Assembly (NCBI GenBank): GCA_964618725.1
Contig: CAZUBK010000003.1
Span: forward strand, 10,236-74,235
Origin: an uncultured Pseudomonadales bacterium
GTDB lineage: Bacteria; Patescibacteriota; Microgenomatia; UBA1400; Chazhemtobacteraceae
Direction: 5' to 3'
Length of the DNA: 64,000 nt
The notes beneath the pieces were generated by a model, which had not been told where the DNA came from, made no database searches, and saw only the letters and a list, made by a program, of their open reading frames with translations. The translations under genes were made by a program, and so were the position numbers. Positions 1 through 64,000 of the stretch are shown here, piece by piece. Positions within the stretch are counted from its first letter, which is position 1, and each line of letters opens with the position of its first letter.

Positions 1-322
1 GTTCTAGTAAAAAGCAAGCAAGATATCGACAGCGTTCCCAGCTTTGTCATTCTTGCGCTCTCTTTAATTTTTGGCCTCTTCGGCCCAATTTTTCTGAATC
101 AAACCAACCCCAACTTTTTACTGTACTTGGATGTTTTAGCAGGATTGTGTCTCGCCACCAGTGTCCATCTTCTTATCCATAACATCAAGGATCATCAAAG
201 ACCAGTCAATTATCTGCTCACCTTAATTATCTTCATCGTTGGAATTATTTCTCTCCTCATCGGCCTCGGCCAGATCAGCTTCTGATTTTCCTCCACGGCA
301 TCCACTCGGATGCCTTTTTTCA

Positions 323-1972
323 TCAATATCCAATCAAACCACCCACCCTTTTTCTGTACTTCATCACTATTCCATACGCTTTCGCCCTAAATTCTGGATC
401 AGTCTCAGCCTTGTATCTTAGTTTAGTAACAAATCTCTCATATCCAGTCTCTCCCTTGTGTTCTCTTAAATCCATATATTCTTTGTTCTCCATACTCACA
501 TACATTCCTCCCTCAGCCTTTTTAGGATGTTTTATCCCAGCCTCTCGCAGTAGCTCCCGGTATTCCCCCATCATCTCCCGCCAGGAGTGGACCAAATTTC
601 TACTTAATTCCTTTTCCTCTGGATCACCCCTTGCTCTTCCGACGACACCTTTCTGTTCCGCTTGAATCATCCACCCCGACAACCACAGAAATGACACTGA
701 TTTTACAAAGGTTCCAAACTCGTTCGGTTTAAACCTTAAAAGTGATCTCACTTCTACTCCAGGCTGGCTCCGTACTGGATATGGCAACATCCTCTCATCC
801 CTGCTTCTATGAAATGGGAAATAGTATTCCCCCAAACCCGTCTCTGAAAACTTTACGTGCTGTTCCCCCGTTTTTATCCTCCCACCTCTCTCATACACAC
901 TTTTGTGATATTCCAGTTTTTCCTTTGATAGCTTTAATAGTCCTGCCGCCGCCAACAACGCCGTCACCTCCATTATCTCAGTATGTTCCGGACTAAGTTC
1001 CACCCCGCCAATAGTGGCATGTATTCCTCCATTCTCCATTCCACCTCCCACCAACATTGCTGCCATCATCTCCCGAAATATTGTTCTTGGCGAAGTTGCC
1101 GGTTGTGTCACCATCTCGTAAACTTCGTCTGTTATCGTCAACCCTTCTTTAGTCAGGCCGGCTGCCATCCACTCCGACAATACTGGTTGTCTATATCGAA
1201 ACATATGTCCTGCCTCACCACTAAACATTTGATCCAACACCTTAAATCTCGTCCTTTGAGAAGCCGTTAAGTCATTCCCTCTCGCCATCGTTCTCGACAT
1301 CCTTTCCCATTCATGTCTCCATACCACTATTACCGCCGCCATTTCCCATTCGACCCCCAAAGTCACTGGGTCTGTCACTTTGGTCGCTAACTCCATCTCC
1401 TTATTCTTCTCTCTCAACCTTTCCAAGAACGAAACGGCTAAATCAGTTTTCAATTCAACCACTCCAGAATCACTTAGATCCAGCTCTATACCTGCTATTC
1501 CAGCATCTTCAATATATTTCCTGTACACATCATCTAGCAGTCCTCCCACTACCAAGGTATACATCCCAATAATCTCTGACTGTGCAATCCGAGTGAACAC
1601 TCTATCGGTCTTTGCCTCCTCAATTATCTCCGGCACCTTTTGCATAAAAGCATCTTCTGTCTCCCATCCTTTATGGACGCCGCCAGTCCATCTCTTACCC
1701 GCCAACCGATCTCTGTATTCATCACTAATCCTTCTTACCCATAATAAATCAAACGAAAGTTCCTCCTTCCTTCTTTCTGCTCTCAATATCCTTCCTTCTT
1801 CGGGCCCATCGGCCATTTTTTCATTATCTATCGCTCTCCTCAATTTCTCTTTTGTTTGCTCCAGTCGCTCGTCCCAATTTCGCTTCGGCCCGCCCACCAC
1901 TAACCCTTTTACTTGTTCCCTTGTTAAACCAGCTTCTTCTTCACCAAACATATCTCGATAATAGCACCTCAC
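323..1972 (-). CDS. Large hypothetical protein (549 aa), no recognisable catalytic motif
   Basis: Long uninterrupted ORF with coding-like composition. No motif I can assign. Confidence 0.4.
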   Translation of the reverse strand: MRCYYRDMFGEEEAGLTREQVKGLVVGGPKRNWDERLEQTKEKLRRAIDNEKMADGPEEGRILRAERRKEELSFDLLWVRRISDEYRDRLAGKRWTGGVHKGWETEDAFMQKVPEIIEEAKTDRVFTRIAQSEIIGMYTLVVGGLLDDVYRKYIEDAGIAGIELDLSDSGVVELKTDLAVSFLERLREKNKEMELATKVTDPVTLGVEWEMAAVIVVWRHEWERMSRTMARGNDLTASQRTRFKVLDQMFSGEAGHMFRYRQPVLSEWMAAGLTKEGLTITDEVYEMVTQPATSPRTIFREMMAAMLVGGGMENGGIHATIGGVELSPEHTEIMEVTALLAAAGLLKLSKEKLEYHKSVYERGGRIKTGEQHVKFSETGLGEYYFPFHRSRDERMLPYPVRSQPGVEVRSLLRFKPNEFGTFVKSVSFLWLSGWMIQAEQKGVVGRARGDPEEKELSRNLVHSWREMMGEYRELLREAGIKHPKKAEGGMYVSMENKEYMDLREHKGETGYERFVTKLRYKAETDPEFRAKAYGIVMKYRKRVGGLIGY

Positions 1973-2147
1973 TCACAAAAGAAAGTCTATCTCTCTGAAA
2001 AAGCCGACAACATTGCCTGTATCTCTTCCTCCACCTTTTTCCAGTCTCCCTTGGCCTTCCTTATTTCATCAAAGATTAGTCCTGCATCTACCAACACTTG
2101 ATCATCCTTGATTACCAATTTTGTTTTCGACATGTTTGTATTTTATA

Positions 2148-3341
2148 TTACTTGTAACCCACTGGTGCCTCAGTCAATACTACCCCCAAAGACATTCTCC
2201 TGTGCTCACGATCCAACATCTCAACATATACATGGAGTTTTTCTCCCGTCTTAAATTCTTTCCCTGCCGGCATCTTGGAAACGTGAATCAAACCATCAAT
2301 TCCTGGTTCAAAGTTAACAAAAGTTCCAAACGGCGCAATTCTGACTACACTGCCTTCGTGCTGTGTCCCTTCAGCGTATTTTTTCTCTATTTCTGACCAG
2401 GGATCACTTAATAGCCGCTTAATCGAGAGATTAAGTTTGCCAGTGTCTTCTTCAATCCCGATCACTTGAACCTTAACTCGGTCTCCCACTTTGTAGTGGA
2501 CATTTGGATCCTCTACCTTCTGCCAAGAGATCTCCGAGATATGAATTAGTCCTTCAAGCTTGCCCGACTCCTCCTCTCCTTCAAAGTTGATTGAGATCGT
2601 CACAAAGACACCAAATGGCATAATTCCCGACACCACTCCTTCCAAGATATCGCCTATCTTTACTTTCTTAAGCGCTTCATCCTTCTTCGCCATTCCGTCG
2701 GCTTCACTGATCACTTTCTCTGAGAAAATAAGCCGATTTTGCTCTCGGTCTACTTCGATCACTGCTACCTTGAAACCTTTATCAATCAAACGATCCATCC
2801 GACCCAAATACTCTTGACTGAATTGACTACTGGGGACAAAACCTCTCACTCCATCAATGACCACAATCAAGCCGCCCTTGTTTATCTCCAATCCCTTCAC
2901 TTCAATCGGTCTCTTGGTCTCCAGTAGTTCACTAAATTTATCCCATCTCTTGTCTTCCGCCGCTTGGCGTAGTGATAATAAAATCTGCCCTTGATCATTT
3001 TCTGGATTCTTAACAAATACTTCAATCTCATCCCCTATTTGAAGTGTCGCTACTAAATCAGAAGCCGCCTCTATCTCTTTATCCACCACCACTCCTTCAG
3101 TCTTGGCTCCAATATCAACCAAAACCATCCGTCTACTCACATCAGTTACCAGTCCCTTAATGACATCACCTCGCTTCGGCGCTGACAGTGTGTAGCCAGT
3201 ATTCGCCAACAACTCCTCCATAGAGGAGGCAGGCGCTGTAGCCTTTTTAGTAGTGGATTTCTTAGCAGCTGACTTAATCCCGTTTTTTAACGGGACAGGA
3301 CTTACGTCCTTTTTCGTCGCTACTTTCTTTTTTGTAGCCAA
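2148..3341 (-). CDS. rpsA: 30S ribosomal protein S1 with Lys-rich N-terminal extension
   Basis: Four repeated S1-like OB-fold segments (GDVIKGLV.., GDEIEVFV.., VGDRVKVQVIGI.., GSVVRIAPFGTFVNF..GIDGLIHVS). Confidence 0.8.
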   Translation of the reverse strand: MATKKKVATKKDVSPVPLKNGIKSAAKKSTTKKATAPASSMEELLANTGYTLSAPKRGDVIKGLVTDVSRRMVLVDIGAKTEGVVVDKEIEAASDLVATLQIGDEIEVFVKNPENDQGQILLSLRQAAEDKRWDKFSELLETKRPIEVKGLEINKGGLIVVIDGVRGFVPSSQFSQEYLGRMDRLIDKGFKVAVIEVDREQNRLIFSEKVISEADGMAKKDEALKKVKIGDILEGVVSGIMPFGVFVTISINFEGEEESGKLEGLIHISEISWQKVEDPNVHYKVGDRVKVQVIGIEEDTGKLNLSIKRLLSDPWSEIEKKYAEGTQHEGSVVRIAPFGTFVNFEPGIDGLIHVSKMPAGKEFKTGEKLHVYVEMLDREHRRMSLGVVLTEAPVGYK

Positions 3342-3448
3342 TTTGTAAATCTCCTTTCATTTAATAAGATGTCAACATTGTAACACAGCCTCAATCAAGC
3401 ATGCAAGATGCGCTATAATAGCCCAAATCCTAAAACTGGAGGTGCTCT

Positions 3449-3616
3449 TTGAACTTAACCGATATCTTATATTTTGTTTCTCTTCTATTAGCCGTCGCCG
3501 GCGCGTATCTTCTCTTTAGTAGCACAAGCATTATCACCGGCAGCATCGCTACCTTTGCTGCCTTTGCCTTCTATCTCATAGGCAATTCTACTTCTGCAAG
3601 TAGGAGTCCTAAATGA
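3449..3616 (+). CDS. Small hydrophobic peptide (55 aa, TTG start), predicted 2-TM
   Basis: GGAGGT Shine-Dalgarno 6 nt upstream of TTG. The hydrophobic product sits in a 420-bp gap with no larger ORF. Below the ORF-track cutoff. Confidence 0.3.
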   Translation: MNLTDILYFVSLLLAVAGAYLLFSSTSIITGSIATFAAFAFYLIGNSTSASRSPK

Positions 3617-3738
3617 GTCGGGTCATCATCACCTTCATCCTCTTTGGCATCCTCCTTATTCTTACTGGCCACCCCGTCTTCGGTGGCATCTTCCTCGTTG
3701 CTGCCTACTGTTGGCACAATTTCAGCCAAAACAACTAG
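3613..3738 (+). CDS. Small hydrophobic peptide (41 aa), start overlaps the previous stop (ATGA)
   Basis: ATGA overlap with the preceding micro-ORF. Single hydrophobic helix, MSRVIITFILFGILLILTG... Confidence 0.25.
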   Translation: MSRVIITFILFGILLILTGHPVFGGIFLVAAYCWHNFSQNN

Positions 3739-3763
3739 TTCTAAGCCGCCTTAAACAAGCGGC

Positions 3764-4312
3764 TTAAACCCTTTTGTATATCCGCATCTTTTGCCTTCTC
3801 CCTATTTCCTCCCACAAGGTGAATCTCTTACTTAACAGTGGATAGTCAAAGCTGACTACCATAGCTCCTTTTCTTAACTCCGAAAGATTCCTCTCAAGCC
3901 TTTCCATCATCGCCGGTAGTAAGTACATATATATCAAGTCGTAGCCCTTGAACGATGTCTCAAACAAATCTCTTCTCTCAAATCTTACCTTCCCTTTCTT
4001 AAACGGCGTCACAAATGCCCTTGCTTTACTACTCCACAACAACCATCTCATTCTCTCCACTCCCAACACTCTTACCGGAAAGTTCTTTGCTAACAACACA
4101 CTCACTCTCCCGTCGCCGCTCCCAAGTTCCAAGACTTTCTGTCCTTTTTTCAACTTAAGCTTCTTCATCAACTCCTTTAGTAAAGGAGTCTTAGTTGGTA
4201 CGTACGGCACTCCATAAAAGATGTTTCCCCAAAACACCAAGACAATATCCATTAAATACTTCAACACCAGGAGGAGAAAAATCAGATTGATTCCTAAAAT
4301 TAACCAGTTCAT
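3764..4312 (-). CDS. Class I SAM-dependent methyltransferase with N-terminal TM segment
   Basis: VLELGSGDGRVS glycine-rich SAM-binding motif I. Hydrophobic N-terminus. Confidence 0.55.
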   Translation of the reverse strand: MNWLILGINLIFLLLVLKYLMDIVLVFWGNIFYGVPYVPTKTPLLKELMKKLKLKKGQKVLELGSGDGRVSVLLAKNFPVRVLGVERMRWLLWSSKARAFVTPFKKGKVRFERRDLFETSFKGYDLIYMYLLPAMMERLERNLSELRKGAMVVSFDYPLLSKRFTLWEEIGRRQKMRIYKRV

Positions 4313-4330
4313 TCTTGTATTTTACTGCCC

Positions 4331-5416
4331 TCAAGCAATCACCCCACCACCCAAACACTCGCCATCCTTGTAGAATACCGCCGCCTGACCCGCTGCCACT
4401 CCTCGCTGTGGCAAAGACATCGCCACCAGTAGCCCCCGATCCTCTTGTATCACCTGCGCCGGAATCAGCATTCCTCCATGCCTTATCCTCACCAACAGCT
4501 CCTCTTCGCTTTGTTCCCTTTTTCCCCCAATCCACTTAATCTCCTTAACTAAAAAGCTCTCTCTATATGTTTCTGCCCCAAACCCCACTATTAATCGATT
4601 CCTCTCTGTTTCTTTGTCTACCACATACATCACCGGTGCCTCACCCCCAAATTTTTTTTGATATTCCGGTTCCACCACCCATCCCCCTCGTTGACCGATG
4701 GTATAAAACCACACTCCCTTATGCCTTCCGATCACATTGCCCTCGATATCGACCACCTCTCCTTCCTTTTCTTCCAGTCGCCGACGTAAGAACTTTTGCA
4801 CATCGATATCCCCTACAAAACATATTCCCTGAGAATCGGGCTTATCCGCCACCGGCAAACTCACCTTCAAAGCCAGCTCTCTTACCTCACTTTTCTTCAT
4901 GTCTCCCAAGGGGAACAACACTCGACCAAGCTCCGCCTGACCCAATCGATATAAGAAATACGTCTGATCTTTCCATTCATCCCTCGGAATCATCAATTCG
5001 TAAGTTCGTTGAATCGTTGAATTGTCTACTCGCAGTCGCGCATAGTGTCCCGTCGCTACGTAGTCAAAACCATTTTTAGTCGCCCACTCAAGAAATAAGC
5101 CAAACTTGATTTCTGAGTTACACCAAACGTCTGGATTCGGCGTCAAACCCTTGGCATAGTCGGCATAGAATCTATCAATTACTTTTTCCTTGTATTCTTT
5201 CTGAAAATCCAACACCTCAAATGGGATATCTAAATGCAATGCCACCGTTAAAGCATCTTTTCTGTCTTCAGCAGCCTTACAATGTGGCCCTTCATCCCAA
5301 CAGACAATGTTAACTCCTACCACTTCATATCCCTGCTCCTTCAATAGATATGCGCAGACGGCCGAGTCAACTCCGCCTGATAAACCCACTGCCACTTTTA
5401 ATTTCTTTTTCCCCAT
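4331..5416 (-). CDS. mnmA: tRNA-specific 2-thiouridylase MnmA
   Basis: N-terminal PP-loop VAVGLSGGVDSAV. ATGHYAR motif. Length and order of motifs typical of MnmA. Confidence 0.85.
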   Translation of the reverse strand: MGKKKLKVAVGLSGGVDSAVCAYLLKEQGYEVVGVNIVCWDEGPHCKAAEDRKDALTVALHLDIPFEVLDFQKEYKEKVIDRFYADYAKGLTPNPDVWCNSEIKFGLFLEWATKNGFDYVATGHYARLRVDNSTIQRTYELMIPRDEWKDQTYFLYRLGQAELGRVLFPLGDMKKSEVRELALKVSLPVADKPDSQGICFVGDIDVQKFLRRRLEEKEGEVVDIEGNVIGRHKGVWFYTIGQRGGWVVEPEYQKKFGGEAPVMYVVDKETERNRLIVGFGAETYRESFLVKEIKWIGGKREQSEEELLVRIRHGGMLIPAQVIQEDRGLLVAMSLPQRGVAAGQAAVFYKDGECLGGGVIA

Positions 5417-5523
5417 TCCCTGATTTTAGCACTACTAGCCTCGAGAGTCACCCCATAGAATTGACAAATTTGCTATAGATGAACTAAAATCATCCCAGCA
5501 CCTTTAAGCTCACAGGAGAATCA

Positions 5524-5736
5524 ATGACCGAAATCTTTGAAATCGATCAAATCGTCTATTTCTATCCTATCCAGCTCAACACCACCTCACCTCTCAAGGC
5601 TCGCATCGCCGGTATGACCGACAATGGCGTGTATCTGATCCGCCTCTTGCAACCCTATGAGGCACTCGACATTATGGCCGGCGAAGTCATCACCGCCGTC
5701 CCATATCAGCTTGAAAGCGAGCAATTTATTAAGTAG
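5524..5736 (+). CDS. Small protein (70 aa), paralog of 5833..6051
   Basis: Aligns to the next ORF (Y.YP..L....P..A+I......G.Y.+RL). Own GC-hairpin terminator at 5755..5779. Confidence 0.45.
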   Translation: MTEIFEIDQIVYFYPIQLNTTSPLKARIAGMTDNGVYLIRLLQPYEALDIMAGEVITAVPYQLESEQFIK

Positions 5737-5754
5737 ATCTGCTCTGTTCTTCCG

Positions 5755-5779
5755 CCACGCACCCGCGTGGCTTTTCTTG
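5755..5779 (+). terminator. Rho-independent terminator GCCACGC-ACCC-GCGTGGC + TTTTCTT
   Basis: 7-bp GC stem, 4-nt loop, T-tract. Directly after the 5524..5736 stop. Confidence 0.55.
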
Positions 5780-5832
5780 ACAAAAGGCTTCCGACAACCT
5801 ATAATTACCACAAATTGAACCAGGAGGCAAGA

Positions 5833-6051
5833 ATGTCAGTTTTTATTTCGGGAACTCCCGTTAAATACTGGAACCAGAATCTCACCCCCTATCCCATTCG
5901 AGCCAAGATCGTCGACCTAACCATCAGCGGCCAATACGAACTGAGGCTCGAAGAGGACGGCATTATGACCGATCCGCAGACCGGAGAGACTCGCCCCAAA
6001 AAGGCCGGCGACACGATGTACGCCTTCCGGCGTCAACTCGAACTCATCTGA
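5833..6051 (+). CDS. Small protein (72 aa), paralog of 5524..5736
   Basis: AGGAGG SD 6 nt upstream of the ATG at 5833. TATAAT at 5801. The track start at 5767 lies inside the upstream terminator hairpin, so I moved the start. Confidence 0.45.
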   Translation: MSVFISGTPVKYWNQNLTPYPIRAKIVDLTISGQYELRLEEDGIMTDPQTGETRPKKAGDTMYAFRRQLELI

Positions 6052-6095
6052 AACGTTCTACATAAATTGGCCGCTTTGTTAAGCGGCCAATTAGT

Positions 6096-6971
6096 TTATT
6101 CAAACAATTTTACCAGTGCCTTTGCCACATTCTCCCCCGTCCGTCTCTCAAAGTATTTAAACTGGGCTGTTCTGTTCACCTCCAAAATAACCCAATCTTC
6201 CCTGTCCTCATCCCAGGCCACGTCCAGTCCAGCAAAATCACACTCAAATAGCCTTGTCGCCATCAAACACAACACTTTTAGCCTCCCCATCTTTGTCGAA
6301 TTGAACCCAACTAGTCTTCCCCCTTCCCCTCCATATTTATCTCTCTGTCTGTGTCTCATCTCGCCTAAGTACTCACCGCCCACAACCAAACATCGGTACC
6401 ACTGTCTAACCCGTAGCTTTGGTTGTACCAGTACTGAGCCTTCGCTATATTCAGAGAATATCCTCTCAAATTGTTGCCAGTCGTTCACCAGTCTCACCTT
6501 TCTTCCATGACTACCAAATCTACCCTTAACAATCATCGGGAAATTAAACTTTGGCTCCGTTCTAAATTCTCGCCACCCTTTTTTACTCCCAAAGGAAATA
6601 AAGTCTACTGCTTGCAAATTAGCCGCTACCAACATTACCCCCTGCTCTATCTTGCCAAGAAGCGGATACTTAGCAAAGCTTTCTCCATTCAAAGTCTTGA
6701 TCCCCAACTTATTAGCCATCTCCAACACCACCATCTTAGTACTCACCATCGAACTGCCCTCCTTACTCGCTGCTCTAGGAATGATAAAATCATAGTCTTC
6801 TATCTTTCTCCCTTTCCCCAGGTCTAAAACCACCTTTCCATCCACTACCCCCAGTTCAATTTGACCATACTTCACCAAATCTATTTCAAGCCCCATCTCT
6901 CTTGCCTCCTGCGCAATTCTTCTTGGTTCATACTCTTTCACAAAACGGGTTAACAATAAAACTTTTTTCAT
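6096..6971 (-). CDS. RimK-like ATP-grasp ligase (alpha-L-glutamate ligase family)
   Basis: ATP-grasp fold motifs: Lys-rich ATP-binding region and C-terminal ExN Mg-binding motif (WVILEVNRTAQF). About 290 aa, as for RimK. Confidence 0.7.
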   Translation of the reverse strand: MKKVLLLTRFVKEYEPRRIAQEAREMGLEIDLVKYGQIELGVVDGKVVLDLGKGRKIEDYDFIIPRAASKEGSSMVSTKMVVLEMANKLGIKTLNGESFAKYPLLGKIEQGVMLVAANLQAVDFISFGSKKGWREFRTEPKFNFPMIVKGRFGSHGRKVRLVNDWQQFERIFSEYSEGSVLVQPKLRVRQWYRCLVVGGEYLGEMRHRQRDKYGGEGGRLVGFNSTKMGRLKVLCLMATRLFECDFAGLDVAWDEDREDWVILEVNRTAQFKYFERRTGENVAKALVKLFE

Positions 6972-7236
6972 CTAGCCCATTGTACGATAAAATCATGAGG
7001 CACAAGACCAGAATTACTACCATAGTTCAAAAAGGCAGAACCACAATAGAACCAAAATCCTCTTTCGAATCTCTCGCTGGATCCCTCAAATCACACATCT
7101 CTCTTACCAACAATCAATTAGCTAACGCCAGAAAAGACTTCACTAAACAATGGGCCGACAAATCCTAGAGTAGTTGATCGTACGTTTGCCACGTCCTAAC
7201 ATATCTTTTACCCTTAATTTCCCAAAATACACCCTG

Positions 7237-7260
7237 TGTGATAAAATATAGGTCAAGTTC
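7237..7260 (+). promoter_or_regulatory. Extended -10 promoter TGtgaTAAAATATAGGTCaagttc for paralog A
   Basis: TGnTAAAAT plus a conserved downstream block shared with 9339..9360 and 24742..24763. About 35 nt upstream of AGGAGG. Confidence 0.5.
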
Positions 7261-7280
7261 TAAACAGGAGGTTCTTTAAA

Positions 7281-8387
7281 ATGTTAAGTTTGAAAAGAAA
7301 AACGAAAATTGCTCAACCCAAACTCTTGGGTCTTGAGATCTTTGACAAACTACTTTTGATTTATGAAAGCCTCGGTTCCCCCGTCGGCCTAGCCAAGTGT
7401 TCTCTTGACCATCCTGATATCTCAAGTGCTGGCTTCAGCACTACCAAAACCCAAGATAACTTCACTACTCTCTCCCTCGTTCTCAATGTAGCCAATCTTT
7501 CTCATCTACCCTCACTCTCTTTATTTCTCGGTAGCAACTGGACCGGAGAAGTTGTTCTCGCCGCTACCTACTACTCTGAGCAAGAAGTCCTCGTAGTCCT
7601 GCAAACCGGAGATAGTAGTCTCATCGCCAAACAGGAGATCGTCTATCCCCATTCCTCCCCTAGCCTTATCAAGACTGTTTTGGAAGTCGTCACTGTCGGC
7701 AGGAAAATAAAACTGTCAAGTGATCTCGCCACTACCAATGCCATCGACCCGATCAATGAGCTTTTCAATCAACTCAACCAACGTAATAGCTCCCAGCTAT
7801 CTATTGCCGAAAAACGCACCAAGATTGCCCTCGTCCAACTCCGCCGCATTGGCGCCTTTGCCTTCTTCACCACCTATACCAACACCCTTGGCGGGAACCT
7901 TGACCTGATTTTAGAGGCAGTGTCATTTTCTAGCTATGGCGACGATTACTCGCGCCTCGATCATATTCCTCTGAAAGACATCACCCCTGAGAAATTGAAT
8001 GACGGGCTCGATGGTTTCAGCAAAGAGGTCGCCCAGTGGTATCACTTACACAATAGCCTGATAGATCGCATTGACAGGCATCTTCAATTGACCATCAGAC
8101 ACAAGTCTGACCCAAGCAGCTCTGATTCACTTGAAATCGGCTACTACTACAAGACCCGACAACTCTTTGTCCGTCATGACCGACAAGCAAAAAGGTTCCG
8201 TCCCGCTACTTCGCTTCCCTTTAAAACTGAGCAAATTCAATTCGAAACTGAAATTGCCAAAAACATGCCTCACTTGATCAAGGTAATTCTTTCTCTCCTC
8301 ACACCCAAGGAAGCCATTCGACTAGAAGAGCTTCTCAAACATTTTTCTAAGTCCATCACTACTTCCGAGCAACTCTTCAAAAAATAG
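7281..8387 (+). CDS. Hypothetical protein, member A of a 3-copy paralog family (368 aa)
   Basis: Clear similarity to 9387..10457 and 24799..25869 (LGL-IFD-L, LSHLPSL..G..W.GE.VL.ATY, IYPHS.P.LI, KIAL.Q..RIGAF). AGGAGG SD and conserved TGnTAAAATATAGGTC promoter. Confidence 0.6.
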   Translation: MLSLKRKTKIAQPKLLGLEIFDKLLLIYESLGSPVGLAKCSLDHPDISSAGFSTTKTQDNFTTLSLVLNVANLSHLPSLSLFLGSNWTGEVVLAATYYSEQEVLVVLQTGDSSLIAKQEIVYPHSSPSLIKTVLEVVTVGRKIKLSSDLATTNAIDPINELFNQLNQRNSSQLSIAEKRTKIALVQLRRIGAFAFFTTYTNTLGGNLDLILEAVSFSSYGDDYSRLDHIPLKDITPEKLNDGLDGFSKEVAQWYHLHNSLIDRIDRHLQLTIRHKSDPSSSDSLEIGYYYKTRQLFVRHDRQAKRFRPATSLPFKTEQIQFETEIAKNMPHLIKVILSLLTPKEAIRLEELLKHFSKSITTSEQLFKK

Positions 8388-8391
8388 CTCA

Positions 8392-9330
8392 CTATGCCAC
8401 CGATCCTTCGGTGGCTTTTCTTTGCAAATATTCCAGTATCTCCTTCACGATATTCTTCTTTATCCTCTTCTCCATTACCTTAAACTCAGGTGCCTCATTG
8501 ACCTCCACCACATACACTTTTCCCGTCTTTGTCTCTCTTATCAAATCCAGCCCCGCCACCTCTACTTCAACCGCCCTAACTGCCTTCTCCGCTTCTGCTC
8601 TCACGTCTTGCGGTATCTCAATCGCCTCCGACTTCCCCACCGACTTGTTTAAGATCAACTTCTCTTCCTTCATCTTTCGCTTAAATCCTCCCACCACCTT
8701 GTATCCAACACAAAACAGGCGGTAGTCTCCATCGTTCTCGATGAATTCCTGAATTAAAAACCCCCTATAAATCGGCTTCTCTTTCCCCATCTCCATCAAC
8801 TTAACCGCCCTTTCTTCTAATGTCTTTTCCAGTTCAAGGAGATCCTCTATTTTCCTAATCCCAAATGTCCCCATTCCGTGACGACCCCCTTTACTCAACT
8901 TCACAATTACCGGAAAATCCCAATTTCGTAGCTCTTCCCTTAGCTCCTTGAAGCTCTCTACCATTACCGTTTTCGGATAGTTGACATTGGCATTTATAAG
9001 CTGCCACCCCATCACCGACTTAAAGCGGCGCAGCGACCCCTGTGTCTTCAAGTATTCATCAACGACCGGAATATTATTTTTCTTCGCATACAAATCTAGC
9101 AACTTACTCCACTCTAGTTCAGATCCCACCGCTCGAAAGTAAAATAGGTCAAAGTTCCTGAGGTCTTCTCCCATATATAAAATCCTATCCTCAACCAAGG
9201 ACAACTTTCTGTACTTTATCGGCACCAACTCTATCCCCATCCCTTCCGCCTCCTTCACAAATCTCTCATGAGTCACAAATTTGTCCAGTCTATAAAAATA
9301 TGCAATTCTCACTCTCTCATCATACAACAT
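8392..9330 (-). CDS. RimK-like ATP-grasp ligase
   Basis: ATP-grasp motifs including C-terminal VYVVEVNEAPEF (ExN). 312 aa. Confidence 0.7.
   Translation of the reverse strand: MLYDERVRIAYFYRLDKFVTHERFVKEAEGMGIELVPIKYRKLSLVEDRILYMGEDLRNFDLFYFRAVGSELEWSKLLDLYAKKNNIPVVDEYLKTQGSLRRFKSVMGWQLINANVNYPKTVMVESFKELREELRNWDFPVIVKLSKGGRHGMGTFGIRKIEDLLELEKTLEERAVKLMEMGKEKPIYRGFLIQEFIENDGDYRLFCVGYKVVGGFKRKMKEEKLILNKSVGKSEAIEIPQDVRAEAEKAVRAVEVEVAGLDLIRETKTGKVYVVEVNEAPEFKVMEKRIKKNIVKEILEYLQRKATEGSVA
8396..8424. terminator. Bidirectional terminator GCCACCGA-TCCT-TCGGTGGC + TTTTCTTTG (A-run on the other side)
   Basis: Lies between convergent genes 7281..8387 and 8392..9330. Confidence 0.55.
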
Positions 9331-9338
9331 TTATCCCT

Positions 9339-9360
9339 GTGGTAAAATATAGGTCTCAAC
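9339..9360 (+). promoter_or_regulatory. Extended -10 promoter TGtggTAAAATATAGGTCtcaac for paralog B (overlaps divergent ATP-grasp 5' end)
   Basis: Same motif as 7237..7260. Confidence 0.5.
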
Positions 9361-9386
9361 ATTCCTGCTTTAGGAGGTACCTTAAA

Positions 9387-10457
9387 ATGTTTAGAACTAA
9401 AAAGATTACTGATAACACCAAATATCTTGGCCTGGATGTCTTCGACCAACTAACCGATATCAAAAAACTTCTTGGTACGCCTACCGGTCTTGTTCACTTT
9501 CTTGTCAAGAACAAAGGCATTGTCAAAGCCAGCTTCAACACCTTCAAAAACAAGGATAAATACGAAATCTTCAATCTAGCCCTGCAAGTTGATTCACTTA
9601 CTCACCTTCCTTCACTCGCCAATTTACTAGGCGTTGACTGGTCTGGTGAGATCGTTCTCTCGGCTACTTATGTTAATTACAACGAAGTTCCTCTCGTTCT
9701 TCAAACAGGCAAGCCTGGCGATCTCTTCGTTAATCAACAACCCATCTATCCCCACTCCGATCCTATACTAATCGGAGCCGTCACGGAAATCCTTACGGAA
9801 GCCAAGCGCATCAGAATCACACCTAAAGAACTTGCTAAACAAGAACAGTCCAAAGTCATTCCGACTAACGAGTTACTGAAACTTCTAAGTAAAAGAAACA
9901 ATCAACGTCAATCGAAAATCGACAAAATGATTGACAAAGCCCTCCATGAACTCAATCGCTCCGGCGCCATTGTCCTCTTTTTCGCGCTTCAAGAAAGTCT
10001 AGGTGGAAATGTCAGTCTCACTCTCACCGGTTGTGCCTGGCGTGGTGGTGGACTCCCCTTCGATCATCTCCCTCCTTTCCAATTAACACCAAACGCGGCA
10101 CCTAAAAAATACATCGATTGGTTAGAAAACGTCAAAAAGCATCTTTCAACAACCGATGATTGGAGCTGGGACGAGATTGCGCTACTCTACGATCATTCTG
10201 AATTAGGCTGTCTTCGTTTTGGCTGTCGATTGAACTTTTCCTACTCCGTCCGATACTTTAGAGAACTTAAGAGTGAGGCCAACACTTTGATAGACGAGGG
10301 CAGCTACAAATATTTCGCCTCCCGTCTCTTTGATATGACTGACTTGATTATGCATATCTCCGCCAAACTTCCAAGCGACGTCACTAAATCCTGGGAAAGA
10401 GTCTTTTCAAAAGCATCTACAAATACAATCGAACCCCCTAAGTTTCTGAACCGCTAA
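9387..10457 (+). CDS. Hypothetical protein, member B of the 3-copy paralog family (356 aa)
   Basis: Start moved to the ATG at 9387, preceded by AGGAGG. Homologous to 7281..8387 along its full length. Same promoter motif at 9339..9360. Confidence 0.6.
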   Translation: MFRTKKITDNTKYLGLDVFDQLTDIKKLLGTPTGLVHFLVKNKGIVKASFNTFKNKDKYEIFNLALQVDSLTHLPSLANLLGVDWSGEIVLSATYVNYNEVPLVLQTGKPGDLFVNQQPIYPHSDPILIGAVTEILTEAKRIRITPKELAKQEQSKVIPTNELLKLLSKRNNQRQSKIDKMIDKALHELNRSGAIVLFFALQESLGGNVSLTLTGCAWRGGGLPFDHLPPFQLTPNAAPKKYIDWLENVKKHLSTTDDWSWDEIALLYDHSELGCLRFGCRLNFSYSVRYFRELKSEANTLIDEGSYKYFASRLFDMTDLIMHISAKLPSDVTKSWERVFSKASTNTIEPPKFLNR

Positions 10458-10461
10458 CCAT

Positions 10462-10487
10462 AAGCCACCCACGGGTGGCTTTTCTTC
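10462..10487 (+). terminator. Terminator AAGCCACC-CACG-GGTGGCTT + TTCTTC
   Basis: After paralog B. Convergent with 10487..11851. Confidence 0.5.
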
Positions 10488-11851
10488 TACACTCCTGGTA
10501 CCATTTTCACTTTCTCTACACTCTTACTTCCCGCCCTCCAAGCATCCGCCCTCGTTTTCATGAGTTTTGGATTCACCAAAAAGCCTTTTAGATCTCTTCT
10601 GCCAATGATCATTCTAAAGCGCAGTCCATGTCGTTTGGCCACATTTACCTTTGCCTTTATCTTCTTTCCTCGCATCTTGAAGTCTACCTCGATGATTCTT
10701 CGTACATCCTTCCCCAACGCCGACTTGTAGGCCTGTTCCCACAGAACATGCTCTGGTTTAAGTAATCCCAGTTCTTCCGCCACGTCTTTATCAATACTCG
10801 TACTCCTCGCCCCCGTATCTATCTTCGTGTCTACCAGTATTCTTCTGCCTTTATGCGGCTTGATTGCCACCGTCTCATACACCCCGATCACTTGCTTCTC
10901 GCCTCCCACTGGTCCCACCTTCTTGGCAAACTTGGCCGCAAACAACGCCCTCGCTACCCTCACTCCCTTTTCAATCGAATCAATCTCCAATCCCTCCACT
11001 CGCTCTAATCGCTTCTTTAGCCCCGCCATATTAGCGATCTGAATTTGGAGCCCTGGCTGGTCATTAATCTCAATCACCACCGGCCCCTCCTCCTTGTCTA
11101 TCAAAATATCCACCCCAAAGTAGGCCAACCCCGGCCGCTTGAATTGTATTTTCACCGCTATCTCCAATGCTTTCTGCCAAAAAGGAATTACTATCCCGTT
11201 TACCTTCATCGTCGTCCCCGGGAAGTACTTAATCGACTGACCATGCCAGACGCCAGAAGTCGTAATTCCAGTCGCCATGTCAATCCCAAGCCCAATCGCC
11301 CCCTGGTGCAAATTACTTTTCCCCCTACTCTCCGCTGTCGGTACTCTAAGCATCGCCATCACTGGCACTTTGTTAAACACAATCACTCGTACATCTGGCG
11401 TCCCTCCTACTGCAAACTTCAAAAACTTAGGGTGAATCTTCACCCGTTCCTCAATTAATGCTTTGTCCACCAAATTATTTCGGCTGAATCTACCTTCAAT
11501 GATATCTCGTGCCTGATATCTCAAGTCCTCCACGGTTATCTTTCTTCCATCCATCAGTAACCACTCCCCTTCTTTTTTGGCTGGTTTCTTCACCACCATT
11601 ATTCCTTCCCCTCCCAAGCCTTCGACTGGTTTAATCACAAACCCCACCTGTAGTGACGCCCAGGCGAATTCCTCAATCTCCACTACTGTCCTAAGTAGCC
11701 CCTGCACTCTTGGTGTCGGAATCTTGTACTTCAACAAGAACTCCTTAGTCAACATCTTTGAATCGGCGATTTTCCGCGAACCCCTCTTGTTCAACCGTAA
11801 GTAATAGTGGCTCCTGGCATTAATCCCCAAAATATCTGATACCTTGGCCAT
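10487..11851 (-). CDS. RimK-like ATP-grasp ligase fused to C-terminal DUF785 retropepsin-like (putative ATP-dependent zinc protease) domain
   Basis: N-terminal ATP-grasp with VVIEINDQPGL (ExN). C-terminal ~130 aa with aspartic-protease-like D-T-G-A (ILVDTKIDTGARS). DUF785 is known to associate with RimK-family ligases. Confidence 0.65.
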   Translation of the reverse strand: MAKVSDILGINARSHYYLRLNKRGSRKIADSKMLTKEFLLKYKIPTPRVQGLLRTVVEIEEFAWASLQVGFVIKPVEGLGGEGIMVVKKPAKKEGEWLLMDGRKITVEDLRYQARDIIEGRFSRNNLVDKALIEERVKIHPKFLKFAVGGTPDVRVIVFNKVPVMAMLRVPTAESRGKSNLHQGAIGLGIDMATGITTSGVWHGQSIKYFPGTTMKVNGIVIPFWQKALEIAVKIQFKRPGLAYFGVDILIDKEEGPVVIEINDQPGLQIQIANMAGLKKRLERVEGLEIDSIEKGVRVARALFAAKFAKKVGPVGGEKQVIGVYETVAIKPHKGRRILVDTKIDTGARSTSIDKDVAEELGLLKPEHVLWEQAYKSALGKDVRRIIEVDFKMRGKKIKAKVNVAKRHGLRFRMIIGRRDLKGFLVNPKLMKTRADAWRAGSKSVEKVKMVPGV

Positions 11852-12762
11852 TAACTTTTCAGTAATTTCCTAAACCGATACCTCTCAAGCAATCTAAGCC
11901 CTGTATATCGCCCAATCAGGATGTTAATCCCCGCCACCAAAAGAATCGACAACTCCGGATTCAGTAGTACCCATTCCTGAAGTACCTGAGTACTCAACAC
12001 CAAGAAACTCACCAAAGCCAAGACAAATGTCTCAAACGTCATTTGTAAGGCCGCTCTAAAGCTCTGGGTTACCTGAACATCAATGAATGTCTCTGCCAAC
12101 AACACCAACAGGACAATCGGGAAGATCCCCACCGTCATTAATGTCCTCAGTCCCAACCAAGGGGAAGCCAGAACCAACCCTAGCACACCCAAAGACACAA
12201 ACCACAAAAGCAATGCCATTCTCGGTAGTGACGGGATGTGTAGTTTTCTCATCACCACCCTCCCTACCGTCGCCATCAGCATAATCACTACGAACAATAG
12301 AATCCCTACCGTCACCCCTGTCGCCAAAAAAGCTACTGATATCACCGCCGGAGTAAATATTCCAAAACCCTGCAATCCCACAATATGTCGCCCTCCGGCA
12401 ATCAATGCTGCCACCAGTGGAAACAAAATCAAAAGCACCACCGTATTTGGCGGTACTCCTCTGCTAGCTGCCTCTCTTATTGCCAGTTTCAGAAAATTTA
12501 TCACCACTGGGCCTTCGACTGGATTTTCATCCAGCAATTTCTCTAGCCGACTCTTTGAGTTCTCCGGTTGAGTCAAATCAGATTTTGGTTGTTCCGTCAC
12601 CAATTGAAATAGGCTACTTTCAGTCGCTATTTTTGCTTCTTCAGTTGCCTCTTGAATTGGCGTAACCTTCACAGAACCCGACCTCGTCGCCGTTTTACTC
12701 TGTGCCGACGCCGAACCTCCCAAAAAGAGCAATAAACCAAGACTAATCAATAGTTTCTTCAT
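11851..12762 (-). CDS. Signal-peptide membrane protein with ~7 TM helices (7TM partner of ATP-grasp/DUF785 systems)
   Basis: Cleavable signal (LGGSASAQS), ~100-aa extracytoplasmic region, then 6-7 hydrophobic helices. Its stop overlaps the ligase start, so the two are probably co-transcribed. Confidence 0.45.
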   Translation of the reverse strand: MKKLLISLGLLLFLGGSASAQSKTATRSGSVKVTPIQEATEEAKIATESSLFQLVTEQPKSDLTQPENSKSRLEKLLDENPVEGPVVINFLKLAIREAASRGVPPNTVVLLILFPLVAALIAGGRHIVGLQGFGIFTPAVISVAFLATGVTVGILLFVVIMLMATVGRVVMRKLHIPSLPRMALLLWFVSLGVLGLVLASPWLGLRTLMTVGIFPIVLLVLLAETFIDVQVTQSFRAALQMTFETFVLALVSFLVLSTQVLQEWVLLNPELSILLVAGINILIGRYTGLRLLERYRFRKLLKS

Positions 12763-12916
12763 ATGTGTATTTTACCAACCAAGAGAAATAAACGATAGTA
12801 ACCGCGCTATCGATTGATCAATCACCTTTTCGTTATCCTGGTTGACTTATAGTCACTACTCTAGGTATAATTAGTCAACTCGCTCTTTTTCATTCTCAGT
12901 CACAAAGGAGATTGTA

Positions 12917-14272
12917 GTGACCAAGAATCATCCTGCCGGAATCTTGACCCATATCAGCTTAATTATTATCTTGATTGCCATCACCATAATAGGTGGCCTC
13001 GACTGGTTAGCTCTACTTGGTAATCTCGGTCAGTTCTTTACCGGCCATATTACTTTAGTAGCTGACGGATCACTTGAGTCATTCAATAATATCATCCTAA
13101 ACGGTATTGGCCTCATTCTTATCATCTATATGGTTGCCACTGCTTCGGGCATTCTCATCTCTTCTCGCCTCGAAGCCAAGTCTTACGATCACCAAGCACT
13201 CGACGCAATTCTATCCGACGGCTCTCACCGCCTTTTCAAAGGTGTTTTACTCGAGGAACTCCTCGCCCGTTACCTTTTTCTCGGGCTGATCGCCCCTATC
13301 TTCCATAGCTCCGCCATAACCATCTTCCTCATCCTAATTGGCAACTCCCTTTTTGCCGCCGTCCATTTGTTCAATTACAAAGACAAGAAGGAAAGAAACT
13401 TAAGTTTAGTCGCTTCTCAGTTTCTCTCCGGCTTACTCCTTTCCTATATCTTCCTCCGCTACGGACTAGTCATCACTTTCATCATCCACTTTTTCTTCGA
13501 TGTTCTCCTTATGAGCACGCTCAAGAAACAGCCGCTTGACCGCCGACATTTCAATCTTCTCGCCTACAATCTTGCCGGCCTGCTCTTGACCATTGCCATT
13601 CTAGTGATCACGGGGACCAAGATCGCCTCTCTACCTGCGGTGTTTACCGCCATTCTGGAAACAGGCACTACCACTCTCACCTTTCCAACCATTCTTCTTC
13701 TCATCTTGGGAAGCAACTTCCTGCTTGGAGCAGCTTCAAAACTCCTCCTCTTCGACTATGGCTTGGGGAAACCTGCAAGTATCAGTAAATCTTTCGCCTT
13801 CTATACCCTCATCATCTTTAGCTTCGGTATCTTTGGCGCCCTGCAGCTTCTAGGCAGTCTTTCCCTCATCCTTTCGATTCTCCTCACCGTTCCGGCGCTA
13901 CTATTCGTCGGTATCAGCGCCACATACCTAATGAAGATTGATAGCGACATTCTTGGCAACGGCTACATGGCCATTCTCTTGACTATAGTTCTCTCCGGAA
14001 TTAGCTATCTCGCTTCACTGTATGTCCCCTCACTCCCCCTTCAGGCAGCACTTGTTGGCATCATCTATACTAGCCTCAGTTACTCAATTAGTGGCTCCGA
14101 GCTAGCCAGTGACTGGCTTATTGGTCTACCAACCTTCTTCCTCGCCCTCGTCGCCTACAATACCTTCGGCTTCTGGTCCATGGCATTACTCTTGATGTGC
14201 TACCTTACTATCAATATTATCCCCAAACACATCAAAGATGCGGCACCAAAGCCTTTACTCACTACCTCTTAA
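12917..14272 (+). CDS. CPBP family intramembrane metalloprotease (CAAX protease-like), extended multi-TM form
   Basis: EELLARY (EExxxR), FAAVH (FxxxH) and HFFFD motifs. More than 10 TM segments. Confidence 0.6.
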   Translation: MTKNHPAGILTHISLIIILIAITIIGGLDWLALLGNLGQFFTGHITLVADGSLESFNNIILNGIGLILIIYMVATASGILISSRLEAKSYDHQALDAILSDGSHRLFKGVLLEELLARYLFLGLIAPIFHSSAITIFLILIGNSLFAAVHLFNYKDKKERNLSLVASQFLSGLLLSYIFLRYGLVITFIIHFFFDVLLMSTLKKQPLDRRHFNLLAYNLAGLLLTIAILVITGTKIASLPAVFTAILETGTTTLTFPTILLLILGSNFLLGAASKLLLFDYGLGKPASISKSFAFYTLIIFSFGIFGALQLLGSLSLILSILLTVPALLFVGISATYLMKIDSDILGNGYMAILLTIVLSGISYLASLYVPSLPLQAALVGIIYTSLSYSISGSELASDWLIGLPTFFLALVAYNTFGFWSMALLLMCYLTINIIPKHIKDAAPKPLLTTS

Positions 14273-14305
14273 TTTCTTACAGGGGCCGGTCCAACCGGTC
14301 CCTTT

Positions 14306-15037
14306 TCATTTTTTTGTATCCCCGCCAAACCGTCTATCTCTCTTCTTCAATTCATCGATTGCCCGGTCAAACTCCTCAATCGTAAAATCCGGGAAAAGTG
14401 TATTTGTAAAATACAACTCCGCATAGACCGCCTGCCAAGGTAAGTACCCGCTCAACCTCTGCTCCCCCCCTGTTCGAATTATCATGTCTGGATCAGGAAT
14501 ACCATCCGTATCTAACATTGATGAAAAAAGCTCCTCCGTCACCTCAGCCGACGTCGCCCCACTCTCCATTATCTTTCTCACTGCTCTCAATATCTCGTCT
14601 CTTCCTCCATAGTTAAGTGCGAAGGTCACCGTTATCACATTATTCTTCTTTGAGTTCGTTATCGTTTCCATTGCCTTCTCTGCAATATCTTTCGGAAATC
14701 TTTGTATATCTCCAAGCAAACGCATCCGGGCTCCCTTAGCTATCAACTCTCCAGCCAAGGTTCTCAGGCCTTTTCTAAAAATATTAAACAGTGCTTTTAT
14801 CTCCTGCTCATCCCTTTTCCAGTTCTCTGTCGAAAACGCCCAAAACGTCACATACGGGATCTTTAAGTCAACACATCGTTCCACAATCGGTTTAATCACC
14901 TTCATCGCCGCATAGTCATGACCCTCTTCCGGCTTAAGACCTCGTTTCTTCGCCCAACGGCGATTCCCATCCATAATGATCGCCACATGTTTAATAGCAG
15001 ATTCCATAAACAGCATTTTATAACAAGACTGTAGCAC
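14306..15037 (-). CDS. uppS: Undecaprenyl diphosphate synthase (isoprenyl transferase)
   Basis: HVAIIMDGNRRWA signature. Length 243 aa. Confidence 0.85.
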   Translation of the reverse strand: MLQSCYKMLFMESAIKHVAIIMDGNRRWAKKRGLKPEEGHDYAAMKVIKPIVERCVDLKIPYVTFWAFSTENWKRDEQEIKALFNIFRKGLRTLAGELIAKGARMRLLGDIQRFPKDIAEKAMETITNSKKNNVITVTFALNYGGRDEILRAVRKIMESGATSAEVTEELFSSMLDTDGIPDPDMIIRTGGEQRLSGYLPWQAVYAELYFTNTLFPDFTIEEFDRAIDELKKRDRRFGGDTKK

Positions 15038-15066
15038 TACGCTACTTCAGGCGCCCTAACCAATTC

Positions 15067-15816
15067 TTACCCCTCAAACATTTTGTCATGCATCTCCCAG
15101 AACTTGCCCTGCTCCCCAGCACATTCAGACGCTTCCGCCGCTTTTTGCGCATTAGGATGGAATGAAAGTGGATAGTGGCGATACTCAAGACTCACTTTGT
15201 CTCCATATTTGGCCATCACTGCCACTACTGTTGGATTTGCTCTCTCACAAAACGGGCACTCAAAATCAGAGAACTCCACAATTTTAATTACTGCATCCGC
15301 ATTACCTCGAATATACCCCACTCCCGTCTTAATTTGCTTTCTCCCTTCAGCCGCACTCGTTGCCTTGTCTCCTGTCCCATCTTTGAGTTCTGCGTCAATC
15401 ACTTTCTCAAACTCGCTTTGGGGCTGCGCTCCCACCAACATCACTCCATTAATGAAGAATGTCGGCGTCCCCGACACCCCCATATCCGATCCGTAGTCGG
15501 TGTCATCGACAATCTTTTCTTTGTATTTGTCACTATCTAAACAACTCGAAAAACTACCTTCATCCAACCCAATCGCCGCCGCCATCACTTTTAGTCCCGC
15601 GATCGTCAAATCTCTTGTTTTAGCCCCTTGAACTTGAGGTGGAACATTGCCTGTCTCAGTCTCTGTCTTAACTTGAGCTACTGTCTCAGCTCCCTTTACC
15701 CCTTTAAGATATTCCACTTGGGCTGACAACCTCCCCACAAAAAACGCTCCCGCCACGATCCCCAAAATCAAGATCGGTAACAACCATTCCTTGCTTTGTT
15801 GCTTCTCTTCTGCCAT
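15067..15816 (-). CDS. DsbA-like thioredoxin-fold oxidoreductase, membrane-anchored
   Basis: N-terminal TM helix. CPFC active-site motif in FSDFECPFCERANP. Confidence 0.7.
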   Translation of the reverse strand: MAEEKQQSKEWLLPILILGIVAGAFFVGRLSAQVEYLKGVKGAETVAQVKTETETGNVPPQVQGAKTRDLTIAGLKVMAAAIGLDEGSFSSCLDSDKYKEKIVDDTDYGSDMGVSGTPTFFINGVMLVGAQPQSEFEKVIDAELKDGTGDKATSAAEGRKQIKTGVGYIRGNADAVIKIVEFSDFECPFCERANPTVVAVMAKYGDKVSLEYRHYPLSFHPNAQKAAEASECAGEQGKFWEMHDKMFEG

Positions 15817-15884
15817 ATCCGAATATGTTACAAAGGAGCTTTCCGCAAATCAACCCCCAAAAAGATCAAAGACTCAAATTCTAC

Positions 15885-16244
15885 TCACCAATAACCAACC
15901 TCATCTCCCTGGCTAGTTTCATTGTCTTCCGCAAACATTTCTAGAATTTTCTCTAGCCTGGTCACCAATTCCCTCCAGATCTTCTCCTTGTGTACCCCAC
16001 CTGTTACTGACGAATACTGCCGCAAGATCTCGTCGGCAGAGAGTTTTCCCAAACTCTGACCAAATGTTTCACTTGATATATACCAACTTCCGTCTTTGAG
16101 TAAAGCCAATCCACCCCGTTCATCTTTGTTTGGCACCACCATGATCCCGGTGAACCTATTTTTCTCCAAACACGTCACGATCTCCTGCTGCAAACCATCA
16201 ACCAACCCCTCCCAATCCGTCCGGCTTGCCTTCTCTGTCTCCAT
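15885..16244 (-). CDS. Hypothetical cytoplasmic protein (119 aa)
   Basis: ORF only. Confidence 0.35.
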   Translation of the reverse strand: METEKASRTDWEGLVDGLQQEIVTCLEKNRFTGIMVVPNKDERGGLALLKDGSWYISSETFGQSLGKLSADEILRQYSSVTGGVHKEKIWRELVTRLEKILEMFAEDNETSQGDEVGYW

Positions 16245-16322
16245 AGTGTCAGTCTAACACAACAGATCCACCGTCAAGATATGTAAAAGTCCGGCGCTAA
16301 CCGGACTAACAATCGTTCATTT

Positions 16323-16979
16323 CTAAGGAATCGGATCCCCCAGAGTTCGATGCTGTTTTATAATTACCGTGTAGGTACGATTTGGCTCTAACACCCCCGG
16401 CAATTCACCACCACCCACGTAATCAATTACTTGTTTCACTCCTTCGCGATAAAAAGTACTGAAGTTATCATCAACCGAGAAAGATATCTCATTCTTCCTG
16501 ATCGTCATACTTAAATCATTCGCCCGGCAAACCAAGGCACCCTCTAACCCACTCAACATGTCACAATATTCCAGGCCCATTTTGATAGTCAAAGAAGATT
16601 CTGGCAACTCTAGGCAACTAAAAAATGACAAATGGATTTCACAGCCACCTAAATCTTGAGATCGTTCTGGCACAAAACTGAACAACATCACATCAGGATG
16701 ATTTATCCTTCTAAGACTGCCTTCCCAAACACCATCACTTTCTAAGGAATCGTAGTAAGTCGCTTGAACTAGTTCTCCTGCAGGCAATCCCTCCAACCAT
16801 TCATCTGGCGCCTCAACATATTCATAGTGCACAAACACATTCACCGGTTCAATAGTTGCTGTTGGGGTTATCTCTGGAGTAGCCGTAGTCCCAACTACAG
16901 TACCAACCTCACCAGAAGAGCAAGCTACCAAAGACAACATCGACAAACATAAAAACAACCAACACAACTTAGTTTTCAA
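16323..16979 (-). CDS. Hypothetical lipoprotein (218 aa)
   Basis: Signal peptide with lipobox LSLVAC|SSG. Confidence 0.45.
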   Translation of the reverse strand: MKTKLCWLFLCLSMLSLVACSSGEVGTVVGTTATPEITPTATIEPVNVFVHYEYVEAPDEWLEGLPAGELVQATYYDSLESDGVWEGSLRRINHPDVMLFSFVPERSQDLGGCEIHLSFFSCLELPESSLTIKMGLEYCDMLSGLEGALVCRANDLSMTIRKNEISFSVDDNFSTFYREGVKQVIDYVGGGELPGVLEPNRTYTVIIKQHRTLGDPIP

Positions 16980-17083
16980 TCACTATCCTTTCTCTGAAAA
17001 ATGTTTACCAAAGAGCAACAATCTTATAAGTATATTACCTTCATCCTCCCTTCCTGTCAACTCTTTCTCCTGATACATCAATT

Positions 17084-17326
17084 TCATTTGTATACATCAT
17101 TTATCCGCTCAGATAGATCCTTTGGTCCCGTCTTTAAGGCTCCGGCAAATTTTCTCCACCCCTCCGTCCTCATAGGTTGTGTTTTCTCTTTTATAACTTT
17201 TAGAGCACCTTGGCGAATCAAATGAGAGACTTTCGTTTGATGTGTCTCTGCGATTAACCTCAAATCTCTGTACATTTCATCGGGAAGATATCTTTGCGTT
17301 CTAACCATAAAATGATTGTATGTCAT
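17084..17326 (-). CDS. Ribbon-helix-helix antitoxin-like protein, paralog of VapB at 26315..26569
   Basis: Aligns with the VapB-like protein at 26.4 kb (RTQ.Y.P.EM..DLR..A.....VS.LIR.GA.KVI ... IND.Y). No adjacent toxin. Confidence 0.5.
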   Translation of the reverse strand: MTYNHFMVRTQRYLPDEMYRDLRLIAETHQTKVSHLIRQGALKVIKEKTQPMRTEGWRKFAGALKTGPKDLSERINDVYK

Positions 17327-17379
17327 ATGTTGTCAATCCTCCCTTCTCCATGCAAAAAATCCAGCTTACATCAACTCGC

Positions 17380-18123
17380 CTACGCCCAACCCATCTTTTT
17401 TCTCATCCCAAAAATCTGATCAATTTCACCGACACTCAATCCCAGGCTCCTGAGTATCTCGCCTACTCTTTCACTTACCCTTGTCTTTTCGCTCATTACT
17501 TCTTCACCCATTTCAGCGTCCAACTCTTTGAGTCTTTTCCAGCCAGACATTAACTCATCCAAATTTCGCGCCTGTCCTTCATCTATATCTAGTGATTCAA
17601 CGAGCAAGCTCTCTTCACTCGGCTCTGTCTTCCTAACCACCTCAATTTGCTTCTTGATCCGCATCCATTCCTTGGCATCAATAGGAATTCCTCGATAACC
17701 GAAATGGCGTAGCAATCTCGTTGTCGTCCAATGAGCATTTTTCTGTAACTCCTGTAGCTGCACCAACTGATCCTCCGTTAAAGAGAGCACCCCACCAGGC
17801 AATATTTGCCTTGATAAACGATCCAAGTGATCAATTAGTTCTTCCTCTTGCCTTCTATCATACAAAAACAGATACTTTGCAATTGGTTCCCTCCGCTTCC
17901 TAGACCCCACATTTGTCTCCATGATTATCTTATTTACTCCCTCCTCCAGTTCTTCCGTATTGTAACCTCTCAATCTTGCACTTCCAAATACCCTACCTAC
18001 TTTGGCTATTCTCTCACTGCTATTTGCTTCAGACCTTGCCAAACCTGCCATCAACAGACAATACATTGCTTTCTCTCCTTCACTTTTTTCCTCTCTTCTC
18101 ATTGATTCTAGAGATTCATACAT
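17380..18123 (-). CDS. Hypothetical protein (247 aa)
   Basis: ORF only. Confidence 0.4.
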   Translation of the reverse strand: MYESLESMRREEKSEGEKAMYCLLMAGLARSEANSSERIAKVGRVFGSARLRGYNTEELEEGVNKIIMETNVGSRKRREPIAKYLFLYDRRQEEELIDHLDRLSRQILPGGVLSLTEDQLVQLQELQKNAHWTTTRLLRHFGYRGIPIDAKEWMRIKKQIEVVRKTEPSEESLLVESLDIDEGQARNLDELMSGWKRLKELDAEMGEEVMSEKTRVSERVGEILRSLGLSVGEIDQIFGMRKKMGWA

Positions 18124-18192
18124 GAATTCAAGCTATCATCATCCATCTTCCTCGTCAACACAAAATCCTAAATAAGAGTGTCGAAAACATCT

Positions 18193-19182
18193 CTACCAAC
18201 CACTTGTACTCCCCGTCAGATACTTCTCTGCGTCCAAAGCTGCCTGACACCCTTTTCCAGCTGCCGTCACCGCCTGACGATACCTGAAATCTACCACGTC
18301 TCCCGCCGCAAACACTCCCTCCACACTCGTTTGCGTCGGATATCCCTGAAGCATCTCTTTTCTTGAGTCCACTCCATCCCTCGTCTCCCGTGTCACCATA
18401 TATCCATGATCGTCCGTCTCGACGACTCCTTTTAGAAAATCACTCGCCGGCAGGTGCCCAATTGCCAAGAATAGCCCATCAGCAGCTAACCCCTGCTCTT
18501 GTCCCGTCTTACTGTCTTTGATGACAATTCCCTCCAGTTTCTGTTCTCCCTTCACCCCCACCACTTCCGTATTCCAAAGTACCGGTATCTTTTTCTCATC
18601 GATCACTCTTGCCTGCATAATCTTGCTTGCCTTCATCTCCTCTCTACCCTTGCGGTATATCAGCGTCACACTCTTGGCAAATTTGGCCAAAGACAAGGCG
18701 TCTTCCATTACCACATCTCCGCCTCCGACCACAAAAGCCGTCTTGTCCTTAAAAAATGCCGCATCACAAGTAGCACATGTACTGACTCCTCGACCAATCA
18801 ATTTATCTTCACCTACACCCAACATTCTCGACTTGGCCCCAACAGTCAAAATGACTGCTTTTGCCCTGTATTCCACTCCTCCGGCCCATATCCGCTTCTC
18901 TTCACTGCTAAAATCTACTTTCTCTACATTCTCATACACCAGTTTCGCCCCAAATCTCTCCGCTTGTGTGGTCATCTCCTGCATCAGTTCCGGTCCTAAT
19001 ATTCCTTGACTGAACCCAGGATAGTTTTCGACTTCTGTCGTCAACATCAGCTGTCCACCCGGTGTCGCTCCGGCAACAACCAGTGTCGAAAGTTGAGCCC
19101 GTGAGGTATAGATCGCCGCAGTATATCCCGCCGGTCCTCCACCAATGATGATTACGTCAAAAGTTTTTTCCTCCATAATCAA
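18193..19182 (-). CDS. trxB: Thioredoxin reductase
   Basis: FDVIIIGGGPAG FAD-binding motif. CATCD redox-active disulfide. GGGD NADPH motif. Confidence 0.85.
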   Translation of the reverse strand: MIMEEKTFDVIIIGGGPAGYTAAIYTSRAQLSTLVVAGATPGGQLMLTTEVENYPGFSQGILGPELMQEMTTQAERFGAKLVYENVEKVDFSSEEKRIWAGGVEYRAKAVILTVGAKSRMLGVGEDKLIGRGVSTCATCDAAFFKDKTAFVVGGGDVVMEDALSLAKFAKSVTLIYRKGREEMKASKIMQARVIDEKKIPVLWNTEVVGVKGEQKLEGIVIKDSKTGQEQGLAADGLFLAIGHLPASDFLKGVVETDDHGYMVTRETRDGVDSRKEMLQGYPTQTSVEGVFAAGDVVDFRYRQAVTAAGKGCQAALDAEKYLTGSTSGW

Positions 19183-19183
19183 T

Positions 19184-19504
19184 TTATATCACCTTCTTGA
19201 TCATCTCTTCATACATCCCCTTGCCGCCAAAGCCTACTTTCCTCTCCACTTCTTTGCCATCCTTAAACATAATTACCGTCGGGATGCTCATCACCCCATA
19301 TTTAGCCGCCGTCGAACCGTTAGCATCAACATCCAGTTTCCCGACTACAATTTTGTCTGAATAACTATCCGCTAGTTCATCAATAATCGGTCCAGCCAGC
19401 CTGCATGGCCCGCACCACTCTGCCCAATAGTCCACCATTACAGGTTTATCTGATTTCAATACCTTCTCTTCGAAATCGTTATCTGTCAAATGTATTGCTG
19501 GCAT
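19184..19504 (-). CDS. trxA: Thioredoxin
   Basis: WAEWCGPCR active site. 106 aa. Adjacent to trxB. Confidence 0.85.
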   Translation of the reverse strand: MPAIHLTDNDFEEKVLKSDKPVMVDYWAEWCGPCRLAGPIIDELADSYSDKIVVGKLDVDANGSTAAKYGVMSIPTVIMFKDGKEVERKVGFGGKGMYEEMIKKVI

Positions 19505-19559
19505 ATTTTTTTAGCAAAATTAGTAAATGAGAAACGTCATTTTCTGCCTTACGAGCATA

Positions 19560-19907
19560 TCATATTTGCCCCCCTCGACGTGTCAGCACAATTTTCGATC
19601 CTTCAATCACCTTTGACCCTCTCTCTGCCCAAACATAAATATAGGTTAAATCATCTAAAGAAAAAGCTCTTGGTCCAGTATTTTTGTTCATCTCACTCAC
19701 AATCCCCGACGTGTCGTAAACCAAAACCAAATATTCACCCGTCACCGAAATCAATATATGAGCACCATTTTCCATCAAACGACACATGGCCACCCCTTCT
19801 ATCTCCTCCGTCCAAAACTTTCTCACCTCACCTTCCACAAACGCCTCTCCATAGATTTCTGATTCATCGCTGTACCAAGTTCCCACTTCGCGAAGTTCTC
19901 CCACCAT
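19560..19907 (-). CDS. Hypothetical protein (115 aa)
   Basis: ORF only. Confidence 0.35.
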   Translation of the reverse strand: MVGELREVGTWYSDESEIYGEAFVEGEVRKFWTEEIEGVAMCRLMENGAHILISVTGEYLVLVYDTSGIVSEMNKNTGPRAFSLDDLTYIYVWAERGSKVIEGSKIVLTRRGGQI

Positions 19908-19971
19908 ATTTTAAGTCTACATTTATGATAAAATATCCTCAACAATAGCACATTCCAAGCAAGGAGATTCC

Positions 19972-20634
19972 ATGTCAGATTCAGATCCTTTTGAGCAGTT
20001 AGGCAAAGACCTTGCTAAATTAAAGCAAGAAGCAGAAGATCGGGCCAAAAAAGCCAATGACTTACGCAGTCAAGCCAATGCTGCCAGGGTGGAGTGCAAT
20101 CAAAAGCTCTTTACTCTCGCCAATAAGTACAATATTGAAGACTCTCTGATCCGCCTCGCAGCAACCATCCAAGCCGCCAAACTACAAAATCGCCTTCCTC
20201 GACTCATTCGTACCATCGATACTGGCGACTCATATCCCATTTGTGACGTTGTCTGGCAGTACGATCAATCATACCCCGAAAATAGCCAACTTGATTTTGG
20301 TCCGTTCAGCTCCTTTCTACACGAAATAAAGACCATTCACTGGATTCTAATCATCCACGATCTCGACCGTAGTTCAACCGGGGGACGTGAGTTCTTCGCC
20401 CTTATGATTACCCTTTCACCTAACAACACCTACCGACTCTATTCCGGCAATCTTCTGTACTGCCGTGACGAGGTACTCCATATTAACGACAGATGGAACA
20501 AATATACAAAGACCGCTGGTCAACGGGTGTCTGCATTTGATCCTCCTGAACTTCTATTAACTTCGGCACAAAACATTAGACACAACTTAAGCACAGTCGC
20601 GCAAGAAGTGATGCATCTCACTGAACTTGTCTGA
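19972..20634 (+). CDS. Hypothetical protein (220 aa)
   Basis: ORF followed by hairpin terminator at 20646..20672. Confidence 0.4.
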   Translation: MSDSDPFEQLGKDLAKLKQEAEDRAKKANDLRSQANAARVECNQKLFTLANKYNIEDSLIRLAATIQAAKLQNRLPRLIRTIDTGDSYPICDVVWQYDQSYPENSQLDFGPFSSFLHEIKTIHWILIIHDLDRSSTGGREFFALMITLSPNNTYRLYSGNLLYCRDEVLHINDRWNKYTKTAGQRVSAFDPPELLLTSAQNIRHNLSTVAQEVMHLTELV

Positions 20635-20645
20635 AATCCTTTCCC

Positions 20646-20672
20646 GGCGGCCATCTCAGCCGCCTTTTTTTA
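20646..20672 (+). terminator. Terminator GGCGGC-CATCTCA-GCCGCC + TTTTTTTAT
   Basis: After 19972..20634. Confidence 0.55.
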
Positions 20673-20675
20673 TAC

Positions 20676-21275
20676 TCATAATCCCAATGCAATCAAAACA
20701 AACAAAATCACATATCCCCACACCACTGTCGTTATCTCCTGCTGAGAAAACTCCCTCTTTATCTGCCAAAACCAGAGCCTAACATCTCTCCCCTTGCCCA
20801 AATAATCTGCCATTAGATCAAAAGTCAGATGAAGTCCAAGTCCCAGCATAAATCCTCTCCCAAACGATCCCGATGACGAGGACATCGCCAAGAATCCTAG
20901 TACCACCCACACTAGGAGGAACAACAAGCTTCTCACTACCAAATGTTGGTGTTCCTCCCGTTCCTGGAGTGCCAAAGCTAGCCCATCTCCAATCTTGCCC
21001 ACCGAGAACAGCTCCTTTATTTTTCTCGACAAAAGCTCATCTGGTTGTTGCCAAAAAGCATAAACCAGTCTGTCTGTAAAAACAAATAGAAAACCGATTA
21101 TCCCTCCTAACCACCACCAAAGAATCAACAAAGACAACTCCCAATAACCCGTCAACAATCTAGAGCCCGTCAATAGCAATAATATCCCAATCAGCCAATA
21201 TTGATGCATTAAGAATTTACTTACCCCATTCCCTTTCCTTAGCAATACCATCCCCTCAGCATAACAAATTCTCAT
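20676..21275 (-). CDS. Hypothetical integral membrane protein (199 aa)
   Basis: Several hydrophobic helices. Confidence 0.4.
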   Translation of the reverse strand: MRICYAEGMVLLRKGNGVSKFLMHQYWLIGILLLLTGSRLLTGYWELSLLILWWWLGGIIGFLFVFTDRLVYAFWQQPDELLSRKIKELFSVGKIGDGLALALQEREEHQHLVVRSLLFLLVWVVLGFLAMSSSSGSFGRGFMLGLGLHLTFDLMADYLGKGRDVRLWFWQIKREFSQQEITTVVWGYVILFVLIALGL

Positions 21276-22216
21276 TATCTCCGCTCCAAGAGTGCAACCA
21301 ATAGCCGAAATACTGCTAATCTCGCTTGAACACAGTTGTAGACATCATTGGGATCTAAACCCGCATCAATAAGTGCCTGCGTCAACCCTGGCCATACCCC
21401 GTCAAGATAGAAATAATGCGGCGGATCATAGACCCAGTTAAGCGAACTAACAAAACCAAATCTATTCGCCATTTTCTGAAAGTCCTGTGTTAAAGAAATC
21501 TCTGCCCACCTATCCTTGTACAAATCCACTGCCAAGCCAGTGATATGTTCACTCCTCCCCACTCCTCCCGCACCAGTCGGATTACTCTCATACCATCTCG
21601 CTTGTTCCTCATGGGATCGAAAACCACTTGCCATGAAAAACTCGACCCCTTCCTCAGCCGCCGCTAACTGCAAAGAAAGTAATGCCGCCGCCGCATCGAT
21701 CGCTAGCGTCTCATCCGCAAATTGCTTGAATCCTACTCGTTTTATCCCAATACTATCCGTCAAAACCATTTCCCACCTTGGCTCGTACTTTCTTGTGTAT
21801 CGTATTCCGCTAAAAATCCAATCGGTTGGAATAGATCGCATCAGTAAAGCCGTACAATCTCCTTCAATTGGCATTACTCCCAAACTTGCTACTACTCCCA
21901 TCACTTTTTCATCTACTTCAATATCCCAAAGTGTTACACCTTCCTCCTTCATCGAGTATATTGAGTCGATAAAACCACCATCATAGAAACTCGTCTCCAC
22001 CTCGGGTGACCTTTGAGTTTCTGTTGGCATCACAGTTGGCGTTTGTGTCAGTGTCACCGTTACCGTTGGAGACGGCGTGACCGTTTCCGTAGGTCGTGCT
22101 GTTGATGTGGGTAAAAGCGTCACTGTCTCAATCTCTCCCTCCTCTCGCTTTGAACAAGCACTGAAAAACCCCGCTGCACCGATCCCCATCAAATACAAAA
22201 ACTCTCTTCTATTCAT
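21275..22216 (-). CDS. Peptidase M15 family D-alanyl-D-alanine carboxypeptidase (VanY-like), Tat/lipoprotein signal
   Basis: MNRREFL...FSAC twin-Arg and lipobox. SGFRSHEEQ ... SEHITGLAVD zinc-ligand motifs typical of M15B/VanY. Confidence 0.65.
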   Translation of the reverse strand: MNRREFLYLMGIGAAGFFSACSKREEGEIETVTLLPTSTARPTETVTPSPTVTVTLTQTPTVMPTETQRSPEVETSFYDGGFIDSIYSMKEEGVTLWDIEVDEKVMGVVASLGVMPIEGDCTALLMRSIPTDWIFSGIRYTRKYEPRWEMVLTDSIGIKRVGFKQFADETLAIDAAAALLSLQLAAAEEGVEFFMASGFRSHEEQARWYESNPTGAGGVGRSEHITGLAVDLYKDRWAEISLTQDFQKMANRFGFVSSLNWVYDPPHYFYLDGVWPGLTQALIDAGLDPNDVYNCVQARLAVFRLLVALLERR

Positions 22217-22222
22217 ATTTGT

Positions 22223-23560
22223 TTACTCACCCCAATAAGGACGAACATCAAAACCGTTTATTTCTCCACCCCCGTACTTTTCTCGATACGCCATAAATCT
22301 TTTCAGACAATCTAGTACCGACTGACTGTCTTCCAATGCAGGCTGCCTATCCGTCAATGTTATCGAGATCCAAAGACGCACCGATGCCGGCTTCTCCATC
22401 GAGTTACCTAAAACAGTCCCTTCAGGTAAATCAGGAATCTCAAGATGTGCTTGAGGAATTAAGTAAAGCCTCTCATTGCTGACATTCTTTATCTTTACAT
22501 CCACTCTCTTACCATTTGCAATTACCGCCGTGTAATCCAGGGTATCCTTATCCTCTCGATTTACATAATACTGATTATCCCCCGAATGGGGTTGACCATT
22601 TACCAACACCCATCCTCCCTTTCTGTATGCCCTATACGCCACCTTCCCCGTAACCGTCGCAAAGCCACAATACCCCCCAAGTCTCACCACATGACGCGAC
22701 GAATCAAATCCCGGCAAACCAAAGTCGGGGTTCTCACTCAGGTGTCCCTCTTCTTGACTGTAATCACCGTTTTGAACTACCTCTGCCAACTTCACCGCCT
22801 CCAAAAAAGAAAACGTCTCTCCCTGGCCAAAGCCAGTCAGAGCACTTTTTCTAAATACGTCAAGCCCAAGTAACATGTTATACACCTTACTGTCATAGAC
22901 CGTCCTCTCAAGTCCACTCCCATAATGCTCCTCAAGTCCTTGATACTTTTCTAAGTCTTTACCCAGAGGCGTGGCCAGCCACTCCAGCTCATTAGAATTG
23001 GGATAAAACCTCGCAACATGGGCCAACCATCTCGAGGGATCTCCCGTCATATTTGGAATGTATCCCTTAAAAACATAATAGGCCTCGCTACTAACCGTCT
23101 CAGGCACAAAATCTGCCTCAATGTTCGTTATATCAAACCGGATATTTGATAGAGGAACTGTCTCTATCGAAAACTCTTTTGCCTCAAACCAAGCCCTTCC
23201 GTTCCACCCATAGCGAATTACTTCGACCAAAGTGTTACGACTAACAAACGACAATCCATCCATTTTTTCTCTTAGGGCCTCAACATTTCTCTCTACCTCT
23301 TCTTCTGATAACGGAGTTCCCGTCTCTGTTGGCCTTAGTGTCGCGGTTAGAGTCTCTGGTGGCACAATCGTCTCCGTTTCTACTGGGACCTGAGTCGCCG
23401 TTGACGCCATTGTCGGCACAAGCTCAGGAGTCGGTATTACGTTAGGCGTCTCTCCCATCCTCGGGATCTCATCCTCTTTCCTTCCACACGCTACCAGGGT
23501 AACCCCACCCATCACCAACCCGATCCGATACAAAGCTTCTCTTCTGTTCATGCAATTCAT
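22223..23560 (-). CDS. Hypothetical secreted lipoprotein (445 aa; probable start at internal MNRREALY)
   Basis: NRREALY...LVAC|G Tat-like signal plus lipobox. No catalytic motif recognised. Confidence 0.45.
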   Translation of the reverse strand: MNCMNRREALYRIGLVMGGVTLVACGRKEDEIPRMGETPNVIPTPELVPTMASTATQVPVETETIVPPETLTATLRPTETGTPLSEEEVERNVEALREKMDGLSFVSRNTLVEVIRYGWNGRAWFEAKEFSIETVPLSNIRFDITNIEADFVPETVSSEAYYVFKGYIPNMTGDPSRWLAHVARFYPNSNELEWLATPLGKDLEKYQGLEEHYGSGLERTVYDSKVYNMLLGLDVFRKSALTGFGQGETFSFLEAVKLAEVVQNGDYSQEEGHLSENPDFGLPGFDSSRHVVRLGGYCGFATVTGKVAYRAYRKGGWVLVNGQPHSGDNQYYVNREDKDTLDYTAVIANGKRVDVKIKNVSNERLYLIPQAHLEIPDLPEGTVLGNSMEKPASVRLWISITLTDRQPALEDSQSVLDCLKRFMAYREKYGGGEINGFDVRPYWGE

Positions 23561-23594
23561 GTAATCAAATTACATAACAAACTACAATCACCCT

Positions 23595-24728
23595 ATGGAA
23601 AGATCTCGTCGCGACTTCTTAAAGCTCCTTAGTCTAAGCATCCCCGCTCTTCTGGCCGCCTGTCAGACAAAAGAAAATCAACCAACACCAACGCCACTCC
23701 CTTATCTTACTCTGTCACCAGAGATTAGACTCCCCACTGCCAGCCACACCCCTCAACCTACAGAGATCACCCCTGAAGCCACTGAACCTCCGGTTATTAC
23801 AGAGGCTACTTCTTCTCCCGAGCAAATACAGATTCATGATTTTTATCTCCAAGCTTTTTCTCAAGAACTTCTTTCTCATCCTCAAGAACACCGACTCCGT
23901 CTTCATCTCATTCCCCTCACTCATCCAGACCTTTTCTTTGACTTTGGTGGCAATGACATCCAGCCCGCTGCCAGCACCATCAAGGCCCCTATTCTCATCT
24001 ATTCTCTACTCAAGCATCCAAATCTTTCCCTTCTTAAAGGTACCGACGCCTATCGCATGATTGTCTATAGCAATAATGGAGCCACGGCTCGAATTCTTGA
24101 CTCCGTTTCCACTTCTCCAGAAACATCCCTCGATGAGTTCAATCTCTTTCTCCACAACGTTCTTCGTTTCCCTAACAATCTTGGTCTCACCCTCTGGGGC
24201 TATCCCCCTGTCAATAAAGCCCGTGCCACCACAGTCATCGGTCTGAAGCCACCTCCATATAACGATCAGACAACAGACGGTTTCGCCAATCCCATTAATC
24301 TTACCGCTCTGAGCCATTTCTATTTCTCCCTCGAAAACCAAGAAGCTCTATATGATCTTATTCTCTCTTCCTATCACCACTTTTCTCCCGACACCTCCCT
24401 CGATACCTACTCGAAGACCTTTCTCGAGAATCTAGGCCAAGCCAAAGTCCTTCTCAGCATCCCCGATTCAGAGTATCAACCCCCTCTAGAGAGAGCCCTC
24501 ATCCGTGCGTCGTCTACTTATCCCAGTCTCAACTATTCATTCTATGGCAAAAATGGCGCCATCAATCCTGATGATTGGCAATTCGGTTATCGCCACGTCA
24601 ATGATGCCGGCGTCCTTACCACAAATAACCAATCCTTCCTCATTGCTTACTCCACCAATACATATGACATTGAAACCTTCATTGACCTCGCCCTAGAGTA
24701 TTGCCTTACTCTCTCCCAAGCTTCCTAA
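23595..24728 (+). CDS. Class A beta-lactamase-like / PBP-like serine hydrolase with Tat signal and lipobox
   Basis: SRRDFLK...LLAAC signal. STIK (SxxK), SNN (SDN-like) and KNG (KTG-like) motifs in class-A order. Confidence 0.5.
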   Translation: MERSRRDFLKLLSLSIPALLAACQTKENQPTPTPLPYLTLSPEIRLPTASHTPQPTEITPEATEPPVITEATSSPEQIQIHDFYLQAFSQELLSHPQEHRLRLHLIPLTHPDLFFDFGGNDIQPAASTIKAPILIYSLLKHPNLSLLKGTDAYRMIVYSNNGATARILDSVSTSPETSLDEFNLFLHNVLRFPNNLGLTLWGYPPVNKARATTVIGLKPPPYNDQTTDGFANPINLTALSHFYFSLENQEALYDLILSSYHHFSPDTSLDTYSKTFLENLGQAKVLLSIPDSEYQPPLERALIRASSTYPSLNYSFYGKNGAINPDDWQFGYRHVNDAGVLTTNNQSFLIAYSTNTYDIETFIDLALEYCLTLSQAS

Positions 24729-24741
24729 ATTACATCCCACA

Positions 24742-24763
24742 TGCTAAAATATAGGTCGAGTTC
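24742..24763 (+). promoter_or_regulatory. Extended -10 promoter TGcTAAAATATAGGTCgagttcc for paralog C
   Basis: Same motif as 7237..7260. Confidence 0.5.
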
Positions 24764-24798
24764 CGAAATCGAGTCCTAAAATAGGAGGCTCTTTAATA

Positions 24799-25869
24799 TT
24801 GATTAAATCACTTACAAGATATCAAGCCACCGCCGTACCCGTCACTTTCCATATCTTCATTCAACTTAAAGCACTCACGAAGCGCCTTTGCTCCGAAGCT
24901 CCCGTTCTACCTCAAGAGTTCGCTCTCAACCACCCCAATGTAGATAAGGCATTCATCTTTAGCTCCAAGGAGTCCGACAACTTCGAAAACTACTCTATCA
25001 CTGTCAACATTAACTCCCTGGACAAACTCCCCGCTCTCGCCTCTCAGCTCGGTCATGCTTGGGTTGGCGAACTTGTCCTTTCAGCTACTCACTATGTCAA
25101 CAATGAAACAAAAGTTGTCTTTCAAACTCGACATCGCAATCACGCCCTATCTTTCCAAGAGTTCGTCTATCATCACTCATCTCCTACTCTAATCGCTGCT
25201 GTCGAGGAAATCACCGTTACTGCAAGCCTAGGCAAACCGCTTTCACTCGACAAGCTCGTTGTCGCCGACCCACTCACCTATACTCACACATTGATAAAAA
25301 AACATTATTCCGACGACTTTGACAAAGTCCGTCGCCAAACTAAGATTGCCCTGTTCCAATTCCAGCGCATCGGTGCTTTCACTCTCTTTGACCACTACCA
25401 AAAACGCTTAAATGCCAAATTGGCCTTCATTCTTGACAACAAAATCTTGGCTACTTCACCTAGAGAGATTCTTGTCCTACCCGTAACTATCAACGACACC
25501 ACCATCGACCAAATCACAAGCTGTGCTACCGATTGGCTAAGAGAAAACAGCTTCTTGAAGCGTCTTCTTGCAATAGAGCCAGTAAATCTTCGTCTCAATC
25601 TTTGGTGCCATCTCCCCGGAATTCGCGATATCTATATTGGTTACACCTACCTTGTTCCCCATCTTTTTGTCCGTCTCGGTTGCTTTGGTGGTGTCGAGAA
25701 GATCTTTCGTACTCGCCATTCCCGCCCCTTTGTCTCAAACTTTGAAACTTACGACTTCGAACCTGACATTACCACAAATCTACCTCGTCTCATCCACACA
25801 ATTACTTCTCTCCTTGATGAAAAAGAAAAAGCTATTTTAGATGCTGTTCTTAGTACGGTAATAAAATAG
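24799..25869 (+). CDS. Hypothetical protein, member C of the 3-copy paralog family (356 aa, TTG start)
   Basis: Homologous to 7281..8387 and 9387..10457 (LPAL..QLG..WVGE.VLSATH, VYHHSSPTLI, KIALFQFQRIGAF). Same promoter motif and same GCCACC..GGTGGC terminator. Confidence 0.55.
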   Translation: MIKSLTRYQATAVPVTFHIFIQLKALTKRLCSEAPVLPQEFALNHPNVDKAFIFSSKESDNFENYSITVNINSLDKLPALASQLGHAWVGELVLSATHYVNNETKVVFQTRHRNHALSFQEFVYHHSSPTLIAAVEEITVTASLGKPLSLDKLVVADPLTYTHTLIKKHYSDDFDKVRRQTKIALFQFQRIGAFTLFDHYQKRLNAKLAFILDNKILATSPREILVLPVTINDTTIDQITSCATDWLRENSFLKRLLAIEPVNLRLNLWCHLPGIRDIYIGYTYLVPHLFVRLGCFGGVEKIFRTRHSRPFVSNFETYDFEPDITTNLPRLIHTITSLLDEKEKAILDAVLSTVIK

Positions 25870-25893
25870 AAGTTTAAGTAGCAACCTTACCCA

Positions 25894-25918
25894 AGCCACC
25901 ATCCGGTGGCTTTTTCTT
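25894..25918 (+). terminator. Terminator AGCCACC-ATCC-GGTGGCT + TTTTCTTAT
   Basis: After paralog C. Same stem family as 8396 and 10462. Confidence 0.55.
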
Positions 25919-26318
25919 ATTGAACCATCTCCAGACCAACCCTTTTGTAGAACTTGTCGAAACTAAAAATCTTGTCTAGTTTGAGACTTTTACAAACCAT
26001 CACGTTAGCACAGTCAACAAAAGATGTCCCTTTTTTAGTTTGTCGCCTAAAAAGATTCCAGATCTCTTCAGTCATTGGCTCATCTACAAAAATTACTCTA
26101 AGATCTGTCTTCTCTGTGTCTATCAAGAATTCCAAAGCTTGACTTTGACCTAACCGACTACTAATTATAGTCACAATCTCTTGTAAAACTAAATTCGTCA
26201 CCACCAACTCATCTTTGTTCCCCACCAATTCTCTCAATTTAAAGCTGGCTTTGTCGTGCAAGGCGTCCCTGGCAAAATATATTGCAAACAAAGCATCTGA
26301 ATCTACTAGGACTTTCAT
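25917..26318 (-). CDS. vapC: PIN-domain toxin VapC
   Basis: MKVLVDSDAL... conserved acidic residues of the PIN fold. Follows an overlapping RHH gene. Confidence 0.7.
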   Translation of the reverse strand: MKVLVDSDALFAIYFARDALHDKASFKLRELVGNKDELVVTNLVLQEIVTIISSRLGQSQALEFLIDTEKTDLRVIFVDEPMTEEIWNLFRRQTKKGTSFVDCANVMVCKSLKLDKIFSFDKFYKRVGLEMVQ

Positions 26319-26569
26319 TCACCTACTTTACTGTAATAATCATTGATCACATCTACAGCATTTGTTTTCCTGCCCCATTTTCCCTTACCAATCAAGGATT
26401 CTAAGGTGTTTTTTTTCTGGTTTTTATCCGCCCTTATCACCTTATCTGCACCTTTTCTAATCAAGTCGGAAACACTTAGCTTTTTCTGTTTAGCCAAATA
26501 CCTAAGATCTATCATCATCTCCTGCGGAATATACACCTGTGTTCTTATCATCATACATACACCATACAT
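26315..26569 (-). CDS. vapB: RHH antitoxin VapB
   Basis: Small RHH-like protein with a 4-bp overlap onto the PIN gene. Confidence 0.6.
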   Translation of the reverse strand: MYGVCMMIRTQVYIPQEMMIDLRYLAKQKKLSVSDLIRKGADKVIRADKNQKKNTLESLIGKGKWGRKTNAVDVINDYYSKVGE

Positions 26570-26590
26570 CTATACATCGCTCTTGTCAAA

Positions 26591-27829
26591 TTATTCCCAC
26601 TTCTGTATTTCCATCTGGGGTAGCTTAAGTTTCCTTGGCGTTACAAACAACAAAACCAATGCCACCACCGCCACTATTCCCCCCATTAGCGCAAAAGTCA
26701 TTCTCTCGCCCGCCAAAGAGGCAATCCCTCCTGCTCCTATCGGTCCCACAATATACGCCAAACTTATCGTCGAGCTCGACAACCCAATCAAATGCTTCCT
26801 CTCTCGCCCCATCCGTGCCACGACGTCACTGTATACTGCATCCGTCAATGGCCCGGCCACGGCAGTCATACAGCTCGCCAAAAATACCACCATCAGTTGC
26901 CACCAGACTGCGTCATTAATTGCCAAGAAACTCAGTCCCACTCCCGCCAACAATAACAGCACTTCAGAAATCCTTTTTTTGTGTTGAAAGATTCCTAGAC
27001 GCGCCATTACAAGACCAATAAACAAAGAGGGGAGCATATATGCCGACAGAAACATCCCTCCCCACCAGTTTTGCTCCGCCAATTTATCGGTCCAGATCGT
27101 CCCCGTCGTCCAAAAAGTTGCATCAATTAATCCCATCATCAAACTAATTAAGATTACCGGCCACACATGCTTAAGCAGCACTAACCAATGTCCTACCTCT
27201 CTCCCCACATTTATCTCCTCTACTTCTACCTTCACTTTTTTGTTCGGCAATCTCATCACTGTCAATGCCGCCATCGCAAGTAGCGTCATCCCTCCCGTCA
27301 CCATCAGTAGCGATCTCTCTCCCCGATTAGCGATTAGCAATCCGGAAAATATCGGACCCAAGAAATATGCCAAGCTTTTAAACGTTCCCATCACTGCCCA
27401 AGCCCCTGATCGGGACCTTAAGGGCACTACTTCTGCCACAAACTGCTGATTGGCAAAACCAAGTAGTTCGTAATACACTCCCCATATCACCATCGCCATC
27501 AAAAATATCCAAAGTATCGGCCACCAAGTCGAACCAAATAGAATTGCCGAAAAGCCAAAGCTACTCAATAACGCTCCCATTACCAACTTCCTCACCGTTG
27601 TCTCCTTTAGTAATTGAGGAAAAATCAAATCCGCTCCTAATCCCACCATCGACGAAAACGCCATTACCAATCCCATGAACAGTGACCCTCCCATTTTCTC
27701 CTGAACAAAACTCGGCACCCAATCACTTAAAATCGCATCCGCCAAAAAGACAAAAAAACCTACTCCCAACATCGCTCCCACCTTCCACCACCAACGATCA
27801 GCTACAAAATTAACAGATAAACGCCTCAT
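26591..27829 (-). CDS. MFS transporter
   Basis: 12 predicted TM helices, 412 aa, MFS-like loop motifs. Confidence 0.65.
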   Translation of the reverse strand: MRRLSVNFVADRWWWKVGAMLGVGFFVFLADAILSDWVPSFVQEKMGGSLFMGLVMAFSSMVGLGADLIFPQLLKETTVRKLVMGALLSSFGFSAILFGSTWWPILWIFLMAMVIWGVYYELLGFANQQFVAEVVPLRSRSGAWAVMGTFKSLAYFLGPIFSGLLIANRGERSLLMVTGGMTLLAMAALTVMRLPNKKVKVEVEEINVGREVGHWLVLLKHVWPVILISLMMGLIDATFWTTGTIWTDKLAEQNWWGGMFLSAYMLPSLFIGLVMARLGIFQHKKRISEVLLLLAGVGLSFLAINDAVWWQLMVVFLASCMTAVAGPLTDAVYSDVVARMGRERKHLIGLSSSTISLAYIVGPIGAGGIASLAGERMTFALMGGIVAVVALVLLFVTPRKLKLPQMEIQKWE

Positions 27830-27854
27830 TTTTCCATCGTATCATTCCCACCCT

Positions 27855-28316
27855 CTAGTCTCCCCTCAATACCTTCAATAAACCATCAAGCTCCCCATCA
27901 GTCACCAGTCCCAACCACATCTCTATTCCTTCCCTGGCCTCCACTTTCACTTTTATCCACTGTAACCCCCTAATTTGCTCATCAATCGTCAACCGATACA
28001 CCTCAATACCTCCGTAGCTCTCTCTCAATACGTATCTCCACACCTCATCATTCGGTAAATTAATACTCATTGCCACCGTTCCCAGTAGTCTTTCTTCTCC
28101 GATAAATAATGCCTTCTCACCTTCTTTCAAGATCTCAATCTCTTCTGGAAAAAATACCATTACTCGTTTCCCTTTATCAGGTAATACTCTCTGCTTCTCC
28201 CATTCTTCCAATATCCTCCGCAGATCTTCCGAAAACCATACCGACAAGTCCTCATCTGAATCGATCGCCTGAATGGCTGATACCTGTTTTAATTTCTCAA
28301 TCATGTTCATAGACAT
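27855..28316 (-). CDS. Hypothetical protein (153 aa)
   Basis: ORF only. Confidence 0.4.
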   Translation of the reverse strand: MSMNMIEKLKQVSAIQAIDSDEDLSVWFSEDLRRILEEWEKQRVLPDKGKRVMVFFPEEIEILKEGEKALFIGEERLLGTVAMSINLPNDEVWRYVLRESYGGIEVYRLTIDEQIRGLQWIKVKVEAREGIEMWLGLVTDGELDGLLKVLRGD

Positions 28317-28318
28317 AT

Positions 28319-28636
28319 TTAATCTTTCTCCCGTTTACTCCATTCTTCTTTTAATTGTTTTAGCTTCCACATAAACAATCGCCCTTTATTGTTTGCCTTT
28401 GTCGCCCCTCTAACAAAAATCCTTGTCTCCTCCAATAGTGCTCTGTCCGTATTCTTCGCCAATCGCATGTATATTGGCGTATGTGCCGTGTCCAATAGCT
28501 CCACTGCCAGTCGATATGCGTAGTCCTGCCATTCCCGACTGATCCGTCTTTGCTTGTCCGTCTCTATTTGATGATCTTTCAATACACTCTTCAAATCTTG
28601 CATTTTACTTAAGAGCTCCTCTTTCTTCAAGCTCAA
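28319..28636 (-). CDS. Hypothetical protein (105 aa)
   Basis: ORF only. Confidence 0.35.
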   Translation of the reverse strand: MSLKKEELLSKMQDLKSVLKDHQIETDKQRRISREWQDYAYRLAVELLDTAHTPIYMRLAKNTDRALLEETRIFVRGATKANNKGRLFMWKLKQLKEEWSKREKD

Positions 28637-29135
28637 TCATCGCTTTTTTCAACACTTTCTCTACTATCTTGACCTCCTTTTCCTCAAATTCACTCAGTAC
28701 ATATTGCTCACCCACTACCCGATACTCAAAACCCGCCCGATTATCTACTCCAACCCTCACCCGCCAGAAATTCTTACTCCCTAGTTTTTCTTCTACTGAG
28801 GTTACCCCGTTATGCATCTTCGGTCCTATTCCCTTTTGAATCTTATATTCTCCCAAAACTATATCCAAATCATCATGAATCACCCACAGGTCATCCTTTT
28901 TTACCTTGTAAAAACCAGCCAATCTAGCCACTGCCTCTCCTGAACGATTCATAAAGGTCAAGGGCTTCACCAACAAGACATCCTCTACCCTCCCTATCTT
29001 TGCCTCAAACTTCTTTTCTTCCTTCATCTCTATTGCCAGCTCAGCCGCCAAAGTATCTATCGCCGTAAACCCAACATTATGTCGCGTCTTAGCGTATTCC
29101 TTTCCTGGATTACCCAGCCCAACAATTAGTTTCAT
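28605..29135 (-). CDS. pth: Peptidyl-tRNA hydrolase
   Basis: MKLIVGLGNPG..Y..TRHNVGF signature. Confidence 0.85.
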   Translation of the reverse strand: MKLIVGLGNPGKEYAKTRHNVGFTAIDTLAAELAIEMKEEKKFEAKIGRVEDVLLVKPLTFMNRSGEAVARLAGFYKVKKDDLWVIHDDLDIVLGEYKIQKGIGPKMHNGVTSVEEKLGSKNFWRVRVGVDNRAGFEYRVVGEQYVLSEFEEKEVKIVEKVLKKAMIELEERGALK

Positions 29136-29158
29136 CAGTTACAATTCTACTCATATCT

Positions 29159-30043
29159 ATGCCAAACACAAAACCCCTTTTCTCTGTCATCATTCCCAGC
29201 CTCAACGAAGAGAAGTTCCTTCCCCGGCTCTTAGAAGATCTTGGCCACCAAACCAGTAATAACTTTGAAGTCATCCACGTCGATGGTAAGTCTGAAGATG
29301 CCACTCTCCACCTCGCCAAAGGCTACGAAAAAAGTCTTCCCAGTTTTATCCAAATTATCTCACCCATTCGAAATGTTAGCCATCAAAGAAATCTTGGTGC
29401 CAAGGCCTCTCAGGGCCAATTCCTTCTCTTCATCGATGCCGACACTCAACTCCCTCAATATTTTCTCGAAGGCCTCTCTTTTCAACTCCACAAGGATCCC
29501 GCAGATATCTTTACCACCTGGGCCATCCCTGATTCCAAAAAAACCGCTGATCAAGCCCTCATTACCCTCATTAATTTCGGTCTGGAAATCAGCAAGTTTG
29601 TCGAATCTCCCATCGCCGTCGGCGTCTTCATGGGCTGCTCTGCCGCGTCTTTCCAGACAATTGGAGGCTTCCCCGAAGATGTCAAATACGGTGAGGACGA
29701 AGATTTTGTCAAAACAGGCTTCAAAAAGAAACTTGATTTCAAAATCTACCAAGAACCGCGTTTTATCTACTCACTCCGCCGTTTCCGCAAAGAAGGGACT
29801 CTTACCACTCTCCAACAAATGGCTAGTAAACGTCTCCATGCCCTCACAGGCAACAGTAAGAGCTCAATTTTCAAACCCAAAGGCTATGCCATGGGCGGTC
29901 ATATTTTTGCCAGTGATGACCCTAATCAGACCCTTCTCGATCGCATCGATCTCTTTATTCATGACCTCAAAGACAAAGCCCTCCCCAAAAAACGCCAACA
30001 AAAGATAAAAGCTTTTCTTAAGAAACTCTCCACCGATCTCTAG
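29159..30043 (+). CDS. Family 2 glycosyltransferase
   Basis: FSVIIPSLNEE and DAD (FIDADT) motifs of GT-A fold. Confidence 0.7.
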   Translation: MPNTKPLFSVIIPSLNEEKFLPRLLEDLGHQTSNNFEVIHVDGKSEDATLHLAKGYEKSLPSFIQIISPIRNVSHQRNLGAKASQGQFLLFIDADTQLPQYFLEGLSFQLHKDPADIFTTWAIPDSKKTADQALITLINFGLEISKFVESPIAVGVFMGCSAASFQTIGGFPEDVKYGEDEDFVKTGFKKKLDFKIYQEPRFIYSLRRFRKEGTLTTLQQMASKRLHALTGNSKSSIFKPKGYAMGGHIFASDDPNQTLLDRIDLFIHDLKDKALPKKRQQKIKAFLKKLSTDL

Positions 30044-30046
30044 TCT

Positions 30047-31033
30047 TCACTCAAAGCTATTTGTCCGCAAAAACTCAGCCAGGACAAACAATCCGTATAT
30101 AAATATCAACACTCCTCCCTCTACCGCCGTCAAACGCCTTTTGCTTTTCGAAAAGATCCAGAATGCGCCAAAGACTATTAAGTAAGTCAAACTAGCTATA
30201 AGGTATGAGTCAATCGTCTGCACCTCTATTGGCGAGATTAAAACAGTTAATCCAATAATTAACGTAGAGTTGGCTACCGTACTTCCCAGTAAGTTGCCAA
30301 AAATCAAAGCCACCTCTCGTCGTCTCACCGCCGCTATCTCCACCACTAGCTCCGGCAGGCTTGTTCCTACCGCCACCAAAATCAGCCCAATCAGTAGCGT
30401 CGGCACTCCCAATTCCAATGATATTTGGCTGGCCATTTTTACCACCAGGTCAGCTGATAACAAGAGTATCGCCATTCCGAATAACACCTTGGCCACCGGC
30501 CGTCTTCCACTTGTTCCGATCAATTTGAGACTCCTAAGCAGCCTACCCCGTCTTTCCTCCATTTCTCGTTTAACTGACTCAACATGCCTCCTCCTAAGCA
30601 CTCCCACCACATAGTAACCATAAATCACAATCAATGCCAAACCATCCACCCGGGAAAGAGTTCCATCCAGAATCAAAAAAACCGGCAACATCCCCGCTAA
30701 AAACGCATACCAAAAGTCTTTCTTCAAGTACCCACCCACAATCGGTATCGATCCGCCAATTACAGTCGCTATTCCCATTACCAAAGAAATATTGGCAATG
30801 TTACTCCCCAGTACGTTTCCAAGAGAAAGGCTTGGCTCTCCACTCAAAGCTGCTGTAACTCCCACAAACAATTCAGGAAAAGAAGTCGAAAGTGCTAATA
30901 CTACGACAGACAGGGCGTATTTGCCAACTCTGACTTTCCTCGATAGTTCACTCAGCCCCTCCACCACCAACTCGGTTGTTTTCGCTAACACTCCTGTCGC
31001 CAACAGTAAAATGGCTACTCTGATCCACAACAT
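30047..31033 (-). CDS. Ca2+/Na+ (CaCA family) antiporter
   Basis: Two alpha-repeat motifs, GTSFPELFV and GTSLPELVV. About 10 TM. Confidence 0.7.
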   Translation of the reverse strand: MLWIRVAILLLATGVLAKTTELVVEGLSELSRKVRVGKYALSVVVLALSTSFPELFVGVTAALSGEPSLSLGNVLGSNIANISLVMGIATVIGGSIPIVGGYLKKDFWYAFLAGMLPVFLILDGTLSRVDGLALIVIYGYYVVGVLRRRHVESVKREMEERRGRLLRSLKLIGTSGRRPVAKVLFGMAILLLSADLVVKMASQISLELGVPTLLIGLILVAVGTSLPELVVEIAAVRRREVALIFGNLLGSTVANSTLIIGLTVLISPIEVQTIDSYLIASLTYLIVFGAFWIFSKSKRRLTAVEGGVLIFIYGLFVLAEFLRTNSFE

Positions 31034-31050
31034 ACCCCTATTTTAAACTG

Positions 31051-33597
31051 TTAGCGTCTCTTTCCGTATACAGATTTAACTCCCTCAACTAGCGTCATCA
31101 ACACCGCTGACCCCGCCAAAATCACCAGCCACTGCCGCAAATCCAACGGCGTCGTCCCAAATATCCTCTGTAGTATCGGCACATATATCACGGCTAACTG
31201 CATCGCCATACCCATTACTACACCACCGATCAACCACCAATTTCTAAAAAGGTTGACTTTCCAAATTGGTAAGGAAATCGACCTACTTGAGAAAACGTAA
31301 AACAAAGAACTCACTCCAAGCATGGTAAATGCTACTGTTCTCGCCTCCATCAATCCATATTTGACATTTCCCCAAAAGTATCCAAAGGCAAGCAACGTCA
31401 TCACCGCCGCCGCCACTGAAATTAATGCGATCAACAATAACACTTCACCATCAATCAATCTCCCACCGCGCTTCTTGGGCAATTGTTTAAGTAGTCCCGC
31501 TTCTTTGGGCTCCATCGTTAAAGCCAAATTAGGGAATCCGTCCGAGACTAAATTGATCCATAGAATTTGCGTTGCCAAGATCGGCAATGGCCATCGCAGC
31601 ACAAGACTCACGATAACTACCATTATCTCAGCAAATGCGTCAGACAAAAGATAGATAATTATCTTCTTTAAGTTATCAAAAATTCCCCTCCCCTCCTCGA
31701 TCGCGTGCACAATCGTCGCAAAGTTGTTGTCCAATAAGACCAGATCAGCCGTTTCCTTTGCCACATCACTCGCTCCCTCCACCACTATCCCTATATCTGC
31801 CTTTGCCAATGCCGGAGCATCGTTTACCCCATCACCCGTCATTGCCACCACCAACCCTTTTCTTTGAAGCGACTCAACTATTCGCAGTTTTTGATCCGGT
31901 TTGGTCCGAGCAAACAAAACAATTCCTTCAATCCGATCATCCAGCTCTTCATCAGCCAATCCTTCCAAGTCATCTCCACTCATCATCTTTTCTCCCTCAC
32001 CACTCTTCAATAACCCAATCTGTCGAAGTACCGCCGCCGCCGTCTCGACATAGTCTCCCGTAATCACCTTCACCTTTATATTCGCCTCTTGTAACTGCTT
32101 AATCAGTCCAGCAACTCCTTCCCTCACCGGATCCTCGTATACCAAAATACCTAACCAAACCAGATGACTAAGGTCACTTTCTTCTACTTTCGATCTTCGA
32201 CCCTTCATTTCTCTCTCACCGAAACCAATCAATCGATGTCCCCTACTTGCCAACTCTCTAAATTTCTCCTCCCATAAGAGCTTCTTGCTAGCTGTCATTT
32301 TGCACCTCTCCAATATCGTTTCCGGAGCACCCGACATGAACAACAGTCTTTTCTCTCCGTCTTTATGTAGAGTCGCAATGAAGCGATACTTTGAGCTAAA
32401 CGGGATACTGTCCACCCGCTCAAACCTCCGCCTCCACATCTCTACTTTCTCACTTCCGTTCTCACGCTCCGCCCACTTCCTCATTCCCACTTCAAGCGGG
32501 TCCCTTCCGTCATTACATAGAATGGCCGCTTTGAACAGATTCTCTTTTAGGGTGCTGCTCTCTTTTCCATTTAAGTCCAAAAGCGATCCCGTCACTCGCA
32601 TCACTCCTTCTGTCAAGGTTCCTGTTTTATCTGCACAGATTACATTGACACTTCCCAACGTCTCCGCCGATGTCAGCTCTCTCACTACCGCTCTTTGTTT
32701 CAGAATTCGTTGCATTCCAATCGCCAAAATCACTGTTAGCGACACCAGTAATCCCTCGGGTATCGCTCCCACCGCCAAGGCTACTGTTGTCGGAAAGATC
32801 TCCACAAAACTGTCTCCCACTACCAATCCCACCACCAGCACTGCTACCGAGGTCACAATGACCAAGGCTGCTAGGTATGAAGCCAATTGTTTGACATTCT
32901 TCTGAAGTGGCGTCAATTCAGTCCTCGATTCCTTAAGCGACAGTGCAATTTTCCCCATTTCTGTCTCCTGCCCCACCCGAAGCACTAACATTTTCCCCAC
33001 TCCCACTTCCACTTTTGTCCCCATCGACACCTTGAACTTGTTCTCAACGTTATCAAAACTTTTCCTAAGCTCTATCACCAGTGACCCCGTATCCATATTA
33101 TCTGTCAACGGATAATCCATCTTCTCCACCGAAACACTTTCCCCCGTCAAAATCGACTCATCACAAAAAAGACTGTCTTCTTCTAGAACAACACCATCCG
33201 CCGCCACCTTATGTAGATCCGACATGAAGACTATATCACCCACCACCACTTCATCAACCAGAATTTCCTTCTCTCTCCCTTCTCGTATCACCAAGACCTT
33301 TGGTGTCAGGATCTTCTTTAGGGCAAAGAGACTCTTCTCTGCCCGATATTCTTGAAAGAAACCGAGCAAAGTATTCACTATCACTGCAACCAAGATCACG
33401 CCCATATCTACGTATTCACCCAAGAAGTATGTAATTACGGCTGCCACCAACAAGATATACACCAAAGGAGATTTGAATTGACTCAATAATATTCTCAACC
33501 ACACCAGTCTCTTCCCACCGGGGATTAGATTTGACCCAAATCTCCGTCTGTTCTCCTCTACTTCTGTTTGATTCAATCCTTGCATGATTTTCTCCAT
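31051..33597 (-). CDS. Cation-transporting P-type ATPase (P2-type, Ca2+/Mg2+-like)
   Basis: CADKTGTLT phosphorylation motif, TGES, MTGDGVNDAPAL. 848 aa. Confidence 0.85.
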   Translation of the reverse strand: MEKIMQGLNQTEVEENRRRFGSNLIPGGKRLVWLRILLSQFKSPLVYILLVAAVITYFLGEYVDMGVILVAVIVNTLLGFFQEYRAEKSLFALKKILTPKVLVIREGREKEILVDEVVVGDIVFMSDLHKVAADGVVLEEDSLFCDESILTGESVSVEKMDYPLTDNMDTGSLVIELRKSFDNVENKFKVSMGTKVEVGVGKMLVLRVGQETEMGKIALSLKESRTELTPLQKNVKQLASYLAALVIVTSVAVLVVGLVVGDSFVEIFPTTVALAVGAIPEGLLVSLTVILAIGMQRILKQRAVVRELTSAETLGSVNVICADKTGTLTEGVMRVTGSLLDLNGKESSTLKENLFKAAILCNDGRDPLEVGMRKWAERENGSEKVEMWRRRFERVDSIPFSSKYRFIATLHKDGEKRLLFMSGAPETILERCKMTASKKLLWEEKFRELASRGHRLIGFGEREMKGRRSKVEESDLSHLVWLGILVYEDPVREGVAGLIKQLQEANIKVKVITGDYVETAAAVLRQIGLLKSGEGEKMMSGDDLEGLADEELDDRIEGIVLFARTKPDQKLRIVESLQRKGLVVAMTGDGVNDAPALAKADIGIVVEGASDVAKETADLVLLDNNFATIVHAIEEGRGIFDNLKKIIIYLLSDAFAEIMVVIVSLVLRWPLPILATQILWINLVSDGFPNLALTMEPKEAGLLKQLPKKRGGRLIDGEVLLLIALISVAAAVMTLLAFGYFWGNVKYGLMEARTVAFTMLGVSSLFYVFSSRSISLPIWKVNLFRNWWLIGGVVMGMAMQLAVIYVPILQRIFGTTPLDLRQWLVILAGSAVLMTLVEGVKSVYGKRR

Positions 33598-33667
33598 CAG
33601 CTTATCCTAACAAAATTCAACCACTAATAAGGCTTCCCTACGATTCCTTTCTTTTGGCGACGCAATG

Positions 33668-34348
33668 TTACTTCTTTGAGATTTTGTGTCCTTTAGTGAA
33701 GTCGGTCACTACATGACTTTTCTCTTGTTTTGCCTTTAACCACTCAATTCCAATCGGAACGACTGAGATAAGCACTATTACCACCATTACATAATGAAAA
33801 TTCTTCTCCACAAACGGAACCCCACCAAAGAAGTATCCCGACCAAAGAAACAGACTTACCCAAAGGAATCCGCCCAACAGATTGTAAGCAATAAATCGCT
33901 TGTACTCCATCTTCCCTATTCCCGCCACAAAGGGAGCAAAAGTTCTCACAATCGGCACAAATCGCGCCAGTACAATCGCCTTTCCCCCATGCTTATCATA
34001 AAACTTCTGTGCCTTATGCAGATATTCTTTCTTCAAGAACTTATACCTCCCCTCAAACGCTACTGGTCCGACATAATGTCCGATCCAGTAATTGACGGTA
34101 TCACCCAAGAAAGCTGCAATTAACAGCAGGATGTAAATTAACACCTGATCAAATGCCCCTCTAGCTGCAAAGACTCCCGTCGCAAAGATCAATGAGTCTC
34201 CCGGTAGAAAAGGTGTGACTACAAAACCCGTCTCCATAAAAATAACCATGAACAAGATGCCGTAGGTTAATACACCATAGGTAGAAATCACCCACTCTAA
34301 GTTCTTATCTATATGCAAAAAGAAATCTACAATAGTTTTTACAATCAT
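33668..34348 (-). CDS. DedA family membrane protein
   Basis: PGDSLIFATG-type DedA motif. 226 aa, multi-TM. Confidence 0.65.
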   Translation of the reverse strand: MIVKTIVDFFLHIDKNLEWVISTYGVLTYGILFMVIFMETGFVVTPFLPGDSLIFATGVFAARGAFDQVLIYILLLIAAFLGDTVNYWIGHYVGPVAFEGRYKFLKKEYLHKAQKFYDKHGGKAIVLARFVPIVRTFAPFVAGIGKMEYKRFIAYNLLGGFLWVSLFLWSGYFFGGVPFVEKNFHYVMVVIVLISVVPIGIEWLKAKQEKSHVVTDFTKGHKISKK

Positions 34349-34360
34349 CCTTTAATCCTA

Positions 34361-36061
34361 CTACATTGTCCTCACTTCCTCTACCGACGTCACTTCATTC
34401 AAACTTTTATCATCCCTAAACCTGACTAATCGAGGGAACCTCAATGCCACTCCGCCACTATGAATCGGCGATCGGGTTATCTCATCCGCCGCTATCTCCA
34501 CCACCAATCCGGGATCAACCCAAACATCTGGGTATAGATTCTTGTCTACTACGTACTCTTTCGGCCTAGTGGTACGTATTAACCTGTCCAACCTCTTCTT
34601 CATTTCCCTAAACTGCTCATCTGACAATCCCGTCCCTATCTTGGCAATTGTGACTACTTCATCTCCCCTTCTCACTCCCACCAGGAAAGCACCCAAACCA
34701 AAGATAGATCGCTTACCTCTGCCAGCATAATAGCCCATCACTACACAATCCAAAGTATCCGAAAGTTTTGCTTTCGCTTCTTCTACTTCCTTCATCTTCA
34801 CCCACCTCCAGCCCGTTCTCCCCGGTACGTATTTGCTTCCTAACATTTTCACCACCACTCCTTCTAGTCCTTGTTTCAATAATTCACGATGCGTCTTCTC
34901 AATTTTTTCCGCCTCATCAGTCGTCCAGTAATCATCGACCACTAACAGTCTTTTGTCCTTTATCGTTTCTTTTAAAATCCTCCGCCTTTCTTCATAGGTC
35001 TTGTCAATCAAACTCTTGCCGTTCTTGTACATCACATCAAAAACAAAGAACTTTAATGGCACCTTTTCCGCTTGTTCACCTATCCCATGTTTTCTTTTTC
35101 TGGTAATTGTCATCTGAAAAGACAACATTTTCTTGGTTGTAGGATCAAATCCAACTGCTTCACTGTCCAACACCAGTTCGTCTGCTGATACATCCTCTCC
35201 CATTTTTGCCAACTCGGGAAACATGTGACTTACTTCTTCTAAGTTTCTCGTAAAAACTCTGACAAAACCTTTCCCTCCCCTCCTAAAATGAATCTGAGCC
35301 CTAAGCCCGTCAAACTTCGGCTCCACTGCCACCTCGCCCATTTTCTTCACCATCTCTTTTGGCGACTTAAGTCTTTGGCACAACATCGGGCTAATCGGTA
35401 TCCCTAGTGTCGCCTCAATCTCTACCATCGCCCGTTCAATCCCTTTTTTCTTGATATCCTCTACCAACTGTCCAATATCTGGCTTAATTTGGTAAGCCAG
35501 CTCCAGTTGATCCTTCAGACTCTTGTCTCCCCTTTCCATCACTGATATGGCATCTAAAATCGTCTTGTCCGAAAAGCCCAATCTTAGTTTTCCCATTACA
35601 ATCCTCACCACATACCGGGCTGACAATGACTCCATCTTCTGAATTAATCTCGCCAAACCTTCTATCTTTCTTTCTTGAGAACCCGCCCCCTCATCCCCCG
35701 CTATCTCCATTAATCGCCGATATACTCCACTTACATCACCCTCACCCCTTTCCGATGGCTGCATTTCACTTAGTTTCTCCGCCACCACTCCTAAGTCACC
35801 CAACTGTTTGTATAGTTTCCCCACCCTCTCTTCCGTAACTACAAAGCCACTTGCCAACGACTTCTGCACTTGTTTTTCTGCTAGATTAAACTGCACCCTG
35901 GCAAACGACGGCCCCAGTTGACCTAAAGAGAGATAGATAAGTGGTTTCACCTCTGACTCATCCACGTTCTTCAGTAGATTGGCCAATATCTCCGTCATCG
36001 TGTTTCTCGACGCCGTGTTTTCCAACTCTCTAAATATCTCCGCTAACTCTATGAATTTCAC
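34361..36061 (-). CDS. ATP-dependent DNA ligase
   Basis: EPKFDGLRAQIH (KxDG adenylation motif I). N-terminal DNA-binding domain plus adenylation/OB domain layout. Confidence 0.8.
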   Translation of the reverse strand: MKFIELAEIFRELENTASRNTMTEILANLLKNVDESEVKPLIYLSLGQLGPSFARVQFNLAEKQVQKSLASGFVVTEERVGKLYKQLGDLGVVAEKLSEMQPSERGEGDVSGVYRRLMEIAGDEGAGSQERKIEGLARLIQKMESLSARYVVRIVMGKLRLGFSDKTILDAISVMERGDKSLKDQLELAYQIKPDIGQLVEDIKKKGIERAMVEIEATLGIPISPMLCQRLKSPKEMVKKMGEVAVEPKFDGLRAQIHFRRGGKGFVRVFTRNLEEVSHMFPELAKMGEDVSADELVLDSEAVGFDPTTKKMLSFQMTITRKRKHGIGEQAEKVPLKFFVFDVMYKNGKSLIDKTYEERRRILKETIKDKRLLVVDDYWTTDEAEKIEKTHRELLKQGLEGVVVKMLGSKYVPGRTGWRWVKMKEVEEAKAKLSDTLDCVVMGYYAGRGKRSIFGLGAFLVGVRRGDEVVTIAKIGTGLSDEQFREMKKRLDRLIRTTRPKEYVVDKNLYPDVWVDPGLVVEIAADEITRSPIHSGGVALRFPRLVRFRDDKSLNEVTSVEEVRTM

Positions 36062-37164
36062 CTTATTAAACTCTTAAGGATATATTTAGCTCCTTTGGTT
36101 CTTCCTTTCTTTCTAACTAATCCTTTCTTAATTAATCCTTTCAGATCTCTTAAGATTGTATCATCGCTCACCTCGGCAAACACCGCTCTCATCTGTATCA
36201 AAGTAATCCAGTCTTTTGCTTCCATATAACTTATCAAGTTTATCTGCCGCTCATTCAAAGCAATTTGCCGATTCAGTCTCTCCTGCACCTGAAGATCTAC
36301 TGTCAACCGTCTCACTTTTTGTTTTGTTTTTTCTGTTTCGTCCCGTAGCAGCTCACTCCACATCTCCATCCAAGCCGTCAGATCCATCTCTTTTTCCGCC
36401 TGCACTAGCGCTTGATACCAATCTAACAAGTTCTCTGATCTGACTTCTTCAAGTCCCACTAGTCTCCTCTCCGACAGCCCCTCGATCGCCAACATAAAAA
36501 AGACAAAGGCCCGAGTGATTACATTACTCTTCGTCCTAAAGGGATAAACCCTACTCAGCTCAAAATCAGTTATCGCCACTTTCAACACCGGGTGTAATTC
36601 TCTTGCCTCTCTCGTGTTCAACCAAGCAAATAGATCATTAATCTGAAAACTTACTTCAACCGCATTCGGTGGTCGAAAAACAAAATTACCCATCCCCACC
36701 TCACCAAGTTGCTCCTTTCTCCACTCCCCAATCTCTTCCACAGAAACCAATTTCTCTAAGATCAATGTCTCTATCTGTAATAGCAACTCCTTACTATAGA
36801 TATAGCTCCCTCCTCTCCGTCTCTGCATCACTATCCATTGATCAATAATCTTCAACCCATTTCTTAAATTCATCACTTCCTGCACTTCACTCTCTCGTCC
36901 TCTTATCCCTACTCTCGCTCCTATTTCCGAAGCAACATCTCCTCTTAATGGGTCCTCTTGGATGATTTTCTCAATTTGATGCTGATCTAACCCGTTCCCT
37001 TCTACCCTAAGGCTAAACAGTATCTGTTTCACTATTACTTCTTCTCGCAATTTCATTTCCCAAGAACTTACCAGGGGAGTTATTCCAATCAACTCTTTCG
37101 CCGCTTCAATTCTAGCTACATCAACAAGTGTTTTGTTACTTATTCTAAACCGAGGAAAATACAT
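36058..37164 (-). CDS. Fic-family-like protein with degenerate catalytic motif and C-terminal winged-helix
   Basis: SLRVEG matches the Fic inhibitory-helix motif [ST]xxxE[GN]. The position of HPFx[DE]GNGR is occupied by YPFRTKSNVITR. Basic wHTH-like C-terminus. Confidence 0.4.
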   Translation of the reverse strand: MYFPRFRISNKTLVDVARIEAAKELIGITPLVSSWEMKLREEVIVKQILFSLRVEGNGLDQHQIEKIIQEDPLRGDVASEIGARVGIRGRESEVQEVMNLRNGLKIIDQWIVMQRRRGGSYIYSKELLLQIETLILEKLVSVEEIGEWRKEQLGEVGMGNFVFRPPNAVEVSFQINDLFAWLNTREARELHPVLKVAITDFELSRVYPFRTKSNVITRAFVFFMLAIEGLSERRLVGLEEVRSENLLDWYQALVQAEKEMDLTAWMEMWSELLRDETEKTKQKVRRLTVDLQVQERLNRQIALNERQINLISYMEAKDWITLIQMRAVFAEVSDDTILRDLKGLIKKGLVRKKGRTKGAKYILKSLIR

Positions 37165-37264
37165 CTTCCAATTCTCGCAGATTATGCGGCAAAAAGCAAT
37201 TTATTCTAATTTACCTGGTCATTTTATGCTAAAATAGACAGGTACTTTAATTGGAGGTGTCACA

Positions 37265-37672
37265 GTGAAGAAAAAAATTCTTTTTTCTCTCTCCGCTTTA
37301 TTCTTTCTTTGTATTTTGATTCTCTTTCTCGTTCTCTTTTTTTCTCCAAGCTGTACGCCAGGCGATCCTTACGCCAATCCACCGATACCCAGCCTTACAG
37401 AGCCGAGTTGTAGTTTTAATACCCCATTCCGCTCCTTACCACATTTAGATGGTTCATTCTCATTGTCCTCGCCAAGAATTTACCTTAGTTTTTGGTGGTT
37501 CTACAAACCATTTTCTCTAGACTCTTATCTTGGTTTTAGAAGCTGCTCTGACTTTTTGACAAATTCATCTGTTTACTCTTGTTCTAAATTGTCATTCAGT
37601 GTCAACTCCAATGATAGCCATACCGGTTTCTACTACGACACCATTCAAGGTTTCGACATAATTAGTAACTAA
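37265..37672 (+). CDS. Small secreted Cys-rich protein (GTG start)
   Basis: GGAGGTG SD then GTG. Signal peptide MKKKILFSLSALFFLCILILFLVLFFSPSC. Six Cys. Hairpin terminator at 37686..37706. Confidence 0.45.
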   Translation: MKKKILFSLSALFFLCILILFLVLFFSPSCTPGDPYANPPIPSLTEPSCSFNTPFRSLPHLDGSFSLSSPRIYLSFWWFYKPFSLDSYLGFRSCSDFLTNSSVYSCSKLSFSVNSNDSHTGFYYDTIQGFDIISN

Positions 37673-37723
37673 ATTGAGTCTATCAAAGCCCGATCTCGGG
37701 CTTTTTCCGTGTAAGATACATCT

Positions 37724-38047
37724 ATGTCCAAAAAAATCACTCCCCCCGATTCTATTCTCGACCTTCCCCAAGCCGTCGTGAAACAGATGCTCACCCTAGC
37801 CACTTCAGGTTTCGGCCTCGTTGCCGCCCTCGCCTGGAATGAAGTTGTTCGTGAAACCGTTGATATCTACATCAGACCTTACTTCCCCGAAAGTTATGGT
37901 CTTATTTCACTGACTATCTATGCTGTTGCCATCACTGCCCTAGCCGTTCTTGTCACTCTCCAACTAACCCAGCTACAAACTACCTTCCTGACAAAAAAGA
38001 AAAACCAGCACAGAACCAAAATCAACAGCAAACCTAAGAAGAAGTAA
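37724..38047 (+). CDS. Small membrane protein (107 aa)
   Basis: Two hydrophobic helices and a basic C-terminus. Confidence 0.4.
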   Translation: MSKKITPPDSILDLPQAVVKQMLTLATSGFGLVAALAWNEVVRETVDIYIRPYFPESYGLISLTIYAVAITALAVLVTLQLTQLQTTFLTKKKNQHRTKINSKPKKK

Positions 38048-38105
38048 CTATTGAGTCTATAGGCCATCTGTGATAAGATAATCCGTACACATAAAGGAGT
38101 GTTTA

Positions 38106-38435
38106 ATGCATCAAGAAGCTCTTCACGAAGCTCTCAACCTTCTTAGCGAGGCCATTAAGGCCATGCGCGTTAAGGGCCTTTGGGAAACCGAAGGACTCAA
38201 CATTACCATTAAACTACAAACTCAATGGCTAGATATCCAGCGATGTCCGTGGCCTGGTTGCAAAGAAGGACGAGCCGACCATAATTTATGGGAAGTTTCG
38301 AGCCACACCATGGTAGTAGTTCCAGAGATTCTTTTACATTACGCAGAAGCCGGACACTGGATCTCCTACACCGATATGTCCGCTAAAGACCAAAAGACCT
38401 TAATCAGTATCTTCATCATTGGATATAAGTTCTAG
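38106..38435 (+). CDS. Hypothetical protein (109 aa)
   Basis: ORF followed by hairpin terminator at 38445..38471. Confidence 0.4.
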   Translation: MHQEALHEALNLLSEAIKAMRVKGLWETEGLNITIKLQTQWLDIQRCPWPGCKEGRADHNLWEVSSHTMVVVPEILLHYAEAGHWISYTDMSAKDQKTLISIFIIGYKF

Positions 38436-38461
38436 TCGCATTAAGAGCCCTCATTGAGGGC

Positions 38462-39343
38462 TCATCTTTTTAGCAATCTTCCCCACGTCTTCGGTACCTG
38501 CTCCGCCACATCGTCAGCATTAAACATTAGTCCTCTTTCTTTTTCAAGCTCTTCTCCCACCCGTTTTACCAAGAAATTGGCTGCTGCCGCCGATAGTAAG
38601 CTTCCATTCTTCGCCAATAGTGCTGTTGTCAATCCCGCCACAATATCCCCCGTCCCACCCTTAGTCAGACCGACGCTCCCTCCATCTACCCAAATAGTCT
38701 TACTCCCATCGCTAACAATACTCGTTGGCCCCTTCAGGGCAATCACACAGTCGTATTCACTAGCCTTTCTCTCTACCTGTTTAGTCGTTTTTTCCATATC
38801 TGCCATCTCTACCCACTCACCAAATAACATTCCAAATTCCTTCGTGTTTGGTGTCAACACCGCTCCTCTAGGGATACTTGTCGCCTTAATCACCTGTAGA
38901 CTCCCCCCATCGATCACCCACTTCTTGTCCGGAAACTTCTTTAACAACTTCTCAGTCAATTCTTTTGTCTCCCTACCCGCTTGATCACAAACCGCACCGT
39001 TATGATCTCCTTTCTCACTTCGATACCGCATCAGACCAGGTCCAATCAAAATTGCATCACTTTTCCTGATATATGTTTCCAAATCTTCATAGGGAATCCA
39101 GATAAATGAACCCAAACTAGACTTTATTCTCTCTACTACCCTCTTATCATTCGCTGGCGATGCAAAAAAGACCATATCCATCAGTCGAGACGCCGCTTTC
39201 AATGCCAGAATCGGCGCTCCATGAAACAACTCCGATCCTCCAATTATTGTTATCTGGCCATTACTAAACTTAACTGCCGTTTTTTCTGGTCGCCACAGTT
39301 CTTTTAGTTGACTCGCCCCAAATTTCTGTACTTTCATAGACAA
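38462..39343 (-). CDS. ADP-dependent NAD(P)H-hydrate dehydratase (YjeF C-terminal domain)
   Basis: GPGL and GGSVGLTKGGTGD motifs of carbohydrate-kinase-like Nnr2. Confidence 0.75.
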   Translation of the reverse strand: MSMKVQKFGASQLKELWRPEKTAVKFSNGQITIIGGSELFHGAPILALKAASRLMDMVFFASPANDKRVVERIKSSLGSFIWIPYEDLETYIRKSDAILIGPGLMRYRSEKGDHNGAVCDQAGRETKELTEKLLKKFPDKKWVIDGGSLQVIKATSIPRGAVLTPNTKEFGMLFGEWVEMADMEKTTKQVERKASEYDCVIALKGPTSIVSDGSKTIWVDGGSVGLTKGGTGDIVAGLTTALLAKNGSLLSAAAANFLVKRVGEELEKERGLMFNADDVAEQVPKTWGRLLKR

Positions 39344-39378
39344 ATTCTATATCAAAATTACTTAGAGTTCAAGATACA

Positions 39379-40428
39379 CTAAGACAATCTCTCTATCACC
39401 ACCTTCTCCATCCCTTCTGCATCGTTTTCCTCTGTTGTCGTTACTACAACTTGCCTCCCTATCATTACTCTGTGTACTTCACTACTATGTATTTCATCCA
39501 ATTCCGAAAAGATATCGTCCAGCAGAAGTAACGGTTTCACCCCTAGCTCTTCTTCGAGATACAGTAGTTCCCCCATTTTTAATCCTAGTACCGCCATCCT
39601 CTTTTCTCCACGCGAGCCATAAACACTCAAATCTCTCTCTTCATCTCTTACTAAAAAATCATCCTTATGCGGCCCCACCAAAGTGTGCCCTGCTGTCACT
39701 TCTTCTTTTTTGTACTGCTCCAGTCTATTTTCGCTAATCGTACTTCTATCGTATTCTATCTTTAAACCGTTAAACAAGTCACTTCTTCGCCATACATCAT
39801 TAATATAATTGATCAGTCTCTCTCGTTCATCTGTCACCACGTTCCCATGTTTAATCAACAACCCGTCCCAGAATGTCAATTGGTATCGATTCGCTACTCC
39901 TTCCCTAATTGCTTCAAGAATTTTGTTTCTTCGCCTAAGTGCCTGAGTATATGAACTAAGACTCCTAATGTATTCTCTACTTTGCTGAATCAATACTTCG
40001 TCAAGAAAGTCGCGTCGCAGTGTCGGCGATCCATCCATTAGATCCAAATCCTCCGGACGAAATGCCACACAAGAAATCAGCCCGACAAAATCGCTTTTTC
40101 TCTTTGCCACATCGTCAATCAGGAATCGTCTCTTTGCCACCCTTTTCCCTTGGATTTCCCCCCGGGTCAAAATAATCGTTAGCTTCTTTATCTCACCCTC
40201 GATCTCTACTTCTGCCTCCACCTTACCCGTTTCCTTACCAAAAAGGATCATCTCTTCGATCCGCTTCGCCTTAAAACTATTTCCCGTCGCCAACAAATTT
40301 ATCGCCTCTAACACATTTGTCTTTCCAATCGCATTGGGGCCAGCCAACAAAATCGTTCCCTCATCGAAATCAAATACTCGTCCTTCATAATTACGAAAAT
40401 CTTGTAACACCAACCGTTTGAGCAACAT
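39379..40428 (-). CDS. recF: DNA replication and repair protein RecF
   Basis: N-terminal Walker A LAGPNAIGKTNVLEAI. SMC-like signature. C-terminal LLLDDIFSELD (Walker B/D-loop). Confidence 0.8.
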   Translation of the reverse strand: MLLKRLVLQDFRNYEGRVFDFDEGTILLAGPNAIGKTNVLEAINLLATGNSFKAKRIEEMILFGKETGKVEAEVEIEGEIKKLTIILTRGEIQGKRVAKRRFLIDDVAKRKSDFVGLISCVAFRPEDLDLMDGSPTLRRDFLDEVLIQQSREYIRSLSSYTQALRRRNKILEAIREGVANRYQLTFWDGLLIKHGNVVTDERERLINYINDVWRRSDLFNGLKIEYDRSTISENRLEQYKKEEVTAGHTLVGPHKDDFLVRDEERDLSVYGSRGEKRMAVLGLKMGELLYLEEELGVKPLLLLDDIFSELDEIHSSEVHRVMIGRQVVVTTTEENDAEGMEKVVIERLS

Positions 40429-40507
40429 CTCCTACATTCTAAGATATTTGACAACACTTTTCCACAAAAAAAGTACCTTAGTTGAACCAAGGTACTTTGT
40501 CTATACT

Positions 40508-40996
40508 TTAAATCGGCTCTTTGTTTATCTTCACTACATATCCCAAAGCTTTGAAAAACAAATGGAGCAATATCCCCAAACCCATTGATGCCACTACCAT
40601 CCACCAATTGATCGGAACAAATAGTGCCGCCACCAATAAATATCCTATTACCCAATCAACTTGATCAAAAGGAATCCACGATCTACCAGGAAGAATATCG
40701 ATCCTTCGCTTGAAAAAGCTTTTGATCATATCCCCACTCAAGGCTCCTAAACCAAGAGCCAAACCTAGCCACCAGGGATAATTTGGCAGAATCAAAAGAC
40801 CCAGCAGAGTCGAGGTTACTGTTCCCAAAATCAATCCTTTAATCGTCTTGTGATCTCCCAGAATTCGTTTATCTCCCAAAGTCATGTATCCATCAACTGG
40901 ATAGTTACCCCAAGCCACCTTTGATCCAAATATGGGTGTAATATTTGCCACTCCTGCCACAATTAACAATCCAAGCATCAACTCCAACTGGGCCAT
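40508..40996 (-). CDS. Small polytopic membrane protein of the CTP-transferase-1 superfamily (CdsA/CarS, DUF46-like)
   Basis: 162 aa, ~5 TM. SGDMIKSFFKRRIDILPGR resembles the S-x-[LIVMF]-K-R cytidylyltransferase signature. The size fits CarS/DUF46 rather than bacterial CdsA. Confidence 0.4.
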   Translation of the reverse strand: MAQLELMLGLLIVAGVANITPIFGSKVAWGNYPVDGYMTLGDKRILGDHKTIKGLILGTVTSTLLGLLILPNYPWWLGLALGLGALSGDMIKSFFKRRIDILPGRSWIPFDQVDWVIGYLLVAALFVPINWWMVVASMGLGILLHLFFKALGYVVKINKEPI

Positions 40997-41044
40997 CCCT
41001 CCCTCGCTTTCAATGTACTTTACCGATTCTACAAAATAACCAAG

Positions 41045-41911
41045 TTACTTCTGACACCCTTCACAGAAATATGTTCCTCTTCCTCCCATCTTCATTTTTT
41101 TAATTGTCCCACCACAATTCTTACACTTCTTTCCTTCCCTGTCATAAACCAAAAAATGTTCCTGGTATTTGCCCCCTAAGCCTTTGGTATCTTTGAAATC
41201 ATTGTAAGTCGCTCCACCATATTTGATTCCCTTCTCAATCACATCAACAACCGCTCGATGAAGCCGCTCGGTCTCCTCCTCCTTTAGACTACTTGCTCCT
41301 TTCTTAGGATCAATTCTCGACAAGTTTAAAGCATCATTAGCATAGATATTACCTACCCCTCCAATCTTTTCCTGATCCATCAACACCAACTTGATCGGCC
41401 TTCTTGTTTTACCTAAAATCATTTTGAAATATGCCAAAGTAAATCTCTCACTATTTACATCCGGCGCTTCCTCTGACATCCTCTTTTCAAATTCTTCCCT
41501 ACCTATCAACTTCATCCAACCAAATACCCGCAAATCATTGAAATACAATACCCCTCCATCATCAAAGGTCACCACCACTCTTGTATGTTTCGTTGGGTGT
41601 TTCTTAAGCCAGTCTTCACTGGGATGTCCCCCCACCACCGCATGATTTTGCGATCCAACACCTCTCTTCTCATCAAAGACTAACTGTCCCGTCATCTTTA
41701 GGTGAATCATGACCACAAAATCCGAATCTCTTAGATGCCACACAATTACTTTGGCATGTCTATCTATTTTCTCCACCGTCGAGCCAATCAACCGTTCCGG
41801 ATCTCCCTGAAAACTTACTTTTCGTAGTACATCTACTTTCTCAATCTTTTTTCCTCGTAATACTTTATCTAACTGTCTGGCAATTGTCTCGACTTCGGGT
41901 AACTCTGGCAT
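41045..41911 (-). CDS. mutM: Formamidopyrimidine-DNA glycosylase (Fpg/Nei family)
   Basis: MPELPEVE N-terminus with catalytic Pro2 and Glu3. H2TH. C-terminal CxxC..CxxC zinc finger. Confidence 0.8.
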   Translation of the reverse strand: MPELPEVETIARQLDKVLRGKKIEKVDVLRKVSFQGDPERLIGSTVEKIDRHAKVIVWHLRDSDFVVMIHLKMTGQLVFDEKRGVGSQNHAVVGGHPSEDWLKKHPTKHTRVVVTFDDGGVLYFNDLRVFGWMKLIGREEFEKRMSEEAPDVNSERFTLAYFKMILGKTRRPIKLVLMDQEKIGGVGNIYANDALNLSRIDPKKGASSLKEEETERLHRAVVDVIEKGIKYGGATYNDFKDTKGLGGKYQEHFLVYDREGKKCKNCGGTIKKMKMGGRGTYFCEGCQK

Positions 41912-41917
41912 ATTCTT

Positions 41918-43045
41918 TTAGCTTATTGCTGCCTTAATTACCCTCTTCATCTCTTTCTCAAACCTCTCCCTGCTAAACTTCTCTGCCCAGTCCTGCAGTT
42001 TCTTTTTATCCCATTTTGTCTTCTTTAGCCTCTCCAAGGCCTTCTTAAGGCTCACTACTCTCGTATCCTCTATCAATATCCCAGTTACTCCATTCTTTAC
42101 CGACTCTCTAAATCCCCCATTATCAAGCGCTATCACCGGTGTCCCTGCCGCCATCGCCTCCACTGGCGTCATCCCAAAATCGACATCCTTTTCTAAGGCG
42201 ACAAAACCCTTCGCACTCGCATACAGTTGATACAGTTCCTCATCGCTCACCCTCCCCAACAACATAACCTTACCACTGTTACGATACTTCTCTAAGCTCT
42301 TGGCCATTTGCGACCAACCACTTACCTCTCCAGCTATTTTTAGCTCAAATCCTAAACTTACCGCCGCCTCTGCTGCCTCTTCAATTCCTTTTCCACCCAC
42401 CAATCGTGATGCGATGAAAAAATAGTTTTCTTTTTCTTTGACCCCCTTGGCCGCTTCCTTGAACTTACTTGTCTCTATCGGAGGATACACAACCATCGAG
42501 TCTTTTCTGTAGAATTTCGCCACCCTCTGTCTCACATTCTCTGAATTAACTACCCAGGTATTCACTCTCTGAGCGCTTTGATAATCAAAGATTCGTAGAA
42601 AGTGATTCACTATCATTGCATAAACTCTGACAATCCAATACTTCTGCCAATTAATGCTTGTCTGATATCCATACAAAAACTTAGGTGGCGTATGGCAATA
42701 CGCCACCACTCTCGTCTTATCAGACACCTTAAATCCCCTGGCAAAGTAACTCGAACACGACGTTATCACCAAATCATAGACCGATAGGTCCATACTTCCC
42801 CATATCAACGGTACCAAAAAACGCAGCGGACTATACAACTTACCCCATTTGATTAGCCACGCCCATCGACTCTCAATTATCTCTCGGTCCCTAAACTCTC
42901 TATCACAACTGCTCCCCACCACCCTAAAGGCCGTATAGATTGGCGCCTTAGGATACATATCTGCCAGTACTCTCAGTACTCGCTCCGCTCCACCAAACTC
43001 CTTCATATAGTCATGAACCAAAGCAATTTTTAGACTTTTAGGCAT
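41918..43045 (-). CDS. Family 4 glycosyltransferase
   Basis: GT-B fold. EFGGAERV N-terminal motif and E-x7-E region in C-terminal half. Confidence 0.65.
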   Translation of the reverse strand: MPKSLKIALVHDYMKEFGGAERVLRVLADMYPKAPIYTAFRVVGSSCDREFRDREIIESRWAWLIKWGKLYSPLRFLVPLIWGSMDLSVYDLVITSCSSYFARGFKVSDKTRVVAYCHTPPKFLYGYQTSINWQKYWIVRVYAMIVNHFLRIFDYQSAQRVNTWVVNSENVRQRVAKFYRKDSMVVYPPIETSKFKEAAKGVKEKENYFFIASRLVGGKGIEEAAEAAVSLGFELKIAGEVSGWSQMAKSLEKYRNSGKVMLLGRVSDEELYQLYASAKGFVALEKDVDFGMTPVEAMAAGTPVIALDNGGFRESVKNGVTGILIEDTRVVSLKKALERLKKTKWDKKKLQDWAEKFSRERFEKEMKRVIKAAIS

Positions 43046-43065
43046 TAGAATAATTAGGTTAATTT

Positions 43066-44028
43066 CTATTTAAACACTTCTTCCACGTCCTCTTCCCACT
43101 TGTCTTTTGGCAACCTCTTTATCAAACTCTTAAACTGTAACTCCTCAAATAACGTCAGAACTTTCTCTCGATCATAATCACTTAAGCGACAGTTCTTCCA
43201 ATCTAACTTTATCGGCGCCCAACAATCTATCGTCGCCAATTTCTTACTTAAAAAGGCCTTTTCCTCTCCCTCCTCGAGTAGCTTTGTCACCCTTTCTCCC
43301 ATCACCTTCACTATCTCTTCTCTCTGATTTTTCAACACCTTATACATCTTCTCCACCGACTCCCATGCCTGGAGCAATTTGGTCGCCGTCTTAGGTCCCA
43401 CCCCCTTTATGCCCGGGATATTATCGCTACTATCTCCCATCAATGCCTTTAACTCAATGATTTGTCTGGGAGTAAGACCGTATTTCGCTTTGACCGCTTC
43501 TTCATCATATTCCTGACTCCCTCTGTCTTTTCCATATTTCCCCGGCGCTGGCGGCATCCATACTACTACTTTCTTGTCATCAACTAGCTGCAGTGCATCT
43601 CGATCTCCCGTCGCAATTACAATCTGGAATCCATCTTTAGTTTCAGCCTGCGTTGCCAATGTCCCAATCAAGTCATCGGCCTCAAATCCCTCTTTGCCAA
43701 ACTGAGGTATATTCAAGGCATCTACCACTTCATGAGTTCTCTCAATCTGAGATAGCAGCGCCTCATCCGGTTTTTCTCGGTTCGCCTTGTACTGCTCATA
43801 CTCAAAGTGTCTGAAAGTCGGTGCACCTACATCCCAAGTCACTATGACATGTGTTGGCTGTAGCTTCTCCAGAATCGTGAATAGAATGGCGGTGAATCCA
43901 TAAACTGCATTCACTATCTCCCCACTTTTTGTCGACAGACTCAGCGGATATGCATGATATGCCCGATGTAGAATCGACATACCATCTACCAATACGAGTT
44001 TCCTTTTCACCATCATTCTATTCTTCAT
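43066..44028 (-). CDS. Stand-alone 5'-3' exonuclease (Pol I N-terminal domain / FEN-like)
   Basis: LVLVDGMSILHRAYHA N-terminus. Acidic metal-binding clusters and helix-hairpin-helix region. 320 aa. Confidence 0.75.
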   Translation of the reverse strand: MKNRMMVKRKLVLVDGMSILHRAYHAYPLSLSTKSGEIVNAVYGFTAILFTILEKLQPTHVIVTWDVGAPTFRHFEYEQYKANREKPDEALLSQIERTHEVVDALNIPQFGKEGFEADDLIGTLATQAETKDGFQIVIATGDRDALQLVDDKKVVVWMPPAPGKYGKDRGSQEYDEEAVKAKYGLTPRQIIELKALMGDSSDNIPGIKGVGPKTATKLLQAWESVEKMYKVLKNQREEIVKVMGERVTKLLEEGEEKAFLSKKLATIDCWAPIKLDWKNCRLSDYDREKVLTLFEELQFKSLIKRLPKDKWEEDVEEVFK

Positions 44029-47000
44029 CAGTACTTACCTTTTTCTTCTTCATTATCTTTTCAAACTCATCTGCCTCGACTGTCTCATGATCAAGTAGTG
44101 CCTCAGCTAGTTTGTCTACCACTATCCTATTTGCCTTCAATACAATCATTGCTTTTTTACTTGCCGTCTCAACCAGCTCTTTTACTTCTAGATCGATCTT
44201 GCTTTTTAGCCCCTCTGAAATCTGCACTGGCTCCATATATGATCGTCCCCAATCATTCATCTCCCACATCGGCCCCATCGCCATTGGTCCAAGGCCAGAC
44301 ATCCCCAGATCCATTACCATACTCCTAGCAATCCTCGTCGCCTTCTCAATATCACTAGAGGCTCCTGCCGTTAGTTCTTTAAAGATCAATTGCTCTGCCG
44401 CCCGTCCCCCCATCATCATCGCCAATTGGTCGAGCAATTCCGACTTAGTCTGTTGGTATTTGTCTCGATCCGGCAATGCCAACGTCTGACCCAAGCTCTG
44501 TAACCGACTGACAATACTTACCCGATGTACCGGATCTGCCCCTGGCAACATATGCCCTACCACTGCGTGTCCCGCCTCATGATATGCCGTCATCTTTCGC
44601 TCTAAAGGCGACTGTAGTCTCTTCTTTTCCGGTCCCAGCTTTACTTTCGTCGCCGCCTCCTCCAAATCCTTCATCTCTATTTTCTTCCGTGCATATCTTG
44701 CCGTCAAAATAGCTGCCTCATTAAGCATGTTCTCCAAATCTGCTCCCGAAAAACCTACCGTTCTCCTCGCCACCTTGTCCCAATTAATTCCGTCCAAAAA
44801 AGGTTTGTTTTTGGCATGAATTGCCAAGATATCCTTCCTTCCCTCGATATCCGGCATGTCTAATGAGATTCGTCGATCAAATCTTCCCGGACGAATCAAG
44901 GCTGGATCCAATAACTCCGGCCTATTTGTCGCCGCCAACACAATCACATTATCATTGGGCAAGAATCCATCCATCTCGACCAAGATCTGATTCAACGTCT
45001 GTTCTCTTTCGTCATGACCCCCCATTCCTCCTCCCATTCCTCTCATCCGCCCAATCGCGTCTAATTCGTCTATAAAGATGATCGATGGTGCTGCTTTTTT
45101 TGCCGTCAAAAATAGGTCCCTGGTTCTACTTGCTCCCACCCCTACCAACATCTCCATAAACTCACTCCCCGCCATGCTGAAAAACGGCACTCCAGCCTCT
45201 CCGGCCACAGCCTTCGCCAAGAGAGTATTGTGATTAACGAAACCGTTTCCGACAAATGAATGCGTTCCAGGTACCGTAAAATCATAGACCCTTGCTTGAG
45301 ATTTTGTTACCTTTTTCACTTTATCCAGAAAAATACCTGAGTTCACGATCAGTTCCAGATATGCGTAATCTTCGTTCAGCGATATGGCCGGATCAACCTT
45401 CAGACACGAATGAAGAAATAATCTGACCGATTGCATATTTGGTGATCTTTCTCCTGTAACATACCTACAGATTTGCTTGTGGAAGCTATCACCAACGTAC
45501 TTTGAAGGTTTTTTACCGGATTCGACCAGGTATCGCCAAATTCTCTTTATCCTCGCTCCTTGGTAGTAAACCAAGTCTACATTGGTTCTTAGCTTTACAC
45601 TTCCTATGTATCTTGTCAGTCTATCTTGCTTCCTTTTTAATCTAAATCCAATTTGTTGCGAAAACCTTATCAAATTCGTGCCTGAAATCAGAATCATATA
45701 CGCCGTCGAGAACTGGTTCATTCCCTTCACTCGAAACTTATGCATTACCCCCAAATTCAAAAGGAGAGCACTAACCTGTCTTGCCATTTTTTCGCTGGTT
45801 GTTGTATATTCAACCTTCCCAGTTTTGTATACCGACCCATCCGTATCGAACAATCCCTGTAAAAAAGCAACTATGTTTTCTTTCGGAGACATCATTACGT
45901 AATCTGGAACTTTTTTATGTCTTGCATATACCTCTTCCATCCCGTAATTAACCATTTTCGACTTTATCACTGAAGAAGTGACCAAATAATCATATTTTCT
46001 ACTCTTGGTTTTTTTCACCTTGTATCCGAACTCCTCTTGAAAGTAATTTTGGAAACTCAAAAGCAACTGTCTATCCGCCGTCGAGAAATAGATTCTATCT
46101 TTAATGGTAAGTCCCCCATCTCCTGCCAAAAGTCCCAAAAGATAACTCGTCTTTGAATCAAGCAATTTGTAGCTCCCAAACATTTGATCGCCGGTCTTAA
46201 TCACAACAGAATCACCCTTTTTTATTTCCTCTATTTTTTTGAATTTCAGTCGTCCATCCTTATCCATCACTACCAACGGATGTTCAAAAGTTCCTTCGAT
46301 CCTATGCCCCATATCGGTTTGGATCTTGATAGTATCTGAAATTCCCAAGTCATACCAGTGTGATGCACTAGCAACCGTTTGAACTGGATTCTCAGGATCA
46401 AAAGAGGCAAGAGAAGCTCCATGAACATAACCGCTATCCTCGACCGCGAAGTATTTTGGTATATCCTTGATTTCCATTAAGCCCTTGTTTGTTAATACTA
46501 AAGAGTCCCCAGTAATACACTTTCCCACACCCGCCGGACCAATAAGGAGCACTCCCTTGGGTGTCCTCGCTCCCACCGCTTTGTACTTCTTCGGATTCTT
46601 CAGAAAATCTACCACTTCTTCCAGTTCTTTCTTCGCCTCATCTACCCCCGCCACATCTTTGAAAGTCACATTTTGTTTACCCTTGGCAAATAGCTTGGCT
46701 CTGCTTTTGCCAAAACCAAAGATACTTTCCTGTGCTCCCCGTGCTGATCGAGTCATAAACCAAAGAATAAAAGCAAATGCCACAATTGGTAAGACATTGA
46801 CTAATACTCCCGATATCAACTTACCCACCGCCTGAGATCCCACCTTCACCGGCACTCTATCTGCCGCAATTCCTTCTCGCTGCAAGATCTCCACAAAACT
46901 ACTCCCTTCCTCTTTCCTCGATATCTTTATATCTTCTTCACCATAGGTCAGCAAAATTTCGTCTCCCTGTAGTTCTACTTGTTTGACTTTACCATCCTTA

Positions 47001-47185
47001 ATGTCCGACATTGCCTGTGATATATCTATATTAGGCAGTAGTGATGCTGGATCCAGGAAACTGAGCAAAAACGGAACAAACATCAATAAGATCAGTAACC
47101 AGATTGCTACCTTTTTCAGATTGAAATTCATTTTGACTTCAATTTTCTTTATCGGTTTCTGTTCTACTTTCTCTTCGCTAGCCAT
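44018..47185 (-). CDS. ftsH: ATP-dependent zinc metalloprotease FtsH, interrupted by an intein in the Walker A motif
   Basis: N-terminal TM segments. The AAA domain is split as GPAGVGK|C...HN|TLLAKAVAGE, and the exteins rejoin to give GPAGVGKTLLAKA. SRH region. HEAGH zinc motif. C-terminal helical domain. Confidence 0.85.
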   Translation of the reverse strand: MASEEKVEQKPIKKIEVKMNFNLKKVAIWLLILLMFVPFLLSFLDPASLLPNIDISQAMSDIKDGKVKQVELQGDEILLTYGEEDIKISRKEEGSSFVEILQREGIAADRVPVKVGSQAVGKLISGVLVNVLPIVAFAFILWFMTRSARGAQESIFGFGKSRAKLFAKGKQNVTFKDVAGVDEAKKELEEVVDFLKNPKKYKAVGARTPKGVLLIGPAGVGKCITGDSLVLTNKGLMEIKDIPKYFAVEDSGYVHGASLASFDPENPVQTVASASHWYDLGISDTIKIQTDMGHRIEGTFEHPLVVMDKDGRLKFKKIEEIKKGDSVVIKTGDQMFGSYKLLDSKTSYLLGLLAGDGGLTIKDRIYFSTADRQLLLSFQNYFQEEFGYKVKKTKSRKYDYLVTSSVIKSKMVNYGMEEVYARHKKVPDYVMMSPKENIVAFLQGLFDTDGSVYKTGKVEYTTTSEKMARQVSALLLNLGVMHKFRVKGMNQFSTAYMILISGTNLIRFSQQIGFRLKRKQDRLTRYIGSVKLRTNVDLVYYQGARIKRIWRYLVESGKKPSKYVGDSFHKQICRYVTGERSPNMQSVRLFLHSCLKVDPAISLNEDYAYLELIVNSGIFLDKVKKVTKSQARVYDFTVPGTHSFVGNGFVNHNTLLAKAVAGEAGVPFFSMAGSEFMEMLVGVGASRTRDLFLTAKKAAPSIIFIDELDAIGRMRGMGGGMGGHDEREQTLNQILVEMDGFLPNDNVIVLAATNRPELLDPALIRPGRFDRRISLDMPDIEGRKDILAIHAKNKPFLDGINWDKVARRTVGFSGADLENMLNEAAILTARYARKKIEMKDLEEAATKVKLGPEKKRLQSPLERKMTAYHEAGHAVVGHMLPGADPVHRVSIVSRLQSLGQTLALPDRDKYQQTKSELLDQLAMMMGGRAAEQLIFKELTAGASSDIEKATRIARSMVMDLGMSGLGPMAMGPMWEMNDWGRSYMEPVQISEGLKSKIDLEVKELVETASKKAMIVLKANRIVVDKLAEALLDHETVEADEFEKIMKKKKVSTDEE
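45227..46519 (-). mobile_element. Intein (431 aa) with LAGLIDADG homing-endonuclease domain inside ftsH
   Basis: Begins with Cys (residue 223) directly after the P-loop Lys. Ends ...VNHN followed by +1 Thr. Two LAGLIDADG motifs (LLGLLAGDGG, FLQGLFDTDGS). Coordinates derived by codon counting from the start at 47185. Confidence 0.75.
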
Positions 47186-47213
47186 GTCTGATATTCTATC
47201 CTATCTTTCGACC

Positions 47214-47241
47214 ACAAAAAAGGGCACGCTTTCGCGTGCCC
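47214..47241 (-). terminator. Terminator GGGCACGC-GAAA-GCGTGCCC + TTTTTTGTGG (minus strand)
   Basis: Perfect 8-bp stem with a GAAA loop and a T-run on the minus strand. 5 nt after the 47249..47599 stop. Confidence 0.6.
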
Positions 47242-47248
47242 AAGATAT

Positions 47249-47599
47249 TCAGTCTACTTCTTCAAGATCTGGCTCTAAATTTGAAACATAGAGCCATATA
47301 CATTCATCATCGTACGATACATATACCCACCACATATCCAGTACCATTTCCCAAATCAGCAAAAATCTCTCGCCACACAATTCATCAAGAGGATCTCTAT
47401 CTTTGAAATCCAGTACCGAGAATGAGCTGGCAGCTATATCAACTTCTTCAAATTTGGCTTCAATAAGCTCCTCTAGTTCAATTATTTTAAGTGGTAGACC
47501 TCTAATGTCCTGTGCGACTTGTTCAAGCGCTACTGCAATTGAACCAACTGGAAAATAACACTTTGTTATCTCTTCTAGAAGTTCTTGATATCTGGACAA
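47249..47599 (-). CDS. Hypothetical acidic protein (116 aa)
   Basis: ORF with a strong terminator immediately downstream (47214..47241). Confidence 0.35.
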   Translation of the reverse strand: MSRYQELLEEITKCYFPVGSIAVALEQVAQDIRGLPLKIIELEELIEAKFEEVDIAASSFSVLDFKDRDPLDELCGERFLLIWEMVLDMWWVYVSYDDECIWLYVSNLEPDLEEVD

Positions 47600-47619
47600 C
47601 TTAAGACTCCTTTTTCTAT

Positions 47620-48240
47620 GTGCATTTCAGACTCACCAGCATTATAAGTTTCGTTACGAGAAAAAACAATAGCAATATCCTTACATCTTTTGTTAACATT
47701 CACCTTGTTATGCCACGAATCATCGTCGCTTCCACTAATCCCATTAAAATCGCCACCACCAAATTAGGCTTTAAAAAAATGTTTCCCAATCTTAATTTCA
47801 AAATCGAGGGGATCTCAGCTCCTTCTGGAGTTCCTGATCAACCAATGGGCGAAAGACAAACCCGTATTGGCGCCATCAATCGAGCCAAGAATGCTTTCAA
47901 TCTGATTCCTCATGCTCATTTCTGGGTCGGCATCGAGGGTGGTATGAAAGAAGTGAAAAATAAAATGGAAACCTTCGCTTGGATAGCCGTCAAATCCAAA
48001 AAAGGAAAGATCAGCAAAAGCCGTACTGGCTCCTTTTACGTCCCTGCCAAAGTAGCTGATCTTGTCAAACAAGGCAAAGAGCTTGGCGAGGCCGATGACA
48101 TTGTCTTTGGACTCAGAAACTCCAAACAAAGCAACGGAGCCATCGGTATTCTCACCAACAACGTCCTCACCCGCGCCAGCTTTTATGAGATTGCCATTAT
48201 CACCGCCCTAATCCCCTTCAAAAATCCCCATTTATACTAG
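47620..48240 (+). CDS. Non-canonical purine NTP phosphatase, YjjX/DUF84 family (likely start at 47710)
   Basis: MPRIIVASTNPIKI... and FWVGIEGG match the YjjX pattern (xTNP.K ... FWV.IE.G). Confidence 0.55.
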   Translation: MHFRLTSIISFVTRKNNSNILTSFVNIHLVMPRIIVASTNPIKIATTKLGFKKMFPNLNFKIEGISAPSGVPDQPMGERQTRIGAINRAKNAFNLIPHAHFWVGIEGGMKEVKNKMETFAWIAVKSKKGKISKSRTGSFYVPAKVADLVKQGKELGEADDIVFGLRNSKQSNGAIGILTNNVLTRASFYEIAIITALIPFKNPHLY

Positions 48241-48242
48241 AA

Positions 48243-48262
48243 GGGCACGCTTTCGCGTGCCC
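48243..48262. repeat. Second identical copy of the GGGCACGC-TTTC-GCGTGCCC hairpin, between convergent genes
   Basis: Exact 20-nt repeat of 47222..47241. Weak flanking T/A tracts. Confidence 0.5.
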
Positions 48263-48268
48263 AAATAA

Positions 48269-48754
48269 TTAAATCCTCTCCCTATAAACCAGCTTCATTT
48301 CCTCAAACGCTAGTTTTACCTCATCAGACGCCTTCCTTAGCTGCTCATCCCGTCCTCGTGACCATTTCTCGATACTCTCCTCCTCTTCCTTCGTGGCCTC
48401 AATCATCATTTCATCCGTTTCATCAGGATAATCTCGATACATCTTTAGCACAATCTTCGCGCTGTTTATCGCCCGTTCCAACTCTGCTATCTCAGCTACT
48501 AATCGTACCTCTTCGATAGTTAACGAAAATCGTTTCGGTTCTTTCTCTCGCTTTGGTGCTCGATAACACATGTATATTGTGCCATCGGGACGAATAATAT
48601 ATGTAAGATACCGACCCTCTTCTTTCTCCTCCGCCAATACTGCTTTTCTTGCCTCATCCTCGGTGTCATATTCCACCGACAAATGGTGATAGTTAGTCTC
48701 TACATCGTCGTATACCAACAATTTCCAAACCATTTTTCTTTCCTTCTCTTTCAA
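48269..48754 (-). CDS. Hypothetical protein (161 aa)
   Basis: ORF only. Confidence 0.4.
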   Translation of the reverse strand: MKEKERKMVWKLLVYDDVETNYHHLSVEYDTEDEARKAVLAEEKEEGRYLTYIIRPDGTIYMCYRAPKREKEPKRFSLTIEEVRLVAEIAELERAINSAKIVLKMYRDYPDETDEMMIEATKEEEESIEKWSRGRDEQLRKASDEVKLAFEEMKLVYRERI

Positions 48755-48787
48755 CGAGCTACCTGATGCGATTACTCTTACCGTTCC

Positions 48788-49123
48788 CTATCTTACCACC
48801 ACTCCTACCTCAATCTCATCAGGAACAGGAATCAAAACTGGCTTGTCCTCAGTATCCGCCATTACCATCATGCCGACTGATTCCTCTGGTCCCATTTTCT
48901 TCGCTGCCAAGTTGACTACAAAAACATATTTCTTGCCCACAAGCTCCTCCGGCACATACCAGGCTCTAATTCCAGAAAACATAATTCTTGTACCAATTTC
49001 TTCACCCAAATCTACTTCATATCTGATTAACTTCTCGCTCCAGTCTGGTAGTGATGCATCAATGACCTTGCCCACTCGTAAATCTAGTTTAGAGAAATCC
49101 TCATAAGTAACTATATCTTTCAT
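48788..49123 (-). CDS. tRNA-binding domain protein (CsaA / Myf domain)
   Basis: FSKLDLRVGKVI ... VDLGEE ... VVNLAAKKM pattern of the EMAP/MetRS C-terminal tRNA-binding OB fold. Confidence 0.7.
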   Translation of the reverse strand: MKDIVTYEDFSKLDLRVGKVIDASLPDWSEKLIRYEVDLGEEIGTRIMFSGIRAWYVPEELVGKKYVFVVNLAAKKMGPEESVGMMVMADTEDKPVLIPVPDEIEVGVVVR

Positions 49124-49128
49124 ACTTC

Positions 49129-50127
49129 TTAATCGAACTTAATTTGCATCGCTTCTTTCATCTGGTCCACTATCCCCTGTGCAATTCCGCTCACTTTCTT
49201 ACTACCCGCCAATGCCTTATCCATCAACTCTCCCCTCATTCCTTCTGCCTCTTTTCTTTTTTCTCTAATCGGCGTCAAGAATTCATTCATTGCAAGATAC
49301 AGTTTTTCCTTTACTTCTACATCTCCCACCTTTCCCTCTCTATATCTATCCTTCAAGTCCTCCACTTCCGCCTTGTTCTTGTTGAACAGGTCATGGTAAA
49401 CAAAAGCCACATTTCCCTCTACCGTTCCCGGGTCAGTCGCGTGAACCCTCTTTGGATCGGTATATACCTTAAATACCTTTTCCCTAAGAACCTCTTCTGA
49501 GTCAGAGAGATAAATCGCGTTCCCCAATGACTTACCCATCTTTTCATTCCCATCAATCCCCGGAATATTTTTCTCCACTCCAAACAAGGCTTCTGGCTCA
49601 GCTAATACCTTCTCTCCATACGTCGCGTTGAACTTTCTGGCTAAATCCCTCGTCGACTCAATCATCGGTGCCTGATCCTTCCCCACTGGCACCAAATCCG
49701 CATTGACGGCCAAGATATCCCCGGCTTGATGAATCGGGTACATGAAAAATCCAAGGGGTGTACTCTTCTCAAACCCTTTCTGCATCATTTCTGTCTTAAT
49801 TGTCGGGTTATGAGAGATTTGCTGCACCGTAGCAAAGTTGGCCAAATACACAAATATCTCGTGAATCTGCGGGACTTCACTTTGAATGAATACCGTCGAC
49901 TTCTCAACATCTATCCCCACCGCATAGTAATCACACAAAAGCTCACTAATACTCTCCTTCACCTTCCCCGGGTTATCAAAGTTATCCGTCAAAGCCTGCA
50001 CATTGGCGATGATAATAAACTGCTCGTATTCATCCTGAAGCTTGACCCGGTTTTCCAAAGAACCAAAGTAATGGCCAATGTGTAGCTTCCCAGTCGGCCT
50101 ATCTCCAGTCAGTATTCTCTTCATCAT
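49129..50127 (-). CDS. trpS: Tryptophanyl-tRNA synthetase
   Basis: TGDRPTGKLHIGHY (HIGH motif). KMGKS (KMSKS motif). 332 aa. Confidence 0.85.
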   Translation of the reverse strand: MMKRILTGDRPTGKLHIGHYFGSLENRVKLQDEYEQFIIIANVQALTDNFDNPGKVKESISELLCDYYAVGIDVEKSTVFIQSEVPQIHEIFVYLANFATVQQISHNPTIKTEMMQKGFEKSTPLGFFMYPIHQAGDILAVNADLVPVGKDQAPMIESTRDLARKFNATYGEKVLAEPEALFGVEKNIPGIDGNEKMGKSLGNAIYLSDSEEVLREKVFKVYTDPKRVHATDPGTVEGNVAFVYHDLFNKNKAEVEDLKDRYREGKVGDVEVKEKLYLAMNEFLTPIREKRKEAEGMRGELMDKALAGSKKVSGIAQGIVDQMKEAMQIKFD

Positions 50128-50159
50128 GAGGCCATTCTACTCCAAAATTCTAAGAAAGT

Positions 50160-50230
50160 AGCAGGGGAGAGAATTGAACTCTCGACTTAGCGATTATGAG
50201 CCGCTCACTCTACCACTGAGTTACCCTGCC
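50160..50230 (-). tRNA. tRNA with anticodon CAT (Met elongator or Ile2/lysidine type); CCA not encoded
   Basis: Hand-folded cloverleaf: acceptor GGCAGGG. D-arm ACTC/AGTGGTA/GAGT. Anticodon stem AGCGG/TCGCT with loop CTCATAA. T-arm GAGAG/TTCAATT/CTCTC. Py11:Pu24 gives an elongator-like D stem. Confidence 0.7.
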
Positions 50231-50262
50231 AACAACTACATTTTACCATGCCAGCCTCGTAT

Positions 50263-50532
50263 CTAAACCAGTTCCACCCTTAACTCCGCTTCTAATACTT
50301 TTGCCACCTTCCTAAGAAACGATAGCGAGGGTAAAGCACCCATACCTTCTAATCTAGAAATCGCCGACTGACGAGTCCCAAGACGCTTTGCTAATTGTGC
50401 CTGAGTCAGTTTTTTATCAAGTCTTTTTTGAATCACAGCTCTTGCCACCTGATATTCAAGCTCAAACTCTTTTAGTGCCTTTCTGAATTCAGGATTCTCT
50501 AATAGTTTTTTTTTGTGTGTTTCCCAGTTCAT
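50263..50532 (-). CDS. XRE-family HTH antitoxin (HigA-like)
   Basis: LTQAQLAKRLGTRQSAISRLE helix-turn-helix. Immediately downstream of a RelE/HigB-like gene. Confidence 0.6.
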   Translation of the reverse strand: MNWETHKKKLLENPEFRKALKEFELEYQVARAVIQKRLDKKLTQAQLAKRLGTRQSAISRLEGMGALPSLSFLRKVAKVLEAELRVELV

Positions 50533-50568
50533 GAAACCAATATTATCACAAAAAGGTGATAATACAAG

Positions 50569-50928
50569 TTAAACATAAGTCTCGTCTAACCTCACCAAAG
50601 CCATCTTGATCTCCCTTTTATCTATTCTTTGTTTCTTCTTCTTAAACCCATGAAGAATGATTATCGATCTTCCCTTGAAGATATATAGAAATCTCAAACT
50701 ATCATTTCCCAAAAGTCTTAGTTCCCACAAAGGTGTACCAACTATCCTCTTAGCATGAGGTAAACCTGTACGATATCCATATTCTTCTAGTAAGGCAAAG
50801 GCTGCAGCCATTTTCCCCTGCGCGGCTACATTCAGTCTTTCGATGAATTCGTAGACTGGACTATTACCCCGCCTATTTTTGTAATATGCTATCTGCCACT
50901 TTACTTCATTAACCATGTTTATTTTCAC
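50569..50928 (-). CDS. RelE/ParE-superfamily toxin (HigB / Gp49-like)
   Basis: LWELR ... RFLYIF.G..IIILHGFKKK pattern of HigB/Gp49 toxins. The toxin lies upstream of the HTH antitoxin, as in higBA. Confidence 0.55.
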   Translation of the reverse strand: MKINMVNEVKWQIAYYKNRRGNSPVYEFIERLNVAAQGKMAAAFALLEEYGYRTGLPHAKRIVGTPLWELRLLGNDSLRFLYIFKGRSIIILHGFKKKKQRIDKREIKMALVRLDETYV

Positions 50929-51102
50929 TCAAGTTCTGGACCGAAGTCTCATCAAATCCTTTTTCTCTTTCCAAACCAAGTCCCAAAGCTCAAGTCTTTT
51001 TCTAATTACAATCCTACTTCCATTACCCCAAATTTACCCGAATTTGTCAAGTCGAGGGTTAGAAACCCGAAGATTCTGAGCGCAGCGAAGAACCATATCT
51101 AT

Positions 51103-51131
51103 TTGCTGTATCTATCCTTTCATGGTAGAAT
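51103..51131 (+). promoter_or_regulatory. Sigma70-type promoter for the tRNA gene (TTTGCTG -17- TGgTAGAAT)
   Basis: -35-like TTGCTG at 51104..51109 and extended -10 TGgTAGAAT ending at 51131. The predicted TSS is ~10 nt before the tRNA 5' end. Confidence 0.45.
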
Positions 51132-51142
51132 AGTCCTTAACG

Positions 51143-51214
51143 TGCGGGCGGTAGGTCGGTATTCTAAGAAGGCTCATAATCTTCTCTAACCAGGTTCGAC
51201 TCCTGGGCTCGCAA
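51143..51214 (+). tRNA. tRNA with anticodon CAT (second CAU tRNA; Met/fMet/Ile2 undetermined)
   Basis: Hand-folded: acceptor TGCGGGC/GCTCGCA (one G-U). D-arm TAGG/TCGGTAT/TCTA (A11:U24). Anticodon stem GAAGG/TCTTC with loop CTCATAA. T-arm CCAGG/TTCGACT/CCTGG. No CCA. Confidence 0.6.
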
Positions 51215-51280
51215 CCCGAAGTTCTCGTAGAGAACGTAGGTCCTGAGCTCAAAAAAGCGAGGGACGATCACAATTCTATT

Positions 51281-51667
51281 TCATCTAAACAATTTCCACC
51301 ACTTCTCCCAATTAAACACCTCCCTTTCCTCTGTCACTTCTTTATTCTCCTTTTGAGATTCTACGTCCTGTACCATTACAACCGTCTCTCCAGGTCGTTG
51401 TAGATTTAGTTTCTCTCGTGCCTGCATCTCGATGAACTCCCCACTCTCCACTTCCCCCAGCTTATTTCTTAATTCTTCATTCTTCTTTCTCTCCCCCGCT
51501 AATTCGTTCCTTGCCTCCTCTATTCTTCCCCCTGCCTTATATAACTGCCACAGTCCATTACTAAGTACCCAAATCATATAAACAAATAGAAATAGTAGAA
51601 GGGTTCTCCCCAAGTTTGCTCTCATACGTCTTGACTTAAAATGGTTCCTGATATAGTCTACAACCAA
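51281..51667 (-). CDS. Septum formation initiator family protein (FtsB/DivIC-like)
   Basis: N-terminal TM helix followed by a coiled-coil (EEARNELAGERKKNEELRNKL...). 128 aa. Confidence 0.55.
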   Translation of the reverse strand: MVVDYIRNHFKSRRMRANLGRTLLLFLFVYMIWVLSNGLWQLYKAGGRIEEARNELAGERKKNEELRNKLGEVESGEFIEMQAREKLNLQRPGETVVMVQDVESQKENKEVTEEREVFNWEKWWKLFR

Positions 51668-51756
51668 ATGCTTGACACATCGTCGCCAACCGTGTTAAAC
51701 TATAAACCTATAAAAACAAGAAAGAAGTTAATTATTAATTTTCCTAAGATCAACCC

Positions 51757-52629
51757 ATGACTCAAACCAGCCCCCTCTACCAATCCCTTACTCAATTTGA
51801 AAAGAGTCTCAAGGATTCCGGCCGAGCTACTGCCACCATTCTAGCCTATACCAAAGACATTGAGCAGCTCTTAGATTTCGTCTCCGCTTCCGGCAAAACC
51901 ACTCCTCAGCAAATCACCGCTGATGACATTAATGCTTTCAAGATAAAGCTTTCTAATGAAAACTACACCGCCAAATCTATCTCTCGTAAGATAAACTCTA
52001 TTAAGTCTTTCTTCCGATTTCTTCAAAGCAATAAAGAAATAGAGAGTAACCCCGCCCTTCAGATTACCCACCCCAAGTATGAACTCAAACCGCCTCGTAT
52101 TCTTACCAAAGTTGAATACCGCGCTCTTCGCGACTCTTGCCGCGACGATGCTCGTATTAGTGCAATCGTTGAGCTCCTTCTTCAAACCGGTATCCGCATT
52201 GGTGAATTAGCCAATCTTTCCCTTGAAGATCTAGACCTGGATAATAGTAAGATCTTCATCAAAGCTTACGAGTCTCATCCTTCCCGCCACGTTCCCGTTA
52301 ATAAGGCTGCTAAAGACGCCCTCGTTCGTTACCTCGGTGATCGACCTAAAACTGAACAAAAGTTTGTTTTTATCACCAAAACCGGAAACCAGTTCTTAGT
52401 TAGAAACATTAGAAGTAGCATTGACCGCTATTTCCGCATCGCTGGAATTGAAAACGCCAAGGTCAACGACCTTCGCCATACTTTCATTGCCCACCAGCTC
52501 ATGTCTGGAACCCCCCTCGTCTATGTTAGTAAACTCGTTGGTCATAAGCGCCTCTCTACCACCGAGAAGTATCTTGATGTCATCAAAGAAAAGACTGACA
52601 AAGAGAAACCTAAACTAGAAGAGCTCTAA
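51757..52629 (+). CDS. Tyrosine site-specific recombinase, XerC/XerD-like
   Basis: N-terminal SAM-like core-binding domain. C-terminal R...HxxR...Y catalytic set (LRHTFIAHQL...VGHKRLSTTEKYL). Confidence 0.75.
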   Translation: MTQTSPLYQSLTQFEKSLKDSGRATATILAYTKDIEQLLDFVSASGKTTPQQITADDINAFKIKLSNENYTAKSISRKINSIKSFFRFLQSNKEIESNPALQITHPKYELKPPRILTKVEYRALRDSCRDDARISAIVELLLQTGIRIGELANLSLEDLDLDNSKIFIKAYESHPSRHVPVNKAAKDALVRYLGDRPKTEQKFVFITKTGNQFLVRNIRSSIDRYFRIAGIENAKVNDLRHTFIAHQLMSGTPLVYVSKLVGHKRLSTTEKYLDVIKEKTDKEKPKLEEL

Positions 52630-52643
52630 GTTTAATGAAAGAG

Positions 52644-53072
52644 CTACGTAGTGGGTTTTTTATTGGCTCTCTTTATTAGCCTTTTCAGTTCCTTTACTGT
52701 CGCTTTTGCTATAAATCTAAGTACTTCTCCCACTTTTTCTACATCTCCTATCATCAAAGATAGCCAGCCACTACTCGACTTCCTTCTGTCTTCTACAATC
52801 AATAAGGCATTCTTTACGTGTGACAATTCCATTTCCATTCCGCTCACCTCGTCTATGACTATTATCGTCACTGGATTCCCCCCAAGTCCTAACTCTCCTG
52901 AAATAGTCATCCCGTCCTCCTCCATCGCCGACAACTGCAATTCAGTCTCGAACTCGTTCAACTCCTCATCTTCCCAATCCGGATACAACTCCGTAATTAA
53001 GGGTGACTTACCTGCCACCTGAAGTATTCGATCTTTTTTCTCTTTTCCTACTTTCTTCGACATCTGATGCAC
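52644..53072 (-). CDS. Hypothetical protein (142 aa)
   Basis: ORF only. Confidence 0.35.
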   Translation of the reverse strand: MHQMSKKVGKEKKDRILQVAGKSPLITELYPDWEDEELNEFETELQLSAMEEDGMTISGELGLGGNPVTIIVIDEVSGMEMELSHVKNALLIVEDRRKSSSGWLSLMIGDVEKVGEVLRFIAKATVKELKRLIKRANKKPTT

Positions 53073-53107
53073 AAGAATAGTCCTTCTATCAATCTAAGTC
53101 AATGCTG

Positions 53108-53179
53108 TGGGCGACTCAGGGCTCGAACCTGAAACCAATTGTGTATAAGACAATCGCTCTACCATTGAGCTAGTCGCCC
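53108..53179 (-). tRNA. tRNA-Ile with anticodon TAT (UAU), predicted AUA decoder
   Basis: Hand-folded: acceptor GGGCGAC/GTCGCCC. D-arm GCTC/AATGGTA/GAGC. Anticodon stem ATTGT/ACAAT with loop CTTATAC (U33, A37, anticodon UAU). T-arm TCAGG/TTCGAGC/CCTGA. Discriminator A. Confidence 0.65.
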
Positions 53180-53206
53180 GTGTCCCCCCCTATTTTACTA
53201 CGAAAA

Positions 53207-53917
53207 TTACTCCTTAGCCTCCACCAACTCCACATATATCCCTCGGTGATCCGACAGATCCCATTCCTCATCCAACAACTCGTCCACAAAACACCTCACC
53301 TTAATCTCTACCTCATCATGGGTTGTCATTACATAGTCCAATTTCTCGCCCTTCTTAAGGAACGACGCTCCCATACCTTTTGTCAGATCAGTTATCTTCT
53401 TCGTCAGTTTCTCATACAACACCGACCCTTCCTTCACGTTAAGGTCTCCTGCCACAATTACCCGCTCTTTCTCTCTTATTAAGCCTATCAAGTCGTCAAT
53501 CTGTCTGATTTGATGACTGTCGAGTTTTTTCTTGTCCCTATATGCCCTAACTAGGTGAGCATTCACCACCGTTATCCCCAATTTGTCTAGCTCAACCGCC
53601 CACATACCTTTTCCTAAAAGTCGGTCCGCCATCTGCTTAGACAAAAACTTACCCTGCTTCTTAAATCTTAAAAACTTCCCTCCGACAGACTTGTCCTTGG
53701 TCATGACGATAAGCCCACCTTTGATCCACACCCAACCCCTCTGGAAAAACAATTTATACCCCAAGTTCTCAAAATGCTTGATATCTTTGGCAAAAATAAC
53801 TTCCTGTAAAAAAACCACATCAGCATCCAAACGACTAATCACTTCAGCAATTCTCGGAAAACGCTTCTCTCTCCCAGTAAATGGTAAACCATGGCAGTTG
53901 AGACTAATTAGCTTCAT
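53207..53917 (-). CDS. Endonuclease/exonuclease/phosphatase (EEP) family protein
   Basis: MKLISLNCHGLPF ... VVFLQEV N-terminal EEP motifs. Conserved His/Asp near the C-terminus. Confidence 0.7.
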   Translation of the reverse strand: MKLISLNCHGLPFTGREKRFPRIAEVISRLDADVVFLQEVIFAKDIKHFENLGYKLFFQRGWVWIKGGLIVMTKDKSVGGKFLRFKKQGKFLSKQMADRLLGKGMWAVELDKLGITVVNAHLVRAYRDKKKLDSHQIRQIDDLIGLIREKERVIVAGDLNVKEGSVLYEKLTKKITDLTKGMGASFLKKGEKLDYVMTTHDEVEIKVRCFVDELLDEEWDLSDHRGIYVELVEAKE

Positions 53918-53926
53918 AATTTGTTG

Positions 53927-56278
53927 TTACATTTCGCCCCTTGCCTCTATCTCTGCCTCTACTTCTTCCCTATCTCGTCCATACTTAAGCCTTGATAGTT
54001 CTTTAATCATTCTTCTTACTTCATCACTTCCTGACGCATTTTCTTTTTTAAGATCTCTCCAAGTACTCATCGAAAACGGCGGAACCGGCGTCCCGGCCAC
54101 AATCGTCTTAGCATAAGCCGTTTGGGCCGGAATATTGGTCAAGTCAGCCTCATTAAACACCGGGCCAAATTCCGGTGCCATAATATTTGCATCTTGCACT
54201 CCCATGCGATACACCACCATCGTACCGACGTTGCCAAATATCGCGTTCCTGACTTCTTCATCAATTTGACTTACAAACTGGTTCGCCACAACTAGTCCTA
54301 ATCCGTACTTACGAGCCTCAGATAATATCTGGGCAAAGTCCGGCGTGGCAAAGTTTTGAAACTCATCAACATAGAAGAAGAATGGGTGTCTTTCTGACTT
54401 GGACATATCTTGTCGTGAAAGTGCTGCTGACAGTATCTTTGGCACAATCACGTTACCCAAAAAGTTGCTGTCCTCTTCACCAACCAATCCTTTGGCTAGT
54501 TTAAGTAACACAATTTTCTTCTCATCCATCAATTTTCTAAAGTTAAGTACTGACTTGCTCTGACCAATAATATTCCTTATCAACTTATTTGTGATGAATT
54601 TCCCAAACTTAGACGCGATATAGTCAAGTGTTTCCGATTTGTGAAAGTCCGATGTCTGAGCAATCTGTTCCGTCCAATATCGCTTCACAATCGGATCTTT
54701 GATTTTGGGTAGCAGGTCCTGTACCATTTTGCTATTTTGCAGGATCCGAGACACTTCAATGAAGGTTGCCCCCGGAATCACTGCCGCCGTCAACATCGCA
54801 TTTCGAATCGAGTGCTCAAAGCGAGGCCCGATGATTCCCGTTTTATGAGGATCATATAGTTTATACATCAGGTTAATGATCGACGAAGCCACCATATGCA
54901 TCTCGTCTTCATGTCTTACCTCAAGTAGGTTGAAACCCATCGGCCTCTCCTGATCCGCCGGATCAAACAACACCACATCCTCCGCTCTCTCTGGTGGAAT
55001 TAACCTGAGCAGTTCTTCAATACCGTCTCCGTGTGGCTCCATGAAACAAACTCCATGCCCCGCCCGGATATCCTGCAAAAGCATCGATTTAAGAGTCTCT
55101 GTCTTTCCGGTTCCCGTTCGACCTAGGATGTACATATGCTTCATCCTGTCCTCAGAACCAATGTAAATCGGTCTCTCCTGCCCCCGGTAGATACTCTTCC
55201 CCAAATACAATCCCGATGTTGGTAGTCCCCCCGTTGCCGGAGCAAACTTAGCCACCAACCAATGAATGTGAGGCGTGTCTACCGTCTTATTAGGCAAATG
55301 CCATACCGCCGCCAACTCATCGGCCGACAAAATCGAGTTATAACCAAACATCGACTGGTATCGATAAATGAAGTCAACCATGAAGCCCTTCTTCCATCGA
55401 ATCGTTCTCCCCGATAAATTGTTCAAACTCGAGTTGAACTGGGCAAAAGCACTCTTAAGGTTACTCAAGTTTCCTTTAGCTTGGCCCTCCGTCGGCGCTA
55501 CTGACAAAAGCCTAATCGCCGTCAAGAAGCCTGGCTTTCCCGTTTTGCTGTCAATCGCTGCCATATCCTCGGGAGACATCTTAAACTTTGCTTTTTCCGG
55601 ATTTGCTTCATCTTTCTTGGTTGTAGATAGAAATACTGATCCTGCCTTACTCCATGCTGACTCTGCCGGTGTCACGATCATTTGTATTATCATCGCCTCA
55701 CCCTCGCCCAATTTGGCCAATGACGCCGTAATCGAGCTCAAAGGGTCCACTGGCATATCCTTATATGGCTTCAATGGATAGAAATTCTTCTTTTTCAAAG
55801 CCAGTTCCGCAAAAGCGACCTTACCGTCCTTGCTAAAAACATTTGGCTCCTCCACTATTTTCACCTCGGCTCCTGAATATGCACCAGCCAAGAGCTTCTC
55901 CACCAACTCCGCATTGTTCCGATGGCAACTGACATAGAACCTGATATCTTCTTTCTTCGCCACAATCTCCAAACTAATATGCTGTTGCGCTCTAAATCTC
56001 TGCCAAAACCCCCCTTTCTTAATTGAATAAAGCGAGTTAAACACCTGCTCCATCGAATCAATCTTCACCTCATTATCTCGTGGAACTGCAATCTGCATTG
56101 TCACAAAGTTAAGCGAGACTTCTTCCCTGTTCCTAAACTTTATCCATTGCAGGAAAACAAATCCCAGTCCCACCATGATTAATATCAACACAGCCAAGAT
56201 TCCCACCGCCAACAATACCAACTCCACCATCTGGTTCAAATTACTTAATGTGGTGCCAACCAATTCTGTTCCCTGCAT
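53927..56278 (-). CDS. Membrane-anchored P-loop ATPase of the VirD4/TraG/TrwB type IV coupling-protein family (long N-terminal domain)
   Basis: N-terminal TM hairpin. Walker A GRTGTGKT. C-terminal VDEF...ARKYGLGLVVANQFVSQI...NVGTMVVYR closely resembles the TrwB/TraG-D C-terminal signature (DEL...GRKRGIRLVLAVQSIAQL...THVVFR). Confidence 0.6.
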   Translation of the reverse strand: MQGTELVGTTLSNLNQMVELVLLAVGILAVLILIMVGLGFVFLQWIKFRNREEVSLNFVTMQIAVPRDNEVKIDSMEQVFNSLYSIKKGGFWQRFRAQQHISLEIVAKKEDIRFYVSCHRNNAELVEKLLAGAYSGAEVKIVEEPNVFSKDGKVAFAELALKKKNFYPLKPYKDMPVDPLSSITASLAKLGEGEAMIIQMIVTPAESAWSKAGSVFLSTTKKDEANPEKAKFKMSPEDMAAIDSKTGKPGFLTAIRLLSVAPTEGQAKGNLSNLKSAFAQFNSSLNNLSGRTIRWKKGFMVDFIYRYQSMFGYNSILSADELAAVWHLPNKTVDTPHIHWLVAKFAPATGGLPTSGLYLGKSIYRGQERPIYIGSEDRMKHMYILGRTGTGKTETLKSMLLQDIRAGHGVCFMEPHGDGIEELLRLIPPERAEDVVLFDPADQERPMGFNLLEVRHEDEMHMVASSIINLMYKLYDPHKTGIIGPRFEHSIRNAMLTAAVIPGATFIEVSRILQNSKMVQDLLPKIKDPIVKRYWTEQIAQTSDFHKSETLDYIASKFGKFITNKLIRNIIGQSKSVLNFRKLMDEKKIVLLKLAKGLVGEEDSNFLGNVIVPKILSAALSRQDMSKSERHPFFFYVDEFQNFATPDFAQILSEARKYGLGLVVANQFVSQIDEEVRNAIFGNVGTMVVYRMGVQDANIMAPEFGPVFNEADLTNIPAQTAYAKTIVAGTPVPPFSMSTWRDLKKENASGSDEVRRMIKELSRLKYGRDREEVEAEIEARGEM

Positions 56279-56637
56279 CAGCCTTGTTCACTCTTGTAGA
56301 ATACCCTCCCTGGGTATTTCTTGATTAAATAAACGCAGAATGTCGCTGCCCACAGAATTGCATCAGCAATTTTATGGTGCAATCCTTCACTTATTTCTCT
56401 CTCTGTTAATGGCAACTCAATCGGCGGTTCTGATATTGCCTCCTCTAACACTACCTGTCCCTTGTCATCCTTAACTGGCGTCGTCAGTGTCGGCGGCTGA
56501 ACCTGCTGAACCACTTGGCTGACGTCAGAAGCCATCTCCGCATGCTTCTCCACCTTCTCTATATACCCATCTACTTCTGCCGTCGCTATCTCTTCTGGTG
56601 TCAACTGCCGCTCTTGTTCCTTCCCCAATATGGTCAT
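56278..56637 (-). CDS. Small protein with C-terminal TM anchor, translationally coupled to the ATPase
   Basis: Its stop overlaps the ATPase start (ATGA). Single C-terminal hydrophobic helix. Confidence 0.4.
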   Translation of the reverse strand: MTILGKEQERQLTPEEIATAEVDGYIEKVEKHAEMASDVSQVVQQVQPPTLTTPVKDDKGQVVLEEAISEPPIELPLTEREISEGLHHKIADAILWAATFCVYLIKKYPGRVFYKSEQG

Positions 56638-56671
56638 GACTCAATAATATCACCCTCAAAGATACAAAGTT

Positions 56672-56691
56672 GGGGAAGCTTTCGCTTCCCC
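56672..56691 (-). repeat. Hairpin GGGGAAGC-GAAA-GCTTCCCC (copy 1), 3' of small 2-TM gene
   Basis: Exact 20-nt inverted repeat. An identical copy sits at 57809..57828, and the flanks ACAA..TTGGGG / CCCC.AT are also shared. Confidence 0.55.
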
Positions 56692-56701
56692 TATCGACAT
56701 C

Positions 56702-56884
56702 CTATACTCCCAGTAAGCTTGAAAATACCATCAAGTCAAGAATCCACAAACCCATTGAGACACTCATCACCCCCAGACCGAACATAAATTTTAGACCAAG
56801 TGTCTTACTTCGCCACATTAAATTAATGGCCCACATAGTCAACACGGTTGCCAAAAAGGTCAACAGCATCATAAACAAACCCAT
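56702..56884 (-). CDS. Small 2-TM membrane protein (60 aa), paralog of 57842..58057
   Basis: Aligns with the 71-aa ORF (W..RLM.R..S.G.KF.FG...MSV...LW..DLM). Followed by a GGGGAAGC-GAAA-GCTTCCCC hairpin. Confidence 0.45.
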   Translation of the reverse strand: MGLFMMLLTFLATVLTMWAINLMWRSKTLGLKFMFGLGVMSVSMGLWILDLMVFSSLLGV

Positions 56885-56941
56885 GGCTCACCTTCATCCT
56901 TTGTCTAAGGTACGATTCACAGATTTAACCACATAAAACCG

Positions 56942-57763
56942 TCAAAAATCAAGCTGTTTACTAGATAAAAAATTCCTTCCTGAAACAACTGATCGACCTA
57001 GTTTTTCTTCAAGTTTTTTTCTTGCTCCACCAGCAATATCTCCACCTATTTCAGCATCTTTTTTAAGCTTTAGTAATCCCTGTGAGTTCTCGGTCTTGTG
57101 GATCTCCGTTGTTGCCCGTTCCCCAAGCATCGTGAAGATAAGCTCAAAGTCATCCATATGATCACGCAGATTCTCTCGCTTAAGACCCTTGAGATCCTTG
57201 TATTCACTAGGCGTAATCCCAAAAGTCGCTTTAGAAATCTCCGCCGTTAGAATTTCATAATCACTTTGCTGTTCTGCTCCCCGCTTTTTCCATTCATCTG
57301 TTAATTCTTCACGGATTATAATCCCCCTCATCCTTTTCTCAATCCAATCCTCAGAATACCCTTTTGCCTTGTATAACGCTCTAGTTCGTTTAGCTGCCAA
57401 CTCAGGATCTTCTATTTCTTGAACTCTTTCATAACCAACTTTAGCTAACCAGCGTTTAAACGGTTCAGCTTTAGGAGAGGGAATTGACTGAATAATTCTG
57501 AACATCGTTTCGGTATTCGCACAATCAGTCTCACGAATCTTTCCATCAAGAGCATCTAATTTCAACCGTCCGATTTTTTCGGACACTTCAGAATAACCTT
57601 CTTTAGCAAGCTTTGTCTTAAGATCGTTCCAGTATTTCCTCGGCCGATCTGTTCCAGTTAGACTTTCTACTATATCCACAATCGAAAACCACCATTCATT
57701 GGCGTAGATTATCTTCCGTATTTTCTTTCCCTTAAAAATCGCAATCTTTGTGTTTGTCTCCAT
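56942..57763 (-). CDS. DinD-like / Bro-N domain protein (DNA-damage-inducible protein D family)
   Basis: N-terminal Bro-N-like region (KIRKIIYANEWWFSIVDIVESL). The C-terminal KGLKRENLRDHMDDFEL...IHKTENSQG segment resembles E. coli DinD (KGLKKNQKILDHMGSTEL...KLKRDGV). Confidence 0.55.
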   Translation of the reverse strand: METNTKIAIFKGKKIRKIIYANEWWFSIVDIVESLTGTDRPRKYWNDLKTKLAKEGYSEVSEKIGRLKLDALDGKIRETDCANTETMFRIIQSIPSPKAEPFKRWLAKVGYERVQEIEDPELAAKRTRALYKAKGYSEDWIEKRMRGIIIREELTDEWKKRGAEQQSDYEILTAEISKATFGITPSEYKDLKGLKRENLRDHMDDFELIFTMLGERATTEIHKTENSQGLLKLKKDAEIGGDIAGGARKKLEEKLGRSVVSGRNFLSSKQLDF

Positions 57764-57808
57764 AATATATTTGTATCAACTTCGGGTATCAATAGCAAGA
57801 ACACAACT

Positions 57809-57828
57809 TGGGGAAGCTTTCGCTTCCC
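57809..57828 (-). repeat. Hairpin GGGGAAGC-GAAA-GCTTCCCC (copy 2), 3' of small 2-TM gene
   Basis: Identical to 56672..56691. Confidence 0.55.
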
Positions 57829-57841
57829 CATTGTTCCCAGA

Positions 57842-58057
57842 TCAAAATCCCAAGAAAATCATCAAAAACATCAGATCCATCAACCACAAGGCAATTACAC
57901 TCACCATAATAAACATCCCAAAGACAAATTTGACCCCCACCGAGTTATTTCGTGCCATCAATCTGACTGCCCAGATCGAGAGCCCAATAGCAGATATTGT
58001 CAAAATCATGACTATCAATCCTGATATCATTGACGTTCCTTTCTGAACAAAGAGCAA
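57842..58057 (-). CDS. Small 2-TM membrane protein (71 aa), paralog of 56702..56884
   Basis: See its paralog. The identical hairpin sits 12 nt after the stop. Confidence 0.45.
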   Translation of the reverse strand: MLFVQKGTSMISGLIVMILTISAIGLSIWAVRLMARNNSVGVKFVFGMFIMVSVIALWLMDLMFLMIFLGF

Positions 58058-58132
58058 TACCCAATACTGTACACAATTTATTTCAAAACATCGATACCTT
58101 CACTTGCCTTTTCCTCAATCTTAGCTCATAAT

Positions 58133-58387
58133 ATGGACATCTCATGCAAAGGAGCCAATTTGAACACCCTGTACATTCTCAAAGGTAGTCTTTTCTCCAT
58201 GGAAGCCGAAAGACTGCTCCGCGAAAGCGGTGTCGAGTTCAAGGCAATCCATATTGAGGAAGGATACTTAGTCGATACTACGGACTTCTACCCTCTTTTC
58301 ATCCACAATCTCCCCACTCTCATCACAGAGAACCAGCAATTCGAGGGACTTCACGAAATCAAGATTTTCCTCGCTGGTCTTACATAA
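58133..58387 (+). CDS. Glutaredoxin/NrdH-like thioredoxin-fold protein lacking the CxxC motif
   Basis: YILKGS-LFSMEAERLL...GVEF..I.I aligns to the Grx beta-alpha-beta start, but CPYC is replaced by SLFS. Divergent from the RNR operon. Confidence 0.3.
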   Translation: MDISCKGANLNTLYILKGSLFSMEAERLLRESGVEFKAIHIEEGYLVDTTDFYPLFIHNLPTLITENQQFEGLHEIKIFLAGLT

Positions 58388-58432
58388 CTTATGGCCGGGG
58401 GTGACCCCGGCCAAACCTCTTCCCCGAAATTT

Positions 58433-60784
58433 TTACTTATTTCCACTTCCCTCACTGTAATCAATATCACATGCTCCCGCCACGCAGGCCAACTCTTGAG
58501 CCGCTTTGGTATAGTCTTCTTCCTCATAGCGATAAAGCTTAGAGAAATCGATCGCTGGAAACTCGGCTGCTTTGATCTCATATTCTTCCCGAGTTATTTC
58601 TTGATACGGCATCTGGGCATAGGACGCATCAAAGGCGGGCAAAAAGGCCATCCCGCCAATTAAATCCTTATGTTTCCAAACCCAATCAATTAGTTCAATC
58701 ACTTCATCGGGGTGATAGGTAATCGTCACACTCGGATTATGTTCCGTCCAATGAAGCTTGTTCTGTAGCCAATACTCACACTGCTCTACCACATTCCGCT
58801 GTTTCCGCGTAATCGCCCCTTCCGGTGACTTAACCGGAAAATGAATCACCCAAGTTGTCGCTGTTTCTATCATCTGTCCGTTTTCTGGATCCATCGGCAC
58901 ACCAGCGTCTTTCAACACTTTGTATATCGGTGTATGCGCCGATACCCGGATATTCCGAATGTAATAAGGGGCCCAGCGAGCATGGATTCCTGAAGAACAA
59001 TCAAACAACTGCGATGAGTTCCCCGATGGCTTCACACACGTCACCGCCGCAGATTGATTAATCTTGAGCTTCTCCGCCGTAATTCTATTCGTCTCTATCG
59101 CCACCTGACGTAGTCGATTCTGCACACTTGCCTCTTGCGCCACCAAACTGTCTAGCTGCCCATTAATATCTACACCCAACAATCTCTCTTCTTCACAGTT
59201 CTTCTTCCAAATCGGCCTAAGCCCAGCAAAGTTGGTCGCTAGTGATTGAACTGTGCCAATGATTGAGGCCAACTCCACCTTTTCTTTAAGAGTTTCATAG
59301 GTATCCTCTTTTCTCGCTATCGCCACCGACAAATTGCAAAACTGATATGACCGTAAAATTATCTCGCCACACGGATTTGTCCCATAATCTTTTTCTTTTC
59401 TTCTCGCAGGCCGCATTGCAATCGCCCCCTCTCGATTAAAGATTCCTGGTTCTCCTCTTCCTGACTCCACCATCTGAAGCATCTGTTGAGCTACCTCCAG
59501 CTGGGTCAACCCCCGTGATGGCCAGACCGCCGAGTTGTTAGCGTTCCATCTCTGTGAATTATCCCGCTCGAAGTCTCCACTCTTACTATCTCTCATCTCT
59601 CTATCATCAAAATCAAAAAGCGAAATCATTGCCGTTCGTCTCATTCCACCCGATACCGCAGCGTTACCCACCTCACACATCAGGTCATGTGCATCAATTG
59701 GTCTAAAAAAGCTGCCTTGTTTACTCAAAATTCTCATCCTGGCAAACTCGAGCATCTTTCTCAGCGGCTCTGGTCCAGATGATCTCCCCCCTTTCACCTT
59801 TAAGATCGCCCCTGCCGGCCGAAGAAGCGAATAATCAAACAAGATGTCTCCTCCATCAAACCAAGTCTCAAGGCCCGTCTTAATCGCTTCCGCCCATCCT
59901 TCTGTTGTATCCTCTATTATCAGCGTCCTGGCCATATTTCCCCTTTGACGCTTAATTCTTGGTAGTGCTTCCACATATTTTCCTTCCACCGAAAAACCCA
60001 CTCCACAACCATTCATTGAGATCACTAATGCCTCAACAAACGAATCAATGCTGTCAACCGGCAGATAAGAACAATTGTAAATCGAGATGTTGTTTCGTCT
60101 CGCTGCTGCTCCTGCCATTGCCAGAAGTCTCATTGAAGGCGCCACTTTCATCTCAAGTATACCCTGACGAATCCTTCTAAAGGTCTCACCAGGCAACTTC
60201 CCATCCGTCAGTTCCTTAAGGTAGTCTACCGACCGATCCACCGTCTCCATCCATGTTTCTCGTCGCCCTAAATCATAGTTAAATCGCGAGTATTTATCAA
60301 AAAACTGAAACTTTTGAATCTGATTAGCAAAGTACTGATCTGACTCTGCAAAAGCCTCAGTCACCTCTACTGGAATCGGTCGGATACCTCGAAGCTTTGA
60401 ATGCTCTGCCCGGTACAGAATATAGTGCTTGGCTGCTTCAAACTCGCCAGCCACTTGGAGTACCACCTCAACAATGTCCTGAACCTCTTCCACGCTCGGT
60501 TGCTCATATTTTGCCCCTATTACACTAACTGCGTTTCTCGTTAGCTCTTCAACCGCAGTTCTAGGTATCCTTTTGATGTCTTCAAAACAAAGTCTGATTG
60601 CTCTCTCAATTTTCCCTATTTCAAAGTCAACTATACTTCCGTCTCGTTTCATGATTCGCTTCGGTATTCTGATCTCAACTCCTTGATCCAATATCCGATC
60701 TCTCCCTTCAGCTACTCCATTTTTTTTCGGCCGTCCCCGACGAACCACTGCTTTGCTAACTCCCTCCAGTAATAAATCAGACAT
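58433..60784 (-). CDS. Ribonucleotide reductase catalytic subunit with N-terminal ATP-cone (class II NrdJ-like; class I NrdA not excluded)
   Basis: ATP-cone (VEIRIPKRIMKRDGSIVDFEIGKIERAI). NPCGEI active-site loop. C-terminal CVAGAC redox pair. No nrdB in the window. Confidence 0.8.
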   Translation of the reverse strand: MSDLLLEGVSKAVVRRGRPKKNGVAEGRDRILDQGVEIRIPKRIMKRDGSIVDFEIGKIERAIRLCFEDIKRIPRTAVEELTRNAVSVIGAKYEQPSVEEVQDIVEVVLQVAGEFEAAKHYILYRAEHSKLRGIRPIPVEVTEAFAESDQYFANQIQKFQFFDKYSRFNYDLGRRETWMETVDRSVDYLKELTDGKLPGETFRRIRQGILEMKVAPSMRLLAMAGAAARRNNISIYNCSYLPVDSIDSFVEALVISMNGCGVGFSVEGKYVEALPRIKRQRGNMARTLIIEDTTEGWAEAIKTGLETWFDGGDILFDYSLLRPAGAILKVKGGRSSGPEPLRKMLEFARMRILSKQGSFFRPIDAHDLMCEVGNAAVSGGMRRTAMISLFDFDDREMRDSKSGDFERDNSQRWNANNSAVWPSRGLTQLEVAQQMLQMVESGRGEPGIFNREGAIAMRPARRKEKDYGTNPCGEIILRSYQFCNLSVAIARKEDTYETLKEKVELASIIGTVQSLATNFAGLRPIWKKNCEEERLLGVDINGQLDSLVAQEASVQNRLRQVAIETNRITAEKLKINQSAAVTCVKPSGNSSQLFDCSSGIHARWAPYYIRNIRVSAHTPIYKVLKDAGVPMDPENGQMIETATTWVIHFPVKSPEGAITRKQRNVVEQCEYWLQNKLHWTEHNPSVTITYHPDEVIELIDWVWKHKDLIGGMAFLPAFDASYAQMPYQEITREEYEIKAAEFPAIDFSKLYRYEEEDYTKAAQELACVAGACDIDYSEGSGNK

Positions 60785-60803
60785 TCGTTTTTTAATCTAC
60801 TTA

Positions 60804-61280
60804 TTAACTACTCTCCTCAGGACAATTGCCCGAAGTTTCCAACTCTTTAATCATTTCCACGAAGTCACCAATATTGCCAAAATCAAGATAGACACTTGCA
60901 AATCGCATGTACGCCACCGCGTCTATCTTCTTTAACCGACTTAATACTAGCTTGCCTATGTCAGTACTCTTAATGACCGTGTTTTTCCTGTTCAATAACT
61001 TCATCTCAATCTCATCAATCACCCGCTCTATCTCTTCCTGTGAGATACTTCTCTTCGTACAGGCTTTAATGATCCCCTTTTCGAGCTTACTTCTATCAAA
61101 CTCTTCCTTTCGTCCATCCCGCTTGAGAACCTTAAGATCGATATTGCCAATCCTTTCATAGGTTGTAAATCGCTTACCGCATCTTCCACATTCTCTTCGT
61201 CTTCTCATTCCTGTCTCATCGGTAGTAACTCGACTTTCCAGGACTCCCGTTTGTTCGTTTGCACAATATGGACACTTCAC
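60804..61280 (-). CDS. nrdR: Transcriptional repressor NrdR (GTG start at 61280)
   Basis: (V/M)KCPYCAN...C.RCGKRFTTYE zinc ribbon plus ATP-cone. The track N-terminal extension is unlikely. Start trimmed to GTG, giving 158 aa. Confidence 0.7.
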   Translation of the reverse strand: MKCPYCANEQTGVLESRVTTDETGMRRRRECGRCGKRFTTYERIGNIDLKVLKRDGRKEEFDRSKLEKGIIKACTKRSISQEEIERVIDEIEMKLLNRKNTVIKSTDIGKLVLSRLKKIDAVAYMRFASVYLDFGNIGDFVEMIKELETSGNCPEESS

Positions 61281-61314
61281 ATTAAGATATTTATTTGTTA
61301 AATGGCAGGACTTA

Positions 61315-61330
61315 ACACTAATAGTAGTGA
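61315..61330. promoter_or_regulatory. Candidate NrdR box (ACACTA-ATAG-TAGTGA) upstream of nrdR-RNR operon
   Basis: 16-bp near-palindrome matching the NrdR-box consensus acaCwAtATaTwGtgt in the outer half-sites. 35 nt upstream of the nrdR start. Confidence 0.35.
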
Positions 61331-61424
61331 CTCTCACCAAGTTAAGACACTAAATGTCCTTTGTCAACTATTTAAAACTGACTCAAAATGGAGCCCTGCC
61401 ACCAATTCCGTAAAAACTGCGCCA

Positions 61425-62075
61425 TTAAACCCGATCCAAAAGTTTAAAGACTCTCTCCCTCGCCATATCAATCTCTCTTTTGATCTCTTCAGTTTGTCCT
61501 CGTAAATCCTCATTTTCCGAGGCAGATCGTTCTAATATCTCATTATACTTAAGTATTGCCTGTTCTAACTTGTTCGTTAATCCTCCCATCTCTCTTCCTT
61601 TCCCTTCCAACTTTTCTATCTCCACCACTGCTTTCTGTAAATATCCAACCGCCTTTCTATATGTCTGTATCCCCAATGCCTGTTTGTTCCCCTCAATTAA
61701 TACCTTCCCCGCCGCAATCCTTTTGTCCGCCAGCAGACTCCAATATTCTGCCTTTCTTGCCCCATCAAACAAAGTCCACTCTCGTATCTTATCTCGCATC
61801 ATTTTTACAAAGTAAAAGGGATGGTCTGGCAATACTCCTGGATAGGGCAAATAGTAGTTCACCTCCTCAACCAAGATTATCCTATTATCTAAAGCATCTC
61901 TCTCCTCTGTCGTTACCTCATCCTTAACTTCTATCCCTTCCTCTCCTTCAGCTCGTGCTTTCACTACCGACACAACCACCATCAAGAAAGATGCTAACAC
62001 TACCCCCACGATACCTAACCATTTGCCGACTCTTAACATATTGTTTCTGCATCCAGTATAAACATTCTGGATCAC
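61425..62075 (-). CDS. Hypothetical membrane-anchored protein (216 aa)
   Basis: N-terminal TM helix then a charged coiled-coil-like region. Confidence 0.4.
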   Translation of the reverse strand: MIQNVYTGCRNNMLRVGKWLGIVGVVLASFLMVVVSVVKARAEGEEGIEVKDEVTTEERDALDNRIILVEEVNYYLPYPGVLPDHPFYFVKMMRDKIREWTLFDGARKAEYWSLLADKRIAAGKVLIEGNKQALGIQTYRKAVGYLQKAVVEIEKLEGKGREMGGLTNKLEQAILKYNEILERSASENEDLRGQTEEIKREIDMARERVFKLLDRV

Positions 62076-62087
62076 TTGTCTAGTCCT

Positions 62088-63320
62088 CTACTTCTCAAGT
62101 CCCAACCAAGCTAAAATTAGTCTTGAGTATATCTCCGTTACCTTCTTAAGTGACTCCAAGTCAACCCACTCTCCCTCAAGTTCTTCATCTCCTCCATCTG
62201 GACCAAAACCAGCAATACAGGGGATATCTTTTGCTGCCAACATCCACGCCTCATTCCATGGACCGCAACCCTCCAGTTTCGGCGGTTCTGGCAACACTTG
62301 TTTTGCCTCCTCAAATAGAGTCTGCACAATTGGCTCACTTCGATCTAGCTCAATTGACGGCACAAACAGTAAGTCTTCAATCTCCCATTTTAGATCTGAT
62401 AGCGACGCCAGTTTTTCTTCCATCCACACTTTCACCTGCCTGTCCGTATTCCCCGGCATCAACCGAACATCGCCATAAGCGACACACGCATCCGGCACCA
62501 TATCCACAGCGATCCCTCCCATTATCTTCGTCGGAAAAGTAAACACCGGTTTTCGACCCGGAAAAGCTCTCGCCTGCTTAAACGGCAACTCAAAGTCATC
62601 CAACGCCCGTACCACTCTTGCCATATCTACAATTGCGTTCTTTCCTACTTTTCCTTTCTCCCATACCCGTCTACCCGTATTCACCGACTCCCCCTTGGTT
62701 GTCAACATAAATCGATACCCTCCTCTGTGTCCCACTGCAATTTTGTCAGTTCCGGGTTTGCCTAAAATCGCCGCCTTTGCTCGAAGTCCCTTACTCAGCA
62801 AATAATTAAGCCCCCACTTACTCGGACGCTCAGCTTTTCCATCCGCTGTAAAAGCAAATCGAAGCTTCCCCCCCAATTTACTTCCCGAATCTTTAATTGC
62901 CTTCAGTGCAAATATATAAGCACTTAGCGAAGCCTTCATGTCTAATACTCCCAAGCCAAACATCCGTCCATTTCGCACCAAACCAGAAAAGGGCATTGCC
63001 ATACTTCGATTCCCCAATCCCACCGTATCCATGTGTCCTACTAACAGAAGACTCTTTCTTGCCCGTTGGGGACCATCAACTGCCACCAAATTAGGCCGTC
63101 CACTTCTTGCTCGTAGATACCTCACCGCCACTCCCATATCCATTAACTGTTGTCTAATCAATCGCGCTACATTTGTCTCCACCTCCAGCTGTTTAGGTGC
63201 GTTCATTCCTGGATTTACGCTGTTTGCTTGTACCAAAGAGGCCAAAAACTTAACCTGCTCACTGAAATTTACTGATACTTTCTCCTCAATAGTCTGTCCT
63301 AGCTTCTTACTTACTTCCAT
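62088..63320 (-). CDS. M20 family metallopeptidase (ArgE/DapE-like deacylase)
   Basis: LLLVGHMDTV metal-binding motif and overall M20 architecture. 410 aa. Confidence 0.7.
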   Translation of the reverse strand: MEVSKKLGQTIEEKVSVNFSEQVKFLASLVQANSVNPGMNAPKQLEVETNVARLIRQQLMDMGVAVRYLRARSGRPNLVAVDGPQRARKSLLLVGHMDTVGLGNRSMAMPFSGLVRNGRMFGLGVLDMKASLSAYIFALKAIKDSGSKLGGKLRFAFTADGKAERPSKWGLNYLLSKGLRAKAAILGKPGTDKIAVGHRGGYRFMLTTKGESVNTGRRVWEKGKVGKNAIVDMARVVRALDDFELPFKQARAFPGRKPVFTFPTKIMGGIAVDMVPDACVAYGDVRLMPGNTDRQVKVWMEEKLASLSDLKWEIEDLLFVPSIELDRSEPIVQTLFEEAKQVLPEPPKLEGCGPWNEAWMLAAKDIPCIAGFGPDGGDEELEGEWVDLESLKKVTEIYSRLILAWLGLEK

Positions 63321-63403
63321 TTCTAAAGCATCCTAACACCACTACTTCAAATCTGTAAAGAAATCTGGGAAAACTAGCCTCAAACTACTCACTTCGTCCA
63401 CAA

Positions 63404-63988
63404 TCATCCAATCATCGTACTCGCCACCGCCCAGACAAAGTGTGCCAAAATCGGTGCCACCACATTCCTCGTTTTCGCCATCAGAAATCCCCCGCCCATC
63501 TCGACCAAAGCTACCACCACCAAAAAGGCTACCATCTGAAGTGCCGAATAGTTGTATACAAACAATCCAATCGGTACATGAATCAGAGCAAACATAACCC
63601 CAGTCATCACCACCGCCGACCAGAGACTCTTAGTTGCTTGAAAAACTCTCTGAAATATATATCCCGAAAAAACTAACTCCTCCACAATCGCCGTCGCCAC
63701 TGCTGCTCCCATGATATCCGCCCAACTGTTTCCTGCTAAGAATCTTATTCCTCCCACTCTACCCAAAGACACTAGCGCCAACACTCCAATCCACACCACT
63801 CCAAGTCCAAGCCCCCATACTATCGCCCTCGACCAACCTCCTTCAAAAAACCTTACCTTTCTCTTCTCATTAATCCAGATTCCGAGCACCGGCACCAGCC
63901 AAATGAGTGGCTTGATCCAAAACTCTTCGATTACTTCCGGCAATCTAAATAACAATCTAAAAAGTCCCCAAACAAGCAATAGATACAC
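63404..63988 (-). CDS. CPBP family intramembrane metalloprotease
   Basis: AIVEELVFSGY (EExxxR-like) and MFALIHVP (FxxxH) motifs. Confidence 0.6.
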   Translation of the reverse strand: MYLLLVWGLFRLLFRLPEVIEEFWIKPLIWLVPVLGIWINEKRKVRFFEGGWSRAIVWGLGLGVVWIGVLALVSLGRVGGIRFLAGNSWADIMGAAVATAIVEELVFSGYIFQRVFQATKSLWSAVVMTGVMFALIHVPIGLFVYNYSALQMVAFLVVVALVEMGGGFLMAKTRNVVAPILAHFVWAVASTMIG

Positions 63989-64000
63989 ATAGTAGTAAAA

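Follow-up and report, generated by a model that had tools for sequence, protein, structure and literature searches.

A predicted pseudo-Fic protein with a degenerate active site and a winged helix is a candidate regulator of a fic-ligase operon in Microgenomates

The window that we analysed, a DNA stretch of 64 kb, contains a gene (here called fic) whose product a first-pass annotation had described as a Fic-like protein; the features of the locus are collected in Table 1. This description is supported by Pfam, by a sequence search of the PDB, by an AlphaFold (AF2) model and by Foldseek. The protein, which has a degenerate active site, gives a significant match to the Fic/Fido family (PF02661; 29.5 bits, gathering cut-off 24), its AF2 model (mean pLDDT 91.3) has the all-helical Fido core, and Foldseek matched it to more than 40 Fic structures with a probability of 1.00. 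The full-length matches are class II Fic proteins that contain a winged helix (wHTH), namely 4rgl, CbFic2 (8cil), CccR (7xux) and SoFic (3eqx/3zcn). In total, 147 homologues were found. The same protein and the same junction with the downstream ligase gene are present, with 100% identity, in the independent Logan assembly of SRR12113420 (locus L089), and an assembly artefact is therefore unlikely. A search of the window's 359 open frames (≥60 aa) with the family HMM did not detect a second Fic copy.

Table 1. Coordinates of the features of the fic locus within the window.
Feature	Position	Strand	Description and basis
ATP-dependent DNA ligase gene	34361..36061	-	566 aa; Pfam DNA_ligase_A_N, _M, _C; junction sequence
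Pseudo-Fic gene (fic)	36058..37164	-	ORF with ATG start, 368 aa; class II Fic fold and C-terminal winged helix
C-terminal wHTH	36061..36264	-	Pfam hits, AF2 topology, conservation, domain rates
YPFRTKSNVITR	36511..36546	-	Residues 207-218; degenerate counterpart of HPFx[DE]GNGRxxR; phmmer to FICD and family alignment
SLRVEG	36997..37014	-	Residues 51-56; remnant auto-inhibitory motif; alignments
N-terminal helix	37081..37137	-	Residues 10-28; secondary structure, conservation table, published dimer interfaces
Dyad CGCATAATCTGCGAGAAT	37171..37188	-	CGCA-N5-TGCG; candidate operator; conserved place upstream of fic
Putative -35 hexamer TTGCTT	37194..37199	-	17 nt upstream of GAGAAT; our own reading of the sequence
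135-aa ORF	37265-37672	+	Has RBS and terminator

The GTG start codon of the ligase gene and the stop codon of fic overlap by 4 nt (GTGA), which makes co-transcription and translational coupling probable. The gene order is widely conserved: in 74 of the 76 informative loci the gene that directly follows fic encodes an ATP-dependent DNA ligase, often with the 4-nt overlap, and at locus L001 with a 10-nt gap and no overlap. A literature search did not find an earlier paper on this Fic-ligase pair in Microgenomates. The order Fpg-RecF-NAD(P)HX dehydratase-(DUF5654)-Fic-ATP ligase-DedA-QueA-P-type ATPase is shared by the loci of two degenerate (P0003 and P0004) and two canonical (P0007 and P0013) Fic proteins, and the protein studied here is the positional orthologue of the canonical Microgenomates Fic-wHTH protein, which has the motifs GTHxEGN and HPFx[DE]GNGRxxR. 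Across Microgenomates, fic is present in a fixed housekeeping neighbourhood (93 loci) and not in a variable island. Nor does it belong to a FicTA class I module: the inhibitory motif is intramolecular and the neighbours encode DUF5654, the 135-aa ORF and the ligase. The 560-bp stretch upstream of fic that had appeared to be intergenic is mostly filled by this plus-strand ORF, and the true divergent intergenic region is ~100 bp long. An Rfam screen of positions 30000-42000 did not reveal structured RNAs.

According to the first-pass annotation, SLRVEG is a match to the Fic auto-inhibitory motif [ST]xxxE[GN], retained in a protein whose active-site motif has lost the catalytic His and the GNG loop. 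Taken as sole proof the regex match is not significant, because composition alone predicts 0.30 matches for a protein of this size and one was observed, and we therefore relied on alignments. In an alignment of 121 sequences SLRVEG falls on the family motif GTHxEGN, and the family profile places this block on the inhibitory TVAIEG of FICD. The protein thus has, N-terminal to its Fic core, the [ST]xxxE[GN] helix of class II Fic proteins, with its Glu at the position of the inhibitory Glu in FICD and SoFic, and the homologous position bears out the identity of the motif. Its retention is partial, in that only E55, G56 and N57 of GTHxEGN are kept. Among canonical proteins T52 and H53 are 96-98% conserved, yet neither residue is found in any of the four members of the degenerate clade to which the protein belongs (see below). 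One of these members, P0004, also lacks the inhibitory Glu. We regard the Glu retained in the pseudo-Fic protein as a probable remnant without a function.

A phmmer search against the PDB aligned VYPFRTKSNVITR of the pseudo-Fic protein with IHPFIDGNGRTSR of FICD. This alignment and that of the family agree with the annotation about the active site: in YPFRTKSNVITR the P, the F and the last Arg are kept, and the catalytic His (replaced by Tyr), the acidic residue, G-N-G and the first Arg are lost. The signature of a catalytically competent Fic AMP-transferase/de-AMPylase, with its catalytic His, is therefore absent, and the other invariants (T52, H53, R92, H132, H200, D231, D243 and Y249) are replaced in all four clade members. 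Judged from its sequence, the protein is a pseudoenzyme that has lost the whole catalytic site. The fold was found and both motifs are at homologous positions, which disposes of the possibility that the protein has no Fic fold and that the SxxxEG match is fortuitous.

The basic, winged-helix-like C-terminus that had been proposed was also recovered: residues 301-368 have a pI of 10.2, the AF2 model shows a three-helix plus wing topology in this region, and residues 302-354 give weak matches to HTH_DeoR and MotA. In both the recognition-helix block (VSDDTILRDLK) and the wing (KKGRTKGAKY), conservation is as among the canonical orthologues. The wHTH of CbFic2 binds DNA (PMC10628234). At the other end of the protein, the N-terminal helix, which is the dimerisation helix in CbFic2 (PMC10628234) and SoFic (bioRxiv 10.64898/2026.07.09.737422), retains its invariants N10, L13, E20, A21 and E24. 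[quoted passage not shown]

This clade is composed of the pseudo-Fic protein and three relatives (100% bootstrap), and among the matches listed in one metagenome scan and one genome scan there were no further members with >44% identity. All four members have lost ~11 near-invariant residues, the catalytic His among them (T52, H53, R92, H132, H200, H207, N213, G214, D231, D243 and Y249). The active-site motif differs in each member (YPFRTKSNVITR, QPFETGSNIIIR, QPFEFGSDRVIK and QAFSSGSDRIAS), with Tyr or Gln at the position of the His. Four-fold degenerate sites are saturated within the clade (identity 0.30-0.40, versus 0.26-0.28 expected at random); NG86 dS was not computable because of this saturation, and selection was judged from dN ratios, from identity at four-fold sites and from the integrity of the ORF instead of from dN/dS. 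Amino-acid identity within the clade is still 49-57%, and the ORF has a length of 367-368 aa in all three full-length members. Conservation of the protein in the face of saturated synonymous sites indicates that the gene is under purifying selection.

The domains have not evolved at the same pace. Within the clade, dN is 0.37-0.46 for Fic and 0.19-0.24 for the ligase, versus 0.26 and 0.33, respectively, for the canonical pair L004-L007. Similarly, the Fic/ligase identity ratio is 0.66-0.80 in pairs that include this clade and about 1.0-1.6 in most canonical pairs, exceptions being L010-L015 (0.65) and L015-L020 (0.68). The N-terminal and Fic parts evolve at roughly twice the rate of the canonical orthologues, whereas the rate of the wHTH is normal. 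Thus, the wHTH is 62% identical to its counterpart in the nearest canonical orthologues, versus 39-40% for the N-terminal region, Fic core and linker, and wHTH identity to distant family members is 49% for degenerate versus 51% for canonical proteins. The motif has been lost separately in L103 (YPFKSGSMKTAR) and L008/P0016 (QPFSDGNGGVAR), in which the wHTH and the downstream ligase are kept, and in the lineage of P0111, for which the motif and the tree position were checked; the same rate increase is seen in all three. On the basis of motifs and tree, the catalytic His is deduced to have been lost separately in at least three other lineages of the same orthologous group, i.e., at least four times in all.

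Upstream of fic we found the dyad CGCA-N5-TGCG, which is a single site in the window. It overlaps a putative TGn-extended -10 hexamer (GAGAAT, 37171-37176), and 6 nt lie between its end and the ATG. A consensus promoter scan did not call the TTGCTT/GAGAAT pair but called TTAGCA-N18-TAGAAT at 37232-37203; if the latter is the promoter, the dyad would be located just downstream of the transcription start. The dyad-symmetric site is therefore within or just downstream of the gene's own promoter, as for CccR. The family consensus at the fic promoter is CTTGTwTTTTCCGCAAAAnnTGCGATAAT. Of 90 loci, 47 have the form [CT]GCA-N5-TGC[AG] at most 120 bp upstream of fic. The strict dyad is present in 31 loci, always upstream of fic and nowhere else on either strand of the 520 kb of analysed loci; it is missing in about half of the loci, including L002 of the clade described above. 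Covariation of the half-sites is not convincing (4 double versus 13 single changes among the 47 sites), and on these counts we dropped a first impression that the TGCA...TGCA pair of L004 is compensatory. A comparison of recognition-helix sequences with the presence of the operator did not yield a usable association. Because the dyad overlaps the promoter, its conservation may instead reflect the promoter itself or another regulator.

CccR of Yersinia pseudotuberculosis (7XUX), at once a toxin and a transcription factor, represses its own promoter via a palindrome, and its H192A variant still represses (PMC9755527); SoFic, as a dimer, binds to the 100 bp that immediately precede its start codon (bioRxiv 10.64898/2026.07.09.737422). 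Since both proteins bind their own promoters via the wHTH, and CccR H192A still represses, we favour, with somewhat better than even confidence, the view that the pseudo-Fic protein is a natural separation-of-function form that acts as a dimer on the dyad of its own promoter and regulates the fic-ligase operon. Catalytic function appears to have been abandoned in this lineage: the His, the GNG of the anion hole and one of the phosphate-binding Arg residues have been replaced, together with at least seven further near-invariant positions. Purifying selection has nevertheless maintained an intact protein, whose dimerisation helix and winged helix are conserved as in active orthologues. The surviving role would be a catalysis-independent second activity, as in CccR and SoFic: via its wHTH, the dimer would bind CGCA-N5-TGCG overlapping the -10 region and thereby control transcription of the operon, presumably by repression. 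The first-pass annotation had suggested either a DNA-binding or regulatory pseudo-Fic protein or a non-canonical activity. The loss of the catalytic site, the retained invariants and normal rate of the wHTH, the fic-specific dyad and the promoter binding by relatives point to the former, and we consider the latter less likely.

Conservation of the Fic body in the clade still amounts to about 50%, and for this reason the Fic body, rather than the wHTH alone, may carry function, for example target binding via the flap residues G146 and R149. The dead Fic body might dock a former substrate or the ligase via its flap and act as a binder or scaffold, by sequestration or recruitment, with DNA binding merely localising it. 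This explanation, which is compatible with rather than opposed to that of a regulator, seems to us rather unlikely. It accounts for the presence of the flap invariants G146, R149, G159 and P165 in all four clade members, for the ~48% identity of the Fic core within the clade despite saturated synonymous sites and for the conservation of the Fic-ligase pair, and it has a precedent in BepC, a protein with a non-canonical motif that binds and relocalises GEF-H1 although no activity has been detected for it (PMC8401265). However, none of the Microgenomates Fic-wHTH proteins has a known target, and adjacency to the ligase may mean co-regulation only. The Fic body is also the part with the strongest acceleration, which speaks for relaxation rather than maintenance of its interaction surfaces. 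Fic proteins are also capable of other chemistries, Doc being a kinase and AnkX carrying out phosphocholination, and a remodelled loop (PF..[GK]S[ND]) could have acquired another chemistry or nucleotide substrate. S213, an acidic residue at position 200, L52 and W269 are common to all four clade members, non-canonical Fic motifs with other activities are on record (PMC8401265; PMC4454073), and C. fetus Fic2 is toxic even though its motif is degenerate (PMC5651007). Against this, the documented alternative chemistries all keep the catalytic His, and the toxicity of Fic2 is gone in the H184A variant (PMC5651007). Moreover, the replacement of the His by Tyr or Gln and a motif that is different in every clade member are a signature of relaxation and not of a new conserved active site, and other nucleotide-pocket invariants are gone too, which makes a non-canonical enzyme improbable in our judgement.

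Even less probable is that fic is a functionless relic, a decaying gene that persists because little time has passed or because it is translationally coupled to the ligase gene. The raised evolutionary rate and the rarity of the clade (4 protein clusters among 5.8 billion) would fit decay, and the 4-nt overlap could select for an open frame whatever the product. But three lineages with saturated synonymous sites keep the ORF without frameshifts, the rate of the wHTH does not exceed that in active orthologues and all its invariants have been kept, and coupling of translation would leave no more than the last few codons under constraint; besides, L001 has a gap instead of an overlap. The PADLOC model "SoFic" matches the protein (82.8 bits, E 7e-24), and a SoFic-type anti-phage defence gene was accordingly considered. 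This match reflects shared architecture only; a defence system would call for a variable island and an active enzyme, and with the fixed housekeeping synteny and a destroyed active site we rejected this assignment as very improbable indeed.

Class II Fic proteins that carry a winged helix are widespread, and only a minority of them have a known physiological role. The work on CccR and SoFic suggests that they are bifunctional, being both enzyme and transcription factor. With a syntenic orthologue that is active in some lineages and dead in sister lineages, the locus would constitute a natural separation-of-function experiment, and the deduced four or more independent losses provide a comparative handle on which activity is dispensable. 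The near-universal Fic-ligase pair with a conserved promoter dyad is newly brought out here for Microgenomates, which have tiny genomes and minimal regulatory repertoires and are not culturable; it offers a testable operator-regulator hypothesis for a DNA-replication/repair gene in the Candidate Phyla Radiation. More tentatively, and with appreciably less confidence than for the autoregulator, we envisage that Fic-wHTH and ligase form a conserved two-gene regulatory unit in Microgenomates, in which Fic on the dyad sets ligase expression and the canonical members have a further role in adding AMP to, or removing it from, a target associated with DNA, which might be the ligase. An ATP-dependent DNA ligase is itself an AMP-carrying enzyme. 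If this were true, repeated catalytic loss with retention of the wHTH would mean that the transcription-factor role is the indispensable one, and that, in a single orthologous group, the change from enzyme to pure regulator took place several times.

Among known proteins, human FICD/HYPE (4U04, 6I7G) is the best PDB sequence match for the Fic core (E 2e-7; E 7e-34 with the family profile) and has the class II inhibitory Glu at the aligned position, but it is an active bifunctional enzyme that acts on BiP and has TPR domains in place of the wHTH. Bartonella BepC and Bep8 and C. fetus Fic2 share with the pseudo-Fic protein a Fic fold with a non-canonical signature, and BepC works by binding and not by detected catalysis (PMC8401265, PMC7842960). 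These are, however, class I FicTA-derived host-targeted effectors or toxins that keep PFxxGN, with Fic2 being His-dependent, whereas the pseudo-Fic protein is a chromosomal class II wHTH protein without the His, N and G. SoFic (Shewanella oneidensis SO_4266; 3EQX/3ZCN) resembles it in its class II inhibitory N-terminal helix, Fic core, wHTH and dimer formed through the N-terminal helix. In contrast to the pseudo-Fic protein, SoFic is an active AMP-transferase/de-AMPylase on EF-Tu; the two are ~14% identical in the Foldseek alignment, and the score with the NCBIfam SoFic equivalog NF046030 is 21.4 bits versus a cut-off of 550. CccR has an N-terminal helical region, a Fic core and a wHTH (Foldseek E 8e-11, ~380 columns) as well as a dyad in its own promoter, although its operator has two 10-bp repeats 26 bp apart instead of CGCA-N5-TGCG. 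CccR, an active enzyme that AMPylates FtsZ, is also secreted through a T6SS and is ~14% identical to the pseudo-Fic protein, which lacks the catalytic His and shows nothing pointing to secretion. The canonical orthologue of Ca. Chazhemtobacterium aquaticus (QHO63041.1, P0007 cluster; 43% identity) occupies the same place in the genome and agrees in length and domain order. Canonical orthologues of this type have the wHTH, the downstream ligase and the promoter dyad in common with the pseudo-Fic protein, and the canonical Microgenomates orthologues differ from it in having GTHVEGN and HPFIEGNGRVAR and in evolving at about half the rate relative to the ligase.

The first-pass annotation described a Fic-like protein with an inhibitory motif, a degenerate active-site motif and a winged-helix-like C-terminus, and profile and structure searches now bear this out. 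The Pfam Fic/DOC model matched the 368-residue pseudo-Fic protein with 29.5 bits (gathering score, 24), and phmmer matched it to human FICD among PDB sequences (E 2e-7), in an alignment pairing VYPFRTKSNVITR with IHPFIDGNGRTSR. The AlphaFold2 model, built from a 50-sequence alignment, has a mean pLDDT of 91.3 and a pTM of 0.78, and ends in a winged helix (wHTH) of three helices and two strands (residues 305-363). When this model was compared with the PDB using Foldseek, class II Fic-wHTH proteins were matched over their full length, namely Dde_2494 (4rgl, E 3e-13), CbFic2 of Coxiella (8cil), CccR (7xux), a Mycobacterium marinum Fic protein (7cb8) and SoFic (3eqx/3zcn); the match to FICD was limited to the Fic core. 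The pattern [ST]xxxE[GN] is found once, versus 0.30 occurrences predicted from composition, and by itself is no evidence. The SLRVEG sequence, however, occupies the alignment block that reads GTHxEGN across the family, and the family profile pairs this block with FICD's inhibitory TVAIEG, which confirms the assignment as the inhibitory-motif position.

A search of 5.8 billion proteins yielded 147 homologues, nearly all of 343-397 aa and from Patescibacteria/Microgenomates (Curtiss-, Woese-, Roizman- and Gottesmanbacteria); the named members are labelled "Fic family protein". The active-site motif HP[FY]x[DE][GA]NGRxxR is present in 112 of 120 aligned hits, and GTHxEGN in almost all. The degenerate motifs are given in the table. 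At positions at least 90% identical among canonical members, all four sequences of the clade formed by our protein and three relatives have lost T52, H53, R92, H132, H200, H207, N213, G214, D231, D243 and Y249. The clade has kept the N-terminal-helix invariants N10, L13, E20, A21 and E24, flap-region residues including G146, R149, G159 and P165, and all invariants of the C-terminal domain (L303, R306, Q307, S333, D335, T336, L338, L344, K352, G354, T356, K357 and Y361). Judged by these residues, the protein appears to have lost everything required for phosphoryl transfer.

Coordinates and motif sequences of the features discussed (window positions unless a locus is named)
Feature	Position	Strand	Motif
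Pseudo-Fic ORF, ATG start, 368 aa (identical to P0001)	36058-37164	minus	YPFRTKSNVITR
fic and ligase pair	34361-37164	minus	
Dyad, inside the TTGCTT...ATG stretch upstream of fic	37171-37188		CGCA-TAATC-TGCG
Stretch from the proposed -10 hexamer to the fic ATG	37162-37176		
Hexamer pair of generic sigma-70 scan	37232-37203		
135-aa ORF	37265-37672	plus	
Hairpin and T-run downstream of 135-aa ORF	about 37683-37705		
109-aa ORF	38106-38435	plus	
tRNA-Met(CAT)	50158-50230		
tRNA-Met(CAT)	51143-51216		
tRNA-Ile, anticodon TAT (UAU)	53107-53179	minus	
Relative P0002, 78% identity			QPFETGSNIIIR
Relative P0003, 55% identity			QPFEFGSDRVIK
Relative P0004, 49% identity			QAFSSGSDRIAS
P0015-17 (including L008/P0016), separate from the clade	L008 6001-7089		QPFSDGNGGVAR
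P0111, separate from the clade			SPFASHNLETAL
Metagenome locus L103	347-1426		YPFKSGSMKTAR
Metagenome locus L090, mildly degenerate	341-1441		HPFTIGNGRTAR

In a neighbour-joining (NJ) tree, the protein, P0002 and those of loci L001 and L002 form one clade in 100 of 100 bootstraps. L103, L008/P0016 and P0111 are placed outside it, with L103 joining it in 3 of 100 bootstraps. Distances to outgroups are 1.08-1.46 for each motif-degenerate lineage, versus 0.73-0.86 for canonical sequences, and are raised for all of L103, L008, L090 and P0111. We read these sequence data as loss of the catalytic His on at least four occasions within one orthologous group, with the long branches in an NJ tree as a caveat. 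The degenerations of L103, L008, L090 and P0111, which belong to this same group, are apparently independent of each other. The wHTH and the downstream ligase are kept in both L103 and L008/P0016, and the wHTH block and promoter dyad in L103, L008 and L090.

In comparisons among the window, L001 and L002, identity at four-fold degenerate sites is 30-40% (random expectation, 26-28%) and NG86 dS is not computable, showing that synonymous change is saturated. The proteins are nevertheless 49-57% identical, with 367-368 aa and no frameshift, so purifying selection acts on the gene. Within the clade, dN is 0.37-0.46 for Fic versus 0.19-0.24 for the ligase, and the corresponding values for the canonical pair L004-L007 are 0.26 and 0.33. 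Pairs including the clade have a Fic/ligase identity ratio of 0.66-0.80, compared with about 1.0-1.6 for most canonical pairs, the exceptions being L010-L015 (0.65) and L015-L020 (0.68). The degenerate Fic thus evolves faster than its active orthologues, and does so in a domain-specific manner. For the N-terminal part, Fic core, linker and wHTH, identities are 39, 40, 39 and 62% between the degenerate clade and its nearest canonical orthologues, 35, 32, 32 and 49% between the clade and distant members, and 53, 45, 50 and 51% between the near canonical orthologues and distant members. Hence, measured against distant family members, the wHTH is equally conserved in degenerate and canonical proteins.

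The gene order Fpg - RecF - NAD(P)HX dehydratase - (DUF5654, opposite strand) - Fic - ATP-dependent DNA ligase - DedA/VTT - QueA - P-type ATPase is shared by the window and the contigs of degenerate P0003 and P0004, canonical P0007 and P0013, and P0015, which has a Q motif. The protein is an orthologue of the canonical Microgenomates Fic and not a paralogue, and it is the only Fic encoded in the 64-kb window. One member of the P0007 cluster is QHO63041.1, the Fic protein of Ca. Chazhemtobacterium aquaticus, which puts the window in that lineage. Of 93 non-redundant Microgenomates loci (L001-L169), 76 extend 900 bp or more past fic, and in 74 of these the next gene is a same-strand ATP-dependent DNA ligase of the Lig1 type with N, M and C domains. 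In 20 loci the two genes are at most 5 nt apart and often overlap by 4 nt, and in most others 6-350 nt separate them; in the window (...AGGTGAAA...) the fic TGA stop overlaps the ligase GTG start. The identical gene and junction (100%) also occur in L089, a Logan assembly made independently from run SRR12113420. The ligase neighbour is absent beside Fic homologues of other phyla (≤27% identity), and a literature search turned up no mention of the pair.

The interval from fic to the NAD(P)HX dehydratase gene contains two ORFs of 135 and 109 aa, both called as genes in the Logan assembly; neither has a Pfam or PADLOC match, and the syntenic L001 and L002 loci lack both. A GGAGG site precedes the GTG start of the 135-aa ORF, whose N-terminus is hydrophobic (MKKKILFSLSALFFLCILILFLVLFF). 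Elsewhere in the window, ARAGORN detected a tRNA-Ile with a UAU anticodon near two tRNA-Met genes. Such a tRNA-Ile is uncommon, AUA being read in most bacteria by a lysidine-modified CAU tRNA. G/C strand disparity is extreme and uniform throughout positions 1-64000: each 1-kb bin has a GC skew between -0.18 and -0.48, and the cumulative skew falls linearly without a turning point. A matching, unusual disparity has been reported in Ca. Chazhemtobacterium aquaticus and its UBA1400 relatives among the Microgenomates (PMC7143001), the lineage that the Fic orthologue also indicates.

Upstream of the fic ATG, the window reads TTGCTT-N17-(TGC)GAGAAT-TGGAAG-ATG, and a like arrangement is found at loci whose proteins are just 32-55% identical, with a rough consensus of CTTGTwTTTTCCGCAAAAnnTGCGATAAT. 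Of 90 loci, 47 have the form [CT]GCA-N5-TGC[AG] no more than 120 bp upstream of fic, and 31 have the strict form CGCA-N5-TGC[GA]nn[AG]AT. The seven other strict matches, on both strands of 520 kb of analysed loci, all lie within 150 bp upstream of fic; in the 64-kb window the dyad is the sole site with at most two mismatches, and TGCGANAAT occurs once. Therefore, the dyad is not a general promoter motif. Some variants contain two to four tandem TGCGrnAAT-like units. The dyad is absent in L002, a member of the clade itself, and its half-sites do not covary. A generic sigma-70 scan selects another hexamer pair, from which transcription would start just upstream of the dyad; the dyad is at the usual repressor position under either promoter reading. 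The proposed -10 hexamer ends 6 nt ahead of the ATG (8-9 nt at several orthologous loci), and no Shine-Dalgarno sequence is present at a normal distance before it. If the proposed promoter is real, the fic mRNA may have little or no leader.

The protein is very probably a selected, catalytically dead orthologue. Decay of a relic gene is contradicted by the constraint on the wHTH, and a remodelled enzyme is unlikely, since the catalytic His has disappeared and each clade member has a different loop. The PADLOC "SoFic" model matches the protein with 82.8 bits, so pipelines may tag a dead gene in a housekeeping context as anti-phage defence, but the fixed housekeeping synteny contradicts a SoFic-type defence role. 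In the best-supported reading, the pseudo-Fic has been kept as an (auto)regulator that binds DNA and controls the fic-ligase operon, because the dimerisation helix is retained, the wHTH is under full constraint, a fic-specific dyad lies in its promoter and the phosphoryl-transfer residues are lost. By analogy with characterised proteins, we lean slightly towards operator binding as its role; a rival reading, as a non-catalytic binder or scaffold, is compatible with regulation of the operon.

The searchable literature contains no description of a naturally dead class II Fic-wHTH protein, of its recurrence within one orthologous group, or of the Microgenomates Fic-ligase pair with its conserved promoter dyad. 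Degenerate Fic motifs are already known from Bartonella Beps, C. fetus Fic2, Doc, AvrB and clades predicted to be inactive, as are Fic-wHTH transcription factors. Three characterised proteins of the same architecture tie the wHTH to DNA: DNA binding toggles CbFic2 between AMPylation and de-AMPylation (PMC10628234); a CccR dimer represses its own promoter via a palindrome, its regulatory and toxic activities being independent and the H192A mutant still regulating (PMC9755527); and the SoFic dimer shows specific binding to DNA in the 100 bp that precede its own start codon (bioRxiv 10.64898/2026.07.09.737422).

Follow-up and report, generated by a model that had tools for sequence, protein, structure and literature searches.

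A probable class 1 LAGLIDADG intein in the P-loop of FtsH from a Microgenomates (CPR) bacterium

Classic P-loop inteins, among them TerL1-a, archaeal MCM-a, RFC-a and bacterial DnaB-b, are inserted in the Walker A motif of their hosts (PMC5050341; main text of PMC4760082). Mycobacteriophage TerL1-a lies between an invariant Lys and the nucleophilic Thr (PMC5050341), so that its +1 residue doubles as a P-loop residue. The RadA intein of Pyrococcus horikoshii is likewise a P-loop intein, and the ATPase activity of its host is abolished until splicing has occurred (PMC6195587). Archaeal LonB, given as an intein host in Table 2 of the Novikova 2016 survey (PMC4760082), is an AAA+ protease and P-loop NTPase.

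The intein described here occupies the same Walker A position as the classic P-loop inteins but differs from them in its host, the membrane AAA+ protease FtsH, which is absent as an intein host from the main text of both surveys (PMC5050341; Novikova 2016, PMC4760082), and in its lineage, the CPR/Patescibacteria, which those texts barely sample. Compared with LonB, the present host belongs to another protease family and comes from another domain of life. The RadA intein is weakly similar over the splicing domain (4e2u, E = 0.008), but is archaeal, resides in a recombinase and, with a solved chain of only 168 aa, is too short to hold an endonuclease domain. The papers examined in which FtsH and inteins co-occur (PMC6892783, PMC2997540, PMC8528832, PMC517821) concern inteins hosted by PolB, RPB2, Mu F and RNR, and none of them describes one in FtsH. 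Literature searches found no paper for 'zinc metalloprotease FtsH' together with intein, and nothing relevant on inteins of Patescibacteria or the Candidate Phyla Radiation.

The interrupted ftsH gene and its splicing regions

As a rule FtsH is an essential quality-control protease encoded by a single gene copy. By similarity, the genome from which the window comes was placed in the Microgenomates, as Collierbacteria/Woesebacteria-like. In the window (the whole 64 kb stretch of DNA that was analysed), the ftsH precursor is read as one continuous open reading frame without a stop codon or frameshift, and not as two separate genes (Table 1). The protein scores 694.9 bits against the NCBIfam FtsH equivalog (TIGR01241, FtsH_fam; cut-off 600), placing it within the FtsH family, and its exteins match the Pfam domains FtsH_ext, AAA, AAA_lid_3 and Peptidase_M41. 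The N-extein comprises the N-terminal transmembrane/extracellular part of FtsH and runs into the AAA domain as far as the Walker A sequence GPAGVGK. The first residue of the C-extein (+1) is the Walker A Thr, and is followed by Walker B, the SRH, the AAA lid and the M41 protease with its HEXXH motif (HEAGH).

Table 1. Features of the interrupted ftsH gene (positions in the window)
Feature	Position	Strand	Basis or remarks
ftsH precursor ORF	44018..47185	minus	1055 codons + stop: N-extein, intein, C-extein
N-extein, aa 1-222	46520..47185	minus	Pfam; colinear with intein-free orthologues
Intein, 431 aa, class 1, with predicted LAGLIDADG endonuclease	45227..46519	minus	Pfam, NCBIfam, AlphaFold model
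N-terminal splicing region, intein 1-112	46184..46519	minus	block A Cys1, block B Thr77-x-x-His80; TIGR01445
LAGLIDADG endonuclease core, double-motif, intein 113-300	45620..46183	minus	Pfam LAGLIDADG_3, two stretches; model
LAGLIDADG motif 1, LLGLLAGDGG, intein 127-136, catalytic Asp134	46112..46141	minus	G129, G133, D134, G135 invariant
LAGLIDADG motif 2, LQGLFDTDG, intein 220-228, catalytic Asp227	45836..45862	minus	L223, F224, D225, D227 invariant
Helical region, intein 301-395, endonuclease core to block F	45335..45619	minus	model helices 295-393
C-terminal splicing region, intein 396-431	45227..45334	minus	block F VYDFTVPGTHSF, block G NGFVNHN; TIGR01443
C-extein, aa 654-1055 + stop	44018..45226	minus	Pfam, NCBIfam

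The insert occupies protein residues 223-653, between the Walker A Lys and Thr, with junctions GPAGVGK/CITGDS...GFVNHN/TLLAKA (slashes mark the insertion points). This is the classic P-loop Lys/Thr arrangement as defined in PMC5050341. The Cys1 codon lies at 46517-46519 and the terminal Asn codon at 45227-45229. The extent, exact position and terminal residues (Cys1, C-terminal HN, +1 Thr) given by the initial annotation were thereby confirmed to the base. As expected of a class 1 intein, the insert is in-frame within a conserved host, and its removal restores colinearity: the resulting 624-aa FtsH aligns without a gap at the junction to the intein-free orthologues P0078 and P0079 (76–78% identity, the range also seen against Microgenomates FtsH). 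Splicing would accordingly regenerate GPAGVGKT, as had been predicted.

The profile signal of the insert is far above chance (Pfam Intein_splicing, E = 3.5e-15; TIGR01445, intein_Nterm, 27.4 against a cut-off of 24.5, aa 223-306; TIGR01443, intein_Cterm, 31.6 against a cut-off of 15.6, aa 633-654), and blocks A, B, F and G, the absence of which would have spoken against an intein, are all present and conserved. Among the aligned relatives, Cys1 of block A and T77, H80 and P81 of block B are at least 90% conserved; a point on the other side is that block B reads T77-F-E-H80 in the window intein and T-P-E-H in most relatives. Blocks F and G (VYDFTVPGTHSF ... NGFVNH430N431/T) provide the penultimate His, the terminal Asn and the +1 Thr; D413 is invariant, and H420, H430 and N431 are at least 90% conserved. 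The conserved columns across 25–41 relatives are C1, T77/H80, G..GDG, GLFD.DG, VYD.TVPGTHSF and NGFVNHN. As a nucleophile, the +1 Thr falls short of Cys and Ser, which counts against splicing, although the +1 residue is Thr or Ser throughout the family.

Class 3 inteins lack a nucleophile at residue 1 and use a Cys in block F instead. Membership of this class (WCT type) was ruled out, since Cys1 is present and the presumed nucleophile position of block F is Asp413 (VYD413F), not Cys. The WCT triplet marks class 3 inteins such as those of mycobacterial PhoH and DnaBi1, and the mycobacterial PhoH inteins, being class 3 mini-inteins (PMC6195587), are therefore not of the type found here.

By the standard class 1 pathway, Cys1 would carry out an N-S acyl shift, and the +1 Thr, also the Mg-coordinating Thr of Walker A, would attack the thioester. 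Cyclisation of Asn431, helped by His430, would release the intein, and an O-N shift would restore GPAGVGKTLLAKA and hence an ordinary 624-aa FtsH. Before these steps the precursor would be a single 1055-aa polypeptide with a split ATP-binding loop, and should therefore be inactive as an ATPase.

The endonuclease core and its predicted fold

Both LAGLIDADG motifs reported by the initial annotation were found, at intein residues 127–136 and 220–228, within two stretches matching Pfam LAGLIDADG_3 (E = 3.5e-24). All 25 aligned relatives retain their catalytic residues, Asp134 and Asp227. An AlphaFold (AF2) model of the intein (pLDDT 91.1, pTM 0.91) places residues 122–289 in the pseudo-dimeric alpha-beta-beta-alpha-beta-beta-alpha fold of LAGLIDADG endonucleases. 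In Foldseek searches the core matched I-DmoI and I-Tsp061I (target-normalised TM 0.65–0.75; I-DmoI about 0.7). The model also has the HINT fold, matching mini-inteins (Ssp DnaB, 6frh; Mxe GyrA, 1am2) as well as full inteins.

The best structural matches to the whole model were the TliVMA intein (7qss; E = 3e-28, TM 0.72) and PI-PfuI (1dq3; E = 9e-26), with 2cw7 and PI-SceI also among the best, and PI-PfuI was recovered in a PDB sequence search with the insert (E = 3.6e-12). TliVMA/PhoVMA (7qss, 7qst) and PI-PfuI resemble the window intein in that a double-motif LAGLIDADG endonuclease interrupts their HINT splicing domain. They differ in being archaeal, in their hosts (V-ATPase subunit A or ribonucleotide reductase) and in sequence, with an identity of only 18–24%; the global rmsd of 5–7 Å indicates differences in domain arrangement and in the accessory region as well. 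The helices that link the endonuclease core to block F probably form an accessory DNA-binding or linker domain, and this region contains the only non-catalytic cysteines of the intein (C351 and C372).

Taken as a whole, the locus is best read as a class 1 intein with a double-motif LAGLIDADG homing endonuclease at the classic P-loop Lys/Thr site of a Microgenomates (CPR) ftsH gene, with a probability of about 0.85. Sequence, model and selection together suggest that the intein is probably competent for both splicing and homing. Once freed, it would probably act as a site-specific endonuclease, cutting intein-free ftsH alleles within a target of some 20–40 bp encoding IGP[AS]GVGK/TLLAKAVA, and repair templated by the intein-bearing copy would then spread the element.

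Empty alleles and divergence of the intein

Intein-free ftsH alleles of relatives, the natural candidates for the homing site, were found at two loci (L001 and L003), both colinear with the spliced window FtsH across the insertion site. They encode LLIGPSGVGK/TLLAKAVAGE and share 37–38 of 48 nt with the reconstructed site of the window. The 48-bp candidate target of L001 is ATTGGTCCATCGGGTGTTGGTAAG/ACGTTATTGGCCAAGGCAGTAGCT. L001 also has the same gene order as the window, ftsH followed by a 5′-3′ exonuclease gene. The exteins of the intein-bearing relative L002 are closer to the intein-free L001 (84–87% identity) than to the window (76–78%), and the empty alleles are nested among carriers. Apart from P0077, which is identical to the window protein, only one (P0082) of about 119 other FtsH orthologues listed has an insert at this site. 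Such sporadic presence and absence among close relatives is the distribution expected of a homing cycle. One further orthologue, P0080 (893 aa), resembles a carrier in length but is a tandem-AAA FtsH.

Selection was assessed by comparing the window with L002. Synonymous differences are saturated in intein and extein alike (pS about 0.8), so pN was compared with that of the extein in place of dN/dS. The insert is under strong purifying constraint, with pN lower in the intein (0.115) than in the extein (0.173). Within the intein, constraint is strongest in the endonuclease core (pN 0.086, 85% amino acid identity) and conservation weakest in the helical region (pN 0.159, 73%).

At the nucleotide level, intein and extein are 74% and 68% identical to those of L002, and no 1293-bp tile of the window is lower in GC than the intein (0.393; mean 0.445, sd 0.02). 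A recent invasion, which these values might suggest, was rejected as the main account because inteins and exteins diverge in step from carrier to carrier (Spearman 0.79, 15 non-independent pairs). This correlation makes the FtsH intein clade look old and largely co-inherited.

Long residence, to which the saturated synonymous sites between the two closest carriers also point, would also suit an intein that still splices but whose endonuclease is inactive in homing, a fixed vertical resident kept because imprecise loss would destroy the essential Walker A loop. The constraint on the endonuclease could stem from a cause other than present-day homing. A dead endonuclease should, however, decay or shrink towards a mini-intein, whereas here both catalytic Asp residues are invariant and the LAGLIDADG core is the best preserved part of the element. 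The nested empty sites, and the low GC kept by the intein in two hosts of different GC, also argue against inactivity, which is considered unlikely. The initial annotation's view that endonuclease activity is probably retained thus gains indirect support from the invariant Asp pair, the constrained core and the predicted similarity in fold to active intein endonucleases.

Distribution, relatives and possible roles in the host

The census was taken from an exhaustive search; a word-indexed search, which overlooked both the 80%-identical P0082 and the protein of the window itself, gives lower bounds. At least 10 FtsH-hosted clusters carry an intein at the Walker A site, including one from a complete Woesebacteria genome, and the same-site intein is present in at least six GTDB species representatives (among them the complete Woesebacteria CP011214.1). 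The nine best cluster representatives among 1.84 billion proteins were all FtsH-hosted. The initial annotation had regarded an FtsH P-loop intein as uncatalogued, and this agrees with the searched literature but needs qualifying, because public sequence data already contain many such alleles, unannotated. Automated annotation leaves intein-bearing ftsH genes unnamed, or as 'hypothetical' or 'AAA family ATPase, partial'. The window intein exemplifies, in a host protein not yet catalogued, a phenomenon that is well described and was to be expected; its mechanism is not new. With it, FtsH joins the intein hosts as site "FtsH-a", offering a well-conserved, Thr+1-dependent intein of about 430 aa that is also a predicted meganuclease, together with a 48-bp candidate target that is already defined.

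In these lineages inteins occupy FtsH at three or more sites (Walker A GK/T, GVGA/SRVRDLF and sensor-1 AA/TNRPD), and some alleles carry two of them.

An intein within the ATP-binding loop means that each active FtsH molecule must first splice itself, making this a clean natural test of the choice between a purely selfish and a regulatory role for P-loop inteins. Co-option as a conditional-splicing switch for FtsH, responding to redox, metals or temperature, would add to the selfish-element account without replacing it. Precedents have been proposed (the mycobacterial DnaB and RecA inteins and the Pyrococcus RadA intein), the P-loop DnaB intein splices conditionally (PMC6195587), and selective retention of P-loop inteins is argued for in PMC4760082. 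The necessarily inactive precursor and the occurrence of inteins at three FtsH sites would also fit. Patchy presence among close relatives speaks against an indispensable regulatory role, however, and the two non-catalytic cysteines lie in the poorly conserved helical region, away from the splice site; a switch is rated as quite improbable. It is similarly doubtful, though slightly less so, that FtsH of the CPR/Patescibacteria is an unrecognised multi-site intein hotspot, in which the P-loop intein is retained as a post-translational on-switch of an essential protease in reduced-genome, episymbiotic bacteria. A non-functional insert, produced by chimeric assembly or lying in a disrupted ftsH pseudogene that does not splice while a functional second copy exists elsewhere, might be supposed for a metagenome-assembled contig of which 64 kb is visible, leaving room for such a copy, but is effectively refuted by the same architecture in more than 10 independent assemblies, and is opposed by an in-phase insert with all catalytic residues intact, strongly constrained exteins with intact Walker A, Walker B and HEAGH motifs, and the gene order common to the window and the intein-free L001.

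The FtsH-hosted inteins form one clade within the very large "classic" P-loop Lys/Thr intein superfamily, whose hosts include PhoH, RuvB, CobA, UvrD, MutS and phage terminases. The inteins group by host gene, and every aligned relative hosted by PhoH, RuvB, CobA or ABC proteins is inserted at GK/[TS]. The window element belongs to this FtsH-specific allelic clade, one branch of a superfamily that has probably passed on a few occasions from one P-loop gene to another, non-homologous one with a similar Walker A coding sequence. That a single LAGLIDADG intein lineage jumped between at least five such genes by way of the shared coding sequence is a speculative addition, secondary to the hotspot and on-switch proposal.

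The nearest relatives hosted outside AAA+ proteins are the P-loop LAGLIDADG inteins of PhoH (Acidobacteria, Pyrinomonadaceae and others). They resemble the window intein in architecture, length (about 430 aa) and junction (GxxGTGK/C...NGFVNHN/T), with 30–37% identity over the full length, but form a separate clade, and their host gene lies in a phoH-ybeY-corC operon. Their target DNA has only 28 of 48 nt in common with the window site. Viral contigs also carry full-length relatives (23–34% identity), in the Walker A loops of terminase-like proteins and helicases.

The FtsH precursor and its intein

The ftsH precursor is encoded by a single uninterrupted open reading frame. Its Walker A sequence GPAGVGK (aa 216–222) is followed directly by the intein Cys (aa 223, codon 46517–46519), and the insert closes with …GFVNHN at aa 653 (Asn codon 45227–45229), after which the host protein resumes as TLLAKAVAGEA. 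Pfam recognised FtsH_ext, AAA, AAA_lid_3 and Peptidase_M41 in the precursor, the AAA match beginning only past the insert, and Intein_splicing (3.5e-15) and LAGLIDADG_3 (3.5e-24, in two stretches) within it. The curated NCBIfam equivalog for FtsH was passed despite the insert (694.9, cut-off 600), as were both curated splicing-region models, intein_Nterm (aa 223–306) and intein_Cterm (aa 633–654). The initial annotation had placed a LAGLIDADG intein in the FtsH P-loop, and translation agrees exactly with its position and length. Missing splicing blocks or a frameshift between the halves would have spoken against it; both splicing models pass and the frame is single, so the observation is confirmed and its interpretation supported.

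Coordinates of features in the window
Feature	Position	Strand	Length	Remarks
ftsH precursor	44018..47185	minus	1055 aa	no interruption; by translation
Intein	45227-46519	minus	431 aa	by translation
Extra gene 1	47249-47599	minus	116 aa	no Pfam match
Extra gene 2	47620-48240	plus		NTPase_I-T/DUF84; strand opposite to ftsH
ATP-dependent DNA ligase	34361-36061	minus		archaeal/eukaryotic type (DNA_ligase_A_N/M/C)
Coupling-protein-like ATPase	53927-56278 or 58433-60784	minus	783 aa	TrwB/TraG-type, type IV
Ribonucleotide reductase	the other of this pair	minus	783 aa	ATP-cone; weak matches to barrel domain and B12-dependent RNR insertion domain
Long ORF	323-1972	minus	549 aa	no Pfam match
Long ORF	12917-14272	plus	451 aa	no Pfam match
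Long ORF	22223-23560	minus	445 aa	no Pfam match

Columns conserved in an alignment of 41 full-length relatives, and in a separate 25-row set, coincide with the canonical intein positions: Cys1 (block A), Thr77-x-x-His80 (block B), the LAGLIDADG motifs LLGLLAGD134GG and LQGLFDTD227G, VYD413FTVPGTH420SF (block F) and NGFVNH430N431 (block G). Both catalytic aspartates (Asp134, Asp227) are invariant in the 25-row set. An AlphaFold2 model built from the relatives' alignment was confident (pLDDT 91.1, pTM 0.91), and its closest solved structures are full-length, endonuclease-bearing inteins, led by TliVMA (7qss, E 3e-28, TM 0.72) and including PI-PfuI (1dq3), PI-PkoII (2cw7), PhoVMA (7qst) and PI-SceI. 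The centre of the model resembles I-DmoI and I-Tsp061I, both of them monomeric LAGLIDADG enzymes, and its ends resemble mini-inteins. A sequence search of the PDB, independent of the model, also returned PI-PfuI (3.6e-12) and VMA inteins. The intein is of class 1 rather than class 3, because Cys1 is present and the presumed block F nucleophile position carries Asp, not Cys.

By the standard class 1 pathway, splicing would begin with an N–S shift at Cys1; Thr+1, doubling as the Walker A Thr, would carry out the trans-esterification, and His430-assisted cyclisation of Asn431 and an O–N shift would then restore GPAGVGKT. The precursor is predicted to be inactive, because before splicing its AAA module would be unable to bind ATP normally. 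For the P-loop inteins of RadA and DnaB, the unspliced precursor has been reported or assumed to lack ATPase activity, and conditional splicing has been demonstrated for DnaBi1 (PMC6195587). Once free, the intein would be expected to cut ftsH alleles whose site is empty, using its Asp134/Asp227 metal site.

Intein-free alleles and history of the insertion

The spliced product (624 aa) is a normal FtsH, most closely related to FtsH of Microgenomates (62–78% identity; Collierbacteria and Woesebacteria are among the names matched). Among the 120 best orthologues, a same-site insert was found only in P0082 (1060 aa), besides the window's own protein, which is present as the sequence-identical NCBI entry P0077 on a 154-kb contig; the 893-aa P0080 is a tandem-AAA variant. 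The junction in all four genes compared reads LLIGP[A/S]GVGK↓TLLAKAVAGE (↓, insertion point) without gaps, and the DNA differences, nearly all at third codon positions, leave 37–38 of 48 nt matching the window's reconstructed site. The empty ftsH sites of the two intein-free loci, L001 (encoding P0079) and L003 (encoding P0078), are presumptive homing sites. L001 (GCA_034680565.1) shares with the window the gene order tRNA-binding protein, small hypothetical, ftsH and 5′–3′ exonuclease; in the window, two additional genes (47249–48240) separate ftsH from the small hypothetical and tRNA-binding genes.

Compared with the intein-bearing relative L002, pS and pN were 0.82 and 0.173 for the extein (76% aa identity), 0.79 and 0.115 for the whole intein (80%), and 0.78 and 0.086 for the LAGLIDADG core (85%); no omega can be quoted because synonymous sites are saturated in both intein and extein. 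Constraint on the endonuclease is at least that on the essential AAA+ protease, which fits poorly with an endonuclease in decay. GC content is 0.39–0.40 in the intein and 0.46–0.50 in the host gene in both genomes, and the intein is the lowest-GC 1293-bp tile across the window. The extein of L002 is closer to that of intein-free L001 (84–87%) than to that of the window (76–78%), so at least one intein gain or loss must have occurred inside this small clade. Intein and extein identities correlate over six carriers (Spearman 0.79, 15 non-independent pairs), which argues for a long association of the FtsH intein lineage with Microgenomates ftsH and against a recent arrival. A long-running homing cycle, with persistence by reinvasion among relatives and occasional loss, fits these data.

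Relatives in FtsH and other P-loop hosts

The enrichment of inteins in P-loops is documented, with hosts that include PhoH (21 inteins) and archaeal LonB, and FtsH does not appear in the main text of that survey (Novikova et al. 2016, PMC4760082). Kelley et al. 2016 (PMC5050341) describe the mycobacteriophage TerL1-a intein as separating the invariant P-loop Lys from the nucleophilic Thr. No description of an FtsH intein was found in the searchable literature. The window's intein is real but ordinary in kind: it belongs to a thoroughly known type, and what is new is the protein that hosts it and the place of insertion ('FtsH-a').

Counts from the word-indexed search are lower bounds, as it missed the inteins of both the window's own P0077 and the 80%-identical P0082. 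At least a few of its matches are hosted by FtsH, in Beckwithbacteria, Parcubacteria GW2011 and Patescibacteria MAGs, where the proteins go under 'hypothetical protein' or 'AAA family ATPase, partial'. At least about 55 are hosted by PhoH (30–34% identity, full-length), and others by CobA/BtuR, RuvB, FtsK and ABC proteins; wherever the junctions could be read, the insertion lies at Walker A GK↓[T/S]. Six genomes among the GTDB species representatives, including the complete Woesebacteria GW2011_GWF1_31_35 chromosome (CP011214.1), carry inteins 62–75% identical, at the same FtsH site wherever the junction is on the contig. Searched exhaustively, a set of 1.84 billion cluster representatives contained 10,849 matches with E<=1e-3, of which 401 reached E<=1e-30. 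The top nine non-self representatives are FtsH proteins without exception, inserted at GK↓T (37–64% identity); behind them rank other AAA+ proteins along with UvrD/Rep-type helicases, RecD-like, MutS and terminase-like proteins. One carrier contig (CAYYLO010000019.1), labelled 'uncultured Gammaproteobacteria bacterium', has an FtsH intein 64% and an extein 68% identical to the window's, as is typical for Microgenomates alleles, and is probably mis-binned or wrong in its taxonomic label.

IMG/VR contains no fewer than 394 viral stretches that code for full-length relatives (23–34% identity), mostly at terminase-type (RGxGK↓C…HN↓T/S) and helicase (AGAGSGK↓C) Walker A loops, making phages a plausible reservoir or vector of the P-loop intein superfamily. 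In a neighbour-joining tree the inteins sort according to host, with the FtsH inteins in a single clade split into two sub-clades, one clade each for PhoH and CobA, and RuvB and ABC as singletons. Reconstructed PhoH and RuvB target DNA matches the FtsH site at 28–29 of 48 nt, compared with 37–38 for FtsH alleles. The simplest reading is that inteins moved to a non-allelic site in another P-loop gene on a few ancient occasions, aided by the common GxxGxGK-T-x-L-A coding sequence, and then spread inside each gene.

A second FtsH site was seen in P0095 (1076 aa, an orthologue from a Logan assembly) and P0209; Walker A is intact there, and the site lies about 30 aa farther downstream (extein position 254/255; EMLVGVGA↓S…LLHN↓SRVRDLF). 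It is occupied by a different intein, of about 450 aa, that begins with Ser1. Two inteins occur in each of P0202 (1499 aa) and P0209 (1494 aa): both have the P-loop site, joined in P0209 by GVGA↓SRVRDLF and in P0202 by a third site in the sensor-1 region (…↓TNRPDVLDPA, extein position about 322/323). This brings the intein insertion sites in FtsH of uncultured bacteria to at least three. These sites, the double-intein alleles and the spread of one lineage across many P-loop hosts are more unusual than the window's intein, and all lie outside the window.

Other genes in the window

Three long ORFs had no Pfam match at E<=1e-3. Two unrelated ORFs are each exactly 783 aa; their families are frequent intein hosts, and neither ORF contains an intein. 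The ligase of archaeal/eukaryotic type sits in an apparently bacterial genome.

Follow-up and report, generated by a model that had tools for sequence, protein, structure and literature searches.

A conserved tRNA-Ile(UAU) gene in a Patescibacteria chromosome, and its candidate role in TilS-independent reading of AUA codons

Within the 64 kb stretch of DNA analysed here (hereafter the window, meaning that whole stretch), three tRNAs were called by ARAGORN. One of them, on the minus strand at 53107-53179, is a tRNA-Ile whose anticodon is tat. Its neighbourhood holds the following features, given in order of position:

44018-47185, minus strand: ftsH, with an intein (Pfam)
49129-50127, minus strand: a class I tRNA synthetase of the Trp/Tyr family (Pfam tRNA-synt_1b, 2e-61), treated here as TrpRS (trpS), with putative specificity for Trp
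50159-50230, minus strand: an elongator-type tRNA(CAU) directly upstream of trpS (ARAGORN; Rfam, 66.3 bits)
51143-51216, plus strand: a sub-threshold tRNA-like sequence with a CAU triplet, called by ARAGORN only
51281-51667, minus strand: a DivIC/FtsB-like septum protein (Pfam DivIC, 8.4e-13), with homologues in the related loci L002, L005 and L086
51757-52629, plus strand: a XerC/D-like tyrosine recombinase (Pfam Phage_integrase and a SAM-like N domain), conserved in its place between tRNA(CAU) and tRNA-Ile(UAU)
52644-53072, minus strand: a conserved hypothetical gene with no Pfam or PHROG match, immediately downstream of the tRNA-Ile(UAU) gene; its homologues adjoin the tRNA in L002 and L005
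53108-53179, minus strand: the tRNA-Ile(UAU) gene (ARAGORN and Rfam), 72 nt, CCA not encoded, anticodon at 53145-53147
53927-56278, minus strand: a VirD4/TrwB-like coupling-protein ATPase, upstream of the tRNA-Ile(UAU) gene (Pfam TrwB_AAD_bind, TraG-D_C and DUF87)

The tRNA-Ile(UAU) gene matches the Rfam model RF00005 over its full length (53179-53108, model positions 1-71 of 71), scoring 70.2 bits (gathering score 29; E-value 2.8e-13). Written in segments, the RNA reads GGGCGAC UA GCUC AAUGGUA GAGC G AUUGU CUUAUAC ACAAU UGGUU UCAGG UUCGAGC CCUGA GUCGCCC A. The anticodon loop CUUAUAC has seven nucleotides: C32, U33, the anticodon U34-A35-U36 (window 53147-53145, minus strand), A37 and C38. A preliminary description of this DNA had reported a real tRNA-Ile with a UAU anticodon and a clean cloverleaf, in whose loop, CTTATAC, TAT occupies positions 34-36 between U33 and A37. 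All of this is borne out, coordinates and loop included: the loop can be read directly, the body is of the isoleucine type, and the ARAGORN check proposed at the time returned tat and a full cloverleaf, with nothing of a low-scoring pseudo-tRNA about it. The strand had been left unstated; the plus strand at the anticodon loop reads GTATAAG, and the tRNA is its reverse complement. Single tRNAs often fail to give a cloverleaf in MFE folding, and the window copy folded alone did not reproduce one; alignment to the covariance model and a count of covariation were preferred.

Its relatives and its gene content place the window in the chromosome of a CPR/Patescibacteria bacterium with a reduced genome, which accords with the earlier expectation that genuine UAU tRNAs for isoleucine occur in scattered reduced genomes. 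A scan with the synthetase against one genome per GTDB species found its nearest counterparts in CPR/Patescibacteria MAGs at 65-82% identity, followed by Clostridia at ~50%. Among the named relatives, L003 bears the label Candidatus Collierbacteria, and L007 and L011 that of Candidatus Dojkabacteria; other names given to automatic bins, 'Pseudomonadales' for one, lack credibility. Cellular genes recognised by Pfam include FtsH (with its intein), a P-type ATPase, an ATP-dependent DNA ligase, the Trp/Tyr-family synthetase, class II RNR with NrdR, Pth, MnmA, UppS, thioredoxin reductase, Fpg, RecF and glycosyltransferases. That the window might be a phage, as its PHROG hits, the placement of nearly all its genes on one strand and its several tRNAs could suggest, was considered and ruled out by this cellular content and by a megablast of the 10 kb region against 50,697 phage records, which gave no match.

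The strand asymmetry of the window is pronounced. GC skew stays at about -0.35 along all 64 kb and is -0.27 in intergenic DNA, while at third codon positions it is +0.55 for genes on the minus strand and -0.54 for those on the plus strand; as the sign changes with the strand and the skew extends to intergenic DNA, the bias follows the DNA strand and not the coding sense. The G-rich strand carries 55 of the 72 ORFs in the window. The asymmetry is common to the closest relatives (|0.24-0.40| in L001, L002, L003, L005 and L084), distant CPR loci showing at most |0.18|.

The tRNA-Ile(UAU) gene keeps its place in related genomes. In the two nearest relatives that retain the flanks, a tRNA-Ile(tat) is called at the same position (L002, 1836-1910; L005, 5-79), and at least six related genomes or contigs have the gene in this neighbourhood. 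The order held in common, traced by tblastn of the window proteins, runs from the VirD4/TrwB-like ATPase through tRNA-Ile(UAU), the hypothetical gene, the XerC/D-like gene and DivIC to tRNA(CAU), and then, in the window, L002 and L005, though not in L086, to the synthetase, a tRNA-binding protein and FtsH. With no more than 40-80% identity between their flanking proteins, these syntenic genomes must lie far apart. Homologues of the ATPase flank the tRNA in L002, L082, L084, L086 and L089, the last four being metagenome contigs; those of the recombinase, 64-68% identical, occupy the same place in L002 and L005 and are present in L084 and L086 too, the second of which has a DivIC-like gene as well. 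One further contig of 1 kb, L088, carries a near-identical tRNA and gave no protein match. These five contigs come from a pattern scan of metagenomes for the tRNA, which returned eight copies in all, a number that is not a measure of prevalence, since the pattern matched 7-nt variable loops only and left copies of the window type uncounted.

Selection on the tRNA itself is evident from its substitutions. When the nine distinct sequences of the family were parsed to cloverleaf positions, all 21 of 21 stem pairs were standard in every one, with changes on both sides and several pair types at most positions of the acceptor stem, anticodon stem and T stem; orthologues with fully compensated stems are those of L002, L005, L082, L084, L086, L088 and L089. 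A73, G2-C71 and U12-A23 are invariant across the nine. Three copies (window, L002 and L005) were found by synteny and not by a sequence pattern, and their loops do not differ: each reads CUUAUAC. Because the locus is conserved and every stem pair is kept through compensatory changes, the tRNA can be taken as functional and under selection, and the full-length model match combined with those compensatory changes in relatives excludes a chance origin. On this comparative evidence the gene is a functional chromosomal elongator tRNA gene with an isoleucine-type body, under purifying selection.

The amino acid carried by the tRNA can be approached from its body and from the use of its codon. The family member in L086 has as its best match among 5,426 E. 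coli genomes the full-length tRNA-Ile of the 16S-23S spacer, beside tRNA-Ala, which we take to be the GAU isoacceptor. This likeness agrees with the observation of Silva et al. that the UAU tRNA of Mycoplasma mobile resembles tRNA-Ile(GAU) (PMC1635315). The window copy, by blastn against the E. coli genomes, gave weak partial matches only, as its sequence is too diverged for that method. Outside the anticodon, isoleucine identity in E. coli is set by A73, C4-G69, U12-A23, C29-G41, A37 and A38. Of this set, A73 and U12-A23 are invariant in the family and C4-G69 is present in seven of nine members, while C29-G41 is variable and C stands at position 38. AUA codon usage, a check that the preliminary description had also called for, was computed on the longer ORFs of the window: AUA makes up 292 of 1163 isoleucine codons (25%), or 16.6 per 1000 codons, which falls into the 'high' class on the scale of PMC12514573. 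In alignments of homologues, AUA positions hold I in 46%, V in 18%, L in 13% and M in 5% of cases, a profile like that of AUU and AUC and unlike that of AUG, whose positions hold M in 38%. As AUA aligns with Ile, Val and Leu in the manner of AUU and AUC, it means isoleucine here, and as it is abundant, a decoder for it is needed. The profile of the AUA positions gives indirect support to the presumed charging of tRNA-Ile(UAU) with isoleucine.

Most bacteria meet that need by another route, a lysidine-modified CAU tRNA made by TilS, and the earlier statement to this effect is well founded: tilS is present in ~98% of bacterial genomes (PMC6063277, PMC12514573) and is evolutionarily stable (PMC6063277). 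In Mollicutes the gene sits between pth and ftsH (PMC1635315). A scan of the 64 kb window for the PP-loop motif (SGGxDS) found no tilS. The sole PP-loop ORF is the first of two further features that bear on the search:

4331-5416, minus strand: MnmA (tRNA 2-thiouridylase) and not TilS (Pfam tRNA_Me_trans, 5e-72; PF01171 at 18.5 bits, below the 27 required)
28605-29135, minus strand: pth, peptidyl-tRNA hydrolase (Pfam Pept_tRNA_hydro, 7e-55), with no adjacent tilS

The ORFs neighbouring ftsH in the window were scanned and include neither tilS nor hpt upstream; no tilS was found upstream of ftsH in the related loci L015 and L017, and the PP-loop scan gave none across 16 related loci. The same organism is represented by a Logan contig as well (proteins 100% identical), which continues for 10 kb past the window; the few Pfam hits recorded there include no TilS or IleRS family. 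No IleRS was found in the window or the related loci either. Altogether the search for tilS covered ~74 kb of a genome estimated at 0.7-1 Mb. The earlier suggestion of an altered AUA-decoding strategy, possibly with loss of tilS, finds partial support in these results.

Decoding of AUA in a TilS-independent manner has been described in M. mobile (Silva et al. 2006, PMC1635315; Taniguchi et al. 2013, PMC3575796), and the window may be compared with it point by point. Both have an elongator tRNA with an isoleucine-type body and a genomically encoded UAU, a small reduced genome, frequent AUA, and no tilS beside ftsH or pth. A genomic tRNA-Ile(UAU) together with AUA as an isoleucine codon, one of the marks of a TilS-independent system, is found in the window. 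The other marks are the lack of tilS and of a tRNA-Ile2(CAU) gene, an IleRS adapted to U34 (with Arg or Lys replacing the wobble-stacking Trp, or of eukaryote type) and an unmodified U34. The two differ in lineage (Mollicutes there, CPR here) and in the loop, where C38 is invariant in the CPR clade. M. mobile, moreover, has demonstrably lost both tilS and tRNA-Ile2(CAU), its IleRS carries the adaptive residue R865 (where E. coli has the diagnostic W905) and its U34 is unmodified (PMC3575796); for the lineage of the window such traits would be predictions. By analogy, the system in the window may work like the tRNA-Ile2(UAU) of M. mobile. The tRNA would be charged by an IleRS that accepts U34, as in a TilS-independent system of the M. 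mobile kind, and would read AUA directly through pairing of U34 with A, with misreading of AUG limited by the ribosome, by the anticodon loop or by both.

The loop offers one candidate for such a limit. C32/C38 is found throughout the CPR clade, whereas among the 64 distinct viral UAU tRNAs with isoleucine bodies in the matches listed, C32/A38 accounts for 46, C32/C38 for 14 and other states for four. The 32-38 pair tunes ribosome binding, and it is a matter of speculation that C38 might help to limit U34-G wobble on AUG.

On this analogy we lean modestly towards tRNA-Ile(UAU) being the main or only decoder of AUA, in a lineage with a TilS-independent system like that of M. mobile; its long-term conservation suggests that it is needed. 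The E. coli IleRS identity elements C29-G41 and A38 count against such a reading, as they are not conserved in the family. A broader proposal would have the whole CPR clade, whose genomes use AUA heavily (~17 per 1000 codons) and show an extreme mutational bias between strands, permanently replacing TilS and tRNA-Ile2(CAU) by a UAU tRNA-Ile with the invariant C32/C38 loop, and its chances we place a little short of even. Were it true, the clade would need adaptations of its own IleRS and ribosome to keep AUG from being read as isoleucine, and tilS would have been lost in ancient times, at the level of a lineage, in a group other than Mollicutes, Bifidobacterium and Neorickettsia.

The alternative that survives best is that the tRNA is redundant: the genome would also encode tilS and a tRNA-Ile2(CAU), possibly the gene at 50159-50230, and AUA would be read by both tRNAs. 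The prevalence and stability of tilS in bacteria (~98% of genomes; PMC6063277) speak for it, as do the ~74 kb covered out of an estimated 0.7-1 Mb, and there is precedent, since tilS and a UAU tRNA occur together in Cyanothece PCC 7424, Ferrimonas balearica and Lactobacillus casei, for which dual reading has been proposed (PMC3575796). The window resembles these three in having a UAU tRNA-Ile that possibly stands beside a lysidine system, given the adjacent tRNA(CAU); in them, however, the gene is sporadic, whereas in the clade of the window it is syntenic across deeply diverged genomes, and conservation of that depth argues for a role that is not dispensable. The neighbourhoods of pth and ftsH, the place of tilS in Mollicutes, are likewise without the gene (PMC1635315).

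The tRNA(CAU) at 50159-50230, which bears on this alternative, is conserved in L002 (4515-4588), L003 (204-278), L005 (1946-2020) and L086 (3110-3183). Its best E. coli match is the ileZ tRNA-Ile(CAU) of an Stx prophage (83% over 53 nt), so that it could be a tRNA-Ile2, and in global alignment it shares 49-52 of 72 positions with ileX/ileZ against 41 of 72 with metT. Its orthologues show no such resemblance to ileX: the L002 copy is nearer to metT (54 vs 49), and those of L003, L005 and L086 tie. The acceptor stem, GGCAGGG/CCCUGCU, has G1.U72, C3-G70 and A73 and is without the C4-G69/C5-G68 that are commonest in tRNA-Ile(CAU), so that by the published acceptor discriminators (PMC1635315) the gene leans towards elongator tRNA-Met. 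Acceptor-stem discriminators and E. coli references thus disagree, and the assignment of this tRNA to Met or Ile2 is equivocal. Weighing both sides, we regard a second, lysidine-based decoder as plausible, though less likely than not. In the window, L002, L003 and L005 the same G1.U72 closes the acceptor stem of this tRNA, the anticodon stem being almost entirely different; the L086 copy differs in the acceptor at two pairs.

Two CAU tRNAs had originally been reported close to tRNA-Ile(UAU). The one at 50159-50230 is solid (66.3 bits), but the other, at 51143-51216, falls below the threshold of the tRNA model: there is no Rfam tRNA match at E<=1, the best match within the clan in a 161-nt search is tRNA-Sec at 20.2 bits (below a gathering score of 47), and the fold is no better than that of shuffled sequences (z-score -1.25). 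It is cloverleaf-like, with the initiator features U1-A72, A11-U24, G12-C23 and A29G30G31/U39C40U41 (PMC1635315), but U8 and A14 are replaced by G8 and U14. We treat it as a tRNA-like remnant or non-canonical tRNA and not as evidence on AUA decoding. It belongs to a segment specific to the window (50263-51216), between tRNA(CAU) and divIC and absent from L002 and L005, which also holds an HTH antitoxin-like gene (50263-50532) and a Gp49/HigB-like toxin (50569-50928).

A further alternative would make the gene an auxiliary rare-codon tRNA, carried as cargo by an integrated mobile element or prophage. The Phage_integrase gene (51757-52629) and the TrwB/TraG-like gene (53927-56278) stand on either side of it and a BRO-N gene (56942-57763) lies nearby, and viral contigs commonly carry such tRNAs: at least 120 in IMG/VR (L090-L187 and further) encode UAU tRNAs with isoleucine bodies, very often adjacent to tRNA-Arg(UCU). 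The tRNA of the window shares with them the anticodon, an isoleucine-like body (TAGAGCG ... GGTTCGA) and, for 14 of the 64 distinct viral sequences listed, C32/C38. It differs in being chromosomal, in housekeeping synteny, in lacking a tRNA-Arg(UCU) partner anywhere in the window (ARAGORN) and in having no close viral relative among the matches listed, none of which extends beyond a 29-nt stretch of the tRNA or includes the window's neighbours. Its order with housekeeping genes (synthetase, ftsH, divIC) is kept across genomes of 40-80% identity, the recombinase is itself conserved in place, like XerC/D, and the 10 kb region is without a match in the 50,697 phage records. With this synteny, no phage DNA match and no related viral contig, the locus does not behave as a variable, element-like segment resembling those of viral tRNAs, and we consider an origin as mobile cargo very improbable.

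The viral copies do qualify the earlier claim that UAU tRNA-Ile is rare. For cellular bacteria it stands, with 19 species in tRNADB-CE in 2014 (PMC4013482) and mention as 'rare cases' in 2026 (bioRxiv 10.64898/2026.02.03.703510); for phages it does not, in view of the 120 or more IMG/VR contigs. In viral contigs tRNA-Ile(UAU) and tRNA-Arg(UCU) form a rare-codon pair for AUA and AGA. Two metagenome contigs, L085 (4357-14300) and L087 (1012-8929), hold arrays of 10-13 tRNAs with a tmRNA (tag VRVETTLGFLHALV); the arrays include a tRNA-Ile(UAU) with the same loop as the window copy and resemble a tRNA island or part of a large phage.

That the tRNA is a pseudogene or a chance cloverleaf without function, a general possibility to which the window copy lends only its missing CCA, has a negligible probability against a full-length match of 70.2 bits, nine homologues without one unpaired stem position despite many substitutions, and an anticodon loop invariant in three copies found independently of any sequence pattern.

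Taken as a whole, the evidence is probably best explained, and here our confidence is moderate, by a conserved, functional tRNA-Ile(UAU) that would be charged by IleRS and would read AUA directly, with independence from TilS as the proposal that goes with it. As a phenomenon this is not new, having been known from 2006-2013 onwards: UAU tRNA-Ile has already been described in M. mobile, Bifidobacterium, Neorickettsia and others (PMC3575796; PMC1635315 for M. mobile). Bifidobacterium and Neorickettsia resemble the present case in having a UAU tRNA-Ile at the level of a bacterial lineage, and are themselves marked by the lack of tilS and by an IleRS of eukaryote type (PMC3575796); the window holds no IleRS gene of either type. 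A literature search found no paper linking lysidine or TilS with CPR bacteria, and a UAU tRNA-Ile appears to be undescribed for the CPR phylum in the literature searched. The finding adds a phylum to those in which a known phenomenon occurs, and leaves the general picture unchanged.

In bacteria TilS is regarded as essential and close to universal, and it has been discussed as a bacteria-specific target; the few exceptions show alternative solutions to the problem of telling AUA from AUG in decoding. A CPR clade that has long kept a UAU tRNA-Ile would add an independent natural case, and would offer co-evolved variants of IleRS and of the anticodon loop for comparison with M. mobile. For annotation, CAU tRNAs by themselves are an insufficient guide to how AUA is decoded in such genomes.

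Several other features of the window deserve mention. The intein in FtsH (Pfam Intein_splicing, with a LAGLIDADG_3 homing-endonuclease domain) spans roughly 45227-46522 and precedes the AAA domain; the FtsH orthologues of L002, L003 and L005 are without it. Three genes of the RimK/ATP-grasp family (6096-6971, 8392-9330 and 10487-11851) are clustered in the region 6096-12762 and adjoin a 7TM-transglutaminase-associated membrane protein (11851-12762), the pair formed by the last two of these four genes being adjacent in L004, L008, L009 and L011 as well. The DNA ligase (34361-36061, minus strand) is ATP-dependent and of archaeal/eukaryotic type, with an N-terminal DNA-binding domain, and a CarS-like protein of the CDP-archaeol synthase family is encoded at 40508-40996 (minus strand), both in a bacterial genome.
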